This document shows, in pieces, positions 1 to 64,000 of a stretch of DNA of 64,000 bases. The number at the start of each line of letters is the position of its first letter. Position 1 is the stretch's first letter. Under the pieces are notes generated by a model that had not been told where the DNA came from, made no database searches, and saw nothing but the letters and a program-made list of their open reading frames with translations. This stretch comes from Candidatus Poribacteria bacterium (GTDB lineage Bacteria > Poribacteria > WGA-4E > WGA-3G), in the NCBI GenBank assembly GCA_965205015.1, contig OZ242029.1:224001-288000 (forward strand), read 5' to 3'. A program made the translations under genes and the position numbers.

Positions 1-1820
1 GTTTCAGGAGCCTGGATTCGGCTCAACACCTTGACAGCATTCGCGCGTAGGACCGGACTGGTCTCGTCACTAAACATCAGAAGTAGCATCGATTGTGTCG
101 CTTCTTCAGGCTTGAGCCGCCAGAGTGCCGTCAGAGCCGCAATGCGTAAGGTCTCGCGCATATTTTTTTCCATCGCTACGAGAATCAACTTTTGAACGGC
201 ATCTTCTGTAGATACATCGATTTTTCCGAGTGCCTCTGCTGCGTTTGTCGCGGTCGTGTCGTCATAGGAGAGCGCGTTCGTGAGCGCGATGACTGCCCTT
301 TTATTTTCGCCACGTGCCCGCATATTACCAAGCCCGACCGCTGCGAGTGCCTTCACCTCTTTGTATGGATCGTTGTCCAATGCTTCAATGAGCGGAACAA
401 TTGCGCGCCGGTCCCCGATTTGTCCGAGCGCATCTGCGACCTTCACTCGGATTTCGTCTGTGCCGTTTTTGAGTGCGTCGATCATCGGTAACACAGCAAC
501 GCCGCGCATTTCGACGAGTGCCACCAACGCTTCATCTTGCAAATCCTCGTTTTCCAAGGCATCTATGAGCGGCTCTACACCGTCTCCCGATTTGAGCAAT
601 CCGAGTGCTTGGATCGCGGCTGATAAGGTCCCGATCCTATATTTTTTCATCCATAAACTATCAATATAAGCACTCGCAATGTACCGGTATTCTGCGGCAA
701 ACCCGATGTCCTCATCGGGAATAAGGTTTCGCGCACCAGTGCCCAACACCTCAAGTAGTGGGGCGACGGCGGGGTCCCCTATACGATTCAGCGCATCTAC
801 AGCGGTATCCTTGACATAAGTGTTCGGATCTGCGAGAAGTCGGACGAGATCGGGAATAGCCGTTTCCGCTTGGATGCTCCCGAGGAGTTTCGCGGCGTGC
901 ATGCGTACCTGGGCACTGTTGTTTCTGAGGGCGAGTTGGAGTCCCGGCACAATAGCTGCAGCTAGGGGCGAGGTCACCTCGCCCCTACTCCCCATTGATC
1001 GCTCAAGCGCGACAATTGCTCTGTAGGCAACTTCAGGATCATTTTTCGCTTCGGAAACCAAGGCTTCTTCAAAAATTGGGATAAGTTCAGGATTTCGCAT
1101 CGCCCCGAGATAACGGACAGCCTCTTTTTGTATGGCGGTATCCTTATGGCGCATTGCCTGCCGTAAGCGCTCAACAACCGCTTCTCCATCTCCGAGTTTC
1201 GCTTTGAGTTCAGAGACCGCCGTGAGCACGTTAGGTTGATAGCATTTTTCTGCGGCTAAAAGCCCTATAACGACAGCCGCATCCGCATGTGCTACGAGGT
1301 CAGAGAGCAATTCTGGACGCTTTTTGACGGCTTCAGCGAGCGACACAGCGAAGAGTCCAGAGATAGAATTCTGCGAGCGGACAAGTCTTTCTTGTCGATC
1401 AAGTTCGTCAGAATCCGGATCCTCTTGCAACGAGATCGCGAGGATGTCCGCCGTGAGCGTTTCAAGATAAACGTTCGATTGTGCAATCGCTTGGTGCCAC
1501 CGTTCTGTCTCGGTACGCGTCCGGTTTTGCAGGAAAGCCTTCAGATGTCGCGCTTCCTGATTCCCAGCGTCTATCTTCTGGACCGCCGCTTGTGCAGCAA
1601 CATAATCTCCGCGAACAATAGCCGCTCGCGCTTCAATAATGTCTCTGTTCTCTTTCTCACCACACCCTAAACTTATGACGAGGGCAATAGCGACAATGAG
1701 TGAGAAATGGATTTTTTTAATTATTAAATCTGGGCACCGCTTCATTAAATTTCGCGGTGGTCTTCGGTGAATCCCAACTACATCTGAGACTCGAACGTCA
1801 CTTTTGAGGCGTTGCTTCAT
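1..1820 (-). CDS. HEAT/armadillo-repeat lipoprotein, partial (runs off the left edge)
   Basis: Not in the ORF track. Manual translation from ATG 1820 (GGAGA upstream) gives MKQRLK...LIVAIALVISLGC (lipobox), then helical repeats such as IQKEAVRYLGAMRNPELIPIFEEAL and VAYRAIVALE. Only the N-terminal part was translated. Confidence 0.75.
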   Translation of the reverse strand, partial: MKQRLKSDVRVSDVVGIHRRPPRNLMKRCPDLIIKKIHFSLIVAIALVISLGCGEKENRDIIEARAAIVRGDYVAAQAAVQKIDAGNQEARHLKAFLQNRTRTETERWHQAIAQSNVYLETLTADILAISLQEDPDSDELDRQERLVRSQNSISGLFAVSLAEAVKKRPELLSDLVAHADAAVVIGLLAAEKCYQPNVLTAVSELKAKLGDGEAVVERLRQAMRHKDTAIQKEAVRYLGAMRNPELIPIFEEALVSEAKNDPEVAYRAIVALERSMGSRGEVTSPLAAAIVPGLQLALRNNSAQVRMHAAKLLGSIQAETAIPDLVRLLADPNTYVKDTAVDALNRIGDPAVAPLLEVLGTGARNLIPDEDIGFAAEYRYIASAYIDSLWMKKYRIGTLSAAIQALGLLKSGDGVEPLIDALENEDLQDEALVALVEMRGVAVLPMIDALKNGTDEIRVKVADALGQIGDRRAIVPLIEALDNDPYKEVKALAAVGLGNMRARGENKRAVIALTNALSYDDTTATNAAEALGKIDVSTEDAVQKLILVAMEKNMRETLRIAALTALWRLKPEEATQSMLLLMFSDETSPVLRANAVKVLSRIQAPE

Positions 1821-1874
1821 GGGTCTCTCCAGTCGTATTAACAGCAGGCTTAGATATCCTTTCAAGTGCTTTTT

Positions 1875-4800
1875 TTAAGTTCCAGCGATTACGAGTTTCG
1901 TCAGATCCGCGACAGCATAGATATTCTGTCCGATTCGGTTCAATAACGCCAATCGATTCGAGCGCAGTGATGGCGCCTCCGCCATAACCAAAACATCATC
2001 AAAAAATGTGTCTATTGCGGGTTGTAAAGCGGCGAGTTGCGTCAGCAGTTTCACGTAGTCGCGTTCCTGAAGGCTTTGCTGGAAACCGAGTTCTGCTTCG
2101 GTAATACAGGCATACAACTGTTTCTCAGCATCGTCGTGCAGGAGCGCAGCGTCTACAGTTTCTGGCGCATCCGGCGGTAAAATTCTTAGCACTCGATTGA
2201 GTGCATTATACACTTCCTCAAAATTTGGTGTCAAGCGAAATTCAGCGACTGCGCTAACGCGCTTGAGAATATCAACGACATTAACATCACCGACCTCCAA
2301 GACAGCATCAATAAGATCGGGTGTGTAATGCTGTGTTTGCACGTTTAAATATTGGCGTGCCAACTCCGGCAAGATCAAGACACTCCGTAGACGCTCCCTG
2401 ATAAAACTGAGGACGCTCGTTTGTGTATCTGCCGTCAATGCCACAGCATATAAGGAAACAGCCTTCTCAACGACCGCATCTATTGAGATTGATAACTGTT
2501 GCCGCTGGAGGATTCGGATTGTGCCGAGGGCATGCCGTCTTAACGAGTAAGGGTCTTGCGAACCGGTGGGGCGCTCTTCTATACCGAAGTATCCGACAAT
2601 AGTGTCAAGCTTATCGGCAATCGAAACAAGCACACCGACTTCGGTTTCGGGTAAAGGTGTATCAGCACCGATCGGTTGGTAATGCTCAGCAATAGCGGTC
2701 GCGACAGGTGCCGCTTCTCCACTATTCTCGGCGTAATATTTGCCGGTAATTCCCTGTAATGATGGAAATTCAATAACCATCTGCGTCGTTAAATCTGCTT
2801 TACAGAGCCACGCTGCGCGTTCTGCATGACGAACGGTCATTTCGGGGACTTGCAACGCTGCCCCGATAAACTGAACTAACGCTTTAAGCCGATCGGCTTT
2901 ATCCAAGAGTGAACCGAGTTTAGCGTGGAAGACAACCGCGTCTAAACGTTCAACCTTATCGGCGAGGCTGGTTTTCTGGTCCTCGCTATAGAAGAACTCT
3001 GCATCGTTGAGTCTGGCGTGGAGGACGCGCTCATTCCCGTGCCGTACCCCGTCAATATTGCCGTCTGTCCCGTTGGAAATCGTAATAAACTTCGGGGCAA
3101 GGACGGACTCACTTTTCCACATTGGAAAATAGCGTTGATGTTTCTTCATCGCCGTAATCAGCACTTCAGACGGTATCTCCAAATGTGATTCACTAAAATT
3201 GCCGACGATCGGTTGCGGGTTCTCGACGAGATAGTTCACTGTATCCAGCAATTCTTCATCCAATTTGGGAAGACATCCTTCGACCTCGAAAACGTCCCTC
3301 ACCTGTTTCTCGATCGTGTTCCTGCGCTCTTTCGGGCAGACAACAACGTCAACAGCACGCAGTTTTTCAACATAAGTGCCTAAGTCAGCAGAGGTTAAAG
3401 TTATCGGTTCAGGATGTAATGCGCGATGCCCGTAGGTTAACCGTCCTGCGTGAGTGGCACCGTAAGTGCAATCAATAACCGCATCTCCCAGTAAAGCAAC
3501 GAGCCATCGAATCGGACGCGCAAACCGTGCGAACGCTTGCGGTTCTTCGGCGTCGGTCTCCCAGCGCATGGTTTTCAGAAAACGGAGTGCTTCAATCCAT
3601 TCAATCAACAACGTTTTCAAGATTTCTCGTGTCGGGACTCCCGTTTCGAGTTTGGAGGCAGCGACATATTCCCCGCGCTCGGTCTCAACGATGCGGAGTG
3701 CCGAGAGTTCAACCCCTTGCGTCTTGGCAAAGCCGATTGCGGCTTTTGTCGGTTCGCCGTTTTCATCATAGGCGATACGCTTGGGGGGTCCCACGACCTC
3801 CGTCTCTTGGCTTTCCTGAAGCGTCTTTATGTCCTTGATACTGAGCGTAATACGACGCGGTGTGCCGAGCGTTTCAACTTCGCCAAACGGGACCCTGTGG
3901 TTCGTAAGGGATTCAGTCGCGAGTTCGCGTAGCTGTTCAAGGACAGGCGGAACATAACTCGCCGGTATCTCTTCCGTGCCGATTTCAAAGAGGAGGTCAG
4001 CCGTCTCTCGTTCCTTATCAGATTCAGTGCGATTAGAAACCGCACCTACCGTCGTGGAGGTTGTTTCTACGTTAAAACGTCCCATGAGGGGATGTTCCAT
4101 CTCTTCCCGCTGTTTGACATAGGCGCGTGCTATCCGCTGTGCGAGCCGTCGGACACGTTCAATGTAACTTACCCGCTCTGTGACACTGATGACCCCACGC
4201 GCATCTAACATGTTGAAGGTATGCGAGCATTTCAAGACATGATCGGTTGCCGGTAGCACTAACCCTGCATCTAAACATGCGTGGGTCTCCTTCTCATACG
4301 TGCTAAACAACGCAAAAAGCATGTCTACATCCGCACGTTCAAAGTTGTAAGTCGAGTATTCCACCTCGCTTTGCCGGTGGACGTCACCGTAATTGACGTG
4401 TTCATTCCAACGGATGTCAAAAAAGTCGTCAACATCCTGCAAATAGAGCGCGATGCGCTCAAGCCCGTAGGTAATCTCAGCACATATCGGGTCGAGATCA
4501 ATACTCCCCATCTGTTGGAAGTAGGTAAATTGTGTGACTTCTGCACCGTTCCACCAGACTTCCCAGCCGAGTCCAGACGCACCGAGCGTCGGCGATTCCC
4601 AGTCGTCTTCTACAAATCGGATATCGTTTTTACGAGGAGAGATACCGAGACTATAGAGGCTCTCAAGGTAGAGCGGAAGCACATTCTCAGGTGCTGGTTT
4701 GAGTATCACCTGATACTGATAATATGCCCCGACACGGAAAGGGTTTTCGGCATATCTACCGTCGGTTGGGCGTCGGACGGGTTCTACATACGCCACTCGC

Positions 4801-4943
4801 CACGGTTCTGGACCGAGGCATCGCAAAAATGTTGCGGGATTAAATGTACCTGCACCGACTTCTATATCGCACGGTTGCTGGATGATGCACCCGTGGTCTG
4901 CCCAAAATTTCTCTAACGCTAATATTATTTCTTGAAGAGTCAT
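1875..4943 (-). CDS. glyQS: Glycine--tRNA ligase, fused alpha+beta subunits
   Basis: Alpha motifs ([43 protein letters not shown]) followed in frame by beta motifs ([45 protein letters not shown]). Start taken at MTLQEII. Confidence 0.95.
4026..4049 (-). repeat. REP-like hairpin inside the glyQS linker
   Basis: Minus strand reads GTAG-GTGCGGTT-TCT-AATCGCAC; translated as VGAVSNRT. Confidence 0.6.
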
Positions 4944-5437
4944 ATCTGTTTTTCTTTTCACGCTCCGTTCCGATTTATTCTCATTCATTTTAACATAAAT
5001 AGATTTCTTTACGCAATAGATTTTCACAGAGGCTTGTTTACATTATCTAATTGGAACCTCATCAGAGAATTTCACAGTAAGCTTTTGAGAAAGCATCTAC
5101 GTTACCCTCACAGAACCCAGTCGTGGTATGGGTTCATAGTCTCTTGGGAAGCGTTGCATTTTTTGGGGTTTACTGTGAAAGTATAAAATTGTGAAGTTTG
5201 ATTTAACCTTTAGCAATCCAGTCACAGTGTGGGTTTATCGGCTATCGATAGTGTCACGAGATTTTGGGTTTACTGTGAAAATATCGATATGTTGAAATTT
5301 ACATAACAGAATGCGTAATACTTTCTGTCTGAACCGTGGATTTCTGCGGGCTACGGAATGGAAAGGTGGAAGATTGGGGATGCGTCCGGGTTGGGAATCC
5401 TCCATAAGCCCCTACAGTGGATGTGCTGCATACTTTT

Positions 5438-5680
5438 TCAAACTGGGGGATCTAAAAGTTGTGATCGGTTGACGGGAAATTGGAATCCGTACCGCTCAAC
5501 TATCCGTTCAAGCGTCCTTGGAATCCATTCCTCAGCATGTGGTGATACAATTACTTTGCTATTTTCACCAATCAATGTTTGAACATTAATTTTAAGAGGT
5601 TTGCCAAACTCATAAGAGACATCACGTGGAATTGATGAAATATCAATGATCGCACGCACTTCATGAAATTGCTCTTTCAC
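5438..5680 (-). pseudogene. Probable C-terminal remnant of a DUF2971-like protein
   Basis: HEVRAII...LKINVQTLI...VIVSPHAEEWI...IVERYG resembles DUF2971-type C-termini as recalled; low GC; no credible N-terminus. Confidence 0.35.
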
Positions 5681-6252
5681 TTTCTCGAGAAATCTCTAAA
5701 TGCATTACGAGTATTCATGGCTATAGATTCAATGGTTCCGAGATCAAAAGTCATCATATCAGTTTCTTCAAATTCAGTCCTGACACTTTTTGACATCATG
5801 GCATATATGAACTTGTGAGATCTGAACCAGTTATCTATATTATTCATATCAGGAATTTCATCTTCTACCACTCTCATTCTAACCGTGTATTCATCAAGAG
5901 CCAAATGCCTCAGAAAATTTAAACCCAACAATCCTTTTATTGGCGAATTTCCAGGGAGGTCGTGACACAAGACATCAATGTTCTCAATAGTCTCTCCAAC
6001 CGCGGTCAGCTTCCGAACAGTGATGAGTTTGGCGAAGGCAGAACCGCTCGCGGTGAGCAGTTGGACTCGCTCTTTTGGGTTTAACAGGTCATATCCTAAA
6101 GCGATAGCCACTTGTGACGGAATAATGGTAATTGTGGCCCCGGTATCTAAAGCTACAGGCACATTTCGGAAGGCATCTGTGTTGACATCGCCGACTTGAA
6201 GGCGAAGGATAATTGACTCGCTTGAGGGATTAAAGGAGACGTATCCCATCAC
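5677..6252 (-). CDS. Retropepsin-like (clan AA) aspartic protease with an unrelated C-terminal tail
   Basis: ALDTGATIT catalytic motif and GLLGLNFL motif; sequence after about aa 116 is low-GC and unlike the family. Confidence 0.75.
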   Translation of the reverse strand: MMGYVSFNPSSESIILRLQVGDVNTDAFRNVPVALDTGATITIIPSQVAIALGYDLLNPKERVQLLTASGSAFAKLITVRKLTAVGETIENIDVLCHDLPGNSPIKGLLGLNFLRHLALDEYTVRMRVVEDEIPDMNNIDNWFRSHKFIYAMMSKSVRTEFEETDMMTFDLGTIESIAMNTRNAFRDFSRK

Positions 6253-6482
6253 AAAAGGAAACCTCCTATTCCGTCTGGCAGAAGTTTACCTGTATAATGT
6301 ATGGCTGCGCCGCCTTTGTAGTGCCTTGAGGCATCATGAATATCATCTTCAGATCTGCTATGAACAGCAACAACCCCTGATAACAGCTCGGTATTCTCGC
6401 TGATTTCACAATCCACGATGAACAGCCATTCGTCAGGGTATTTCTGCTCCATCTCTTCAAGGGTCATGCGTTCGTTAGACAT
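6249..6482 (-). CDS. Small acidic protein (DUF5678-like) coupled to the aspartic protease
   Basis: EEMEQKYPDEWLFIVD...GVVAVHS; AAGGAGG RBS; 4-nt overlap with the protease gene. Confidence 0.65.
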   Translation of the reverse strand: MSNERMTLEEMEQKYPDEWLFIVDCEISENTELLSGVVAVHSRSEDDIHDASRHYKGGAAIHYTGKLLPDGIGGFLL

Positions 6483-6542
6483 TTATGTTTCCTCCTTAAA
6501 TAAGGGAATACCTACAACACAAAATCTGCTAAAAGTGATAGC

Positions 6543-6572
6543 ATTATACCCTATTTTCGAGAGGCTTGTCAA
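6543..6572 (-). promoter_or_regulatory. sigma70-type promoter
   Basis: TTGACA-N18-TATAAT on the minus strand upstream of 6482. Confidence 0.65.
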
Positions 6573-6573
6573 A

Positions 6574-7974
6574 TCATTTTAAGAGGGACCAATCGGGTTC
6601 GTCCTCTGGATCGCCGAGGGGACCGTGGGCGTTGCGGACGATACGACGTTGCGCGTCATACCAATCCATGTAACGCGTCGCGGGCTGGAGTGTGTCGTTC
6701 CGGGCATCCATCAGGTTTGTGAGGGTGCTCTCCATTTCGTCCGCTAACGCTCCCGCTTCGGAGGCATCAATCAGATTGTTCATCTGCAAGGGATCCGCCT
6801 CCACGTCATACAGCATCCGTTTACCGTCGAACCAACGGGCGTAACTATGCGTTTTGGTCCGCACGCCGCGCCACTCGTTGCCATCAATGAGGTAATCGTA
6901 GGTCGATCCGAAGTTCATTGTCAAAACGGCATCCTGTTCAAAGGCATCAGCATTACCGCGCCAAGAGGCTGATAGATCGTAACCTTCAACAGTTCGCGGT
7001 GGCTGGATACCACATAATCCGCAGAGCGATGGGAACAGATCTACGGGGGAGGTGAGCGTGTCACAGGAGCGATTCCCCTCGAAAACGCCGGGCAGACGCA
7101 TCATCAGCGGCACTTTGATGGATTCCTCGTAAGGTTCCCGCTTCGCCCAGAAATTGATACCTTGCCCGCCGCCTTGTGTGCCGTGGTCAGATCCGAAAAC
7201 GAGCAGCGTGTTTTCGACACGTCCCGTTCTTTCAAGATACGCCATCAGTTCGCCGAGCATATCGTCCACTGTTAAGGTCATTGCGAGATAGTGGCGGTAA
7301 ATCTCTAACGATTGTTCTTTAACCGAATCAGGAACATTTTCCGGGAGTCGAAGTTCAGTGGGTAGCCGGTCATAGTATTCCGGTGGTGCAAACTCATAAG
7401 GCGTGGAGTGTGCTTGATGCGGAGAGATAAACAAACAGAACGGGGTATCATCATCCACGTTGTCCATGAATTGGAAGGCGTATCGGTTCAACGCATCCGT
7501 CTCGTAGCCCTCCCATTTTTCATTCCGCCAATCGTCGAGGTTTACCGTCCCGTTGAAATAGTCGGTGTGGAAGTTATAGCCGCGCCAATGTTGGAATCCA
7601 AGACGGTCGCGCCCTTCGGGGACGTAATCGCGTCCGCCGATCTCTGGAAATGAACCGGTGTGGAGATGCCATTTCCCAACCCATGCTGTTCGATAACTGT
7701 TTCTGCTGAAAACATCGCCGAGTCCGATCTCATCGTGCCGGGTCCTGACGAAATTAATGAGATGTCCAGTCGTCTGTGGGTGCCGTCCGGTGAGTAGCAT
7801 GGAACGGTAGGGGGTACAGACGGGCGCGGTAGCGATTGCGTTCGAAAAGACGGTGCCTTCCTGTGCAAGCCGGTCGATATTCGGTGTTTCGATCTGTGTA
7901 TCGCCGTATACCGGCAATGAGCACGCACGAATCTGATCTGCCAGAAGATAAACGATGTTCGGTTTGTTTGTCAT
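6574..7974 (-). CDS. Sulfatase (formylglycine-dependent)
   Basis: KPNIVYLLADQ, CTPYRSMLLTG (CxPxR), GKWHL, SDHG. Confidence 0.92.
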   Translation of the reverse strand: MTNKPNIVYLLADQIRACSLPVYGDTQIETPNIDRLAQEGTVFSNAIATAPVCTPYRSMLLTGRHPQTTGHLINFVRTRHDEIGLGDVFSRNSYRTAWVGKWHLHTGSFPEIGGRDYVPEGRDRLGFQHWRGYNFHTDYFNGTVNLDDWRNEKWEGYETDALNRYAFQFMDNVDDDTPFCLFISPHQAHSTPYEFAPPEYYDRLPTELRLPENVPDSVKEQSLEIYRHYLAMTLTVDDMLGELMAYLERTGRVENTLLVFGSDHGTQGGGQGINFWAKREPYEESIKVPLMMRLPGVFEGNRSCDTLTSPVDLFPSLCGLCGIQPPRTVEGYDLSASWRGNADAFEQDAVLTMNFGSTYDYLIDGNEWRGVRTKTHSYARWFDGKRMLYDVEADPLQMNNLIDASEAGALADEMESTLTNLMDARNDTLQPATRYMDWYDAQRRIVRNAHGPLGDPEDEPDWSLLK

Positions 7975-7985
7975 ATTTGGTGTCC

Positions 7986-9050
7986 TTAAAATTGGAGCCC
8001 CATACTCACCCTATGTACCTGTTGTAGACGTCCGAAGTCAGCATAGGCATAATCGAGAGAAAGCACCCTTCTGCCAAGGTTCAGGTGGATACCCAAACCG
8101 AGTGTAAGCCCCTCTTCATCGTCGGCGCGGTCCTCACCCAACCGGAATTTGTACCCGCCACGAATCGCCGCCATTTTTCTGTACCAGTACTCCATGCCGA
8201 TGTTCAACCGTTCACTGTTGTCATTCGGATGATTGGCATCGAGGGCGAGGGTGAGAAGATTGCTACCGGAATCAACAATATCGTAGGCGAGTCCGAGCCG
8301 GAAATTGGAGGGTAGCGGGAACTCAATCGTCTCCAATTCTGCTTTCCGTGCTGGATTCGTTGTATCTGGAAACGGACGATAACTCGCTATCCTCGGGTCA
8401 CCCGCAACTTCTGCCCCGCTTGTCAAATCGGGACCGCCGAAGCGCATCTCCGGTCCAAAGTTCGAGAAACACATCCCGATCCGTAAACTTCGCCAGCCGG
8501 TATGGTATAAGGTGCCGACATCAATAGCAACACCTCTGGCACTTTCGCGGTGGATCTGCTGATGGATGTATTTCGCGTTAATACCGACAGACAACTTAAC
8601 GCCGGATTCCTGCTCGTAAAGTTGCCGGGCATACGCCAACGAAACAGCGGTATCATAAGCGGAATACCAGAGTCCCGTCCCGTCCGGTTTTGCGAGCGTG
8701 GTGATCTCCGTATCAGGGACGTTGAGAAATGTGACGCTCGCGCCCACGGTGCCGATGTTTTTTATGGGCGTTGCGAACGCCAGATAGTTATACCGGACAT
8801 CGGCAAGCCAGACGGTATGTGTGTCCGAAAAACTGGTTTTTTCGAGTTGGCTTATCCCTGCTGGGTTCCAATAGATGCTGGTTACGTCGTTGGCGAGCGC
8901 GCCAAACGCACCCCCGAGACTGTCTACCCGTGCCCCAGGACCGATTTTCAGAAACTGGGCACCCGCTGTGCCGACATTGGTGGTCGCCTGACTCGGAACA
9001 CTCCACAGTAAAAGAAGTATGAATAATAACGTGGAAATTATATGTCGCAT
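7986..9050 (-). CDS. PorV/PorQ-family outer-membrane beta-barrel
   Basis: Signal peptide; GAQFLKIGPGAR...SIYWNPAG N-terminal motif; amphipathic strands; C-terminal Phe. Confidence 0.85.
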   Translation of the reverse strand: MRHIISTLLFILLLLWSVPSQATTNVGTAGAQFLKIGPGARVDSLGGAFGALANDVTSIYWNPAGISQLEKTSFSDTHTVWLADVRYNYLAFATPIKNIGTVGASVTFLNVPDTEITTLAKPDGTGLWYSAYDTAVSLAYARQLYEQESGVKLSVGINAKYIHQQIHRESARGVAIDVGTLYHTGWRSLRIGMCFSNFGPEMRFGGPDLTSGAEVAGDPRIASYRPFPDTTNPARKAELETIEFPLPSNFRLGLAYDIVDSGSNLLTLALDANHPNDNSERLNIGMEYWYRKMAAIRGGYKFRLGEDRADDEEGLTLGLGIHLNLGRRVLSLDYAYADFGRLQQVHRVSMGLQF

Positions 9051-9062
9051 GTATTTCTCCTA

Positions 9063-12038
9063 TTATCGGATAATAGCAAATCTGCCGATCTTGTTACCGA
9101 CGACTTCATCACTTTCGTCTCTGGCTTCAACATGGAAGATATAAACACCGCTTGCGAGTGCCTGATTGTAGCGGTTGAGGAGCTCAAATGATGCCGTCCC
9201 GCCCTTGTCCCCTTGTGCTCGTTCCCCCGGGTTATAAAGGGCAATGCTCTCGTGTTCAAGCGTTCGTACTAATTCACCTGCTAATGTGTAAATCCGTATC
9301 GTACACCGCGGTGGGAGGTGCGTGAAGAAAATCTTATCCGTTCCTTCGGACAGTACTGCTCTGTTCGTAACGAAATAAGGGTTTGGAACGACCCGAATTT
9401 TTCCAAGATCGGCTTCAATGTCTTCGGGTGCAAGCGTTTCCCCCTTTGTATTTAGGAGGAACTGATCGCCGTCCTGTGGGGCACTGACGCCTCCCATTTC
9501 AACAGTGAAGACATCTCCAGCAGAGATTTCACCGTTCGGATCTTTTATATACACATAGCCACCTCGGATGTAAATACGGAAGAAACCCGGTGTTTCCGCT
9601 GGATTATATGTATCACGCCAACCCGTGCCTGTGAGAATAGCGTATCCAGCGGCGCGCTGGTCGTTGAATTGAATTTCTTCACCCGTATCTTCATCTACCA
9701 CCTTGACGTGAGTATCGTCGACAAACGTGATCGAATATGTATGTGGCCGATAGTAGGTTGCCCAATAGATGTTGGGCCAGGTATTCTCACCAAAACCGGG
9801 GGATTGGATGTTCACCTCCCACCCTGTCACTGTGCCCGCCGTCAATTTAACGTCGTTAATCGGATTTTCCATGGGACTGCCGTAGAATACGTTGACCCCT
9901 GTTATCTTCAAGATGATCCCATCAAACATCGGGGAGAGCACTTCAACAGCCTCACCGTGACCAGGGTCGAACCAGTCAAAAGATTGTTTTTCGACGACAG
10001 TTGCGTCGGTCGTCATATTCACAATCTCATAGGCGGGGGGTTGATACCCGGGCCCCGTGATATATGCTGCTGGACCTATCTGTTTCGCGCCGTACCAGAC
10101 CATCTTGTATTGATGCCCCGTTATTTTGTTCGGTGCGAGTACCGTCGGTTCGACGGTAACGCTTCCCTGTCCCTGCTGCTCTATATCAGCAGTCGGTTCT
10201 CGGTATCCTGCCGGTTGGGGACGTGGAACAACGTGAACCATCGTCTCGATTTGGCTACTCTCCATTGCGATCAACCCGGTTTTTGGGTTGCCTGTATCAA
10301 ACGAGGTCACCGCATACGTGTATTCAAGTCCGTTGGTTAAGTCTGCGTCGGTGTAGAATTTCTTGATGCCTGCGTCCTCGCCGAGTGCCTGCGAAGGGGT
10401 CGAGACGACTTGGAAGATATCGCCAGCAACGGGCGGTCCCGAAGGACCGTCGCTAATTTGCACGTAGAGCCCACCGAAATAGATCCGAGCACCGGAACGA
10501 TATGTACCGTCAGGATACGGTTCGCCTGTATTCGGGTCTTTGATAACAACGTATCCACCACCGTTCCCGGGGAACGCAGCGTTATACGCCATAACCTCCC
10601 ACAGCGTCGTGTTAATGACTTCAAAATCTGTGCTGGAGTTGAATTTGATGACGTAGACGGCATTCTTGAAGAAATCGGCGAAGAACGGTTCATCCCCCAT
10701 GCTTTCAATGGTGGCATCCGACTGCTTACCGACATGCGACACCGTAAAGAAATTGCCCGTCGCACTCGGTTTGTCGAATTCCATCAGCATCGTCCAATCT
10801 TCGACCGGATTGCCGGTGGATTCATCATAAGAGACATCGCGCCTATAAACCCGATATCCCTCAAAAATTTTCTCCGGATCGGTCACATCGACATATTCTT
10901 CAATGCTCTTACCGACGCCGGCATCAACCCAGCGTCCCTCGCTCTCCCAGACGAGTGTCACCTGTTTATCAGCAGGATAAGCAGTTACCAACGGGGAAGG
11001 GGGTGGTGCCGGTGCAACGTAACCGTCGTCATATAACTTCTGTGCCCAGTCCGAAGACGCTTGTAAACCCGCAAGCCCTTCACCGATTGCCACCGCGATG
11101 ATGATGTTGAAGGACTCACCCGGGGCAAACGATTCAATCGGTCCGTAGGATTGGATAAAGCGTTGATCGTCATAGTTGGCTGGGAGAGGCTCAACACCGG
11201 GTGTGCTGATGAGGGCGTACATCTCTGCATCCGTCGTTGGGTCTGTGGAGATCGTAATCCGTTTGTGTGCTGTGAAAGGGATTTTTGCCGCTGGATCTTC
11301 TGCATTCTCCCCTATATACGCATCCAATACCCGTAACCCGATATACCCAGGGGCGGAAGCGTTGGAGAATCCGTAAGAGAGGTAACGGTTGGGGTGATCC
11401 ACAGGATTGAGGGCATCTGGTGTCTGATCCAGAGCGACAAAGTCGTCAGCAGAGTAACTGGCTGTCCCTGTCTCGTTACTGGAGATGTCCACATCGTACC
11501 GGAACGCCATAAACAGATCTTCAAGCGTGTCGCCACCGACATTTTTGACGTTATACTCGAGAATAAAGAAGTCGTAGAGCGGTGCGTAACTCCACTGAAA
11601 TCCGTTAACGACGATTTCTAAACCCAGAATTAAATCCTTATTCGCCTCCGGATTTGTATCGGAGCATTTGAACATGATGGATTGATTCGTCGGCGTTCCC
11701 TTTGTCGTTACACCGGGTTTGTTTGAGATGACCTCTGGTACATCGTCAGCGGGCCAGATTTCGCTGTGCCTGCCATCCGCCTCAGCAACGCCGACTTCAC
11801 CGTTTCTCTTCGCACCGATCCAGATGTCTCCTTCATAGATATAGGAATCGTTTGTGCCCGCGGGCCACCAGCCTGAAGGGTTCGCTGTAGGGTTGCTCGG
11901 AAACCCGACGACTGCGGTGTTATAGATAGCAGAGGACAGGTTGCCCACATCCAGTGCCTTCCAATCCACGTCTGCCCTCGCCGACACCGCGACGCATCCC
12001 AAAATTGTAGATATACATATAAATCGTAATAATTTCAT
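9063..12038 (-). CDS. Large secreted protein with FN3-like segments and a T9SS-CTD/FlgD-like C-terminal domain
   Basis: Signal peptide MKLLRFICIS...ARA; FEGYRVYR and LTNGLEYTYAVTSFD; C-terminal IRVVPNPY...TIRIYTLAGELVRTL...ASGVYIFHV. Confidence 0.8.
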   Translation of the reverse strand: MKLLRFICISTILGCVAVSARADVDWKALDVGNLSSAIYNTAVVGFPSNPTANPSGWWPAGTNDSYIYEGDIWIGAKRNGEVGVAEADGRHSEIWPADDVPEVISNKPGVTTKGTPTNQSIMFKCSDTNPEANKDLILGLEIVVNGFQWSYAPLYDFFILEYNVKNVGGDTLEDLFMAFRYDVDISSNETGTASYSADDFVALDQTPDALNPVDHPNRYLSYGFSNASAPGYIGLRVLDAYIGENAEDPAAKIPFTAHKRITISTDPTTDAEMYALISTPGVEPLPANYDDQRFIQSYGPIESFAPGESFNIIIAVAIGEGLAGLQASSDWAQKLYDDGYVAPAPPPSPLVTAYPADKQVTLVWESEGRWVDAGVGKSIEEYVDVTDPEKIFEGYRVYRRDVSYDESTGNPVEDWTMLMEFDKPSATGNFFTVSHVGKQSDATIESMGDEPFFADFFKNAVYVIKFNSSTDFEVINTTLWEVMAYNAAFPGNGGGYVVIKDPNTGEPYPDGTYRSGARIYFGGLYVQISDGPSGPPVAGDIFQVVSTPSQALGEDAGIKKFYTDADLTNGLEYTYAVTSFDTGNPKTGLIAMESSQIETMVHVVPRPQPAGYREPTADIEQQGQGSVTVEPTVLAPNKITGHQYKMVWYGAKQIGPAAYITGPGYQPPAYEIVNMTTDATVVEKQSFDWFDPGHGEAVEVLSPMFDGIILKITGVNVFYGSPMENPINDVKLTAGTVTGWEVNIQSPGFGENTWPNIYWATYYRPHTYSITFVDDTHVKVVDEDTGEEIQFNDQRAAGYAILTGTGWRDTYNPAETPGFFRIYIRGGYVYIKDPNGEISAGDVFTVEMGGVSAPQDGDQFLLNTKGETLAPEDIEADLGKIRVVPNPYFVTNRAVLSEGTDKIFFTHLPPRCTIRIYTLAGELVRTLEHESIALYNPGERAQGDKGGTASFELLNRYNQALASGVYIFHVEARDESDEVVGNKIGRFAIIR

Positions 12039-12238
12039 TTTTTTAATTTTCCTTGCGGATAAGTAATAGTTTCTGGAACTTGAAGGTTTTCGTTTTCGAG
12101 TTGAAAAAACTCCCAAGCAAAAACACCTCCACTTCGTTTCGGGCTTGGCACTTTGGAATATTTGTCAGAGTTATCAGTTTTCAGCAGAAAGTGCAGCCTC
12201 GTAATCTGCCTCGGTCTTAATTGGTTTAACTTCCATTG

Positions 12239-14047
12239 TTAATCGGTCTCCGTAATTTCAAAAACCCGATAGTGTTGCGTTTTTCCGTTTCCGATGTCCA
12301 CTTCGCCTTCAATGAACACCGGATAATTGTAAACCGTTTCTTTGACAGAGAAAAGATACGGAATCGCACCCGCTTCACGCGCTGTTTTGGCTTGGCTCTT
12401 GAAATCGCGAGGCGCCTTCATGTGCTTATTGTAAATCTGATACGTTGACCTGTCGGCGTAATACATCAAATCGAAGTGCGCCCCGACGCGTTCATCGTCA
12501 AGAAAGAAACAGGCGTTCTCTGGCATCTCACGTTGGAGACGTTGTCCACTCTTTTCATATAGAGGGACCTGACGATTCCGCTCCGTGACCCTGTAAGCCG
12601 CATGCACATAGTGTCCTGCATAGAACAACGCAATTATCAGTGCGACCGTACGGAGCCCGAACCCTATCCACCTCTGCACATTACGGTGGCGAACCAGCAT
12701 ATACACACCGGCAAAAATCGCCAACAACACCCCGAAGCCGATCAGTTGCTCAACAATCCAGAAATTCGTTTCAATAAAAGGCGCGAATCTCTTGAGTCCA
12801 TCGAACTGGTCCCGACTCTTGACGAGGGTGCGTCCGCCAGTGATAATCGTAATCGCGAGCATCCCCGCTATCCAAATAGAGGTATAAATCCAGTCCCGCC
12901 GTTGCCATGCTCGGCTGATGACCGCTGCGAGACACATCAGTAGCGGTGGCACGGCAATCATCGTCGCCGATGGCGTTTTCGTCTGGGCAAGCGTGTGCGG
13001 GACAATCACGCCGACACCCCACGCTAACACGAAAAGTTCCGCTAACTGCCAGCGTCTGAACATAACCACGATTAGACATAACGCCGCCGCAACGAGCGCG
13101 ACATAGAACACCGGATAAAACAGTGGCATGTAATCAAACAGCGGTCGATCCCAACTTGCCCCCCAGCTTTCAATATCGGTGTTGAGGTGATCCAACACGC
13201 GCTTATGTTCCCAAAGGAATTCCTTACGATAGTAAATCAGGCAATAGGTGACCCACGGTGCAACTGTCGCAATTGCCGCCAAGAGTTGCAACCCAATATC
13301 CCCGAGACGAATCTTTGCGTCTATCGCATCGGCTTGTAACCCGTCACCCGATACACGTCTCTCGCTATAGATTTGCTGGGCTCGTGCAATACACCAAACG
13401 ACAAGGGCGATACCGAAAGTGATGAGGGCAAGGTAACTTTTCGACAGATACGCAACACCCATCGCAACGCCGGATAAGATGTAATTCCGCCGCTTTCCCG
13501 TCCGAATCGCCCGGAGTAGGAACCAACACGACACCTGAACCCAAAGCAACAAAGCGATGTCAATGTGATCCGAATAGCGATAGCCGTGAATCGACTCAAA
13601 GAGAAACGGGTTAAACGCTTGAAGAAACGCCGCAATGAGTCCAGCCCGTTTGTCAAAGAGATCCGCGGCAATCCGATACGTTAACCAGGTCGTCACAACT
13701 AAACTGACTGCGGACGGCACCCGGAGTGCGAACGCATTAATGCCAAAAACGAGATGTGAGAGCCAGATTGTCCACATCGCCACCGGTGGTTTATGTAGCC
13801 AGATGTGGTTCTCGCCCCACCCTTTATAGTCGTAAGGGAGCCACGGTTGATCGTAGAGCGTAAATTTGAGCGGATGCTTCGTCAAATTCCGCGCAACGAC
13901 GGCATGAAACCCTTCGTCCCAATACGTGATCCCGCTATGCCCAAGATTCCGCAGCACCAAAATCCCTGAGGCAATCAGAATGCAAAGTAGGACGATTTTT
14001 ACGAGTGTAAATTCGCTGTTTAATCGGAAACCCTCAAAGTTCATCAA
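12239..14047 (-). CDS. ArnT/PMT-like glycosyltransferase (GT39/GT83-like, GT-C fold)
   Basis: WDEGFHAVVAR, HKPPVAMW, FALRVPS; many transmembrane segments. Confidence 0.85.
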   Translation of the reverse strand: MMNFEGFRLNSEFTLVKIVLLCILIASGILVLRNLGHSGITYWDEGFHAVVARNLTKHPLKFTLYDQPWLPYDYKGWGENHIWLHKPPVAMWTIWLSHLVFGINAFALRVPSAVSLVVTTWLTYRIAADLFDKRAGLIAAFLQAFNPFLFESIHGYRYSDHIDIALLLWVQVSCWFLLRAIRTGKRRNYILSGVAMGVAYLSKSYLALITFGIALVVWCIARAQQIYSERRVSGDGLQADAIDAKIRLGDIGLQLLAAIATVAPWVTYCLIYYRKEFLWEHKRVLDHLNTDIESWGASWDRPLFDYMPLFYPVFYVALVAAALCLIVVMFRRWQLAELFVLAWGVGVIVPHTLAQTKTPSATMIAVPPLLMCLAAVISRAWQRRDWIYTSIWIAGMLAITIITGGRTLVKSRDQFDGLKRFAPFIETNFWIVEQLIGFGVLLAIFAGVYMLVRHRNVQRWIGFGLRTVALIIALFYAGHYVHAAYRVTERNRQVPLYEKSGQRLQREMPENACFFLDDERVGAHFDLMYYADRSTYQIYNKHMKAPRDFKSQAKTAREAGAIPYLFSVKETVYNYPVFIEGEVDIGNGKTQHYRVFEITETD

Positions 14048-14050
14048 TAG

Positions 14051-14200
14051 TTATAGATTCAGCGTTTGTAACTTGGTTTTTTCCGCATCGAGGACATCCA
14101 GAAAATTGTTCCACACTAACCATCCATGTTCGTTGAACCTTGCTCCCAGTTTGATGTAAAAACCTTCACTACCGCCCTTGTGATCTACACAGACCTCATT
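14051..14200 (-). pseudogene. Possible C-terminal fragment of a GNAT acetyltransferase
   Basis: Manual translation ...SEGFYIKLGARFNEHGWLVWNNF...*; in-frame stop upstream, no start. Confidence 0.3.
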
Positions 14201-14276
14201 GTAGTGGGTGTGAATTGCGTTGAACCCAGATTCACACTAAAAATGCAAAAATCCGAGAAATCTGTGAAATCCGCGT

Positions 14277-14810
14277 CTACTGTGTATTCGCATAAAATCC
14301 TAATCCAATGACGGCAGCTGCTGTCCCCGCTGCTGCCCATTTTGTCCGAAGCGATCGAGTTTTTGTCTTATAGGCATTGGTGTAAAACTCAACATATTTC
14401 GGTGATTTTCCGAGGAGCCGCTCAGGTGGCGGACCTCCCTGATAATTGTAAATTCCAATGAGTGGGATTAAGCCACCAACTATAGTACTCCAGCCCACTG
14501 CTGTCCTTCCGATGTCATGGGGGGTTGAGGCGTTCACTGGAGTGAATAAACTCACTACAATCCCTCCAGCGAGGTAACCAATGGTACCTCCGATACAGCA
14601 AGTTCCCACCCCCGTACCGAACCATAAAAGTCTATTGACATTGTTACTCGCGTCCTGTTCAGCGGCAACTTTAGCTTCAAGACTAACAGCGTTTGCATCT
14701 TGTGCTGTAGCAGTTTTGGCTTCAACCCGCACGGAATTCTTTTGCGCAAGGGTGGTAAACGGCATACCGAAAGTCAATACTATTATTAAAGCAGCCATTC
14801 TGTGAAACAT
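14277..14810 (-). CDS. Hypothetical membrane protein, paralog of 54769..55212
   Basis: Signal peptide; shared motifs A..DA..dVN..LWFG and PPP.RL.GKSP.YV..Y..AYK.K. Confidence 0.75.
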   Translation of the reverse strand: MFHRMAALIIVLTFGMPFTTLAQKNSVRVEAKTATAQDANAVSLEAKVAAEQDASNNVNRLLWFGTGVGTCCIGGTIGYLAGGIVVSLFTPVNASTPHDIGRTAVGWSTIVGGLIPLIGIYNYQGGPPPERLLGKSPKYVEFYTNAYKTKTRSLRTKWAAAGTAAAVIGLGFYANTQ

Positions 14811-15144
14811 AGGCGGTAAAAGCCTTCAATTATTTTGGATCCGGTTATCACCCCTGAGTGTATGCAAGCGCGCACACTAAAAGTTTACGCTATGAAACTT
14901 TCGCGGATTATGAATCGCTTTCATGAAAAAGGGTGTCCGCCCATCTAAAATCTTGTAAGTAGTAACTTGGGTTACTATAGGTCAGATTCGTTGATTTTAT
15001 TGTAGATGTCGGTCCCCTTGGTGACTAATTCCTGACGGATTTCATTCCAATCTTCTCTGTCGGTTTTGCCTTTCTCAAGTACAGGAAATATATTTGACCT
15101 TTCAGATTACATTAAAGTGTTTGTAACTTAAAACTCGGTAAGAT

Positions 15145-15366
15145 TTAAAGTCTTTCAAATTCACTTGGCGTTAATCCTGCTTGGCGCAAAATGCTTCGCA
15201 GCAGACCAACCGAAATTTCGCGATGATATGGAACAATCGCTGTTTGAATCCCATCGCTGTTGTATCGGACAAATTTTACATGACTGCCTCGTTGATTCGC
15301 TATTGTGAATCCTGCCTTCTCGAGTTTACGTTTGACGTGACGATACGAGAGTGGTTTAAGCGGCAC
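15145..15366 (-). CDS. hicA: HicA-family toxin
   Basis: LEKAGF...QRGSHVKF...IVPYH.EI..GLLRSILRQAG; GTG start overlaps the hicB end. Confidence 0.9.
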   Translation of the reverse strand: MPLKPLSYRHVKRKLEKAGFTIANQRGSHVKFVRYNSDGIQTAIVPYHREISVGLLRSILRQAGLTPSEFERL

Positions 15367-15565
15367 TGACTTTCGCCTCAAACTTCCGGATTACGGGTTT
15401 AAAACTTGGTTGAGGTGGCTCAAAGTACAGTTCCAACGCTTCCGCTAAGTTACTCAAAGCCTCTTCTTCGCTTTGACCTTGGCTTGCAATATCAACCTCT
15501 AAACATTGGGCGATAAACCAGTTATTTTCTCTCCAGATACTTGCCGTAAATGTTTGATTTTTCAT
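15356..15565 (-). CDS. hicB: HicB-family antitoxin (short form)
   Basis: IAQCLEVDIASQGQSEEEALSNLAEALELY. Confidence 0.9.
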   Translation of the reverse strand: MKNQTFTASIWRENNWFIAQCLEVDIASQGQSEEEALSNLAEALELYFEPPQPSFKPVIRKFEAKVSAA

Positions 15566-15594
15566 TTTCGATTTTTCCTTTCTCCGAGTTTATG

Positions 15595-15694
15595 GAACTT
15601 ACAACGACACGTGTCCCTTCCTACACATCACTGCGTGCTTCCGAGAGTTCAATTTTACCATCGCGATAAATACCTTCAATAGTTTACTGACATG
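15595..15694 (-). pseudogene. Degraded AF2212/DUF104-like antitoxin
   Basis: Alternative frame TIEGIYRDGKIELSEARSDV*EGTRVVV, out of frame with the ATG and containing an internal TAG. Confidence 0.5.
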
Positions 15695-15695
15695 G

Positions 15696-15908
15696 TTATT
15701 TCTCCTTATCCCTCTCCTCCAATATGGAACGTAACGCTTCATTAACGGCTTCTTCAGTGGGAAAAGCGGCGGCAACATCCGGTTCAAGGCGGACAATATT
15801 TGTTCCAGCAGCATATTGTTTCGCATATTTCCCACGAATGCCATCTTTTAGCAGCGTTTCGTCGTATTCGGGACGCAATTCGTCGTTAAGTCCATTTTTG
15901 TCAGTCAC
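15696..15908 (-). CDS. BrnA-like antitoxin
   Basis: DELRPEYD...RGKYA...VRLEPDVAAAFPTEEAVNEALR; GTG start 10 nt after GGAGG; overlaps the brnT stop. Confidence 0.8.
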   Translation of the reverse strand: MTDKNGLNDELRPEYDETLLKDGIRGKYAKQYAAGTNIVRLEPDVAAAFPTEEAVNEALRSILEERDKEK

Positions 15909-16173
15909 TTTCGTATATCCTCCTTTCTCGATGGGTAACTTTACGAGCACTAATAATTCGGATCCGTTGCCCGCGATCCGTATGAGAAATAATAAGTAAT
16001 TGTCCTTGAACTGACTCACCAATCGTAATATATCTGGCTTCATCACGCAGGCGATCTGGATCGGGAAATGTAAGGGACAATGGGTCGCTAAATACAGTTG
16101 ATGCTTCGTGAAAAGATATATTATGTTTAGCAAAATTGCTTGTTGCTTTATTAGGGTCCCACTCAAATTCCAT
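15901..16173 (-). CDS. brnT: BrnT-family toxin
   Basis: MEFEWDPNKATSNFAKHNISF...RIRIISARK. Confidence 0.92.
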   Translation of the reverse strand: MEFEWDPNKATSNFAKHNISFHEASTVFSDPLSLTFPDPDRLRDEARYITIGESVQGQLLIISHTDRGQRIRIISARKVTHRERRIYESD

Positions 16174-16205
16174 CGTGTCAACTTAACTATTATCTATTGT
16201 CCATA

Positions 16206-16673
16206 TTAGGATTGGCTCGCAAAACCCTCATAGCGAGGCTGCAAACGACACTGAACAAATGCCTCTAACAAGTTGAGAACCCACTTGCCCATATCAGCAT
16301 CAAGTAGGAAATTCACCCGGTCTGTGCTTTCCTTGATCCAGTTAGATATATTTTTCTCATTCAAACCGTATCTTTGAACAGAGTTTTCATCTTTCAGGAT
16401 TGATGCGGCTAAAGTACTTGGTGCTGAACCTGGATTGTAATGTTGACTCGTATATCGGGCCTGAGACCGAGAACCGGCTTTGCCAACTTTCAAAACACAT
16501 TCTTTATTAAAGAATACATACACCGCCATTTTCCCTTTAGGTAGATTCCTCGGTGGTTTATGTGGCATCGTCCAGGTTTCAATACCGATATCACTCGGTT
16601 GTATTCCAATTCCGCCCAGTTTGGCGACCATTAAAAAATCGTCTCGGAGTTTTTCAGGATCCCAATTCATCAT
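16206..16673 (-). CDS. Small GIY-YIG-like nuclease-domain protein
   Basis: AVYVF...LKVGKA...R...H pattern and C-terminal LLEAF...LQPRYE; low GC; start moved to MMNWD to avoid overlap with the TonB gene. Confidence 0.55.
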   Translation of the reverse strand: MMNWDPEKLRDDFLMVAKLGGIGIQPSDIGIETWTMPHKPPRNLPKGKMAVYVFFNKECVLKVGKAGSRSQARYTSQHYNPGSAPSTLAASILKDENSVQRYGLNEKNISNWIKESTDRVNFLLDADMGKWVLNLLEAFVQCRLQPRYEGFASQS

Positions 16674-16681
16674 TTTCCATC

Positions 16682-19600
16682 CTAAAAATCCAAACTCACG
16701 CCCATCATAATCAACCGCGGGGAGCTCCATGACAGCGGATGCGAATGCTTCTGGTTGTCGAGCGGGATACCATATCGGTCGTACGTCACTGCATCCAAGA
16801 GATCGTCCAGATTCTTCGTATTGAAGATGTTCCGAATGTCGGCAAAGAAGGTATAGGTCAACCCACCAACCCGACTCCGTTTGCTGATCAGCGCGTCAAC
16901 ATTATAGGTCGGCGGATAACGCTTCGAGTTGATGTCTGGCTTGACAGGTGCCCTTGGATTCGGTGTGTAGGGCAAACCGCTGCCATATCTACCAATTAGA
17001 TTGATAGAGGAATCGAAGGGCAATTGGATGTCCAACAGTCCAGACAAGACATGACGTTGATCCCATGCCAACGGATGGCTTTCGGTTACGTCAGGCTGCT
17101 GTCGGTAGTAGGTGAGGTAACCCAGATTCCGGCTGGAGCCTTTTCCCTTCGCGACGGAATAGGTGTAACTAAGCATCCCAGAGACCGGACTTCCGCCTGC
17201 ACGCCACTTGCGAATGGTGAGTTCAAACCCTTGAACCCGACCATAGATGCCGTGGAGCATACCGTCGAATTCACCGTTGAGGAAGTAACTGTAATCGTTG
17301 GTAATGTCCACATGCACGCTATTGACAAGCTTATCAATATCCTTTGTGAACCCCGTGATGTCAATCGTTAAATCATCGGTGAATTGCCGGATAATACCGA
17401 CTTCATAAGCGATCGTCCGCTCTGGCTCCAAGTTAGGATTGCCCCTTCTTCGGATTGCACCCCGCATATCAAAACTGAGATTTTCGTAGAGATCATCCCC
17501 CCGCGGAATCTGATAGTAATGCCCGTAGGTGAAGTGCAACTTCGATCGGTCGGTAACCGGGAAGGAGATGCCGAGGCGTGGGGCGATCATGTGTTTGGTG
17601 GAAGCCTCAACAGGATCTTTGATGATCGGGAGTCCAACTTTATAGGTGCTTTTATCCAGTTTGATGGTGCCATCGTCGTTCAGTTCGAGCGGATCAAACG
17701 GGTCTGCGGGTGAGATCCCCGATGGATTATATAGGTCATATCGTAAACCAGCGTTGACGATCATGCCTTCATACTCCATCTTGTCCTGGAGATACATACT
17801 CAAGGATTGCGGTTGGACATCATAGTACTCCATATAGAGGTTGGAGCTTCCGTAATTTGTTGTACTGAGATTATAGAGATCGTATCCCAAGAACTCAACG
17901 CCTGTCTGGATCAGGTGATTCGCCGTGACTTGGCTGGCAAAATCCGCTCTTGCTATTGAAGTTGTTGCAGTGCTGGTCCCCCAAGAATTACTGTCACCGG
18001 CGACGAAATAGGTTGTATCGTTGTATGCCTGCTGGGGCGGGTTTCGGATCCTGCCTTCTTCCTGATTCTGCTCAAAGGATTTATCGGGATCCCATGCGTT
18101 TTCATCAAACGCCTTTTCCAACGGATCCCACACCTTTCCGGGTTGATGTGCCTCACCAGAACGATGAAATTGCCCAACCGTCAACGTATAGAAAGTCCCA
18201 GAGTTGATATTATGTGAGAGCCGCACAGACGTATTCCGCGCGCTTGAATTTGACACTGGAACGGCACTGGGCCAAAAGCGGAAGGAACCCCCATAGGAAT
18301 GGCTTTCGCCGCGATTGAAAAGCCCACTGGCGGTGAGTTTGATACTCGGTGTCACTTCAAACTTCAGTTTCCCTTGGAAGATATATGAGGTCCCATTGCT
18401 ATTCGGAAAATAACTGTGATTTCGTGAAAGTTGGCTGGAGGCAGCGAACGTTAACCGATTTCCCCATATCGGTCCGCTGAGCGCAAATTCACCGATATGG
18501 CTCGGAGATAGATTGTACTTCTTCGTGTCATTGAACAACCCACTATACTGTTCCAGGTCCACGACGTAGCCGTCCAACAAAGTAACCTGTCTCTTCTCAT
18601 AGTCGATAACAGTGCCATCGGCATCCCGATAGGGTTGACGCGTCATCATCGGTTCACCCGTATCGGCGTTAACTTGCGGTTCACCCGTTTCCGGATCTAT
18701 CACAGGCTGAAGTGGGTTTTCCGTCCTGTCCGCATATACGCCCGGGAAAATCTCCGTAAAGACGACCTGCTCGTCGCCTTCCCGCTCCGCTAACTCCGCA
18801 ACGGTGACCTCCTGTCCGCGGTAGGGTGTTTGATAGTCGTAGGGTTGCCCGAAGAAAATACCTCTGAAGGGTTCTATCGCAACCGGTCGAAATCCGTTGT
18901 CTGGATCCAGCCACGGACCGTATAACGGATCGCCGTGGTGCGTCCCCCACTGTCCAACCCGGTACCGGATTCTACCAGAAAATTTATTCGTTCCGACCTT
19001 CGTGATGAGATTAACGATACCGGATTGCGCATCACCGTGTTCCGCATTGAATCCGCCCGTGATAACCTCCATCTGTTCGAGGGAATTCGTGCCGATACTC
19101 AAGCCCAAACTTCTGCTGATCGGATTATTAATTGGGATACCGTCAATGAGATACCGAATCTCCATCGACCTGCCGCCCCGAATATGGGTTGAACCGGTTG
19201 CGTTTAGCACGGCAACGCCAGGTAAAGTCTGTAGAATGCCATTCACGGTATCGCGGGGCATCGCCTCAATATCGTCTGATTCAATGATTCGTGTCGACTG
19301 CGTAACATCCCGTTTGATGAGCGGCTTCACAGCCGTCACCGTTATCCCTTCAAGCTGCACCGTGGTGCTCTTTAGGGCAAAGTCTAACGTCGTCGTAAGA
19401 CCGGCGATCACCCTTGTCCCCGCCACAGTCTCCGCTGCATAACCTGTGAGTTCGACCTTCACATCATAACTTCCGGGCGGGATATTCGTCATAACATAGT
19501 AGCCAGCACTGTTGGTTGTGGCGGTGCTGCTCGTTCCGACGAGTGTTACCGTGACATTCGCCAGCGGTGTATGCGTCGCTTCAGCGGTGATGACCCCAGA

Positions 19601-19747
19601 AACTTTTCCAGTAATCGCCGCAGCAGCATCAAAGTTAACGGCTACCACCAAATACACAGCAACAAGTAAGAGAAACGGTCCTGTGGCGAAACTCGCAAGT
19701 TTCTGAAACGTGCCGCTAAAAGTTTTTAAGATACTATTTTTCTTCAA
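16682..19747 (-). CDS. TonB-dependent receptor with N-terminal carboxypeptidase-regulatory-like domain
   Basis: GKVSGVI...IPPGSYDVKV; plug HIRGGR...YLIDGIP...GGFNAEHG; APRLGISFP, GNPNLEPE; C-terminal Phe. Confidence 0.92.
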   Translation of the reverse strand: MKKNSILKTFSGTFQKLASFATGPFLLLVAVYLVVAVNFDAAAAITGKVSGVITAEATHTPLANVTVTLVGTSSTATTNSAGYYVMTNIPPGSYDVKVELTGYAAETVAGTRVIAGLTTTLDFALKSTTVQLEGITVTAVKPLIKRDVTQSTRIIESDDIEAMPRDTVNGILQTLPGVAVLNATGSTHIRGGRSMEIRYLIDGIPINNPISRSLGLSIGTNSLEQMEVITGGFNAEHGDAQSGIVNLITKVGTNKFSGRIRYRVGQWGTHHGDPLYGPWLDPDNGFRPVAIEPFRGIFFGQPYDYQTPYRGQEVTVAELAEREGDEQVVFTEIFPGVYADRTENPLQPVIDPETGEPQVNADTGEPMMTRQPYRDADGTVIDYEKRQVTLLDGYVVDLEQYSGLFNDTKKYNLSPSHIGEFALSGPIWGNRLTFAASSQLSRNHSYFPNSNGTSYIFQGKLKFEVTPSIKLTASGLFNRGESHSYGGSFRFWPSAVPVSNSSARNTSVRLSHNINSGTFYTLTVGQFHRSGEAHQPGKVWDPLEKAFDENAWDPDKSFEQNQEEGRIRNPPQQAYNDTTYFVAGDSNSWGTSTATTSIARADFASQVTANHLIQTGVEFLGYDLYNLSTTNYGSSNLYMEYYDVQPQSLSMYLQDKMEYEGMIVNAGLRYDLYNPSGISPADPFDPLELNDDGTIKLDKSTYKVGLPIIKDPVEASTKHMIAPRLGISFPVTDRSKLHFTYGHYYQIPRGDDLYENLSFDMRGAIRRRGNPNLEPERTIAYEVGIIRQFTDDLTIDITGFTKDIDKLVNSVHVDITNDYSYFLNGEFDGMLHGIYGRVQGFELTIRKWRAGGSPVSGMLSYTYSVAKGKGSSRNLGYLTYYRQQPDVTESHPLAWDQRHVLSGLLDIQLPFDSSINLIGRYGSGLPYTPNPRAPVKPDINSKRYPPTYNVDALISKRSRVGGLTYTFFADIRNIFNTKNLDDLLDAVTYDRYGIPLDNQKHSHPLSWSSPRLIMMGVSLDF

Positions 19748-19835
19748 TTTGATAACTCCTTATCTGTTCTGAATGTTTCCAGACTAAATATATAAAATTT
19801 TGAGTGAGAAACCCAGCGTATAAATCGTTTGGGGT

Positions 19836-20600
19836 CTACAAAACATTCTCAATAAATCTGAGGCTTTTTAAGGTGCGTTCGGTATGATATTCAATGAAAT
19901 TGCCAAGCAGACGCTTAAGTTCCTGATGATTGCGGGTAGAGGCGCGGATTCGGTTGAACCGCTCCCATTCAGATTTCCGAAGCACTTTCAGTAATTCGCA
20001 ACTACCGAGTGCGATTGTAAAGGCAGCACCGTCTCGATTTTTGCACTCACCACACAGTACACCGCCGTATCGGACGCTGAAAGCGATGCCGAAGCCCTCT
20101 GTCGTTCCCCTTTTTACAGCTGAACCACACTGCACACACCGTGAAAGTTCCGGTCCATATCCCGCACAATCGAGAAACTTAATCTCAAACCCCCTGGCGA
20201 GCAAAGGAATATCATCCGCATGAACTAAAGCGTGGTAGGTGGTGTGGAGGAGATTGAAAATCTCAGGGCTGGCGATCCCTTCTGAGGCGATGCTATCTAC
20301 CAATTCAGCGAAATAGCACCCGTAGGTGATACGCGTGAAATCGGAACGGATCGCGTCAAACCCGTCAATCAGATTGAAGTCGGTGATGTTTTGCAATTCC
20401 CGATTTTCGCGATGCTGAAAGAGGAGTGTCCCGTGGTTGAGGAGTTCCAAACTTCCACTGAGGCGACTCTTTGGACTTTTCACGCCGTAAGCGACCGCTT
20501 TAATTTTCCCGAAGTCAGGCGTGTAGAAGGTAATAATTTTATGGAATTCTTGAAGGGGAAAGGTGCGAATGACAATCGCTTGGGTCTTTTGAGCTGCCAT
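19836..20600 (-). CDS. recO: DNA repair protein RecO
   Basis: QAIVIR...GKIKAVAYG..SPKSR; C4 zinc site CVQC...CGEC; LKSLRF. Confidence 0.92.
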   Translation of the reverse strand: MAAQKTQAIVIRTFPLQEFHKIITFYTPDFGKIKAVAYGVKSPKSRLSGSLELLNHGTLLFQHRENRELQNITDFNLIDGFDAIRSDFTRITYGCYFAELVDSIASEGIASPEIFNLLHTTYHALVHADDIPLLARGFEIKFLDCAGYGPELSRCVQCGSAVKRGTTEGFGIAFSVRYGGVLCGECKNRDGAAFTIALGSCELLKVLRKSEWERFNRIRASTRNHQELKRLLGNFIEYHTERTLKSLRFIENVL

Positions 20601-20642
20601 GGTTCCATGTGTGGTGAACGCGCGTTCACTGAGGGAATAAAA

Positions 20643-20717
<75 letters not shown>

Positions 20718-20729
20718 TTCTTATGTTTA

Positions 20730-20758
20730 ATTATACCGTGCCTGTCGGGCGTTGTCAA
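20730..20758 (-). promoter_or_regulatory. Consensus sigma70 promoter for tRNA-Pro/recO
   Basis: Exact TTGACA-N17-TATAAT on the minus strand. Confidence 0.85.
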
Positions 20759-20864
20759 ATTTTAATTTCAAACTTGTAACGTTCAGACAAACCCGATCCC
20801 CTTTGGAGACCAACACGGTTTAAAAAGTCACCTATGGAATGGACCCCCAATACTTCCCACGCGA

Positions 20865-22145
20865 CTAAGAGACATCGCCGGTGTGGATATCCGGCATCTG
20901 CAGGTGAATCCTACGGACGCGTCGTTCATCCGCCTCAAATATGGTAAAACGGATACCGCGGTAGGTAAATTGTGTTCCCCGTTCAGGCACACGTCCGAGA
21001 TGATCTACAACGAAGCCACCGATCGTATCAATGTTTTCCGCTTCAAGTTCTGTCCCGAGTCTTTCGTTCAACTCAATAAGATTCAGTCTCGCATCAATCG
21101 AATAGGTGTTGGCATCCATCTGAACGTAGTCATCCTGTTCGTCCATCTCGTCTTCATCGTGAATTTCGCCGACAATTTCTTCGATGATGTTTTCTAAGGT
21201 TACGATCCCGGCGGTGCCACCGTATTCGTCCACAACGATTGCGATGTGCTGCTTATGCGCCCGAAGCTCGCGGAAGAGTTCTGAAATATTCTTGCTCTCC
21301 GGTGTGAAAAATGGACTCCGACCAACAATCAACTCCCGCAGATTGATCGGTTTGCCTTCCTCCCAGTAATCCAACATATCTTTAACGTGCAAAATTCCGA
21401 TGATCCGGTCGATGGTTTCCTCATAGATTGGAATACGGGTATGTCGGCAGGCGATGGTTGTCTGTAAAACCTCGTCCGCAGGAGTGGTAACTTCAAGACA
21501 GATCATATCCGTCCGGGCAACCATGATTTCCCGAACAACTTTGTCCGGTAAGTCTAAAATCCGAGAGATCATTTCTCGGTCATCCGGTTCCAAGATTTCT
21601 TGGCTATCGGCGACGTTGTCGAGCGTCTCCAAAACCTCTGGGGATACGAGGCTGTCTTGCGCTGAGGTAACTTTACCTCCAAAGACACGGACAATAAGGT
21701 TGGCGAGAAAATTTAAGGGGATTAAGACTAAGAACCCACCCCAATAGATCGCACGGAGTACACTGAGGGCTCGAATCGTGGCTTCACCCGTGCTACCCTG
21801 GACATAATTTTTGGGGAATAACTCCGTAAAGACGACGAAACAGGCGACGGCGAGTGCCGCATTTGCCACAGGGTATTCCCAAAACGTCATAAATACCATA
21901 ACGCTCACCACTATCAGAATCGTTTTGGCAGTGATAAGGGTCAACGAATAGCGGCGTGGGTTGCGTAACAGGGAGGTCAGTAGTTCGTAGCGTTTGCCTC
22001 CCTCCTCGGCAAACCTGAGAATATCATCTCGCGTTAACCGAGCAAGTAACGCTTCGGCAGCTGAAAACAGCGCATTGAGAATTAAAAGTATGCCTAAGCT
22101 AACAAGTTTGATGACTAAGTCTAGGTCGTCCAAACGTAAAATCAC
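20865..22145 (-). CDS. Hemolysin-family CNNM/CBS/CorC protein
   Basis: ALFSAAEA, TELFPK, HTRIPIY, VVDEYGGTAGIVTLENIIEEIVGEI, DTIGGFV. Confidence 0.9.
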   Translation of the reverse strand: MILRLDDLDLVIKLVSLGILLILNALFSAAEALLARLTRDDILRFAEEGGKRYELLTSLLRNPRRYSLTLITAKTILIVVSVMVFMTFWEYPVANAALAVACFVVFTELFPKNYVQGSTGEATIRALSVLRAIYWGGFLVLIPLNFLANLIVRVFGGKVTSAQDSLVSPEVLETLDNVADSQEILEPDDREMISRILDLPDKVVREIMVARTDMICLEVTTPADEVLQTTIACRHTRIPIYEETIDRIIGILHVKDMLDYWEEGKPINLRELIVGRSPFFTPESKNISELFRELRAHKQHIAIVVDEYGGTAGIVTLENIIEEIVGEIHDEDEMDEQDDYVQMDANTYSIDARLNLIELNERLGTELEAENIDTIGGFVVDHLGRVPERGTQFTYRGIRFTIFEADERRVRRIHLQMPDIHTGDVS

Positions 22146-22206
22146 ACTCCTAATAACGGACCAATTTCGCGGTGTTCAGAAGACAACAGACAACACACTA
22201 CAGTGC

Positions 22207-22650
22207 CTACAAGAGACGAAAGATACTTTCCTGCTTTTCAAACATGGTCTTGGCTGCCTCTTTCGTTTGATGGTCGTAACCGAGTAGATGTAGCATGCCG
22301 TGGACTGTGAGCAATGCGGTTTCAGTTTCAAGGTTACCGCAAGCACCACTGAGTCCGTCCCTCGTCGATGCTTGTCGCGCCGCAGTTTCAAGGGACACAA
22401 CGAGATCTCCGAGTAAACTTGGATTTATATCGCCATCTTCACCTTCACGCATTGAAAACGCTAATACATCTGTTGGTGCATCAATACCACGATACTCGCG
22501 GTTAAGTTGTCTTATGTCAATATCATCTGTCAAGAGGACGCTAACTTCACTCGGTTCTGCGTCATGCGCCTTTAACGTGGCACGCACCGCGTTGTAAACC
22601 ACTCCTATATCAAAAGTAGTATTGCGACTCGTATTGGTAACCCGAATCAA
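22207..22650 (-). CDS. ybeY: rRNA maturation endoribonuclease YbeY
   Basis: LNREYRGIDAPTDVLAF; HGMLHLLGYDH. Confidence 0.95.
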   Translation of the reverse strand: MIRVTNTSRNTTFDIGVVYNAVRATLKAHDAEPSEVSVLLTDDIDIRQLNREYRGIDAPTDVLAFSMREGEDGDINPSLLGDLVVSLETAARQASTRDGLSGACGNLETETALLTVHGMLHLLGYDHQTKEAAKTMFEKQESIFRLL

Positions 22651-22655
22651 AACGG

Positions 22656-23672
22656 TTATCCTTCTCTACTCGAGACATCCGATGGATCTATCCCGTTCCG
22701 TCTCGTATTGTGCGGCGATGCCTGCTCATAAGCCTCGACAATGCGTTGGACCAGTTCATGCCGCACGACATCAACCTTGGAAAAATAGATGAACTGGATT
22801 CCTTTTATACCCGAAAGTACCTCTTGTGCGTCCGCGAGTCCTGAGACCTTATGGTTCGGAAGATCCGTCTGCGTAATATCACCCGTAACGACCGCTTTTG
22901 AATCGAACCCGAGTCGGGTCAAAAACATCTTCATTTGCTCAATAGTGGCGTTTTGTGCTTCATCCAGGACGACAAACGAGTTATTGAGGGTCCTGCCTCG
23001 CATGAAAGCGATAGGCGCGACTTCAATAACATTTCGCTCAATATATTTGTCAAGAGCCTCTGGGGGCATCATGTCGTAAAGGGCATCGTATAACGGACGT
23101 AGATATGGATGGACTTTGTCTGCAATGTCACCCGGTAGGAAACCGAGCCGTTCACCGGCTTCAACGGCTGGACGTGTCAAAATAATACGACTCACCTGCC
23201 CGCTTTTGAGAGCGGAAACCGCCATTGCCATAGCGAGATACGTCTTTCCCGTTCCTGCCGGTCCGATGCCGAAGACCAAGTCGTTGTGCTTAATTGCCTC
23301 AACATAGCGTTTCTGCCCAGCAGTTTTGGGACGAATTACACCGCGTTTCGAGAAGACTGGAATCGACTCGGCTCCAGTTTCATCTAAAATATCTCGTTCA
23401 CCAGCACTCGACGCTCGAATTACATAGTTGACATCGGCTGCCTGAACGCGTTCTCCTTTCCGGATGCGGTGAAGTAGGGATTCGAGAACCGTTGTCACCC
23501 GGTTAACTTCAGTGATATCTTCACCAATGACAGCAAGACTGTCACTTTTCAAAACAACGCGAACATCAAATCCATCTTCAATAATTTTCAAGAAGGCATC
23601 GCTCTGCCCGAAGAGGGCTTGTACCTCAGCGTTGCTCTGTATGGGAACGCCCTTCGATTCTTGTTTTTGCAA
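22656..23672 (-). CDS. phoH: PhoH-family ATPase
   Basis: GPAGTGKT, RPAVEAGERLGFLPG, MRGRTL, DEAQN. Confidence 0.95.
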   Translation of the reverse strand: MQKQESKGVPIQSNAEVQALFGQSDAFLKIIEDGFDVRVVLKSDSLAVIGEDITEVNRVTTVLESLLHRIRKGERVQAADVNYVIRASSAGERDILDETGAESIPVFSKRGVIRPKTAGQKRYVEAIKHNDLVFGIGPAGTGKTYLAMAMAVSALKSGQVSRIILTRPAVEAGERLGFLPGDIADKVHPYLRPLYDALYDMMPPEALDKYIERNVIEVAPIAFMRGRTLNNSFVVLDEAQNATIEQMKMFLTRLGFDSKAVVTGDITQTDLPNHKVSGLADAQEVLSGIKGIQFIYFSKVDVVRHELVQRIVEAYEQASPHNTRRNGIDPSDVSSREG

Positions 23673-23901
23673 TCGGATTCTAATCCTCCGGTTATTTAAA
23701 CGTGAAACCTATAGTTTCACATTGTGTGTTCTGTCTAACCTTAACGCAACTGCTAAAAAATGTCAAATTTCAGAAATTATACACAATCAGTTTCTCGATG
23801 GGTGAAGTTTCAATCAGCACCCGCAGAAATAACTTGTGAATAAATCCTATTGAGTTACTTTTATTTTACAAGATTCCCAAACAAAAGTCAAGCGGATTTT
23901 A

Positions 23902-24567
23902 TTATCTGCCATAGAATTTAATTTCTCGGATCGCAGCGCCCTTCAAAGGAATGTCAATTACTTCGTTACCCGCTCCGTCATCAAACCGCGTAGCATTCCG
24001 CCGGTCCTCCATAGCGTTTGCTGTCACGCGCAGGTAAAGCAGTTCCCTGCCGACTTGGAATTTGACCGGTTTTGTGCCCTCTACATCTTTATGCTGTTTG
24101 TCATGCACAGGTTTGAAGCCTGTACCGGATTGACCCAGGTGATAGGTTGAATCTTCCAATGTTGTGCTCAGCGCCAAATTGGGAATGCGCGACGCCGGAT
24201 AAACTTCAACGGTACTCACGTACATCGGTTTTTCCAGCTGAATCAAAATCTCGCATCGGATTGTTCCATCCAGCTCCGTTAGATACCGGTTTCTGAGGGA
24301 GAAGTACCCTGCGCCTCCCACAACACCGTGGCTCTTTTTCACGTCCCCTCGCACATCAAAAGTCCCGATTGTTTCCAAATTACCATCCACTATTTCGGGA
24401 TGGGTGTCGCAGGTCAGCCGTGAAGAGGCGATCTCCTCAATAGGCGTGTCCCGAAGCCAAGATAGACTTGATGGCAGCATTTCCGTTCCCGACTTCCCTT
24501 GAAGTCCTACACAACCAGCGATGCTGAACGATAGAAACAATAAAATGCTAAACGTCCATTTATTCAT
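23902..24567 (-). CDS. Hypothetical lipoprotein, tandem paralog of 24586..25185
   Basis: IAGC lipobox; shares SRLTC, VDGNLET, VEVYPASR and IPLKGAAIRE.KFY. Confidence 0.8.
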   Translation of the reverse strand: MNKWTFSILLFLSFSIAGCVGLQGKSGTEMLPSSLSWLRDTPIEEIASSRLTCDTHPEIVDGNLETIGTFDVRGDVKKSHGVVGGAGYFSLRNRYLTELDGTIRCEILIQLEKPMYVSTVEVYPASRIPNLALSTTLEDSTYHLGQSGTGFKPVHDKQHKDVEGTKPVKFQVGRELLYLRVTANAMEDRRNATRFDDGAGNEVIDIPLKGAAIREIKFYGR

Positions 24568-24585
24568 CTCCTTGCTCCTTTCCCG

Positions 24586-25185
24586 TTATGGGGTCTGACG
24601 AATGTAAAATTTGACTTCGCGAATGGCAGCACCTTTCAGTGGAATCTCAACACCTGAGTTTGCGGTCCGAGTGGAATTCTGTCTGTCCTCTATTCCATCT
24701 GCCCCAATTCGTAGATAAAGCACTTCCCGCTCAATGCGAAAACGCACCGGAGTCAACCCCTCTATGTCCTGATGCTGTTTATCGGACACTCGTTCAAAGG
24801 CGACATCAAAGCGTGGGGGATCATCGGTTGTCGTCATCATCGCGAAATTTGGGATCCGTCGCGATGCCGGATAGACCTCCACATACGAAATATAAGTCGG
24901 AGCATCCAGTTTGATAATCGCTTCCGTGCGACGTTGCCCTTCAACCTGCGTTATGTAACGCCGTTGTGCATAGGCGAGCCCGCGCCCCTGACCCTGGTGA
25001 AGTAGATACGCTTTTCGGACAAACCCCTTCACCTCGAATGTGCTCTCTGTCTCCAGATTACCATCTACAAATTCCGGGTTAGACTCACAAGTGAGACGCG
25101 ACGCTGCCATCTCACCAATGGGCTGATTCAGTGCAGCACACCCCGTAATGCCGATAAGCAAAACAAACAAACCGTAGATTCTCAT
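24586..25185 (-). CDS. Hypothetical lipoprotein
   Basis: MRIYGLFVLLIGITGC lipobox with GGGAGG RBS; paralog of the neighbour. Confidence 0.8.
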   Translation of the reverse strand: MRIYGLFVLLIGITGCAALNQPIGEMAASRLTCESNPEFVDGNLETESTFEVKGFVRKAYLLHQGQGRGLAYAQRRYITQVEGQRRTEAIIKLDAPTYISYVEVYPASRRIPNFAMMTTTDDPPRFDVAFERVSDKQHQDIEGLTPVRFRIEREVLYLRIGADGIEDRQNSTRTANSGVEIPLKGAAIREVKFYIRQTP

Positions 25186-25231
25186 TTTTTCCTCCCGTTG
25201 CATGTTTACGGCACACGGCGTGTGCCTCATA

Positions 25232-26275
25232 TTATATCGGGACGGCTACATTGAAACGTTCTGCGGCTTCAACGAGGCGATTCCAAGTCGGTGCCTCAAT
25301 CGGTATTCCCTCTTGCAGGCGTTTCTCGCGGCTCCGTTCCTCGAATTCTCCAGGTACATAGATTTCGTCAACACCGGGCAACCGAGCGGATGACTTCACC
25401 CACTCTACAAGATACGCAATCTCCTGTTCATAATCCGCTAAGTCGATGAAATCTTCAATTTTAATCGCAAACATCACAATGCCACTTGCGCCACGGGTCG
25501 GTTGTTCACGGCTACATCCCGCCCAAGAAAGTCCACCCGCGATGGCATCTATCATCACACCGAGACCAAAACCTTTGTGCCCGAACTGAAAACCTCCAAG
25601 CGGCATAACGGCAGTGTCCTGTGGGCGTTCACGAAACGCATTCGGATCCGTGAGCGGCTTCCCTTCGGCATCTATCATCCAGCCTTCCGGTATCGCTTCA
25701 CCGCGCGCCATCTGGACGAGCAATTTTCCGCCTGCGACGACACTGAGCGTCATATCAAGAAGAAGGGGTTCCCCGTCTTGACGCGGCACCGAGATCGCAA
25801 TCGGATTCGGTGGCAGTCGCCGCGAAGTACCACCGTGCGGGTGCATGAAGCGTCCACCGCCGTTGAGCAGAACGATCCCGATCATGCCCGCACGTGCCGC
25901 AATCGGTGGATATTCCCCCATCCGTCCTGCGTGTCCACACCGATGTAAACCGACCGCACCGATCGTGCAACTCTCTGCCTTTTCGATAGCCATCTCCATC
26001 GCCTTACGTGCGGCAACCATGCCGAGTGCCCCATTGGCGTTGATAACGGTGGCTGCACCGCTTTCCCTGACAATCTCCATCCTATCTGCCGCGGGACCGC
26101 CCTCCATCCCACCGATGTAGTTCGGTGCGTTGATGACACCGTGTGAATCGTGTCCGACGAGATTAGAATCGACAACGTGGTCACTGACGATACGTGCGTC
26201 CTCCTCCGTACCCCCAGCCCCGCGATATATGTCATACACAAACTTTCTCAAAACATCATGAGCTACAACTGGCAT
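25232..26275 (-). CDS. Ldh_2-family (malate/L-lactate/sulfolactate-type) oxidoreductase
   Basis: GHDSHGV, HAGRMGEY, NPIAI, LDM, GHKGFGL, PGE. Confidence 0.88.
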   Translation of the reverse strand: MPVVAHDVLRKFVYDIYRGAGGTEEDARIVSDHVVDSNLVGHDSHGVINAPNYIGGMEGGPAADRMEIVRESGAATVINANGALGMVAARKAMEMAIEKAESCTIGAVGLHRCGHAGRMGEYPPIAARAGMIGIVLLNGGGRFMHPHGGTSRRLPPNPIAISVPRQDGEPLLLDMTLSVVAGGKLLVQMARGEAIPEGWMIDAEGKPLTDPNAFRERPQDTAVMPLGGFQFGHKGFGLGVMIDAIAGGLSWAGCSREQPTRGASGIVMFAIKIEDFIDLADYEQEIAYLVEWVKSSARLPGVDEIYVPGEFEERSREKRLQEGIPIEAPTWNRLVEAAERFNVAVPI

Positions 26276-26347
26276 AAATGTCCTCCTTATTGAATTTAAA
26301 ATTTGGAAGATGGATACAAACACTTGGCATCTGGATTGGTGTCTCAC

Positions 26348-26944
26348 CTACAACTGATTCCTATCAAATTCAACACGCCTATAAATGTCCGGTAAGGACA
26401 AGGCACATTCAATTGAAACAAGCGAGAGGATATTTTCAAGCGAGCGAAATTCGGTGAGTTTCCACTCTGTTTCTTGCCGACGATAATGTTCAATATGCAC
26501 TTCGTCTTGTGAAACAAGGATGTATTCTTGTAGGGACGTAAGTTGCTGATAGCTCTTGAACTTCTCTCCTCGATCATACGCTTGGGTTGACGGAGAGAGG
26601 ACTTCTACTAAAACGATCGGGTTGAGAAGTGTATCAAAAGCGTTATCCGCAAAGCGAGGTTCACCACAGACGACAACGACATCCGGATAGAAGTAGGAGG
26701 TTTCAGGGTGAGTCCGCACGCGCATGTCGTTAGTGTGGACTTCACAGATGCCTCCTTTTAATTGAATATAAAGTTCTCCAGAGATGTTCGTTACAATGAG
26801 ACTATGTTCGCGACTTGCCCCGGACATAGCGATTATTTCCCCGCGCAAGTATTCATGTTTCGTATCGGACTTGCGTTCCCAATCGAGATATTCCTTGGGG
26901 GTTAGATAGGTTTGTACTGCGGCAGATGACATGGTAGCCTCCAT
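26348..26944 (-). CDS. Uma2 (DUF820) family endonuclease-fold protein
   Basis: KHEYLRGEIIAMSGAS, YPDVVVVC, EVLSPST..YDRGEK. Confidence 0.92.
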   Translation of the reverse strand: MEATMSSAAVQTYLTPKEYLDWERKSDTKHEYLRGEIIAMSGASREHSLIVTNISGELYIQLKGGICEVHTNDMRVRTHPETSYFYPDVVVVCGEPRFADNAFDTLLNPIVLVEVLSPSTQAYDRGEKFKSYQQLTSLQEYILVSQDEVHIEHYRRQETEWKLTEFRSLENILSLVSIECALSLPDIYRRVEFDRNQL

Positions 26945-27030
26945 AAAAACATCATGGCGCGTTTTTCAGAAATGCTTTTGTTAAAAGTGTAACCTCCGAT
27001 AGAAGAATTTTCAATGCTTCATATTATCTT

Positions 27031-27843
27031 TCACGCGTGGCGAAATCCTGCGTCCGTGCGATGCCAATTCTGCCCGTGGTCTGGATCGCGGAACTGGATA
27101 TTTCTGCCCAACAACTGCTTCAGCACATCGCTCTCACCCACCAACTCGGCATCGGTTAACTGCCGAGGCATATCTTCCTGCGGATAGATGACCGAACGGT
27201 TATACATACCCAGCAACCCAACGCGGGGTGTATCCGTCAGATTCGCCCGAGACTGATGCCAGATCGCACCGTTCGTGAACATGATAGAGCCTTTCGGCGC
27301 GACAGCGATGCACATCTCAAGCCCTTCTGCTTCCCCCAATTCCGGACGACGAAGCGTTTTGTGTGACTCCGGAATACACGCCGTTGCCCCGTTCTCTTCC
27401 GTAAAATCGTCTAACATCCACACCGTTTGTCCCGTCAGCGAACCGGATGGAAAGGGAGATTGCATCGCCCAATACGGATAGTCGATATGCCAACCGCCCG
27501 CGGGCGCGCCAGGTCCAACGATGTTCGCCGTAAACGTGGAAGCGATCACATCTTCACCGAGCATCCGTTTCCACACCGCCACCACGGTCGGGTGCTGGAT
27601 GAAATAACGGAAGATGGGTGATTTCCCAACGATTGCCCAGACGCGCCGGATTTTACCATCGCCGTAACTGTGGTCATACCCGTTGGCAATATCCTCTTCG
27701 ATTAATTTCCAGATGACCTCACGCGCTGCGTCTGCCTCTTCGTCGGTAATCACGTTCTCAATGACATGGAAACCGACTTCGCGCAGGTCCTGTTCGACAA
27801 GATCAAGCCTTTCTGAATCCAACGCAGATTTAATTTGTATCAT
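27031..27843 (-). CDS. Phytanoyl-CoA dioxygenase (PhyH) family 2OG-Fe(II) oxygenase
   Basis: WHID, LDDFTEENGAT..IPESH, WHQSRAN....R. Confidence 0.9.
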   Translation of the reverse strand: MIQIKSALDSERLDLVEQDLREVGFHVIENVITDEEADAAREVIWKLIEEDIANGYDHSYGDGKIRRVWAIVGKSPIFRYFIQHPTVVAVWKRMLGEDVIASTFTANIVGPGAPAGGWHIDYPYWAMQSPFPSGSLTGQTVWMLDDFTEENGATACIPESHKTLRRPELGEAEGLEMCIAVAPKGSIMFTNGAIWHQSRANLTDTPRVGLLGMYNRSVIYPQEDMPRQLTDAELVGESDVLKQLLGRNIQFRDPDHGQNWHRTDAGFRHA

Positions 27844-27857
27844 GTTGTACCTCTATA

Positions 27858-28850
27858 CTATCGAATACGCGGTAGATTGCGAACCGTCTCGATAATCTGA
27901 TCCTCCAGATCGTCGGCATCGCTATCTGGAACCAGATTGTGTTTGTCCATCCACGCGATGTTTTCGGCTACACTCTCTGTAACCGGAACTTGTGGCGTAA
28001 ATTCAGGTAATACTGCTGATAGTTTCTCGTGGCTAAAAATTTGGGTATGCCCAAAGTTGCCTCGCAAGCCACTGAACCGTTCAGGTGCCATTGCGATGAG
28101 CGTCTCTTGGGATACATGCACGATCTCCATGTCAACACCGAGCGCATCCGCCGCGGCACGGTGCCACTCGTCCCACGTCCGCGCGTGCGGATGGACGATG
28201 TTGTATATTTCACCGAAACAGTCAGATCTACCGAGTACCTCTGTAAACGCAATTCCAGCGTCGCGAGATGACAGGAATTGAAAATAGTTCAGTCCATCAC
28301 CCGCGGAGAGGATCGGTTTGCCCTTCCGCAACCGGTCAATCCAACTCCCATCTCCACCCACTTGCCGATGGAGATTCATGCCGGGACCGTGTGTATAGGA
28401 GGGCTTGAAAATGGTTACGGGGAACCCATCGCGTGCGTGAGTCTCTAAGAGGAGGTTATCCGCTTCAATTTTCCCCAGTCCATATCCCGATGTGCCTTGC
28501 AGCGGTGCCGTCTCAGGGAGATTGATCCCGCTGAAGGGCGGTCCGTAGGTCATCACCGTTGAGCAGTGAACGAAGTGTCCGACACGTCCCTGACATGCCC
28601 GCAGTGCGGAGGCAGCATCTTCGGCGTTGAAGCTAATCATATCAATGACGGCATCCCATTCCTCCGCGCCGACTTTCGCCTCAAAATCCTCACGATTCTT
28701 CCGGTCGCCGTGAATCACACGGACATCTGGCGGCGGTGGATCGGCGTGTTGTCCGCGGTTAAACAGGACGACTTCATGGTTTCGGTTTTGCAACGCCGCC
28801 ACAATCCCACGACTGATGTTGCCCGTGCCACCGATGACTAAGACTTTCAT
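27858..28850 (-). CDS. NAD-dependent epimerase/dehydratase family protein
   Basis: GGTGNIS Rossmann motif, YGLGK (YxxxK). Confidence 0.88.
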   Translation of the reverse strand: MKVLVIGGTGNISRGIVAALQNRNHEVVLFNRGQHADPPPPDVRVIHGDRKNREDFEAKVGAEEWDAVIDMISFNAEDAASALRACQGRVGHFVHCSTVMTYGPPFSGINLPETAPLQGTSGYGLGKIEADNLLLETHARDGFPVTIFKPSYTHGPGMNLHRQVGGDGSWIDRLRKGKPILSAGDGLNYFQFLSSRDAGIAFTEVLGRSDCFGEIYNIVHPHARTWDEWHRAAADALGVDMEIVHVSQETLIAMAPERFSGLRGNFGHTQIFSHEKLSAVLPEFTPQVPVTESVAENIAWMDKHNLVPDSDADDLEDQIIETVRNLPRIR

Positions 28851-28938
28851 TGATTATTTCCTTTCTCTATCAAGGCAATTTCTGCGGTTGTTAATCTGTG
28901 TTATTCTAAACATTCAGGTCTCCTCTGATGTTTGTTTG

Positions 28939-29259
28939 CTATCCAGAATTACCGTTTGTCTGCACTACAGTCTTGTTACGTTTGCGCCGCGAAAAGGAGA
29001 TACCGCCAAAACCGCTGATAATGGCGATATAAAATCCAAAATCGTAAGCCCATCCAGTATTGTTGGGTTCATAGAGGCGGATTTCTGGATTAAACAGCAA
29101 TCCCCATATCAGTGAGATTGGTGCGATCCATCCGTGCCAGATGCCCCAGAAGAAGCCAGCCGGTTTCTCAGCGGTGTGTTTCCCATCGCCAGGTATGCAT
29201 CCCACAAGAGTGATGAATCCTATCAATAACAGTAGGCAAATTAATTTTTGAATGCCCAT
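28939..29259 (-). CDS. Small membrane lipoprotein
   Basis: LVGC lipobox; AGFFWGIWHG, YEPNNTGWAYDFGF. Confidence 0.75.
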   Translation of the reverse strand: MGIQKLICLLLLIGFITLVGCIPGDGKHTAEKPAGFFWGIWHGWIAPISLIWGLLFNPEIRLYEPNNTGWAYDFGFYIAIISGFGGISFSRRKRNKTVVQTNGNSG

Positions 29260-29278
29260 TTCTCTACTCCATGCCCAT

Positions 29279-30349
29279 TTAAAGTTGTAGATGCTGCGCG
29301 TCAACAATTGCTCGCGTCAACGCCCAATCCAATCGTCGTCGGTAGTGTCCATCGCGGCGTAACCCCTTGAACGCCGTCAGAAAAACATCGTGGGTCTTCT
29401 CCCGGATTGTTCTCAAACGGGCATTGAGCATTTCTATATCCACGCGCCACGGCACGCCAATTTTTGTAATGGAACGGCAATGGACGCGGATAGGATAGTC
29501 TTTCAGCTCCTCTGGTGGACAGAAACGGATAGAGGCGGAAACGGTATTGTCTATCGCGATGAGCCCAAGATTTCCCTTCGGGTCGTTGAACATAATGTCA
29601 CGATTAGAAGAAGATTGTGGAAGGTGTTCGCGGAGTTCACCCATCGTGCCGAGAAACCGATTGTTGCGCCAGATCCTAACGTCCGATGATACATCCGGTG
29701 CAAACAGTGCGAGACCGACAGGATGCTCCGTGTCCTCGAACATATAAGAGGTATCTCTTGTTTTATTTTCTTTTTTTGTCTTATCCTCTCTTCTCGGGAC
29801 TAAAGAGATGAAATCGTGTAACCTTTCCAGAAACAGATCGCTCCGAATAAACGCCTCTGGAATAATTGCAGCGACCCACCCGCAATGCGTCAGACACTGC
29901 TCAAGCGCGTATTTGTAGAGGTCATCGTAACCCGTCGCTTCCGGGAAAGGCAAACCACGGCGTGTCGCCGAGTTGCGAGCCAACCACGGTGGATTGGTAA
30001 TGCAGACATCAAACCCTTTGGGAAAGTCGGCGAGTGTATCGCGTCGCACGATCCCTTTTGCACCCGGTTCGATGTCAAAAAATGCCCAATTCCAACACTG
30101 CAGATGCGCTGCGTCAATCAATCGTGGAATGTCTTTAGCCCCTGCGAAGGGTTCCAAGATTGCCTGGTGTTCTAAATTGGAGGCTTTTGCCCACGTCTGG
30201 AACGGTTCTAACTGAAACGGATTCCCACGCGTGTAGTAGCGTCCACTCGCTCGTTTTTCGTCCATTTGCATCGTGTTTTTCGAATAGGTAGGTCTTTGTA
30301 GGAATGTCTGTTTTTTTATCCAAATTTCAGGTTCATTAGGGTATGACAT
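29279..30349 (-). CDS. Putative amino (N6-A/N4-C) DNA methyltransferase-like protein
   Basis: GRYYT, LEPFAG (motif I), FDIEP, ITNPPW (motif IV), DDLYK. Confidence 0.7.
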   Translation of the reverse strand: MSYPNEPEIWIKKQTFLQRPTYSKNTMQMDEKRASGRYYTRGNPFQLEPFQTWAKASNLEHQAILEPFAGAKDIPRLIDAAHLQCWNWAFFDIEPGAKGIVRRDTLADFPKGFDVCITNPPWLARNSATRRGLPFPEATGYDDLYKYALEQCLTHCGWVAAIIPEAFIRSDLFLERLHDFISLVPRREDKTKKENKTRDTSYMFEDTEHPVGLALFAPDVSSDVRIWRNNRFLGTMGELREHLPQSSSNRDIMFNDPKGNLGLIAIDNTVSASIRFCPPEELKDYPIRVHCRSITKIGVPWRVDIEMLNARLRTIREKTHDVFLTAFKGLRRDGHYRRRLDWALTRAIVDAQHLQL

Positions 30350-30370
30350 AACACAGTCCAGTAGTGTTGC

Positions 30371-30399
30371 ATTCTATCATAAATCCGCTTTCATGTCAA
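30371..30399 (-). promoter_or_regulatory. sigma70-type promoter for the methyltransferase-like gene
   Basis: TTGACA-N17-TAGAAT on the minus strand. Confidence 0.65.
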
Positions 30400-30661
30400 A
30401 TTTGCGGAGCATTCTTTATCAGAGCCATTCAGTTTTTCCATTGCCTTCTTTACAGGTTTAACTTGACCTATCCCTTAATATGGATATAATAATTGGTAAT
30501 TGCGTTTAGTTGCCTGAGTCAGGATTTTCAGGATTATGCCCTGTGCTGCTGGCGAGGTTCCCTAACCTCACCAACTTAGAGTGTCTCATTAATTCTAAAG
30601 TTTACCATAGTTGTCTGAATCAGGACTTGCAGGATTACGGTCCGATAGACTGGAGGAACCG

Positions 30662-31321
30662 ATGCGCTATTCATATATCATATCTGTCATATTCATGGTC
30701 ACCCTATTGACCTCTGTTGCCTCGGCAGGGATATGGCAGGAAAATTTCGACAATGGACTGCCCGATGGCTGGAACGAGGTCAGTGGCGAATGGAAGATTG
30801 TGAAGGATGCCTATGCCGAGACCTCTGGTGGACAGTACGCCAAGACGATGTTCGGCGATGAAGATTGGACGGATTACACGGTTGAGGTGGACGTAACGCT
30901 GGTAAAAAACGTGGGGGTGAATGCCGCGGGTTTGCTAATCCGTGCAGATGCGGACGGAGATAACGGCATGCGATTCTGGATTCGCACAGACCAACATAAA
31001 TGCCAATTTTCCCGATGGAAAGAGAATCAATGGGACCACATCGCCACACCTCTGCCCTTTGAACCAGAAGTCGGTGAAACCTATCGTCTCAAGGTTGTCG
31101 CAGCGGGACACAATTACGAATGTTTTATTGACGACGAACTCCTGTTCGAGGGTGACGATGATATGAAGTTTCGTGACAGTGGACGCATCGGCTTCATTAC
31201 ATACGAGGCAAACGCCCATTACGACAATTTGGTCATCGATGGAGAGGAGATCCCCGCCTTCGCTGTTGAGCCAAATGGCAAACTTGCCACCCGCTGGGGT
31301 CAACTGAAAACAGATATATAA
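30662..31321 (+). CDS. Secreted DUF1080/LamG-like (3-keto-disaccharide hydrolase-like) protein
   Basis: GGAGG RBS, signal peptide MRYSYII...ASA; WTDYTVEVD, SGRIG...YDNL; C-terminal AVEPNGKLATRWGQLK. Confidence 0.8.
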   Translation: MRYSYIISVIFMVTLLTSVASAGIWQENFDNGLPDGWNEVSGEWKIVKDAYAETSGGQYAKTMFGDEDWTDYTVEVDVTLVKNVGVNAAGLLIRADADGDNGMRFWIRTDQHKCQFSRWKENQWDHIATPLPFEPEVGETYRLKVVAAGHNYECFIDDELLFEGDDDMKFRDSGRIGFITYEANAHYDNLVIDGEEIPAFAVEPNGKLATRWGQLKTDI

Positions 31322-31366
31322 CGCACTATCAACTTCTAACCTACGTGGAGAAAAGAGGACACCGCA

Positions 31367-32194
31367 ATGCCAATTACGGATGCAATGCCGGAACTCAACC
31401 GAACACTTCAGTTTTTTCCCGTTGAAAACGAGAATCCATCAACCCTAACGCATGCCCAAATTGACCACTTCAACGAGAAAGGTTTTATCTCACCCTTAGA
31501 TGTTTTCTCCGAAGCGGAGATGGCGGAACACCGCGCCTATTTCGATCAACTCATGGAAAAAGCGTTGGCAGCAGGCATGAATAGTTATTCCATCAACGGA
31601 TGGCACACCACCTGTCCCGGTATCCATGATCTGATTACCGAAGACAGAATTCTCGATTACGTGCAAGACCTACTCGGCGAAACGCTCATCTGCTGGGGAA
31701 CACACTACTTCTGCAAGCTACCGGGCGATGTAAAGCAGGTGAGTTGGCATCAGGACGCCTCCTATTGGCCCCTCTCCCCGAGCAAAACCGTCACCGTATG
31801 GCTCGCGATTGATGACGCCGCGGTCGAGAACGGTGCAATGACCGTTATCCCGAAATCGCACCTGCACGGGCAAATCGCATTTGAACCGAGCACCGCTGAG
31901 GAAAAGAATGTACTGGGTCAGACGGTGCATGGGGCAACGCAATACGGAGAGACACCATTCCCATTCGAGATGAAAGCCGGGCAGATGTCTCTGCACTCGG
32001 ACCTGCTATTGCACGGCTCTGAACCGAATACCTCAGATCGACGCCGTTGCGGATTGACGATGCGGTTCGTGCCGCCTGAGGTCCGCGCCGCAAACGATTG
32101 GAACCAACGCGCAATTGTTGCCAGAGGCAGCGATCCGAGTGGGCATTGGGTTCACAATCCACGTCCAGATGCGGATAGCATCCCAGAACGATAA
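31367..32194 (+). CDS. PhyH family dioxygenase
   Basis: WHQDASYW, WLAIDDA..ENGAM..IPKSH, HGSEPN.SDRRRCG. Confidence 0.9.
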   Translation: MPITDAMPELNRTLQFFPVENENPSTLTHAQIDHFNEKGFISPLDVFSEAEMAEHRAYFDQLMEKALAAGMNSYSINGWHTTCPGIHDLITEDRILDYVQDLLGETLICWGTHYFCKLPGDVKQVSWHQDASYWPLSPSKTVTVWLAIDDAAVENGAMTVIPKSHLHGQIAFEPSTAEEKNVLGQTVHGATQYGETPFPFEMKAGQMSLHSDLLLHGSEPNTSDRRRCGLTMRFVPPEVRAANDWNQRAIVARGSDPSGHWVHNPRPDADSIPER

Positions 32195-32219
32195 AATTTT
32201 TGAAGGACAATCCTACATA

Positions 32220-33476
32220 ATGTTTCCACGACGACTTATCTATGCTGCGATCTCAATCAGTAGTGCCGCCTGTTTTGTGCTATTCGGTTATGAATTTATC
32301 CGTTCCGTGTCCTCCTCCCTGTTTATTGAAGCGTATGGTGCCGAGAATCTTCCGCGGGGTATGGTGGCGGTCCCACCGAGTATGATCGTGATGCTGTACT
32401 GCTACGGTCGACTGCTCTCATGGATGGGAGCGACCCGTGCCTTGGCAATCACCTCGCTTTTTTCTGCTATTTTAATCCTCGGATGCTACGCTGCGCTGTC
32501 CCGCGGTATGAGTTTCGCCGCGGCGATCATCTACGTGTTCCGCGAAGCCTATATCGTAATCATCATCGAGCAGTTCTGGTCGTTTGTGAACAGTGTCCTA
32601 ACGACCGAACAAGCGAAACGCATTAATGGACCTTTCTGCGCCGTTGCCTCTGTTGGATCGTTTCTCGGTGGTACGCTTGTGAGCAAATTGGCAACCGTGT
32701 TAGGTACCGAAGCGTTATTATTATTCACAGCAGGGTCCCTCGTCCCGACGGCGGCCCTTGGTGTGCTTGCCTACAAGTTTGGTGGTGAACCCCAACCCAG
32801 TGCAGAAGAGACGGGTGGTAGACTCGGACACATCGGCGTAAAAACGCTCTTGCGTTCCAGATACCTGATTTTCATCGGGGTATTGATCATAAGCACACAG
32901 ATAGTGTCCACTGTGCTGGATCTGCGGTTCAATGCGTTGGCTGAAATGGAGAGACCTGATACGGATACACGGACCGCATTTTTCGGCTCGGTCTACGGAA
33001 ACCTCGGATTGGCGGCGGGTATTTTGCAACTGGTCGCTGTGCCACTCGCCCTCAGATTCATCGCACTCCGTTACATTCACCTCACGATCCCGATAGTCCA
33101 CTTCGTCAGTAGTCTTATATTGACGGTTTCTCCCTCACTCCGAACCGGGACAGCGGCGTATGTGACGTTTAAAGCCTTAGATTACTCGCTTTTCCGGGCA
33201 GGCAAGGAACTGTTCTATATGCCGCTCTCTTACGATTCTCGGTATCGCGCGAAACAGGTTATCGATGCTTTCGGGTACCGCTTCTCAAAGGGTGGGAGTG
33301 CAGGCGTGATTGAACTGGTGAGATTGGGCGTAGAGACAATCGCGGGTGTCGCATACTCCATCACGGCTATGGTGGTAGCAGCATTGTGGGCACCGATTGC
33401 CTTCGGTCTGGTGCGGATGTACCAGAAGTTGGAGAAGGTTGAAAAATCAGGAGGCACAACGTCCGAAACGCTGTAA
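32220..33476 (+). CDS. TLC/NTT (Npt1/Npt2-like) nucleotide transporter family protein
   Basis: About 12 TM segments; EQFWSF.N....EQAKR; DYSL...KE..YMPL....RYRAK..ID....RFSK. Confidence 0.8.
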   Translation: MFPRRLIYAAISISSAACFVLFGYEFIRSVSSSLFIEAYGAENLPRGMVAVPPSMIVMLYCYGRLLSWMGATRALAITSLFSAILILGCYAALSRGMSFAAAIIYVFREAYIVIIIEQFWSFVNSVLTTEQAKRINGPFCAVASVGSFLGGTLVSKLATVLGTEALLLFTAGSLVPTAALGVLAYKFGGEPQPSAEETGGRLGHIGVKTLLRSRYLIFIGVLIISTQIVSTVLDLRFNALAEMERPDTDTRTAFFGSVYGNLGLAAGILQLVAVPLALRFIALRYIHLTIPIVHFVSSLILTVSPSLRTGTAAYVTFKALDYSLFRAGKELFYMPLSYDSRYRAKQVIDAFGYRFSKGGSAGVIELVRLGVETIAGVAYSITAMVVAALWAPIAFGLVRMYQKLEKVEKSGGTTSETL

Positions 33477-33482
33477 TTTGCT

Positions 33483-33716
33483 GTAGGTTGGGTTGAACGG
33501 AACTGATAAGCCCAATGTTAATATCCCAGATACACGTCAAATCCAATACACCGTCATATACACGCAAGGACAGAGTGAAACCCAACGCATTCTTACACCT
33601 ATAGTTTAAATTGTTGGGTTTCGCTATAGTCCATCCATACCAACGGGACATGGAAAAGCGGAGTCCTCCATGTAAACGAGATAGATGTTTGTCTTTTACC
33701 GCTCAACCCAACCTAC
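33483..33716. repeat. Large REP-type palindromic element between convergent genes
   Basis: Ends GTAGGTTGGGTTGA / TCAACCCAACCTAC are perfect inverted repeats; inner pair GAAACCCAAC / GTTGGGTTTC. Confidence 0.8.
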
Positions 33717-33723
33717 GAAATCT

Positions 33724-34707
33724 CTAAATTTCATAACGCACAAGTTTCCGTGCTGCATCCACAATCTGCTCGGCGTTGGGAATAACAAAATTCTCCATCA
33801 CCGGTGCAAACGGAACAGGCACAGGCGCAGCTGCGACTCGCTCGATGGGCGCATCGAGATAGTCAAACGCCTCTCGCACGACAAGCGCGGCAATCTCCGC
33901 ACCGAATCCTGCCCGACCGACCGCCTCGTGTGCGATGAGCAACCGGTTCGTTTTCTTAACAGAGTCGAGAATGCTGTCTTTGTCAAGCGGCATCAACGTC
34001 CGCGGATCGATAATTTCAGCAGAGATACCTTCAGCGGCAAGCGTGTCTGCGGCGGTGAGGGCATTCAAGACCATTCGTGACGTCGCAAGAATTGTAATAT
34101 CTTCACCCTCACGCTTGACATCCGCGACACCCAACGGAATTGTGTATTCCTCGTCAGGGATCTCACCCTCCTCTGTGTAGAGAAGTTTGTGCTCAATAAA
34201 CATGATGGGATTGTCGTCTCGGATGGCTGTTTTCAGCAAACCCTTCGCATCATAGGGTGTAGAGGGCATCACGACGAGTAGCCCTGGGATATGCACGAAC
34301 CACGCTTCAAGGCTCTGTGCATGCTGTGCTGCCGAGGATCGCCCCGCGCCGCCCTGGGTCCGAATCACGAGTGGTACATCCAGCTGTCCACCCACCATAT
34401 AACGGATCTTGGCGACTTGGTTCACGATCTGGTCCATGCCTACCGCCGTGAAGTCGATGTACATCAACTCCGCAACAGGACGCATCCCTGTGACCGCCGC
34501 GCCGAGTGCAGTCCCGATGATAGCGGCTTCCGAGATCGGTGTGTTTCGGATTCGGTCTTTCCCGAATTCTTGGAACAGTCCATCTGTGACTTTGTAGGCA
34601 CCGCCGTATTCAGCGATATCCTCGCCCATCAGAAAGACGGCATCATCGCGTTCCATCTCCTCTACGAGTGCTTCCTTGAGCGCGTCGCGATACGTAATTA
34701 TTTTCAT
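33724..34707 (-). CDS. 2-oxoacid/acetoin dehydrogenase E1 beta subunit
   Basis: GEDIAEYGGAYKVT, NTPISEA, AAQHAQSLE, DYLDAP. Confidence 0.92.
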   Translation of the reverse strand: MKIITYRDALKEALVEEMERDDAVFLMGEDIAEYGGAYKVTDGLFQEFGKDRIRNTPISEAAIIGTALGAAVTGMRPVAELMYIDFTAVGMDQIVNQVAKIRYMVGGQLDVPLVIRTQGGAGRSSAAQHAQSLEAWFVHIPGLLVVMPSTPYDAKGLLKTAIRDDNPIMFIEHKLLYTEEGEIPDEEYTIPLGVADVKREGEDITILATSRMVLNALTAADTLAAEGISAEIIDPRTLMPLDKDSILDSVKKTNRLLIAHEAVGRAGFGAEIAALVVREAFDYLDAPIERVAAAPVPVPFAPVMENFVIPNAEQIVDAARKLVRYEI

Positions 34708-34739
34708 TTTTTTAATTTACCTTAAGATTTCGTTTAAAT

Positions 34740-35135
34740 TTAATGGGTTAGCGCGATAATCGAGACAATGAGTGCGGCAACCGCACAGATCGCTACAACC
34801 CAATCCTTGAGAACCGAGAATCCCGCTTTCCGTCCTCACAATTCAGCGATACCTGTCTCAACGCCTCGGAGCCGCGTATCAATGTCATCCAATCGCTGCG
34901 TATGGCGCGCATCCATATCATCTAAACGCTGGGTGTGGCGCGCCTCCATTTCATTCAATCGCTGGGTGTGGCGCGCATCCATATCACCCAGCTGCTTTGT
35001 GTGGCGCGCATCCATATCACCCAGCTGCTTTGTGTGGCGCGCATCCATATCATCCAATCGCTTAGACAACTCATCTAATCGCTTAGACAACAGCTCATAC
35101 AACTCTTGAATCGTCATTTCTATATTTTCCCTCAT
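34740..35135 (-). pseudogene. Coiled-coil tail-anchored protein with an in-frame TGA at 34836-34838
   Basis: MRENIE...(DMDARHT repeats)...ETGIAEL*GRKAGFSVLKDWVVAICAVAALIVSIIALTH*. Confidence 0.7.
34888..35091. repeat. Coding tandem repeats: 5 x 33 bp followed by about 2 x 21 bp
   Basis: 33-bp unit ...TGGCGCGCATCCATATCA (11-aa hendecad), then (T/C)AATCGCTTAGACAAC twice. Confidence 0.9.
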
Positions 35136-35230
35136 TTTTGGTATCCCCTTGTGAAGTGCTAAAAAGCAGGTGCCCTGCCAAGACCTCGCGCCGATACGCT
35201 GAAACCTGACAAACACCATGATACCTTTTT

Positions 35231-36586
35231 TTATCCGTTTGTCAACGCTTTCTCCGCCTTCAGCCACTCAAGCGTCTGCGCAAACGCTGCGACTGTCGCC
35301 GTGACATCTTCCGCCGTGTGCGCCGCGGTCGTCATTCCACCATTACTGGCGAGATCAATCCCGTTGAGCAGTAGACCGCACCGGAGACGCATCAGCATGT
35401 CGGCGTCGCTACTCCCTTTCAATTTCCGATAATCCCATGCGTATGGATCGAAATCTGAAGTCCGCATCCCCTTTTCACCGTGTCCGACGAGCAGTTTAAG
35501 CCCTGAAAATTCACCGTAAACGACCCAATCCAGCCCATAGTCATCAATGACGTTGTTCAGTTCGGTGCGAAGACGTGCTGCGGTGTGATTCGCTTGTTCA
35601 TGCGGTTCGCCTGTCTTGATGATGTTGAGCATGGCAATGCCAGCAGCCGCGGAGAGGGGATTCGCATTAAAGGTGCCGGGATGCGGCATCTTTAAGCCGT
35701 CGCGTTCTGATTTCATGGAAATGAGTTCAAGCACCTCCGTTTTGCCTGCAAGCGCGCCACCGGGAAGCCCACCCGCCAAAATCTTCGCGAGCGTTGTCAT
35801 ATCCGGCGTGACGTTGTAATGCGCCTGCGCGCCACCGGGTGCGACCCGGAATCCCGTAATAACTTCATCGAAAATCAGCAGCACATCGTGCGCCGCTGTC
35901 AATTCACGCAGCTGCTTCAAAAATGTGCCGTTTGTAGGGACAATACCGAAGGATGCGCCTGTCGGTTCAAGGATGATACAGGCGATGTCTTTATCCGTTT
36001 TCAAGAGCGTTTCAACGGCATCAATGTCGTTCGGTGGACAGAGAAGCGTTGTATTACGCACCTCTTCTGGGATACCGGGGACGTTCATATCAAAAGGTGG
36101 GTATGCGCCTAAGATGACGCTGTCATGCCAACCGTGGAAATGCCCGGCAAATTTCAGCACCTTATTCTTACCGGTATAGGTGCGTGCAAGCCGGATCGCC
36201 ATCAGTGTCGCCTCTGTTCCGGAACTGACGAATCGGACGCGTTCCGCTGAGGGGACCAGTTGTGTGACGAGCGACCCCCATTCCATCTCCAACGGGTGGC
36301 ACGCGCCGTAGTGCGTTCCTCGATGCATCTGTGCTGTTACGGCTTCTACGACCTCCGGCGGATTATGTCCGAGGAGGAGGGCACCGTGTCCCGCCCAATA
36401 GTCAATAAATTGCTTGTCTTCGAGTCCCCATTTCTTCGAGCCATCGGCACGCGTGATATAAACCGGAAACGGCGACATATAGCGTCCATCATGCGTTACG
36501 CCGTCAGGAAATAGATGATTCGCGGCATCGGACATCTCTCGATCTTTTGCAAAAGTCTTTTGGTAGCGTTCTAAAATGGTGTGCAT
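35231..36586 (-). CDS. Class III PLP aminotransferase, glutamate-1-semialdehyde aminomutase-like
   Basis: SSGTEAT..AIRLAR, HFHGWHD, FDEVITGFR, LAKILAGGLP, GTFNANPL. Confidence 0.88.
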   Translation of the reverse strand: MHTILERYQKTFAKDREMSDAANHLFPDGVTHDGRYMSPFPVYITRADGSKKWGLEDKQFIDYWAGHGALLLGHNPPEVVEAVTAQMHRGTHYGACHPLEMEWGSLVTQLVPSAERVRFVSSGTEATLMAIRLARTYTGKNKVLKFAGHFHGWHDSVILGAYPPFDMNVPGIPEEVRNTTLLCPPNDIDAVETLLKTDKDIACIILEPTGASFGIVPTNGTFLKQLRELTAAHDVLLIFDEVITGFRVAPGGAQAHYNVTPDMTTLAKILAGGLPGGALAGKTEVLELISMKSERDGLKMPHPGTFNANPLSAAAGIAMLNIIKTGEPHEQANHTAARLRTELNNVIDDYGLDWVVYGEFSGLKLLVGHGEKGMRTSDFDPYAWDYRKLKGSSDADMLMRLRCGLLLNGIDLASNGGMTTAAHTAEDVTATVAAFAQTLEWLKAEKALTNG

Positions 36587-36689
36587 CTTTTTCTCCCCAC
36601 TTTTCTCGGTGTTTGTGAAAATTATATCATATTTCCATTTTATTTGCGAAACGAATTTTCAATGTGGCTCCGTAGCTCTGTTAAAATAT

Positions 36690-36718
36690 TTGACAAATTT
36701 CGCATCCGCTTCTATAAT
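36690..36718 (+). promoter_or_regulatory. Consensus sigma70 promoter about 410 nt upstream of the LRR gene
   Basis: Exact TTGACA-N17-TATAAT. Confidence 0.85.
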
Positions 36719-36768
36719 AGGATTTATACAATTTTTCCATACGCTAAAATCGACTGAAGGTGCCAAGA

Positions 36769-36936
36769 ATGCAGCACAATCGCACCGCTCTTAACATCGC
36801 CAAACAGATTCTACGGACACACCAGATAGACAGCGTGCCTGTCGCGCCGCGCGGTACCGTGTGCCTCTCAACCACGCGTGTTGCGAACACACTGTTAACA
36901 CCGCCGACCTGCCCCCCCCCACTTTACAAAAATTAA
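36769..36936 (+). CDS. Putative 55-aa leader peptide spanning a C9 tract
   Basis: MQHNRTALNIAKQILRTHQIDSVPVAPRGTVCLSTTRVANTLLTPPTCPPPLYKN*; GAAGGT upstream; C9 at 36912-36920. Confidence 0.5.
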   Translation: MQHNRTALNIAKQILRTHQIDSVPVAPRGTVCLSTTRVANTLLTPPTCPPPLYKN

Positions 36937-36992
36937 GCATTACACGATACAAGCCAACACCGACTTTTATGGTGTCATGCTGTCTTTTTCGC

Positions 36993-37043
36993 GCCCATGC
37001 GTGCTGTTGCTAAACGGTAGCACGTTATGGGCTATTTTTGTTG
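36993..37043 (+). terminator. Terminator-like hairpin in the 5' leader
   Basis: GCCCAT..CGTGCTGTTG-CTAAA-CGGTAGCACG..ATGGGC followed by TATTTTTGTTG. Confidence 0.55.
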
Positions 37044-37125
37044 CCGTCTCGATGATCTACCGAAAAACCTTCCCATTCAGCAAAGGGACCCCTAACCATA
37101 AAAACGCGAGAGGTATTTTCAAAAA

Positions 37126-40100
37126 ATGTTAAAATCTGTCTACACCTTTTCTGTCTGTTTCATTCTTTTTCTCACATTGCTCCATCCAGCAAACGCAGCC
37201 CCAACTGACCCTGTGAACATCTCCGACGCTGCCCTCCGGGCTGCCATCGAAACCGAACTCGGCAAGAATCCCGGAGACACAATCACCGAAGCGGATATGG
37301 AGCAACTGACGAATCTCAAGAAAAACAACCTTGACATTCGGGAGCTAACGGGTTTGGAGCATGCCATCAACCTCACTGAGCTGCAATTAATTCGCCCGCA
37401 GCCCCGAACTCAGGCAGAGATAGACGCACGCCCTCGTTGGGATCTCACGCCCCTTTCAGGCCTAACGAACTTGGAATGGCTGAACTTTGAAGGTGTTGTA
37501 ATTTTCGACATGAAACCCCTGGCGAATTTAACAAAACTTAAATTCTTATCACTTAACTCTACTTATGGCATCAGCGAGGTCCCCGACCTATCGAAACTCA
37601 CAGCGTTGGTCCACCTAAGACTTACCAGAAATCGCCTCACGAACATAGCAGGGGTCAGAGGTCTCACAAATTTGAGAGACCTAAGTCTTGCGGTAAATCC
37701 GAACCTCTCGGATATATCGCCCCTGACGAGTTTAAGCAATTTGGAAGTTTTGTTCCTTGATGGGACCGCCATCACCCGCGAATCTCTATCAGCCGTGCTA
37801 CCCTCTTTCTCAACAGAAATTGATCAACAGCAAATAGAAGAAGCATACCCTTCTCACAGCATTAAATCGGGGCAATTAAGTTTTGAGAATACCAACATCT
37901 CCGACCTCTCCGTGTTAGACCGCTTACCCAACGTGTTCTTGGAGAGGCTGCGTATGAAATACATGGGCACCGTATCTAGCGGGACACTCTTTTTCCATCT
38001 GACGGATCTCACCCCTTTGGTGGACCTCATGAACAAGGGAAAAGTCATAAATAGCAATACCAATATTTATTTGAGGTATAACCTCGGGCTCGACTATGAG
38101 TCCCTCTACGAAGACATACCCGCACTCTTAGCCGGTAGTGGAGACTTCCTATATACGGAACCTAACCCTATGCTTGAGATAGAACCACCCCCGCCCCCTA
38201 TGGTTGAGATAGACCTTCAGGAAAAGACAGAAGCATCCTACAGGGGGTATCCCAGAACACGCTACACGTTTAAGGTGCGTGCCGTTAATGAACATTCCGT
38301 CCTCTCTCCAGCATCGTTCTTGACACCACGCCTCATGCGAGATGGTGACGACAACCGGCAATTCGAGAAGGTGCCTGTCACCTTTACCGTTACCGCGCCT
38401 GATGGCAGCAGCGAGATAATGGATCCTGTCAAAACAGGACCCGATGGATTGGCATCCGTCACCATTACCCTTGGAAATGAGGGCGAAACGCATACCGTGA
38501 CAGCAGTCGTCCCAGAAAAGACGACATCCGTCGCTGAACTGTTACATTCCGAACTCAGCGTGCGTTTCACCGTCACAGCAGATGGGACAGTCGAACCGCC
38601 GCCGAGACCGCCACAACCGCCCTCTACTCCTAAACTGACGGTGACCTTTGAGGACTACCCCGAAGAGAAGCCGATCGATGAATTTACGCTCACGATCAAA
38701 TTCTCTGAACCCATCATCGGTTTCGAGACGGAGGACCTCACGGTAGAGACAGAACTCACCAGCGGGAAAGGGGACGCAACCGTGCTAGACTTGACCCCCG
38801 AAACACCAATACACCCCGATAGACCCGACCCTGACCCCATACAGACCTACACCGCAACCGTGGAACTTCCGTCCCGCGCAAGAGGCACCGTGACGCTCAT
38901 CGTCCGAGAAGATGCCGCAACCACCCCAGCAACTGCCCCTGTGGAGAAGAGAGGTCCCGCTTCAGACACCCCCTCCGACCCTATCGAGTTCGGACGCAGA
39001 CGTGTGATCGTCTGTCCACCATCTGTCGTGCCTATGGAGACAGTCATCTTCAACGAATTTCGAAACGCTGAAAACGACACACACGACTGGATAGAACTCA
39101 AGAACATCTCCGATGAAGACATGTCCCTCGCCGAATGGGAGATCAGTCTTGTCGTCCCGCACGCCATCAGTCCGGCGGCACCGCAACAGGAAATCTTCGC
39201 AATGGATCGGGATGTCGTCGCCTTTGGAGACTATACACTCCCCGCAGGGGGTATCCTGCTGATCGTCAATACCCACCCCAGCGAGACGGATCTGATACGC
39301 GGGCAGGACATCGAAAATCCCAACCGCAACCCCGATCTCCTCCCCCACTATCTCATCGCACCGGAGATGAAGTTGCCGAGTACCCCCTATCTGCTCATCC
39401 TCCGGAGTGTGCGCGATAAGAACGGTCAACACGAAGGCTTTGAAGACCTCGCAGGCGATTACCACAAAGACGATGTCAACTACGCTACCAACATCTGGCC
39501 CCTGCTCTGTACCCCTGTCTATACCGGCACAGAGGCACGGTTCACCGTAGGCGACATCTATCAGCGGGTCATGGTGCCAAAGTTTTCGTCGAGGACCCTG
39601 AACACCACGCCACAGCCGGAGAAACGCGGCTACCTTGAGGGTGCCTGGATGTTGAGCGACTCTCATAGTGGGTTAGGCTATGACCCCGAGGCACCCCCTG
39701 ACAAGAGTCTCGGCACGCCGGGGTATCCGCTGCCGGGACAACCGACTGAAAAGGGATGGGGAAACATCAGTTTTTCTGAGGTGATGTATGCGACGAACGA
39801 TAACGGAGGACTCTCGCAGTGGATAGAACTCTATAACAACACCTCTGAGATCGTGGACCTCACGGATTGGGAGCTCATGATTGAGGCACGCGACAGCAAA
39901 ACCGTCCGACGTTGGACATCGCTTCGGTTCAAACCGCTACACATCAGACCGAACGCAACCGTGCTACTGGTGGGGCGGAACGCCCGAACCTCAGGGAACA
40001 TCCCTGCCGATCGGATTTACGATCTCTACCGTCGCAACATTGCGGCGTTTCGGCGGCTCGGCGAGGGTGCGAACCGATTCCTCGGATGGGAGGGGTTTGC

Positions 40101-40743
40101 GCTGCGGTTGTTCTCCCCCGACGGCACTTTGGTGGATGTTGCGGGGAACCTCGATGGACGGCAAACGCACGATAAACCGAAGTGGGAGTTGCCCGACGGC
40201 TGGACGGAAACCGGGACCCGTACCTCGTTGATCCGGGGGTATGATGCGCGTGTGCCACGGTTAGGGACGCTGCCCGGCAGTTTCGTACGGGCGGCGGATA
40301 CAGCGTTGCTCAAGGGATATTCGTATTGGGGACTTCCGACAGATAATGGGACCCCGGGGTATCGGCGGGGGAGTCCCCTGCCTGTAACACTGTCGAGTGT
40401 GCGTGCGGATCGTGCCGAGGGCGGGGTCGTAGTGGACTGGACGACGCAATCGGAGATGGAGAACGCCGGGTTCTATGTGCTGCGAAGTCAGAACAGCAAA
40501 ACGGGATTCGTGAAAGTGAGCCCGACGCTGATTCCTGGAGCAGGCACGACTGCCGAACGGAGCACGTATACCTACCGAGATACCACGGCGCAACCGAATG
40601 TGCCGTATTATTATCGGCTCGAAGAGGTCTCGCTATCCGGGGAGCGTCGTGTTTTGGCGACCGTGCGGCTACGCGGGCATCTCTCCGCTGCGGGAAAGAC
40701 GCTTTGGAAGTGGGCGGATGTGAAATCCGAGATTTCCCCTTGA
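37126..40743 (+). CDS. Secreted internalin-like LRR / Ig-like / lamin-tail-domain surface protein
   Basis: Signal peptide; ISDAALRAAI cap; LRRs (LTPLSGLTNLEWL); Pro-rich linkers; two LTD-like motifs (IFNEF...DWIELKN, FSEVMY...QWIELYN); PVTLSS...WTTQSEMENAGF; KTLWKWADVK tail. Confidence 0.85.
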   Translation: MLKSVYTFSVCFILFLTLLHPANAAPTDPVNISDAALRAAIETELGKNPGDTITEADMEQLTNLKKNNLDIRELTGLEHAINLTELQLIRPQPRTQAEIDARPRWDLTPLSGLTNLEWLNFEGVVIFDMKPLANLTKLKFLSLNSTYGISEVPDLSKLTALVHLRLTRNRLTNIAGVRGLTNLRDLSLAVNPNLSDISPLTSLSNLEVLFLDGTAITRESLSAVLPSFSTEIDQQQIEEAYPSHSIKSGQLSFENTNISDLSVLDRLPNVFLERLRMKYMGTVSSGTLFFHLTDLTPLVDLMNKGKVINSNTNIYLRYNLGLDYESLYEDIPALLAGSGDFLYTEPNPMLEIEPPPPPMVEIDLQEKTEASYRGYPRTRYTFKVRAVNEHSVLSPASFLTPRLMRDGDDNRQFEKVPVTFTVTAPDGSSEIMDPVKTGPDGLASVTITLGNEGETHTVTAVVPEKTTSVAELLHSELSVRFTVTADGTVEPPPRPPQPPSTPKLTVTFEDYPEEKPIDEFTLTIKFSEPIIGFETEDLTVETELTSGKGDATVLDLTPETPIHPDRPDPDPIQTYTATVELPSRARGTVTLIVREDAATTPATAPVEKRGPASDTPSDPIEFGRRRVIVCPPSVVPMETVIFNEFRNAENDTHDWIELKNISDEDMSLAEWEISLVVPHAISPAAPQQEIFAMDRDVVAFGDYTLPAGGILLIVNTHPSETDLIRGQDIENPNRNPDLLPHYLIAPEMKLPSTPYLLILRSVRDKNGQHEGFEDLAGDYHKDDVNYATNIWPLLCTPVYTGTEARFTVGDIYQRVMVPKFSSRTLNTTPQPEKRGYLEGAWMLSDSHSGLGYDPEAPPDKSLGTPGYPLPGQPTEKGWGNISFSEVMYATNDNGGLSQWIELYNNTSEIVDLTDWELMIEARDSKTVRRWTSLRFKPLHIRPNATVLLVGRNARTSGNIPADRIYDLYRRNIAAFRRLGEGANRFLGWEGFALRLFSPDGTLVDVAGNLDGRQTHDKPKWELPDGWTETGTRTSLIRGYDARVPRLGTLPGSFVRAADTALLKGYSYWGLPTDNGTPGYRRGSPLPVTLSSVRADRAEGGVVVDWTTQSEMENAGFYVLRSQNSKTGFVKVSPTLIPGAGTTAERSTYTYRDTTAQPNVPYYYRLEEVSLSGERRVLATVRLRGHLSAAGKTLWKWADVKSEISP

Positions 40744-40768
40744 TAATCTCTCCAAGATACGGTATAAT
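40740..40768 (+). promoter_or_regulatory. sigma70-type promoter
   Basis: TTGATA-N17-TATAAT. Confidence 0.65.
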
Positions 40769-40787
40769 TAGTGCTACACTATTCCCC

Positions 40788-40827
40788 AAGGAGCGTTTTA
40801 TGAAACAGATAGATGGCGGGATTACAA
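40788..40827 (+). repeat. Diverged duplicate of the argJ RBS and first 9 codons
   Basis: AAGGAGCGTTTTATGAAACAGATAGATGGCGGGATTACA vs AAGGAGCCGTTCATGAAACAGATAGAAGGCGGAATCACC at 41782. Confidence 0.85.
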
Positions 40828-40902
40828 CGCACTTATTGTTACCGACCCGCCAACGACTGTGCTTGAAAACAGCGACGATGCCGCGGATAGGTATGGAGAG
40901 GT

Positions 40903-41751
40903 TTGATGTCTACTGACAATTCAAAGGCAGATCGCGATTTTTTAGACCCTGTTTTCAAAGAGGTCATGACGTTTAACTTCGCTCAATTGGCTCTGCCTGT
41001 CGAAACGCAAGTGGAAATTAGTCGCCTTCCTCGGACGATGGATGCTCTTATTGTTCTTGAACAGCCCCTTGAACGTGAGAAAGTTCGTGAGCAAACGGTT
41101 TTCAATTACTTCCGGGTCTACAATCAGATTGAATTCAAAGGGAAAAACGATCCGCTCACACGGGACGAGTATAATCTCATTCGAGGGCGAAGCTATCTTT
41201 ATCTTGGGGAAAAGAAGATCTCCGCGTCTTTAATGACAGTTACAATCATTTCCGCCCGGCAACCGAGGAACGTCCTCTATCATTCCACTCTCGACGTGAA
41301 ATGGAAATCGGAAAGCGCAGGACATTACAAAAGTGTAGACCTCTTTCCAGTTCACCTCTTTGTGTGCAACGAGCTTGAACTCACCCCAAAGAATTACCCG
41401 CTCCTTCTGTTTGCAGCATCAAAGGAGAAGTTTCGTCAATTTGTTGAGCAAATTGTAGGCGAGGACAATATAACTTACATCTACTATGCTTCGCGTGTTG
41501 AACCAACAGTCACAAAAGAGGTTTTAAAAATGGCAAGAAAACAGAATTTATACGAAAAACAACTTCAGCGAATCGTTGATAGCATGGGGGCGGATCTGCT
41601 ACAAAAAATGACCCCGGAAGAACGTATGCATGGATTGACGGTTTCTGAAAGGTTAGCAGGACTCAGCCCAGAAGATTTACGCGCTTTGGACCCGAAAGTG
41701 AAAGCAGCACTCTTGGAGATGTTGAATCAACCAGACGAAACGCAAGTTTAA
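40903..41751 (+). CDS. Hypothetical protein, possibly PD-(D/E)xK / Rpn-like
   Basis: PRTMDALIV...NQIEFKG spacing; C-terminal PEERMHGL..SERLAGLSPE repeats. Confidence 0.6.
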   Translation: MMSTDNSKADRDFLDPVFKEVMTFNFAQLALPVETQVEISRLPRTMDALIVLEQPLEREKVREQTVFNYFRVYNQIEFKGKNDPLTRDEYNLIRGRSYLYLGEKKISASLMTVTIISARQPRNVLYHSTLDVKWKSESAGHYKSVDLFPVHLFVCNELELTPKNYPLLLFAASKEKFRQFVEQIVGEDNITYIYYASRVEPTVTKEVLKMARKQNLYEKQLQRIVDSMGADLLQKMTPEERMHGLTVSERLAGLSPEDLRALDPKVKAALLEMLNQPDETQV

Positions 41752-41793
41752 AACGAAACTTATCTACCCCCATTTTTTTACAAGGAGCCGTTC

Positions 41794-42999
41794 ATGAAAC
41801 AGATAGAAGGCGGAATCACCGCAGTCGCCGGTATCCGCGCAGCGGGTCTCCATGCAGGCATTAAAGCCGCAGATGCCAAGGACGTGGCACTCATCGTTAC
41901 CGACACCCCAGCGACCGCCGCCGGGGTTTTCACAAAAAACAGCGTCACCGCAGCGCCCGTGATTGTCTGCCGCGAGCATCTCAGCGACGGACGCGCACAA
42001 GCCGTTATCGTCAATAGCGGGAACGCCAACGCCTGCACCGGCGAGGTCGGCATGGCGAACGCACGACGGATGGCTGCCGCAACCGCCGAACAGATCGGTA
42101 TAGACGCGAACCTCGTTCTCGTCTCTTCTACAGGTGTTATCGGACAGCAATTACCGATGGACACAATCGAAAATGGAATCCAAGCCGCCGCAAGCGCGCT
42201 GAGTCGTGAAGGGGGTGCCGATGCCGCCGAAGCGATTATGACAACGGATACACACCCGAAATCTGTCGCCGTAGAGATCGAAATCGGCGATACACCCGTG
42301 AGGATCGGTGGGATCGCGAAAGGTTCGGGGATGATCGCACCCAATATGGCGACGATGCTCTCCTATCTGACAACAGATGCCCGAATCAACGCCGAAGTGC
42401 TTCAAGCCGCCCTCAATCGTGTCGTAGACGACACCTATAATCTCTTAACCGTTGACACCGATCGCAGCACAAACGATACGGTGCTGATCCTCGCCACTGG
42501 ACATGCCGATAACGCCGAGATTGTTACAGCAGATGGGAAAGATTACGAAGCGTTTTGTGAAGGACTTCAGTTCGTCTGCACCGAATTGGTGAAGATGCTC
42601 GCCCGCGACGGCGAAGGTGCGACGAAACTCGTTGAGGTGATCGTCAAACACGCCAAGAATCGGGACGACGCTGAAAAAGCGGCGCGTGCCGTTGCGGAAT
42701 CACCGCTCGTCAAGACCGCCGTTTTCGCTAACGATGCAAATTGGGGACGGATTATGATGGCGATCGGGAAATCGGGGGCGGAATTTGACCCGTATCAGGT
42801 GGATGTCTGGCTCGCCGATTATCGACTCGTCAAAAACGGAATGGATGCTGGCTATGATGAAGACAAGGCGACCGCGCTGTTCGCACAAGACCCCGTGCGT
42901 ATCACGATTGACCTCCGTGCCGGTGACACAGAAATAACGATGTGGACATGTGATTATTCCTATGACTATATCCGAATCAACGCCGATTACCGGACATAA
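41794..42999 (+). CDS. argJ: Bifunctional ornithine/glutamate N-acetyltransferase
   Basis: NSGNANACTG, STGVIG, IMTTDT, KGSGMIAPNMATML, STND, DGEGATK, DANWGR, INADYRT. Confidence 0.97.
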   Translation: MKQIEGGITAVAGIRAAGLHAGIKAADAKDVALIVTDTPATAAGVFTKNSVTAAPVIVCREHLSDGRAQAVIVNSGNANACTGEVGMANARRMAAATAEQIGIDANLVLVSSTGVIGQQLPMDTIENGIQAAASALSREGGADAAEAIMTTDTHPKSVAVEIEIGDTPVRIGGIAKGSGMIAPNMATMLSYLTTDARINAEVLQAALNRVVDDTYNLLTVDTDRSTNDTVLILATGHADNAEIVTADGKDYEAFCEGLQFVCTELVKMLARDGEGATKLVEVIVKHAKNRDDAEKAARAVAESPLVKTAVFANDANWGRIMMAIGKSGAEFDPYQVDVWLADYRLVKNGMDAGYDEDKATALFAQDPVRITIDLRAGDTEITMWTCDYSYDYIRINADYRT

Positions 43000-43024
43000 A
43001 GTTTAAGAAAAAGGAAAATCAAAA

Positions 43025-43438
43025 ATGAGACACACAACTGAAATCAAACTCGTAAATTTAGGAGATCTGCATGCCGTCAGATTAGGTGTTATGGATCCTG
43101 AAGATGTAAGGAGACTCACTGTTGAGGATGCCCTTGTGGATACCGGTGCTACGCGTCTCTGTCTACCGACATCACTCATTGAGCACCTCGGTCTCACACC
43201 TGTCGACACGCGGAGTGCCCGAACGGCTACTGGCATTGTGGAGCGGACACTCTATTCCGAGGTTGAATATACCCTGTTAGAACGAAGCAGCACCATCCGA
43301 GTAACCGATTTACCTGAAGGTTCACCAGTACTCATCGGACACATGCTCTTGGAAGAACTTGACCTTTGTGTTGATATGAAAAGGGGACTCATCTACAATC
43401 CCGCACACGGTGATGATTGGATTGAAGAGCAACTCTGA
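43025..43438 (+). CDS. Clan AA aspartic protease-like protein
   Basis: ALVDTGATRLCLP; VLIGHMLLEELD. Confidence 0.85.
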   Translation: MRHTTEIKLVNLGDLHAVRLGVMDPEDVRRLTVEDALVDTGATRLCLPTSLIEHLGLTPVDTRSARTATGIVERTLYSEVEYTLLERSSTIRVTDLPEGSPVLIGHMLLEELDLCVDMKRGLIYNPAHGDDWIEEQL

Positions 43439-43498
43439 GGATTCATCAAGATTTTTTGACAAAAATTCAAATTTTTGCTGTTTTTATAGAAAAATAAT

Positions 43499-43527
43499 TT
43501 GACTTTCACTTGCAGGTATGTTAAACT
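43499..43527 (+). promoter_or_regulatory. Promoter of the tRNA cluster
   Basis: TTGACT-N17-TAAACT with an extended TG and an AT-rich upstream region. Confidence 0.55.
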
Positions 43528-43577
43528 ATATACGTTTTGAAATTCGTCGATTTTTCTGCGCGAATTGCCAAAACGAT

Positions 43578-43652
43578 GCGGGAGTAGCTCAGTGGTAGAG
43601 CTCCACCTTGCCAAGGTGGAGGTCGCGAGTTCAAATCTCGTCTCCCGCTCCA
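43578..43652 (+). tRNA. tRNA-Gly(GCC)
   Basis: GCGGGAG stem, CCACC-TTGCCAA-GGTGG, encoded CCA. Confidence 0.96.
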
Positions 43653-43660
43653 TCTTCTAT

Positions 43661-43735
43661 GGTGGCGTAGCCAAGTGGTAAGGCCAGAGTCTGCAAAACT
43701 CTTATTCGTCGGTTCGATTCCGACCGCCACCTCCA
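43661..43735 (+). tRNA. tRNA-Cys(GCA)
   Basis: GGTGGCG stem, AGAGT-CTGCAAA-ACTCT, GGTTCGATTCC, encoded CCA. Confidence 0.96.
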
Positions 43736-43749
43736 TTCTTTTTTTCGAC

Positions 43750-43823
43750 GGGCGGTTAGCTCAGGTGGCTAGAGCGTTTGCTTGACATGCAAGAGGTCAC
43801 TGGTTCAAGTCCAGTACCGCCCA
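43750..43823 (+). tRNA. tRNA-Val(GAC)
   Basis: GGGCGGT stem, TTGC-TTGACAT-GCAA, GGTTCAAGTCC. Confidence 0.95.
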
Positions 43824-43862
43824 TCCTTCCCCTCTCTCTCGACACTGAAGGGCACCGCACCT

Positions 43863-45944
43863 CTATTCCCTAAAAAGCGTGTAATGACATGGGAATCGTT
43901 TGTTCTCAGGCCAGTACTTCTTGAACGTTCTCATATCCACGTTGAGTGCTTCAGAGGCTTCAGCATGGTTCGTGTATAAGTAGGGTGCCCGGCGATAAAT
44001 ATTCCATTCAATTTGCGAAAAGGTCATGCCGCCGAAATAGATACAGCCATGATCTTCAGCCAACCGCTTAGAGAGCACTTTCAAAGTGAGATGCACACTC
44101 CGTATCTGACCACTCACATTTTTGTTCCGCCATGCTGGACGTGAAAAATTCTCCAAGATGAAGAAGTTGATCGGTTCTTTGAGAAGTCTTCTAATCTCGC
44201 CGCGAGAAAACCGTTCGAGCTGGCTCGAAGGTGCTATAGATGTCCAAAGTGAGTCCTCATCTTCTCCCCAATAGGATAACTGTCTCTCAAGTTTTTCAAG
44301 AGAAATACGCAATTCTCTCGCAGCATTTCCTTTGCTCCCCCCATGTTCCTTTACGATCTCGTGCAGAACCGCAGTCAGGCTACCTCTATGGGTTCTTTCT
44401 TTTATACTGACGGGTTCCGCTTCCTCTATGGGTTCGACTCTATGTCGAAGCTTTGATAATTGAGAGATAGCCTCGTCAATGACCTGCCGAATACGTCTGG
44501 ATAAATCAGGCACCGTTAGCGAACGTGCATCCCATTCGTACTCCCAATTGGCAACTTCGCGTTTGGCTCTATCGGCGCGGGCACGCCCGTCATTCGAGAA
44601 TTCTTCCCACCACGCTGTGATTTGGCTGTCAGCGCCACCGGATCCCACATCAGAGAGAAACTGACAGAACACCGCCACCGGCAAATCCAGCAGGTTCTTA
44701 TATATCGGTGTTTCTGGGGTTCCCGAAGATCGCATGCCTACCGGGTTTCCGTTGCCCCCTGCATCGCCTCTATACAGCTGGATGGCTTCCGGGAGGTCTT
44801 CCTGCAAAATCCCCTCACCTTGCGAATTGACGATCGCGCTTTCGAGGCATCTCTCTAACTCTCGAACGTTGCCGGGCCAGTTATAGGCTTCGAGCAATTC
44901 CATCGCTTCTTCAGAAATACCGTGCATGGGTCTCCCATTTTCTTCCTCAATCCGTTGTAGAAAGTGCGTGGTGAGCAACGAAATATCCTCTGTCCGTTCT
45001 CGCAAGGGGGGCAGGTCGATTTGATAGCCACAGAGACGATAGTACAAATCTTCTCGGAAGGTCCCTTGCGCCACCATTTCCCGCAAGTTCTGATTCGTAG
45101 CACTGACGACCCGCACATCCACGCTGCGGGTCTGCATTCCGCCAACGCGTAGGACCTCTCTTTCTTGCAGTACATTGAGAAGGGTCTCTTGTAGGGCAGG
45201 TGTCATATTGCTAATTTCATCTAAAAACAGGGTCCCACCATCCGCCAACTCAAAGCGTCCGGGTTTACCTTCGGGCCTCCCCCCCGTGAAAGCACCCCTT
45301 TCATACCCCAGCAGTTCACTTTCACGCAGTTCGTTCGGGATTGCCCCACAATCAATGGAGATAAACGATCCCGCTGCCCGTTCACTCTCTTCGTGAATTA
45401 AGCGTGCAACCAGCCCTTTCCCAGTGCCTGTTTCCCCCTCAAGCAGCACTGAAACGTTAAGGTCGGCTGCAAGTCCAATTTTTCTATTCAGGTCAAACAT
45501 GACGTCACTTACCCCAACGAGAAAAGACTCGTCCTCCGGCATTTCTCCGTCAGGCATCAAGAAAGTGTTGCTTCGGTCGGTTCGGACAGAGATCCGGCTA
45601 AACGCCCGCTCAAGAGACCGCAGGATATCTTCCATATTCAGGCGTCGAGACAACACCTCTAATGCGCCGAGACGCGTTGCCTTTCTCGCCGTTTGGACGC
45701 CTGCTCCGATCACAATTACAATGACCTCCGGGTGTTCGTGCTTAATGCGTTTCAAGGCGTCCCACCCTCTTTCCGCTGATAATATCACATTGAGCAAGAT
45801 AACTTTTAGATTCTCGGATGCGTGAATATGTCGCAACCCTTCGTCAACGGTGTCAACGCTGATAGGGGAATAGCCTCTATCTGTTAGGAAAATTTCCAAT
45901 TCCTGTGAACTTTGATTGTCGTCAATGATGAGGACGTTTTCCAT
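43863..45944 (-). CDS. sigma54-dependent enhancer-binding protein with degenerate receiver and long C-terminal extension
   Basis: GETGTGK, ESELLGYERGAFTGG, LFLDEI, FREDLYYRL, WPGNVREL. Confidence 0.92.
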   Translation of the reverse strand: MENVLIIDDNQSSQELEIFLTDRGYSPISVDTVDEGLRHIHASENLKVILLNVILSAERGWDALKRIKHEHPEVIVIVIGAGVQTARKATRLGALEVLSRRLNMEDILRSLERAFSRISVRTDRSNTFLMPDGEMPEDESFLVGVSDVMFDLNRKIGLAADLNVSVLLEGETGTGKGLVARLIHEESERAAGSFISIDCGAIPNELRESELLGYERGAFTGGRPEGKPGRFELADGGTLFLDEISNMTPALQETLLNVLQEREVLRVGGMQTRSVDVRVVSATNQNLREMVAQGTFREDLYYRLCGYQIDLPPLRERTEDISLLTTHFLQRIEEENGRPMHGISEEAMELLEAYNWPGNVRELERCLESAIVNSQGEGILQEDLPEAIQLYRGDAGGNGNPVGMRSSGTPETPIYKNLLDLPVAVFCQFLSDVGSGGADSQITAWWEEFSNDGRARADRAKREVANWEYEWDARSLTVPDLSRRIRQVIDEAISQLSKLRHRVEPIEEAEPVSIKERTHRGSLTAVLHEIVKEHGGSKGNAARELRISLEKLERQLSYWGEDEDSLWTSIAPSSQLERFSRGEIRRLLKEPINFFILENFSRPAWRNKNVSGQIRSVHLTLKVLSKRLAEDHGCIYFGGMTFSQIEWNIYRRAPYLYTNHAEASEALNVDMRTFKKYWPENKRFPCHYTLFRE

Positions 45945-45964
45945 GAATTTACCTCTTTCTTTGA

Positions 45965-46020
45965 AAAGTCTCTGCGGTTTTTTGCAAAACTTTTGTGGTT
46001 TCTTACAAAGTTTGTGCTGG
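45965..46020. repeat. 21-bp-period direct repeat array A
   Basis: AAAGTCTCTGCGGTTTTTTGC / AAAACTTTTGTGGTTTCTTAC / AAAGTTTGTGCTGG. Confidence 0.75.
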
Positions 46021-46171
46021 CATCGCTATTTTTTGCCCAAGATAAGTATATCATACATCATAACCGATTTTAAGCAAGTTTCAATCGCTTTTGTAACATG
46101 CGTAAGTTCTATATAACTTAACACGCACCACGAGAAAAAAGTTTACAAGACCATCCATCCGATTTTCCCGG

Positions 46172-46227
46172 CAAGACTTGTGCTGTTTCTTACAAGACCT
46201 ATGCTGTTTCTTACAAAACTTGTGCTG
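46172..46227. repeat. 21-bp-period direct repeat array B
   Basis: CAAGACTTGTGCTGTTTCTTA / CAAGACCTATGCTGTTTCTTA / CAAAACTTGTGCTG. Confidence 0.85.
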
Positions 46228-46267
46228 AAATCGCCATTTTCGCGCCGAATCCTTGGCAACATTGGCT

Positions 46268-46283
46268 TGGCATGAATCTTGCT
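46268..46283 (+). promoter_or_regulatory. sigma54 (-24/-12) promoter
   Basis: TGGCATGAATCTTGCT fits GG-N10-GC; divergent from a sigma54 activator gene. Confidence 0.8.
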
Positions 46284-46420
46284 TTTTTGCTTCCTGAGCT
46301 CATGTCAGAGGTACCTCTGTTTTTGAGCTGTGGACACCCAAACCCGCTACGCGGGTGTGATGTGGGGTCACTCTCGCGGCAGGCGTATTCATTTTCAGAT
46401 TTCAACATAAGGAAATTTTG

Positions 46421-46897
46421 ATGAAAACAAGTTTGGATATTATAAGCATAATTTTAATTAGGGTGTGTTTACTTTGTTTGTTTTTTGTTTCAATTACAGG
46501 CTGTGGTGAAGATGAAACTATCCGCGAAGTTACCCCTGTGAAAAAACTTACCCCTAAGGAAAGGCTAACGGGAAATTATTCGCTTCTCAAAATTGAAGCC
46601 GAGGGAATCACTCTGGAACCGCCAGTTGTATACGGAAACTTGGATCTCAACTCCGCAGGTAATTGGTCGATGCAGACAGCCTGGGATCCAAAGTTTAATG
46701 GGGGTAATCTATCAATTTCAGGTACTATTTGGACCGCAGATAACAAAGAACTTACTTTGGCATTATCAATTGAAACGATCGATGAGGCCCGCCACATACC
46801 CTACACGCTAAGGGGGAATACATTGGTCCTTATGTTTGATGCATTACAAGAAGAAGAAGATGGGATTTCTACATTGTCTTGGAGCAAACAACGGTAA
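46421..46897 (+). CDS. Lipoprotein, lipocalin-like beta fold
   Basis: ITGC lipobox; LTGNYSL, SGTIWT, YTLRGNTLVL. Confidence 0.7.
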   Translation: MKTSLDIISIILIRVCLLCLFFVSITGCGEDETIREVTPVKKLTPKERLTGNYSLLKIEAEGITLEPPVVYGNLDLNSAGNWSMQTAWDPKFNGGNLSISGTIWTADNKELTLALSIETIDEARHIPYTLRGNTLVLMFDALQEEEDGISTLSWSKQR

Positions 46898-46913
46898 CAC
46901 CTCGCAATTCTTT

Positions 46914-47044
46914 TATAGTAGATCCCATAATTACTTACACACTCACATCGTTATGTGAACTTGTAAATGTGTGCCTCACGGAGGCACAGGAGACCAACGG
47001 TTTCCTATGCTACAAGTGTAAACTTATTTTTACAACCTACTATA
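46914..47044. mobile_element. MITE with TATAGTA... terminal inverted repeats
   Basis: Left TATAGTAGATCCCATAATTACTTACAC; right end reverse-complements to TATAGTAGGTTGTAAAAATAAGTTTACAC; internal segment also present at about 54702-54730. Confidence 0.7.
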
Positions 47045-47170
47045 ATCAAGGGTCTCTTTCTCTTGTAAATGCGGAGAATTCCCTTGTCAAAAGGGTAAGG
47101 GAATCGCAATCCGTGGGGAGACAGCAGATTTCTGTCTCTATGTAAGTCCTGTGAAAACAAGGAGAAAGTT

Positions 47171-49657
47171 TTGAAAAATATAAATATATCTCAATTGATA
47201 ATTGGAATTGCATTTCTCACACTTGTGTTTTCAAGCGTGGGGTGGAGCCAATCCGCCGACATTGTCCTGATCATTGACAGTTCATCGAGTATGGGAGGTA
47301 ACGATCCAACTGACCTCCGGAAAGACGCAGCGGAGCTGCTCATCGGTTTAGCCGCATCCGATACGCAATCCGAGGTCCAAATCGGGATTGTTGATTTTGA
47401 TGGTTGGGCAGTAACGCTTGCCCCACTTACCGTGGTTAATCCTGCTGGACAGGTTCAATTAGAGGACGCGGTCGATCAAATTAACTCTGATGGCAGCACC
47501 AATATCGCTGGTGGGCTCCATCAAGGATTTGAGGTATTATCTGCGGGTAGTGATCCCGACGTAAGAAAGGCGGCAGTCCTGCTCACCGATGGCGAAGATA
47601 ATTCGTATACGGACGACATCGTCTCAAACTACGACGCGAAGGCCTGGTCAATTTACACGATCGGCTTAGGTTCCGGTGTTAACCAAGCGAAATTACAGAA
47701 CATCGCGAGTGCGACACCAGAGGGCGAATATTATCCCGTAGATTTAAGCAAGATTCATGAAGTCTACAACAGTATTCTTGCCAAGGTTACCCGGAGGACC
47801 ATATTCGCAAGTCATGCAGGTTATATCAATCAAGATCAGGAGCGCACGCAAAATGTTTTGGTTGATAGGGACGTTAGACAGCTCAATTTCTCGGCGAATT
47901 GGATAGGGAGCACCATTGAGATGGCACTCGTTGATCCCAGAGGCTTTGAAATAACGCCAGATATCGCTGCCACCCAAGGCATCGGTTATCAAGTTGCCCC
48001 GACTTTTGTTATCTATACTGTCGATAACCCGATGGCGGGGGAATGGCGGATGAAGATAAAAGGGACAGATATCCCACCGGAAGGCGAACCGTACAGCCTC
48101 GTCGTTACGGGTGACTCGGATTTTGTTACGAATTTCCTTGCCTTCGAAGCGAGTTATTCTGTCGGGGACACCGTGCGCATCGGCATCCGCATCCACGAAA
48201 AAACCGGAGACATCTCACATCCTGTGTTAGGTGCTACCACCTCGGCCGCCGTTGTCCGTCCAGATGGCCGCATTGAGACGCTAACGCTGTTTGATGACGG
48301 TCTCCACGACGATAGCACAGCCGGTGATGGCGTTTACGCAAATAATTACACCAATGTTGATCTGTTGGGAAGCTACCTTATTCGGGCTTCTGTCCAAAAT
48401 GGGTTTTCCCGTAAAATTGAGAAGCAGATTGTCGTAGGCAATATTGATAACGTCTTCGTCGACGGCTCCACTTTGACCCCCGCAGCGGGTGCAACCCTCA
48501 GCCAGGTGCCAAGGCGTATCAGTGCGGTGATTTCGGGACCTGCGGGTAGTATTGACAGGGACACAATTGTGCTGAGAGTTGACGGTGCCATTGTCCAACA
48601 CGCCTACAATGCCGTGAATCAACTCGTTTCATTTGAACCGGCACAGTTATCCCGAGGCACGCACACAGTCTCTTTAAGTGTTAATAACACTATTGAGACA
48701 AACTGGTCCTTTACGACTGAGTCGGGGGTTGTATCGCGCTTCGCCATTTTGATGGTTCTTCTTGATAACGAGCTCAACATGCTCGCAGAACGCAACATGC
48801 TTGCTGTCCCACTCATCCCTGAAGTGCCTTACACAGGGAGCCCCCTCAGTGAAATGTTAGCGGCGACCCTTGTCATCAGATTTGATACAGTCAAACAAGC
48901 ATACACCGGCTACGTTGCACCGGGGGCAACTGACAGTTTTGCTGTTGCGGATGGAAAGACCTATAGGGTCAATATCCCCGCGCCCAGAATGCATGCGTTC
49001 ACACGGACAGCACGGACGAATCCGCAAGTGGCTGCCGCCCCCGGTCTCAGGACTCAAGCGGGGACCAGGATATTTGTTGTGAGCTGCGATCTGCGAGGCA
49101 TCGACGCTGATGCTCGCTACGCTCTGACGGTGAAAAATCTGCGGACCGGCGCAGTCGCTATTTCTGGGGACGCTGAGACTCCCAAAGCAGTATGGGCAAA
49201 TGTGAACCGCAACAGTGCCGTCCAAATCGGGGACATACTGGAGGTGGTATTACGCGACGCGTATGGAAATATCGTCGCCGGTCCACGCCTGCAAACGGTG
49301 TCCGCTACAGATATTCACAACGCGTATCTGCGGGTTCAGTTGACGGGCAGAGATATACAACCGAAAGATACAGTCCTGGCGCAGAACTACCCGAACCCTT
49401 TTAACCCTGAAACGTGGATTCCGTATCAACTGAGCGATCCCACCGATGTTTCAATTCAGATTTATGATAACTCAGGTCGCTTGGTCCGGACGTTGGCAGT
49501 TGGGTTGAAGGCAGCAGGTATCTATAGGACGCGTTCGCGAGCGGCGTATTGGGATGGTAAGAATGAAAGCGGTGAGTGTGTGGCGAGCGGCACCTATTTC
49601 TATACACTCCGGACCCCCGAATTCTCGGCTACGCGCCGGATGATCATTTTGAAGTAG
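47171..49657 (+). CDS. Secreted VWA-domain protein with FlgD/T9SS-CTD-like C-terminus
   Basis: MIDAS DSSSSM, STNI, LLTDG; LFDDGLHDD..AGDGVY; [16 protein letters not shown]...AAYWDGKN...RRMIILK. Confidence 0.88.
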   Translation: MKNINISQLIIGIAFLTLVFSSVGWSQSADIVLIIDSSSSMGGNDPTDLRKDAAELLIGLAASDTQSEVQIGIVDFDGWAVTLAPLTVVNPAGQVQLEDAVDQINSDGSTNIAGGLHQGFEVLSAGSDPDVRKAAVLLTDGEDNSYTDDIVSNYDAKAWSIYTIGLGSGVNQAKLQNIASATPEGEYYPVDLSKIHEVYNSILAKVTRRTIFASHAGYINQDQERTQNVLVDRDVRQLNFSANWIGSTIEMALVDPRGFEITPDIAATQGIGYQVAPTFVIYTVDNPMAGEWRMKIKGTDIPPEGEPYSLVVTGDSDFVTNFLAFEASYSVGDTVRIGIRIHEKTGDISHPVLGATTSAAVVRPDGRIETLTLFDDGLHDDSTAGDGVYANNYTNVDLLGSYLIRASVQNGFSRKIEKQIVVGNIDNVFVDGSTLTPAAGATLSQVPRRISAVISGPAGSIDRDTIVLRVDGAIVQHAYNAVNQLVSFEPAQLSRGTHTVSLSVNNTIETNWSFTTESGVVSRFAILMVLLDNELNMLAERNMLAVPLIPEVPYTGSPLSEMLAATLVIRFDTVKQAYTGYVAPGATDSFAVADGKTYRVNIPAPRMHAFTRTARTNPQVAAAPGLRTQAGTRIFVVSCDLRGIDADARYALTVKNLRTGAVAISGDAETPKAVWANVNRNSAVQIGDILEVVLRDAYGNIVAGPRLQTVSATDIHNAYLRVQLTGRDIQPKDTVLAQNYPNPFNPETWIPYQLSDPTDVSIQIYDNSGRLVRTLAVGLKAAGIYRTRSRAAYWDGKNESGECVASGTYFYTLRTPEFSATRRMIILK

Positions 49658-49732
49658 GCATATCGGGTATAGCAAAACCCTTTTTGTCTGGGTAAGCGAG
49701 TTTGTGGCAGCCACAAGAACTGAGGAGAAGTC

Positions 49733-51520
49733 GTGAAAAACAGTGCTACGTTCATAGCAGGTTTCGGCGTGCTAACGCTCCTGCTGCTGATCCCAAATAC
49801 AGGAAATACAAAGCCAGATGATGTCCGTTATTCGGTCCTCACGAATCAGGGGCATACCATTTTAAGCGCTGCTTTTAACCCTCGCGACATTCACATGCTT
49901 GCGACTGGGGGCTCTGATGGCACAATCCGGGTATGGAATACAAGCACGCGCGCACTCCTGTACATCATTTATTACGATAAGGATTTGATCCTCAGTCTCG
50001 CATTTAGCCCTGATGGTAGCGTACTGGCGAGCGGAAGTGCCGATGGCAACGTGCGATTATGGAATGTCGGCACAGGGAAACTCCAGCATAAGCTCAGTGA
50101 GCACACGGACCTTGTAACGAGTCTCGCTTTTAGTGCTGATGGCAGCGTACTCGCCAGTGGCAGTGAAGATGGGACGATCCGGCTGTGGGATCCAGACACA
50201 GGACAGCAGCAGAACGCCCTCACGGGTTATGATGTCCCCGTCCTCAGTCTCGCTTTCAGTCCTATTGGAAAGGTACTTGCAACCGGGCGAGCCGACACCC
50301 GAGTCCGGGTGTGGAACTTGGAGACGGGCAGACTCCAACACACGCTTGAGGGCCATAAGGATCTTGTCCTCAGTCTTGCATTTGGTCCTAATAACGGCAT
50401 GCTCGCCAGTGGCGGGGCTGATGGCAGGGTGTTCCTATGGAAAACAAGCCCAGGGGTGCTCCTGAAAACCTTCACCGCACATACGAATTGGGTCAACACC
50501 GTTGCGTTCCATGGAACAACGCTCGCCAGTGGCAGTTTCGATAAAACGATCCGCTTGTGGAACGTAGACACGAGGACCCTCCAGCAGACGCTCACGGCGC
50601 ATACCCAAAGCGTCGAAAGTCTTGCCTTCAATACGAACGGCAGTCTCCTGGCGAGCGGGAGTGCCGATGGCAAAGTGTTGCTATGGGAACTCACAGCCTC
50701 ACAAACAGCCTCACAAATCCTGGCAGATGTTAATGGAGACGGTGTCGTCAATCGGTTGGATTTGGAGGCAGTCAACACACGCTTAGGCAGGAGTGAGCGG
50801 TCTCCTGCGGATGTCAACACCGATGGTATCGTCAATATTACCGATCTCGTTTTGGTTACGAATGCAATCGAGGCTACAGCCGCTGAGCGGAAGGCCCTTG
50901 TGAGCGGGAGGACAGATGTCAATAACGATAACGTTGTAGATATGTCGGATTTGGAGGCGATTGACGAGCGTTTGGGGATGACAGGGCAGTCTCCTGCGGA
51001 TGTCAACATTGATGGTGTCGTCAATATTGTTGATCTCGTCTTGGTCGCGAATGCCATCAATCTTGCAACGGTAGCCGCCCCCGCTTTCCACAATCGGGTC
51101 ACAGCATTGATTACAGCCGAACGGATCCAAGGGTGGTTGACCGAGGCCCGGTTATCAGAGGAGCCCTCTCTTGCCTACCAGAGAGGCGTGCTGGTGCTAG
51201 AACAACTCTTGGCGATACTGACGCCCGAAACGACAGTGCTACTGCCGAATTATCCGAATCCGTTTAACCCAGAGACGTGGATCCCATATCGGTTGGCAGC
51301 GGCTACGGATGTAGGGGTGCGTATCTACGGTGCGAACGGCACACTGGTAAGAACCTTGGAAATGGGGCAGCAGCCAGCGGGTCTCTATGAAAGCCGTGCG
51401 CGAGCCGCGTATTGGGATGGCAAAAACGAACTTGGGGAACCCGTAGCAAGTGGCCTCTATTTTTATACACTCACTGCCGGGGAATTCACTGCGACACGGA
51501 AGATGCTGATACGGAAATAG
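49733..51520 (+). CDS. Secreted WD40 + dockerin-like + CTD protein
   Basis: About 7 WD repeats (SLAFSPDG..LASGS.DG..RLW); four DVNxDxxVx..DL Ca-binding repeats; [11 protein letters not shown] tail. Confidence 0.9.
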   Translation: MKNSATFIAGFGVLTLLLLIPNTGNTKPDDVRYSVLTNQGHTILSAAFNPRDIHMLATGGSDGTIRVWNTSTRALLYIIYYDKDLILSLAFSPDGSVLASGSADGNVRLWNVGTGKLQHKLSEHTDLVTSLAFSADGSVLASGSEDGTIRLWDPDTGQQQNALTGYDVPVLSLAFSPIGKVLATGRADTRVRVWNLETGRLQHTLEGHKDLVLSLAFGPNNGMLASGGADGRVFLWKTSPGVLLKTFTAHTNWVNTVAFHGTTLASGSFDKTIRLWNVDTRTLQQTLTAHTQSVESLAFNTNGSLLASGSADGKVLLWELTASQTASQILADVNGDGVVNRLDLEAVNTRLGRSERSPADVNTDGIVNITDLVLVTNAIEATAAERKALVSGRTDVNNDNVVDMSDLEAIDERLGMTGQSPADVNIDGVVNIVDLVLVANAINLATVAAPAFHNRVTALITAERIQGWLTEARLSEEPSLAYQRGVLVLEQLLAILTPETTVLLPNYPNPFNPETWIPYRLAAATDVGVRIYGANGTLVRTLEMGQQPAGLYESRARAAYWDGKNELGEPVASGLYFYTLTAGEFTATRKMLIRK

Positions 51521-51588
51521 TATCATAAGACCTTATGAGTGCTGGGATGCTGACGTTTATTAGCTTCTCAGCGAAGGAGTCTCAACAG

Positions 51589-54500
51589 ATGAAAAACAGG
51601 ATCATATTTCCACTATTGCGTATAGTGTTGGTCTCGCTACTTTTTTCAGCCACTGCTTTCTCAGAGGATACAGTTGTGCGTGTCGCGTCCCGTCTCTTGG
51701 CGAGTGGTGCGGATCCCTCCGTAGTAGATATTGTTATTGAGAATGGACAAAACATTGCGGGATACCAGGTGATGCTTCAGTTTGACAGTGACTTTCTTGA
51801 ATATAAGAAGATCGAACACGGTGCCTATTTGCCAAAGGACGCATTTCGGGGAGAACCGCAAATTATACCTGATATAGATCCTACGGATGATTCACTTCAG
51901 GCGATACTTTTTGCGGCGGTTTCTTTGAGCAGTTCGGGCAAGGGGGACGGTATTCTTGCTACACTCACGTTTACGCCCAAAATAAAACGGGGGTCTTCCC
52001 TCGTCTTACTTGACAAGACGGTTTTGTCCAATAAGAAGGGGGAGGTATTGCATCCAATTCTTAAACACGCAAAAACATATCCCAAGATTGCTTCTGATTT
52101 AGCGATTGGATCGGTTCAGGCGATCCCCAGAAACACCACGGCGGTGCGGCATGTCTACAGCAAAGGAGATGAGTTTCAACTCCGTACGACTGTCAGGAAC
52201 AGGGGCAATGTGGCATCCGCCGCGGCACAACTCATATTTTATGGTCCCGCTACCACAAAGACGAATAAAGGCGGTGCGTTGGGAAGCGTCAATATAGCAC
52301 CGCTGGATCCGAATGCCGCAGTCGAGATAACGCTACCTAACTTTGTTACTGTCTCCGATAATTCCGGCACCTACTATTACACTGCATGTATAGGGAGCGG
52401 TAATTGCTCTGAACCCCTCAAAATTGAGGTAGGTGCCCCGGACCTAAGGGTTCCGGACTTAGTCGTTGAATCCACTACAGTATCTCGACCCAACGATAAT
52501 GTGAGACAGGACCCCATGACCGTGTCGGGTGTATCTACGGATTTTTCCTTGATCCCTCCAAGGACTGAGACAGTCCAATGTGTTGCTTATAGTCCGGACG
52601 GAACCCTCCTCGCAACTGCTGGCAATGACAACAAAATCCACTTGTGGGACTCAAGTACCGGTGTGTTTCGTCGCAATCTTGATTTGGATGGAGATGTCTA
52701 CAGCATTGCCTTTAGTCCAGATGGCACCTGGTTTGCGAGCGGAACTAGAAGAGGAGCGCATCAACTCCTCGTGTGGGAGACAGAAACCTGGGTGGTAAAA
52801 GCCAGATTCGGACCGGGGAACGCCCGGGGTGTCGGTTTTAGTCATGATAGCCAATTTCTTGCGTGTGGGACAGATAGCACGGACGGGGTGTATGTGTATA
52901 AATATTTTAACGATTCGCAAGCGTGGAGAATCTTCGACGAAGAATGGGAACATCCTCATAATGTGACGAGTGTGGCTTGGCATCCTAAACGGCATGTGCT
53001 TGCCAGCGGGTGTGATGACACAAGAGTGCGAGTGTGGGACTTATCCGGGCAATCCGAAGAACTTGAAGGGCATAGAAACAGAGTTCACTCCGTAGCTTTT
53101 AGCAGCAATGGTGACTTCATCGCAAGTGGAGATTCCACCGGGCAAGTAATCTTGTGGAAGAATATAGGCGGGAATTGGGGGGGTCAGGAACTTAAGGAAT
53201 ATAACAATACGGTTCACAGTGTTGTTTTTCATCCGGGTGGAGATTTGCTGTTAAACGGTGCGAATGATGATACGATTGATATGTGGAATGTGCACACGGG
53301 AGAGCATCTCACCAATATCGACCTCTCAGAAGTCAATATCAACGCAGACAAACATGCATACATCCGTAGCATCGCTTTTAATTCTCAAGGCAACGCCATA
53401 GCGATTGGCATTCTTAATGGCAAGGTCCGACAAGTCACCGTAAACCCACATACAGGGGTCGGCTTGAAACTTCCACCAAATCTCATATCAGATGTGGCAC
53501 ACAGTGAAAAATACACCTACTTTGTTCTGAATCCTGTTTTTCCACTGGTGACAGTGACGGGGATACCAAATGCAAATGAACTACAAGAATTACTATACGA
53601 GGGCAAGAATAGGAACAGCCTCGGAAAGTGCATCATTACACTTGATACTAACAAATATGATTATTTTGCGTTCCCCTTAGAACCTGGTACAGATGAAGAA
53701 GTATATGATGCTTTGAAAAGTGCATTTAATATTATTCTTTCGGGAGTTGGCTTCGTAAAATCGGTCAAAATCATAAAACCGGGGGTCGAACAGAGCAGAA
53801 AGATAGTTAAAGGCATTCAGAAACTGGGGGAAGTTTTGAGTGCCCTAACTATTTTCGTGGACTCCGTAAATATTCTGGATACGGTGGCTGATGTTGTAGA
53901 GAACAGTGAGGAGGAGCAGGATTTCGCAATGACAATAGAACCGATACAACCCGAGGGACCCGGTTGGGGAGAAATATTTCTTTACAGTTTATTAGATTTT
54001 GTGGATCTTGCGGACGCGGATACGCGATTCGTTGATTATCCTGTCCTTTTTCGCATCTCAGGCGGCTTACACAGCTTACCAAGTATAGGCATTAAGGTAA
54101 CGCAAAACTACAGCATCGACGCTTCAGATTATGCGGTGACATATGAAGGGACGTGGGACCTGGAAAATAGCACCAGTGCGGCACCAAGCGCACAACCAAT
54201 GTCACTTGCGGATTATCCGCCATTTCAACAGTTATCACCGGAAATGCAGGAATATCTGCTCCGGTATTTCGATGAGTCTAAAAACACTGAGGCTACAACT
54301 GCCGAGGCATGGCAGGTTCCAGAGGCGACATCTCTATTAGCCAACTACCCGAACCCGTTCAACCCGGAGACGTGGATTCCGTATCAACTCTCTGAACCCG
54401 CGGATGTAACGTTGACCATCTACGACCTCAACGGGCATGTCGTGCGGGATTTAGATGTAGGGCATCAACGCGCAGGGATGTATCAGAGTCGGGCGCGGGC

Positions 54501-54615
54501 GGCGTATTGGGATGGCAGAAACGCACAAGGGGAGCCTGTGGCAAGTGGCCTCTATTTCTATACGCTCACAGCAGGCGAATTTACCGCAACGCGTAAAATG
54601 CTGATACGGAAGTAG
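51589..54615 (+). CDS. Secreted cohesin-like + CARDB-like + WD40 + CTD protein
   Basis: [17 protein letters not shown]...[10 protein letters not shown] (cohesin-like); DL.I...VRNRGN...GTYYYTAC (CARDB-like); WD repeats; [13 protein letters not shown]. Confidence 0.82.
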
Positions 54616-54768
54616 ATTTTTCGTATAAGACTTACGCAATTTTGACGATAGCGCGTTCTGTGAGATGAAAATGCCTAAAAAACGCAGATGCTTTCTTGGC
54701 GCAGGAGACCAACGGTTTCCTATGCTACAAAAGAACAACGCGCATAAATCCTATTAAGGAGAAATTCA

Positions 54769-55212
54769 ATGAAAATAATTTCAACGTTCCACATTTTGGG
54801 ACTTTTCATGGCAGTCCTGATGTTCAGTACACCTTTTGTCGCCCTCACACAGCAGCTACCTGTACCAGCCGTAATCGATGCCGAAGCCGATGCGAATAGA
54901 GATGTAAACAAACCTTTATGGTTTGGAGCAGGTGTTCTGCTTTCTGGTGCCGCATTTTTGCTGAAGCCGTATGGGTACGTTATCCTTCCACTGAGTCTGG
55001 GCGGTTATCTCTATCAACCCGCACCGCCTCCTTCACGGTTGATTGGGAAATCGCCTGAATATGTAACCGCTTACGTATCCGCCTACAAATCAAAAGTAGC
55101 GGATATCCAAGGGAATATGGCCGGAATAGGTTGTCTCAGTGGTTGTATTGTCATTGCGGTTGCGGGTGGAGGTATAGGTTTTGGATTAGGATCCCTAGCG
55201 GTAACACAATGA
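54769..55212 (+). CDS. Hypothetical membrane protein, paralog of 14277..14810
   Basis: DANRDVNKPLWFG, PPPSRLIGKSPEYV. Confidence 0.75.
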   Translation: MKIISTFHILGLFMAVLMFSTPFVALTQQLPVPAVIDAEADANRDVNKPLWFGAGVLLSGAAFLLKPYGYVILPLSLGGYLYQPAPPPSRLIGKSPEYVTAYVSAYKSKVADIQGNMAGIGCLSGCIVIAVAGGGIGFGLGSLAVTQ

Positions 55213-55240
55213 GAAACGCACTTAACCTTTAGGAGGCTGA

Positions 55241-55657
55241 ATGATGAGATACTATGGGATTTTTCTAATATGTGCTTTGGTTATTGGCTGCACAGCACTT
55301 CTGACTGAACAGACATACGTGCGTATTGACGCGCCAGTAACAATTACGAAAACCCCCCACGGCGTCGTGTATGCCTTTCCGGAGAAAAAATTGATTCGGA
55401 AAATTCGTATCGTCGGCGAAGGGACGCTTCAAAATGTAAGACTCGGGGTGCGGGATGACGCATCAAACTGGGTGCGGGTGAAAACGATGAAACAGAGATT
55501 TGCCCTTCCAATTGAGATTCCTATCACTTGGGCTTTGCCCACAGATGCCGTTCGGATACAAAGAACGAAGGCTGCTATTCCGACGAAAAAAGGCTGGGCT
55601 TCCAGGGGGCAAATTAATACCGTTGAATTTTACACAACCGTGTCAGGAGGGCAATAA
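55241..55657 (+). CDS. Hypothetical lipoprotein
   Basis: VIGC lipobox, AGGAGG RBS; ends GQINTVEFY, reminiscent of the 23902/24586 termini. Confidence 0.7.
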   Translation: MMRYYGIFLICALVIGCTALLTEQTYVRIDAPVTITKTPHGVVYAFPEKKLIRKIRIVGEGTLQNVRLGVRDDASNWVRVKTMKQRFALPIEIPITWALPTDAVRIQRTKAAIPTKKGWASRGQINTVEFYTTVSGGQ

Positions 55658-56940
55658 TGAAACTACGGCAATTCGGATTTTTGTGCCTCATTTTATGCCT
55701 CTCTATTACCAACGCAATCGCTCAAGATTTTGGAATCTTGGCACCCAGTGGGGACATCCTTGAAACCGTATTTGACCATCGAAGCATCGCCATGGGTAAC
55801 ACAGCGGTCATTACGCCGAGAGGCAGTAGTGCGATGTTTTCAAACCCATCTATCCTCGCGACATTCTCTAAACCGCAGATACAGATGGGCGGAAAACTTC
55901 TGTACGGAACAATTACAAATGAAGCGGGAAGCGAGAACGAACTTTACGAGTCCTCTAAAGCCGAGTATCCACTGTTCCCCAGCCGGTCGTTCTTCACGTT
56001 TGCAATGCCCTATCGGCTACCGAACACGGACTTAAAGCTTGCCTTTGGCATTGGGTATCAGCGGAACGAAGGCGTAAAGTGGGAGTCGGAGGTGATCTGG
56101 GTGGAGGAAGAGCGGTCAACAGACACGGGTGACCTTGTGAATATTCGCAGGACCTCAAATTACACCAGCAGAACCCAAGGGCATTTGAGCACCCTCACCC
56201 CCGGAGTTGCCCTGAATCTTCAAGACAGATATTTCTTCGGTCTGACACTCAACCGAGCGTTTGGTGCAATTATCTCCACCCAAGAACGGAACCTTTCAGA
56301 TCAGCAAACGAAAATAGATTCGGATCAAAAACAATCCGCAACGTTTCTAAGACTCGGGGCACTTGCTAAGGTAACCCCGATACTCTCTGTCGGTCTGATG
56401 TACCGTAGGGGGTTCACATGGGAATGGGGTGATAAAATTACGAAAACCTATGAAGCGGGTCAGCTGGATACAGTGAGAGATCAACCCTTCCTTGCGTTAG
56501 CGATACCGACTGTGTGGGGGCTCGGTGCGGAATATAAGGTTTCCCCTAACCTCGTTGTCGCCTTAGAAATCCAATCCCGTCCGTTCGCTGAACTTCGATG
56601 GAGTAGCGATATTTATCAACAAGCATTCGTTGAAGACGGTCTTAACCTTTCCGTGGGTGCGGAGTATTTAGGGGCTGGCGTTCCGCTTCGTTTTGGGACT
56701 TTTCGAGAGGTGATCCCGATTGTAGACGAAAACGACACCGCACCCGTGAGTTTTGTCGGACTCACTGTGGGCATGGGTTCCAGCGGTGACACAGATTTTT
56801 CTTGGGATGCTTCGGCACTCTTCGGGACCTGGGAGCAGGTCAATAATGAAGGACAGAAATATTCAGAAAACCTCATCCGTGCGGGGATTTCGGCGACTTA
56901 CCGCTTCAATACGGTTCTCGGCACTACTTTCACAAGATAG
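55657..56940 (+). CDS. FadL/PorV-like outer-membrane beta-barrel
   Basis: Signal peptide; RSIAMG...SAMFSNPS; IPTVWGLGAEY; amphipathic strands. Confidence 0.75.
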   Translation: MKLRQFGFLCLILCLSITNAIAQDFGILAPSGDILETVFDHRSIAMGNTAVITPRGSSAMFSNPSILATFSKPQIQMGGKLLYGTITNEAGSENELYESSKAEYPLFPSRSFFTFAMPYRLPNTDLKLAFGIGYQRNEGVKWESEVIWVEEERSTDTGDLVNIRRTSNYTSRTQGHLSTLTPGVALNLQDRYFFGLTLNRAFGAIISTQERNLSDQQTKIDSDQKQSATFLRLGALAKVTPILSVGLMYRRGFTWEWGDKITKTYEAGQLDTVRDQPFLALAIPTVWGLGAEYKVSPNLVVALEIQSRPFAELRWSSDIYQQAFVEDGLNLSVGAEYLGAGVPLRFGTFREVIPIVDENDTAPVSFVGLTVGMGSSGDTDFSWDASALFGTWEQVNNEGQKYSENLIRAGISATYRFNTVLGTTFTR

Positions 56941-57122
56941 GTGTGAAACCAAATTCACACCATAGGTGTCAATTCAGGAAAATAAAATCTCATACCACTG
57001 CGTGAGCGTCTTCTCTACGGCGGTGATATCCAAGGGCTGATAGAGAGAAGAACAACCAACTTTTGAAGGAGGACGGTGTTGCCTCCCGACCTTGCGAGGG
57101 AGGTTCCGTGCCGGGATTTTTA

Positions 57123-58535
57123 ATGAAATTATTTAAACTTGGATATCTGTTTTACGACTTACGCAGTGAGGCGATAAATCGACTCACTACGAACCGAAGG
57201 ACCTTGAAAATACGGGCTTTTTCAAAAGTAGCGCTGTTTGTAGGAGCGCAATTCATTGGGCATTACGTAAGTCCGGTGTTTGTGACGCTACTGATCCTTG
57301 TTCACTACAGCAGTGCCGAAAATCTTGGGATCTTAGAGCCGAGCGCAGAAATCATCGAAACAGGACTTGACAACCGAAGCCTCGCCATGGGGAAGACCCC
57401 AACGACAACTTCGCGAAGCGGCAGTGCGATCTTCTCAAATCCATCGATGCTCGGCACCTTTGCCAAATCACAGGTCCAAGTGGGTGGAAAATTCTTGTAT
57501 GGGACAATTACGAATGAAGCCGCACTTGATGACAACACCTATGCGTTGTATGAAGCCAAGTATCCGATTTTTCCGAACAGGTCCTATCTCGCGGTAGCGA
57601 TTCCTTATCGGTTACAGCACCGACACTTACCGCGCCCCCGGGACTGGCAAATTGTTTTTGGGATTGGTTACCAGAGAAATGAAGGCGTGAAAGGGGAGAT
57701 TCAAGCCCTTTGGTCAGAAGATGGCGGGGCAGCGTTAAAAGGTAAGTCGGCGAGCATCCGGGGGAGGCGGTGGGGGGCTCTGAGCACGATTACGCCAGGC
57801 GTTGCCCTGAATCTTGGAGATAGATATTTTTTCGGGTTAGCGTTCAATCGAACCCTCGGTGCGATTAACTACACAAATGAGTTGGAAGGACCAGGGCGTC
57901 AGACGCAAGTAGATACGGAGCAGGAGCAATCCGCACTGTTCCTCAGAATGGGTGGCTTAGCTAAGGTCACACCTGAACTCTCTATCGGCTTGATGTACCG
58001 CCCAAGTTTTGATTGGGAATTGGGAAGGACAACCACGAAAACCTACGTGGACGGTGAACTCGAGACAGATAGGGATCAGATGGCTGCTCAGTTGACAATA
58101 CCGACTGTGTGGGGGCTCGGTGCGGAATATAAGGTTTCCCCTGACTTCGTTGTCGCCTTAGAAGTCCAATCCCGTCCGTTCTCCGAACTGCAATGGAGCG
58201 GAGATGTTCAGCAGCATGTATTTGTGGAGAATGGGTTTAATTTTTCCGTGGGTGCAGAGTATTTAGGTGCCCCCTCGGCGTTTCGCTTCGGGGCTTTTCG
58301 GGATGTAATTCCGTTTGTAGATGAAGATGACACGGCACCCGTGAATCTTGTCGGATTCACAGCAGGCATCGGTTCTGATGCAGAAGCGGATTTCTCTTGG
58401 AACGCCTCCGTCCTCTTTGGCACATGGGGGCACTTTAACAATAAAGGGCAAGAATACTCGGAAAACCTAATTCGTGCCGGGATCTCCGCCACGTATCGCT
58501 TCAAGACGCATGCCGGCTCATCCAGCACAAACTAA
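57123..58535 (+). CDS. FadL/PorV-like beta-barrel, tandem paralog with an in-frame MITE in the signal peptide
   Basis: Extensive identity to 55657..56940 (GIGYQRNEGVK, TPGVALNL, YSENLIRAGISATYRF); start reassigned to MKLFKLG. Confidence 0.8.
   Translation: MKLFKLGYLFYDLRSEAINRLTTNRRTLKIRAFSKVALFVGAQFIGHYVSPVFVTLLILVHYSSAENLGILEPSAEIIETGLDNRSLAMGKTPTTTSRSGSAIFSNPSMLGTFAKSQVQVGGKFLYGTITNEAALDDNTYALYEAKYPIFPNRSYLAVAIPYRLQHRHLPRPRDWQIVFGIGYQRNEGVKGEIQALWSEDGGAALKGKSASIRGRRWGALSTITPGVALNLGDRYFFGLAFNRTLGAINYTNELEGPGRQTQVDTEQEQSALFLRMGGLAKVTPELSIGLMYRPSFDWELGRTTTKTYVDGELETDRDQMAAQLTIPTVWGLGAEYKVSPDFVVALEVQSRPFSELQWSGDVQQHVFVENGFNFSVGAEYLGAPSAFRFGAFRDVIPFVDEDDTAPVNLVGFTAGIGSDAEADFSWNASVLFGTWGHFNNKGQEYSENLIRAGISATYRFKTHAGSSSTN
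57153..57276. mobile_element. 124-bp MITE with GACTTACG-type TIRs and a 5-bp target duplication
   Basis: TACGACTTACGCA...TACGTAAGTCCGG flanked by TGTTT at 57148-57152 and 57277-57281. Confidence 0.8.
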
Positions 58536-58658
58536 GGAGAATTTCATACTGTAGACGAAAATAACTTTGCTGCTATTGCTGCTGTTCAGCCTTTCTCTTT
58601 ATCAGTCATGTATATCTGTTGATGTGTCTGATATTTTAAGCAGCATCGTAATTTGTAC

Positions 58659-58687
58659 TTGATTTTTTTCGGAAAATTTTGTATGAT
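58659..58687 (+). promoter_or_regulatory. sigma70-type promoter in front of the structured RNA candidate
   Basis: TTGATT-N17-TATGAT. Confidence 0.55.
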
Positions 58688-58694
58688 TATGAAC

Positions 58695-58784
58695 GGACGT
58701 TGGGGAGGGATTGCCAGGGTAGATCCCTCTACCCCCGTCTCCACCCAACTGGCAATTGGGTATGCGTCTGAGAATACAACGTCC
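58695..58784 (+). ncRNA. Candidate structured RNA of unknown family
   Basis: Closing stem GGACGTTG/CAACGTCC, hairpins GGGTAGA/TCTACCC and ACCCAA/TTGGGT, 8-bp complement ATTGCCAG/CTGGCAAT. Confidence 0.55.
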
Positions 58785-58799
58785 AAATACCACAATTTT

Positions 58800-59015
58800 T
58801 TGATACCATAAAAGTAGCGATGCTTACTGGCGATCTTCCCACGCCACGCTTTACCTTGATAGATCAGTGAACGTGAAATCCGAATGTTGTCACAGACGGC
58901 TACCGGACGGGAAACGAATCGTATTGCGGAAATCAATCCTCAAGAGAAAAAAGGTCTTGAAAATGCGAAAACGCCCCAGCAACGTTACAAACTTCTGCGC
59001 GGTTTGATGAAGATT
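58800..59015 (-). pseudogene. IS982-family transposase remnant
   Basis: DSFP (frameshift) PVAVCDNIRISRS..YQGKAWRGKIASKHRYFYGIK; truncated at both ends. Confidence 0.7.
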
Positions 59016-59066
59016 CATTTTTGAACATACTATAAACGGCACGACGACAAGGAGGAAGAGGATCCT

Positions 59067-60200
59067 ATGCAACTCAGATACTTTTTTCTGACGATCCTAT
59101 TGTTTTCAGTTTCGGAATACTTCGGTTTCGCACAGCAATCAACAGAATGGACAGTGCCCAAAGGCACGATTGCGCATCTGGGCGAAGAACCAATAAATGA
59201 TATAGCGTATTCTCCGGATGGGGGGCTTCTTGCGGCGGCAAGTGGCAATGGTATTTGGCTCTACGATGGCGTAACGCATCAAGAGGTCGCGCGCCTCGTG
59301 GAACACAACGATTCGGTCTATAGTATTTCCTTTAGTCCGGATGGTAAGACGTTGGCAAGTGGGGATTCGGGCGGGAGGGTTTATCTATGGGATGTTGCAA
59401 CTGGCACGCTCCTATGGGGGCACAATCCGTGGTCCTCGGGATATAGAGCAAGTGTCTCTTTTAGTCCGGATGGTAAGACGTTGGCAAGTGGGATTCGCGA
59501 AAGAGTGTATCTATCGTATGTTGCGACTGGGGAGTATGATTTACTTCAGGATCTTCATTCTTTGAGGGTTGGCATCCAAAGTGTCGCCTTTAGCCCGGAT
59601 GGTCGGATGTCTGCCTTTGGCGGTTTGGACCAGACAGTTTATCTATTGGATGTTGCGACGGGCAGGCTCCGACATACCCTTGAAGGACACACCGATTCGG
59701 TCTTAAGTGTCGCCTTTAGTCCGAGTGGTCTGATTGTGGCAAGTGCGGGTTTCGACAAAACAGTGCGGCTATGGAATGTTATAACAGGCGAGCTCCGACA
59801 TACCCTTGAAGGACACACCTTTGATGTCAATAGTGTCTCGTTTCGTCCGGATGGTAAGATTTTAGCAAGCGCGGGTGACCAGACAGTGCGGCTATGGAAT
59901 GTTATCACTGGCAGGCTCCTACGGACACTTCACGGACACACCGGTTTCGTCAATAGTGTCTCGTTTTCTCCGGATGGTAAGACGTTGGCAAGTGCGGGTT
60001 CGGACGGGAAAATCCTTCTCTGGAGGGTCGGATGGGTCGCTGCCGATGTGAATCGCGATGATAAAGTCAACATTCTAGACCTCGTCATCATCGCAAGCGA
60101 ACTTGGAAAAATCGGCGAAACCGATGCGGATGTCAATGGCGACGGCATCGTTGACATTCGAGACCTCGTCATCGTCGCAGGCGCATTCGGTGAAGTCTAA
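59067..60200 (+). CDS. Secreted WD40 + dockerin-like protein lacking the CTD
   Basis: Signal peptide; about 7 WD repeats; ADVNRDDKVNILDL and ADVNGDGIVDIRDL. Confidence 0.88.
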   Translation: MQLRYFFLTILLFSVSEYFGFAQQSTEWTVPKGTIAHLGEEPINDIAYSPDGGLLAAASGNGIWLYDGVTHQEVARLVEHNDSVYSISFSPDGKTLASGDSGGRVYLWDVATGTLLWGHNPWSSGYRASVSFSPDGKTLASGIRERVYLSYVATGEYDLLQDLHSLRVGIQSVAFSPDGRMSAFGGLDQTVYLLDVATGRLRHTLEGHTDSVLSVAFSPSGLIVASAGFDKTVRLWNVITGELRHTLEGHTFDVNSVSFRPDGKILASAGDQTVRLWNVITGRLLRTLHGHTGFVNSVSFSPDGKTLASAGSDGKILLWRVGWVAADVNRDDKVNILDLVIIASELGKIGETDADVNGDGIVDIRDLVIVAGAFGEV

Positions 60201-60240
60201 GCGGCACCTACAGGAGGTAGCATTTTATGAAATTGACACC

Positions 60241-60443
60241 TATAGTGGCGTTTCATGAAGTTTCGGAAAATAAATCGGTAATAGACGGGAAACCATGAAT
60301 GGTTTCCCGACTACAAACGGGGCTGCTCGTAGGGGGTTTTTGCTTGGGTATTTCTTCAGGGTTTCCCAACCCGTTTCATGCGATTTATCACACGTTGAGA
60401 AATTACCGAATTAAAAAGTTAAACTTCATCTAACCCCACCGAT
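60241..60443. mobile_element. Degenerate MITE containing a REP-like hairpin
   Basis: TATAGTGGCGTTTCATGAAGTTT vs reverse complement of the right end ATCGGTGGGGTTAGATGAAGTTT; inner CGGGAAACCA-TGAA-TGGTTTCCCG-ACTAC. Confidence 0.5.
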
Positions 60444-60461
60444 GACGAGTTTAATTGCCTT

Positions 60462-60586
60462 TATAGTAAAACCCAAAAATAAGTGAACATTCGTAGCACA
60501 AACTGTCCAGTTTGTCCAGGGGAGGCACGCAAACTAACAGTTTGCGCTACAATCGGGGTGCCCAAGTAATTATTGACTCTACTATA
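60462..60586. mobile_element. MITE with TATAGTA... TIRs enclosing a REP doublet
   Basis: TATAGTAAAACCCAAAAATAAGT ... AAGTAATTATTGACTCTACTATA; inner GTAGCACAAACT...AGTTTGCGCTAC. Confidence 0.7.
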
Positions 60587-60935
60587 ATTCTCAGATTCAT
60601 AAAACTACCCAAGTTGTCCTCCCTGTAGCGGAATCTCCGCGGATAATGAACCTTCCTTAAAGCCCTCTTATCGGCACCGTTGCTTTTGTCTCTGGGTTGT
60701 GCGAACACGGTGGAAACCCTGTTCTCAGATCGCGGAATATAGCAAAGCACACCCCTCTTCCTGCCGAGCAAAGATGGCATAGAAATATAGAAAACCACAA
60801 TTAGGATATTTTCAATTGGCATTTCTCTACCGGATGGTGTAAAATTATTTCGTAAACGGTGTAGAAGAAAAGACGTTAAGTCTATTAAGACCAATTTTGA
60901 AACCCATCCGAATGGATATATGAGAGTGAATCGCA

Positions 60936-62723
60936 ATGCGTGAACCCAATCAACCTGAAGATTATTTACAACGCTTACGCCATTCGACCGCGCACATCAT
61001 GGCGTATGCCGTCCAACAACTATTCCCAGATGGCGAACGGACCGTTAAACTCGCAATCGGACCGCCGATTGAGAACGAGTTTTATTACGATATGGAGGTG
61101 CCGCGCCCCATCACACCCGAAGATTTCCCCGAAATCGAAAAGCACATGAAGGCGATGATTAAATCCAATGTGCCGTTCCAGCAAGAGACCTGGGCTTATG
61201 ACGATGCCCGCCAGTGGTTCGGCGAACGCGATCAGAAATTCAAACTCGAGCTCATCGACGGGATTTCGGATCGTGAAGTCAGTGCGACCGATGAGGGTGT
61301 TGACGCAGAAGGCGTCTCTATCTATCACAATGGTGATTTCACGGACCTCTGCAAGGGTCCACACGTCGAAAAAACAGGCGAATGCCGATATTTCAAACTG
61401 CTCCGCGTTTCAGGAGCCTATTGGCGCGGTGATAGCAACCGTGAGCAGTTGCAACGCATCTACGGCACAGCATGGGAGACCAAAGCCGACCTTCAGGCAT
61501 ACTTGACACAACGCGAGGAAGCCGCCAAACGCGACCATCGTAAACTCGGGCGCGAATTGGACCTCTTTCAGATGCATCCCGAATCCCCCGGAAGTGCATT
61601 TTGGCTTCCCAAAGGCACGCTCATTTACAATCTCCTCTCCGAAAAGGTGCGGAAACTCTACCACAGTGAAGGCTACCAAGAGGTGCGGACACCCCTCATC
61701 TACGATAGCAGTCTCTGGGAAACCTCCGGACATTGGGAACACTTTAAAGACGATATGTTTCTCGTCGAAAACGAAGAGGGTGAGGCAACAAGCGCGCTCA
61801 AACCGATGAACTGTCCCGCACACATGTTAATCTATAAAAGCGTCCGCCACAGTTATCGCGATCTACCCTATCGTCTGCATGACCAAGGGGTGCTGCATCG
61901 CAACGAAGCCACAGGGACGTTGACTGGCTTGTCGCGTGTGCGTCAACTCTGTCAAGATGACGGACACATCTTTGTTGAGGAGAAGGACATCGCCACTGAA
62001 TACGAGCGGATCCTCGGGCTCTTCCAACGTATCTACGGCACTTTCGATCTGCCGTTCCGATGCGATTTTAGTACACGCAACCCTGAGAAGTTCATGGGCG
62101 ATATAGAGGTCTGGAATCGCGCCGAAACCCTACTTGAAGATGTGTTGAAAAACAACCAGATTGAGTATAGTGTCGATCCTGGGGAAGCGGCATTCTATGG
62201 TCCTAAACTCGATTTTCAGGTCCGGGATTCACTCAACCGAGATGTCCAGTGCGCTACTGTGCAACTCGATTTCCAACTGCCGGAACGATTTGACCTCACC
62301 TATGTCGCACCAGATGGGTCTGAAAAGCGTCCTGTGGTCATCCATCGCGCAATTTGCGGGAGTTTTGAACGCTTTATCGCGATGCTGATTGAGCATTACG
62401 CCGGCGCATTTCCAACATGGCTCTCTCCCGTCCAGTGTGTTGTGATGACAATCAGTCAACGCTTCGTTGATTACGGCACAGAAGTCGAAAAACTTCTGGC
62501 ACAAAAAGGCTGTCGTGTCGTATTGGACAATAGCGATGATAAGATTGGCGCGAAGATTCGCCAAGCCCGTTTGCAACGCGTGCCCTACATGTTAATTATC
62601 GGTGGACGTGAACAGGAAAGTCGCACGGTCAGCGTCCGCAGTCGAGATGAAGGCGATATGGGGGCAATGGCACTTGATACTTTCGTCGATAAAATGGTTC
62701 AAGAAGCCGATCTGGATTTTTAA
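60936..62723 (+). CDS. thrS: Threonine--tRNA ligase (short form without N-terminal TGS domain)
   Basis: LRHSTAH, DLCKGPH, RDHRKLG, KPMNCP, AFYGPKLD, IHRAICGSFERF. Confidence 0.97.
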   Translation: MREPNQPEDYLQRLRHSTAHIMAYAVQQLFPDGERTVKLAIGPPIENEFYYDMEVPRPITPEDFPEIEKHMKAMIKSNVPFQQETWAYDDARQWFGERDQKFKLELIDGISDREVSATDEGVDAEGVSIYHNGDFTDLCKGPHVEKTGECRYFKLLRVSGAYWRGDSNREQLQRIYGTAWETKADLQAYLTQREEAAKRDHRKLGRELDLFQMHPESPGSAFWLPKGTLIYNLLSEKVRKLYHSEGYQEVRTPLIYDSSLWETSGHWEHFKDDMFLVENEEGEATSALKPMNCPAHMLIYKSVRHSYRDLPYRLHDQGVLHRNEATGTLTGLSRVRQLCQDDGHIFVEEKDIATEYERILGLFQRIYGTFDLPFRCDFSTRNPEKFMGDIEVWNRAETLLEDVLKNNQIEYSVDPGEAAFYGPKLDFQVRDSLNRDVQCATVQLDFQLPERFDLTYVAPDGSEKRPVVIHRAICGSFERFIAMLIEHYAGAFPTWLSPVQCVVMTISQRFVDYGTEVEKLLAQKGCRVVLDNSDDKIGAKIRQARLQRVPYMLIIGGREQESRTVSVRSRDEGDMGAMALDTFVDKMVQEADLDF

Positions 62724-62724
62724 A

Positions 62725-62818
62725 TGGCTGTCGGTTCGCCTGCTGCACAGGCTTTCAGTTATCGGTTACAAGAGTTTCCTCTTTAACCGATAACAACCGA
62801 CAACTGACAACCGACACC
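62725..62818. repeat. Inverted heptamer tandem repeats
   Basis: CTGTCGG/TTTCAG/TTATCGG facing ACCGATA, ACCGACA, ACTGACA, ACCGACA. Confidence 0.6.
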
Positions 62819-62840
62819 TCTTAAAAAAGGAGCAAACAGA

Positions 62841-63473
62841 ATGCATAAAATTTTGACAGTCAAACCCATCGGATATAACCTTACAATTTGCGCTCTCCTC
62901 ATTGGTATCACAATTTTCAGCAGTTGCAGTGCCTCTAAGCAGGTCACTCGCGTCGATGCCGATACCACCATCGATCTGTCTGGACGCTGGAACGACACCG
63001 ATTCGCGCATGGTCGCCGATGACATCATTCAGGACTGCTTAACACACCCTTGGATCAATGATCACGGTATAAACAGCGGTGCGAAACCCGTTGTGATCGT
63101 TGGCGGTATCCGCAACAAGAGCATGGAACACATCCCCGTCGCTACGTTTATAACCGACATCGAGCGTGCCTTCATCAACTCCGGAAAAGTGCGGACTGTC
63201 TCAAGTTCAAGTGAGCGTGGCGAAATTCGAGAAGAGCGTGCCGACCAAGGCGAGTTCGCTGCACTCGAAACCGTTAAACGGATGGGACGTGAACTCGGTG
63301 CTGACTACATGATGACCGGCGAAATAAACACCATCGAAGACCGTGAAGGGGGAGACCAAGTCATCTTCTATCAGACGGATCTGACATTGACGAACATCGA
63401 GACAAACGAGAAGATTTGGATCGGTAACAAGAAAATCAAAAAGTTTGTCGGACGGGACAAGTTTAAAATGTAA
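62841..63473 (+). CDS. LpoB-like lipoprotein (penicillin-binding protein activator family)
   Basis: FSSC lipobox; DLSGRWNDTD, IRNKSMEHI, GADYMMTGEI. Confidence 0.8.
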   Translation: MHKILTVKPIGYNLTICALLIGITIFSSCSASKQVTRVDADTTIDLSGRWNDTDSRMVADDIIQDCLTHPWINDHGINSGAKPVVIVGGIRNKSMEHIPVATFITDIERAFINSGKVRTVSSSSERGEIREERADQGEFAALETVKRMGRELGADYMMTGEINTIEDREGGDQVIFYQTDLTLTNIETNEKIWIGNKKIKKFVGRDKFKM

Positions 63474-63546
63474 GCAGCTCGCGAGGCTTCTGTTTGGGCG
63501 GGTCCCGTACCCGTCCGCTATGATCTTTTAAAATCCACAAAAACTG

Positions 63547-64000
63547 ATGATCAAAATACTCCCTTTTCTACTTGCCATCTCTCTGATGATAGGGTGTGGT
63601 GGCTATAAGTTTCAAGAAGTCATAGAATCACTGGAGAGCGGACAGCCAGAAACTGCTTATACCTACCTTCAGAAAAAGGCACCGAAAAAACCTGACATTC
63701 CGTTTCTGTTTGAATTGGGATTGGTTGCGCATTACGCCAACCACTCCCAAGAAAGCAGCGCAGCGTTCGATCAAGCCGGCGATATCGCCGAAGACCGTTA
63801 TACCAAAAGCGTTTCAAAAGAGGCGTTTTCGCTCGTCACCTCTGATCAGATGCGTCCATATCCCGGGACCCGCTATGAACGACTTTTGAGCCACTACTAC
63901 CGAGCACTCAACTACGTCTATCAAGCTCAGTTAGACGGTGCGTTAGTGGAATGTCGCAAGGCCACGGCTCTCATCAACTATTTCAAGGGTGAAAACGAGG
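63547..64000 (+). CDS. COG3014-like TPR lipoprotein, partial (runs off the right edge)
   Basis: Not in the ORF track. MIKILPFLLAISLMIGC; PYPGTRYE...YYRALNY...ALVECRK; adjacent to the LpoB-like gene. Confidence 0.7.
   Translation, partial: MIKILPFLLAISLMIGCGGYKFQEVIESLESGQPETAYTYLQKKAPKKPDIPFLFELGLVAHYANHSQESSAAFDQAGDIAEDRYTKSVSKEAFSLVTSDQMRPYPGTRYERLLSHYYRALNYVYQAQLDGALVECRKATALINYFKGENE

Follow-up and report, generated by a model that had tools for sequence, protein, structure and literature searches.

How might the expression of a gene for a large secreted protein be set when the gene is preceded by a strong promoter, a short open reading frame (ORF) that runs into nine consecutive cytosines, and a terminator-like hairpin? 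This question is raised by positions 36690–37132 of the window, by which is meant the whole 64,000-nucleotide stretch of Poribacteria DNA that was analysed. A preliminary description of the same DNA had proposed that the length of the cytosine tract selects among three reading frames ending at different places relative to the hairpin, so that the gene would be switched through attenuation rather than through its own coding sequence. Here, the parts of this leader are examined, the leader is compared with those of other Poribacteria loci and with database relatives of its ORF, and the possible explanations are weighed.

The leader upstream of the 1205-residue protein gene

The features of the leader and of the gene that follows it are listed below.

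36690..36718 (+), sigma-70-type promoter, with the −35 element TTGACA at 36690–36695, a 17-nt spacer and the −10 element TATAAT at 36713–36718
36756..36762 (+), Shine–Dalgarno-like GAAGGTG, 6 nt 5' of the start of the upstream ORF
36769..36936 (+), upstream (leader) ORF of 55 aa as assembled, with ATG at 36769 and TAA at 36934–36936
36912..36920 (+), C9 homopolymer, which is proposed to select the frame and is unpaired in the predicted minimum-energy fold
36921..37132 (+), long frame obtained with C8 (equivalently C11), 70 stop-free codons through the terminator
36993..37043 (+), intrinsic-terminator-like hairpin and U-rich tail, paired over 36993–37032 with the loop at 37010–37014 and the tail at 37033–37043
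37011..37013 (+), TAA inside the loop of the hairpin, where the C10-type frame ends
37108..37113 (+), GAGAGG, a Shine–Dalgarno-like site that is weak and distant, 12 nt 5' of the main ATG
37126..40743 (+), gene for a secreted protein of 1205 aa that starts with a signal-peptide-like segment, has LRR repeats and matches the Lamin-tail domain twice

The promoter, leader ORF, tract, hairpin and three distinct frame ends were all recovered where the preliminary description had placed them. The promoter agrees with the consensus at 12 of 12 positions and is the top-scoring site between 35000 and 42000; transcription would be expected to start near 36725. No other promoter-like site was found on the plus strand over 36751–37126, a span that includes the gap between the terminator and the gene. 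The leader ORF comprises 47 codons, the proline run at the tract, four further codons and the TAA. Its codon usage is atypical, with a score of +1.95 compared with 12.8 (s.d. 4.9) for real genes and −22 (s.d. 10.6) for off-frames, and leaves its coding status ambiguous; no Pfam family matched it. The C9 tract is the sole run of at least eight C or G residues within the 64 kb window, and runs of at least nine are expected by chance 0.30–0.35 times per 64 kb. Taken alone, the tract is not significant, and the case against chance therefore rests on its recurrence at other loci and its conservation in relatives.

The hairpin folds with 17 pairs at −23.5 kcal/mol (z = −3.0), a value equalled by one of 200 shuffles; a simple terminator scan missed both this hairpin and that of a further locus, L033, and folding confirmed both. 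When the whole leader was folded the result was no better than for its shuffles (z = −1.0), and thus no global structure is claimed. Searching the whole window against Rfam 15 at the gathering score returned four tRNAs only, and a permissive search of 36500–37250 gave a best E value of 0.2, far under gathering, and hence no family. No inverted repeats were found around the leader (36.6–37.2 kb), while three pairs of at least 25 nt lie elsewhere in the window.

Past the tract, the C9 frame, which is that of the assembly, meets its TAA 14 nt beyond the run and 56 nt 5' of the hairpin, the C10 frame ends within the hairpin loop, and the C8 frame continues to a TAA at 37130–37132 that overlaps the start region of the 1205-aa gene. 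From the tract to the ATG, the three frames contain 2, 4 and 0 stops, and a frame that is free of stops over this span arises in 9% of dinucleotide shuffles of the window leader (P = 0.0925).

Further leaders and relatives of the leader ORF

The succession of promoter, ORF, C8 or C9 tract, terminator(s) and gene recurs at ten further loci in two other Poribacteria genomes, namely L033 and nine paralogs from one genome (L013–L021). The promoters of these ten match the consensus or depart from it by one mismatch, the ORF before the tract spans 45–81 codons as scripted (65 codons in L033 if it is started at the ATG carrying a ribosome-binding site), the tract is an uninterrupted C8 or C9, and one to three terminator-like hairpins follow it. 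Folding gave −20.5 kcal/mol for L033 and three hairpins with U tails for L016; the third hairpin is present in all nine paralogs, in which the start codon and a Shine–Dalgarno-like site are also aligned and kept. The Rfam search gave no match in the leaders of L014, L016 and L033. At all ten loci the gene 3' of the leader encodes a Lamin-tail domain, which makes 11 of 11 with the window. The preliminary description had spoken of control of an LRR surface protein and had suggested a search for the same leader before other LRR genes and a test of whether the stop positions are conserved; the layout does recur, but LRR is not the common denominator, the shared feature of the genes being the Lamin-tail domain, and the stop in the hairpin loop is not conserved.

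Over the stretch from the ORF start to the tract, the 11 loci together contain no stops in the ORF frame, compared with 39 in one of the alternative frames and 30 in the other. Beyond the tract, exactly one frame passes the last terminator at every one of the 11 loci; it reaches the main start codon in eight, and it is the assembled frame in only two, differing from it in nine. Both of the other frames stop 5–26 nt past the tract in eight of the ten further loci, and this, together with the loss of the loop stop in two database relatives of the window ORF (P0122 and P0126), leaves the 'intermediate' state that had been assigned to C10 without support. In other parts, the earlier attenuation reading gains support from the ten additional loci and from the single long frame found at each. 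In five of the eight loci in which the long frame reaches the gene, its stop shares bases with the start codon or directly adjoins it, against a control rate of 29/114 (binomial P of about 0.03 by our own arithmetic). In L015, L018 and L019 the long frame ends 56–114 nt short of the gene, and in L014, L017 and L021 it enters the gene by 89–121 nt in another frame. An in-frame fusion between the leader ORF and the downstream gene was considered and rejected, as the long frames are out of register with the gene where they end at or within it, and signal-peptide-like sequences open the main genes.

The probability that shuffles leave one frame without stops between the tract and the ATG is 0.039 for L033 and 0.0095–0.1265 for the paralogs, values that are modest for each locus (0.01–0.13) and, for the nine paralogs, not independent of one another. 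If the three families are treated as independent, the product is about 3e-4 by our own arithmetic, for a test that was picked after the pattern had been seen. The run stands as C on the coding strand at 11 of 11 loci and is uninterrupted in the nine diverged paralogs, among which 73% of the surrounding ORF columns are variable. By codon position, the variable columns of the paralog family number 37, 35 and 43 of 53, 52 and 52, respectively, and within this family neither the ORF nor the long frame has an excess of third-position substitutions, which would fit a frame that needs to be open and a peptide that is of no matter.

In the 559 kb of loci there are 12 C or G runs of at least eight, compared with about 13 by our own estimate for independent, identically distributed bases; ten of the 12 lie 210–560 nt upstream of the starts of Lamin-tail-domain genes and have conserved flanks. 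The C runs within 800 nt upstream of some 28 other Lamin-tail-domain loci do not exceed five; long leaders are present there and the device of ORF plus C run is absent, which indicates that the device is lineage-restricted. When the window leader was compared with 51 loci, the best E values were 0.07 for its DNA (blastn) and 0.01 for its three translated frames (tblastn), the window was not hit by an nhmmer profile built from the leaders of the nine paralogs, and hhalign gave a probability of 0.1% between the leader-peptide families of the window and of L013–L021/L033. The last value leaves unsupported a resemblance seen by eye between the two peptide families, which consisted of a few residues at equal spacing. 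As the two leader families have no detectable homology, the layout recurs despite sequence divergence.

The window leader ORF has eight database relatives, which align with it from M1 to P50 without indels. The proline run is kept in all eight and all three post-run frames are represented, with tract lengths deduced from the proline runs of predicted proteins and not from DNA; these relatives are gene predictions, among which copies with a broken frame cannot show up. With the window ORF counted, the tails after the run are 3–4 aa long in four of nine sequences and 44–96 aa long in the remaining five. P0127 and P0122 are identical at 48 of 48 head residues and P0124 and P0129 at 44 of 48, and in each pair the post-run frame differs. 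The translated tails of P0122 and P0126 align to frame 3 of the window over 36912–37043 (70% and 66%, respectively), indicating that the DNA is conserved through the hairpin; both read through the position of the TAA at 37011–37013. No precomputed Pfam domains are recorded for the eight relatives. The 1205-aa protein itself has 703 database relatives, and P0123 is the only relative of the ORF that lies on a contig of the same size (194,766) as that of a large-protein relative (P0065), a weak indication of linkage between the two.

For a second family of leader ORFs there are 71 relatives, 70 of which were examined and 69 classified. The proline run is kept in 69 of the 70, and the lengths of the tails are bimodal: 30 are of 5 aa or fewer, one is of 14 aa, 38 are of 69–234 aa and none falls at 15–68 aa. 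There are 22 close pairs with differing post-run frames, and none of the 71 relatives has a precomputed Pfam domain. In both families the run always encodes 2–4 prolines. The long frame was also considered as a real protein; this was rejected on the lack of third-position bias, of Pfam domains and of conservation between the relatives of the window ORF.

A proposed tract-length switch and its alternatives

A tract-length-dependent, translation-coupled transcription attenuator appears to be the best explanation of these sequences, and we lean towards it with restrained confidence. The strong promoter would give rise to a leader RNA on which ribosomes would start at the short ORF and, some 47 codons on, come to the poly-C stretch. 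As this is read as proline in every frame, its length decides only which frame follows. With C9, translation would end 14 nt past the run, and with C10 it would end in the hairpin loop; in either case the terminator RNA would be free to fold, the polymerase would halt near 37043 and the gene would be silent or weakly expressed. A C8 (or C11) tract would let the ribosome trail the polymerase through the terminator over a further 70 codons, so that the hairpin could not form, and translation would end on the main start codon; the gene would then be transcribed and translation could restart there. Slipped-strand mispairing would alter the length of the run and provide a heritable and reversible on/off switch, and in genomes with many copies each copy of the gene would be switched independently. 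Homopolymers become hypermutable at a length of about 7–8 or more, a threshold that the C8 and C9 tracts reach.

What the sequences show is the set of parts and the arrangement of the frames, that this layout recurs, that the run is conserved and that the frames of close relatives differ as assembled. We infer that the leader ORF is translated, that ribosomes reading through the hairpin suppress termination and that the length of the run varies within populations. An extension to a lineage-wide contingency system, in which paralogous large secreted Lamin-tail-domain/LRR proteins of Poribacteria would each be switched independently by their own leader poly-C run, which would decide whether ribosomes pass one to three tandem terminators and arrive at the start codon, is more tentative and falls somewhat short of probable.

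The same architecture could operate without any heritable change if RNA polymerase slippage or ribosomal frameshifting gave a fixed, low level of read-through in every cell. Runs of 8–9 identical bases are known sites of RNA polymerase slippage, the frame geometry is equally compatible with this account, and the presence of the run as C on the coding strand at every locus hints at a role at the level of RNA or translation. However, the frame after the run differs at the genomic level between assemblies of relatives that are nearly identical, which a pure RNA-level mechanism neither needs nor predicts, and we regard slippage as an unlikely substitute for a change in tract length. Slippage and heritable change are not mutually exclusive. 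The frame differences on which this argument turns may be true differences in run length or homopolymer errors of long-read assemblies, in which homopolymers are known to be miscounted. Were such errors joined with chance, the run would be an ordinary homopolymer, the frame differences artefactual and the open frame a product of composition, and in favour of this stand the 0.3 runs of at least nine expected per 64 kb and the number of runs in the 559 kb of loci, which is close to its estimate. It is very improbable in view of the placement of ten of the 12 runs upstream of Lamin-tail-domain starts between conserved flanks, and of the unbroken run in paralogs that have otherwise diverged; the bimodal tails and the dinucleotide-shuffle controls also speak against composition alone, and C7 and G7 runs inside genes of the window leave those ORFs intact.

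Two further readings would make the length of the run incidental or separate the leader from the gene altogether. In a leader that senses proline or EF-P, a stall at Pro-Pro-Pro would control the access of Rho or the formation of the terminator. The encoding of 2–4 prolines throughout agrees with this, as does the composition of the window leader, which between the ATG and the hairpin is rich in C (34%) and poor in G (18.5%) and in this resembles Rho loading sites, Rho being described as binding cytosine-rich sites (PMC7446863). Such a sensor leaves unexplained, however, why one frame is open for 200–530 nt through the terminators and why stops lie directly past the run in the others, and in the window the stall site lies 73 nt 5' of the hairpin, too far for direct masking; we consider it quite improbable. 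No greater likelihood is given to an independent small gene, encoding either the 55-aa protein or a small RNA of about 320 nt, with the large gene driven by its own unrecognised promoter. The unit from promoter to terminator is indeed self-contained and is conserved in relatives through the terminator, and its head aligns without indels in eight relatives. Against this, no Pfam family was found for the window ORF or for the 8 and 71 relatives and no Rfam family for the leader, constraint at the amino-acid level is absent in the paralog family, no promoter-like site lies between the terminator and the gene, and the unit precedes Lamin-tail-domain genes in all 11 cases, with the stop-free long frame left unexplained.

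Comparison with known switches and attenuators

The proposed attenuator shares elements with several known systems. In Escherichia coli pyrBI, attenuation is coupled to translation of an upstream frame towards or through the terminator. In E. coli rph–pyrE, pyrE expression falls when a frameshift carries the upstream stop away from the attenuator, an effect that deletions returning the stop are thought to relieve, as described in PMC2784333. As in these operons, the position at which the ribosome stops relative to the hairpin would set downstream read-through in the window; there, however, nucleotide supply is the signal and the frameshift is a laboratory accident, whereas here a conserved, putatively hypermutable C run ending a dedicated leader ORF would pick the frame.

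The likeness to the poly-G/C contingency loci of Neisseria, Haemophilus, Campylobacter and Helicobacter lies in a homopolymer of 8–9 C associated with surface-protein genes, in the conservation of a run with inferred lengths that appear to differ between close relatives, and in a multi-copy family with one tract per copy, as in the opa genes of Neisseria. To our knowledge, the known tracts sit either inside the regulated gene, where they act as translational on/off switches, or in or near the promoter, where they affect transcription initiation through spacing, whereas the Poribacteria tract closes a separate leader ORF on its 3' side and lies upstream of terminators. For Campylobacter, phase variation by G/C tracts has been described (PMC8355987; 10.1101/2022.11.09.515450).

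Phase variation past initiation, via premature termination in the leader, would be a property shared with the cwpV and flgB switches of Clostridioides difficile. For cwpV, an intrinsic terminator reportedly forms in one orientation, a finding attributed to Emerson in 2009, and the flgB switch is described as involving Rho-mediated premature termination in the leader (PMC7446863). Both are invertible DNA segments that are flipped by recombinases and flanked by inverted repeats, none of which flank the window leader, and neither is known to involve translation of a leader ORF. Post-transcriptional repeats in 5' UTRs are described for the heptamers of H. influenzae hmw and for the G-repeat of H. 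pylori tlpB, a small-RNA target (PMC12721329). Like these, the Poribacteria run lies between promoter and gene; unlike the proposed frame selector, they act via RNA structure, RNase III processing or small-RNA pairing. In the literature searched, no description was found of repeat-driven phase variation acting via translation-coupled attenuation.

Leader-peptide attenuation serves as a metabolic sensor. If the proposal is true, a hypermutable run that chooses the frame of a leader ORF would join this form of control with phase variation in a compact and modular device of promoter, ORF, run and terminator. Poribacteria include sponge symbionts, and a role in contact with the host has been suggested for secreted eukaryote-like proteins of this kind. 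An uncultured symbiont would then vary its surface stochastically, with Poribacteria toggling the proteins of this large family individually, and such switching would bear on the persistence of the symbiont in a host that feeds on bacteria.

Leader anatomy in the window

The arrangement given in the preliminary description, namely a promoter, a leader ORF, a C9 run, a hairpin, a gene and three stop positions, was found exactly as described, with the following features.

35231–36586, divergently transcribed: class-III aminotransferase gene, the upstream neighbour of the leader
36690–36695 and 36713–36718, + strand: promoter, TTGACA, 17-nt spacer and TATAAT, the sole 12/12 match in 35000–42000
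36769 (ATG) to 36934–36936 (TAA), + strand: leader ORF of 55 codons, with GAAGGTG preceding the ATG
36912–36920, + strand: C9 run inside the leader ORF
36993–37032, + strand: hairpin of 17 pairs (−23.5 kcal/mol, z −3.0), followed by a U-rich stretch up to 37043
37126 (start), + strand: gene for the 1205-aa protein

The C9 run is the only C/G run of at least 8 within the 64-kb window, and about 0.3 runs of at least 9 are expected per 64 kb. After the run, the C9 frame stops at 36934, the C10 frame at 37011 in the hairpin loop and the C8 frame at 37130, overlapping the main start. Because the upstream aminotransferase gene is transcribed divergently, the leader is not the tail of another operon. 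A stop-free frame from the run to the ATG was obtained in 9% of shuffles of the window leader, the leader as a whole folds no better than shuffles, and it has no match to any Rfam family. The window by itself is weak evidence.

LRR and Lamin-tail domain (LTD) matches were found in the large protein, whose N-terminus is signal-peptide-like. Of 8000 candidates scored, 703 are relatives of it; those with names come from Candidatus Poribacteria, and paralogs share its 5.65-Mb contig. Directly after the stop of the large gene lies a second copy, at 85% identity, of the argJ (41794) ribosome-binding site and first codons (40787–40825 and 41781–41819); between the copies is a 282-aa ORF (40903–41751) without a Pfam match, an arrangement that looks like an insertion with target duplication. 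A minus-strand ORF of 143 aa (34836–35267) with a weak apolipoprotein-like match contains five head-to-tail copies at 33-nt spacing, an 11-residue period (34873–35095). A 33-nt sequence present in two copies at 97% identity (46983–47015 and 54698–54730), upstream of the + strand genes at 47171 and 54769, could be a regulatory or leader motif common to both. The intergenic DNA at 45973–46240, before the ORF at 46418, holds two 60-nt direct repeats 208 nt apart, with TTACAAA-like words repeated in each. One conserved module of some 270 nt forms the C-terminal end of three neighbouring large genes (49385–49657, 51248–51520 and 54343–54615), and WD40-like repeat genes lie in the same region (49994–50686 and 59303–60024). 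The window also holds a three-tRNA cluster (43578–43823, + strand) and one further tRNA gene (20643–20717, − strand).

Relatives of the leader and recurrence of the layout

Searched exhaustively, a set of 1.84 billion representative proteins yielded four relatives of the 55-aa ORF, and a word-indexed search with their alignment returned eight, all of which align from M1 to the proline run without indels and keep two to four prolines at the same position. A loose link to an LTD gene was seen for a single relative, P0123, whose contig has the same length (194,766) as that of P0065, a relative of the large protein. Among the window ORF and these relatives all three post-run frames occur, and the tails (the residues translated after the proline run) are of 3–4 residues in 4/9 and of 44–96 residues in 5/9. 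The relatives P0127 and P0122 are identical at 48/48 head residues, yet their post-run frames differ, as do those of P0124 and P0129 (44/48). By tblastn, the relatives' long tails correspond to the window's other two frames, translated from the same DNA through the hairpin and the U tail (identity to window frame 3 over 36912–37043 of 70% for P0122 and 66% for P0126); the DNA downstream of the run is therefore, as judged from these translations, conserved as nucleotides and not as a single protein. The intermediate C10 state put forward in the preliminary description has no counterpart in P0122 and P0126, in which the hairpin-loop stop is absent.

A search of genome contigs with the large protein gave 51 loci (559 kb), among which no resemblance to the window leader sequence was found. 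These loci contain 12 C/G runs of at least 8, ten of which precede an LTD gene start by 210–560 nt: nine in paralogous loci of one genome (L013–L021) and one in another genome (L033). All ten loci have a TTGACA-N17 promoter with a consensus −10 element or one mismatch, followed by a leader ORF with a ribosome-binding site and then an uninterrupted C8 or C9, preceded by 45–81 codons as scripted (65 in L033 if its start is the ATG with a ribosome-binding site). L033 has a single terminator-like hairpin with a U tail (−20.5 kcal/mol); the paralogs have as many as three, of which the last is present in 9/9. The layout recurs before ten further genes. LTD is common to all of the regulated proteins, and LRR matches were found in the window's protein only. 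Window-type and paralog-type leaders have no detectable homology. The device is, on the upstream regions compared, lineage-restricted, because in about 28 other LTD loci the C runs within 800 nt upstream do not exceed 5; some run-less loci carry long leaders of a different kind.

Other elements were seen in these leaders. In L013–L021 a block of about 90 nt ending in the third terminator, some 60–150 nt upstream of the gene starts (for example L016 2455–2535), is almost invariant between strongly varying flanks; it contains several G4/C4 segments with possible alternative pairings, has no Rfam match and may itself be a structured RNA element. A GC-rich palindromic REP-like repeat of about 28 nt has many copies in the intergenic DNA of that genome (L007 4200–4700; the upstream ends of L013–L021), with about eight in the L007 leader alone. 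Three run-less LTD loci (L036 2650–2670, L037 2680–2700 and L041 1225–1245) share the motif TCCCTGAATC with AT-rich flanks about 60–120 nt before the start codon, which may be a different conserved leader element. In L030 (2988–2999) the LTD gene begins with ATG and then an A9 run, which could be another slippery tract, inside the coding region.

Reading frames, mechanism and rival explanations

Summed over the 11 loci, the stops between the ORF start and the run number 0 in the ORF frame versus 39 and 30 in the other two, a count that is partly circular as the ORF was selected for openness. Although 73% of ORF columns vary among the paralogs, these retain the aligned start codon and its ribosome-binding site. 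Exactly one frame (the long frame) is open past the last terminator in 11/11 loci, and both other frames stop within 5–26 nt of the run in 8/11; in the window they stop 14 and 91 nt after the run, and in L018 and L019 just one of them stops early. In 8/11 loci the long frame extends as far as the main start codon, with the gene starts of L013, L017 and L018 shifted by eye to the Met opening a signal-peptide-like sequence. In five of these eight (the window, L033, L013, L016 and L020) the long-frame stop overlaps the start codon or lies right next to it, in the forms ATGA, TAATG and TGA-ATG; a stop at that position was found in 29/114 gene-frame combinations in the window (binomial P of about 0.03). 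The long frame extends 89–121 nt into the gene in L014, L017 and L021, and ends 56–114 nt ahead of it in L015, L018 and L019. Shuffle probabilities for a stop-free frame from the run to the ATG are modest singly (window 0.0925, L033 0.039, paralogs 0.0095–0.1265), and multiply to about 3e-4 on the assumption of three independent families, in a test chosen post hoc with the pattern already seen. As assembled, seven loci including the window are in a short-stop frame, two run through (L014 and L015) and two stop between terminators (L018 and L019).

For the paralog-type leader ORF the database contains 71 relatives (48–275 aa), none with a Pfam domain; three come from the genome of L013–L021 and hence are not independent of those loci. 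We examined 70 (P0200 matches the tail only and was left out) and classified 69, P0197 being missed by the pattern and of short form by eye. The 69 tails are bimodal, with 30 of at most 5 aa, one of 14 aa, 38 of 69–234 aa and none of 15–68 aa, and 22 pairs with at least 37/40 identical head-end residues differ in state. In sequence free of constraint, tail lengths should fall off geometrically; the empty interval and the well-filled class of long tails indicate that a single frame is kept open.

The best-supported reading is a leader that selects a frame. The run encodes proline in any frame, so that its sole effect would be the choice of the frame downstream. A ribosome in a short frame would come off well ahead of the terminators, in the window 56 nt short of the hairpin, after which the hairpins would fold and transcription would end; in the long frame it would stay behind the polymerase through the terminators and arrive at the main start codon. 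The run is conserved yet varies in length, from which we infer that switching would be heritable, through slipped-strand mispairing.

Chance combined with homopolymer assembly error is a rival account, and such error may explain the differences in run length, but it leaves unexplained the placement of the run, its integrity in diverged paralogs and the open frame. Polymerase or ribosome slippage would instead give a fixed read-through fraction. The leader might also be a sensor of poly-proline or EF-P stalling, perhaps acting together with Rho, for which the composition of the window leader (34% C and 18.5% G) speaks. Another alternative is an independent small gene or small RNA upstream of the large gene. 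Counted by codon position, the paralog ORF has 37, 35 and 43 variable columns of 53, 52 and 52, and the paralog long frame 66, 64 and 55 of 109, 107 and 107; neither has a third-position excess. The absence of this excess argues against a conserved small protein, as does the codon-usage score of the window ORF, +1.95 versus 12.8 (s.d. 4.9) for real gene segments and −22 (s.d. 10.6) for off-frames. This pattern fits frames that would need to be translated while their products do not matter.

Relation to known regulatory systems

In its mode of working, the frame-selecting leader resembles translation-coupled attenuation, of which pyrBI and rph–pyrE are related cases. In the accepted account of E. 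coli rph–pyrE, as given in PMC2784333, the position of the upstream stop relative to the attenuator sets downstream expression. In appearance, the leader device resembles a repeat-tract contingency locus; the usual loci of this kind have the tract in the gene or at the promoter, and the device fits neither class. It is not an invertible switch of the cwpV/flgB type, as outlined in PMC7446863, because no inverted repeats flank the leader. Nor is it a 5′-UTR repeat of the kind described in PMC12721329, which works by way of RNA processing or small RNAs. The full-text literature searched, which takes in few subscription journals, yielded no description of a terminator gated by a leader-ORF repeat tract. 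We rate the leader device as a new variation on known kinds of regulation.
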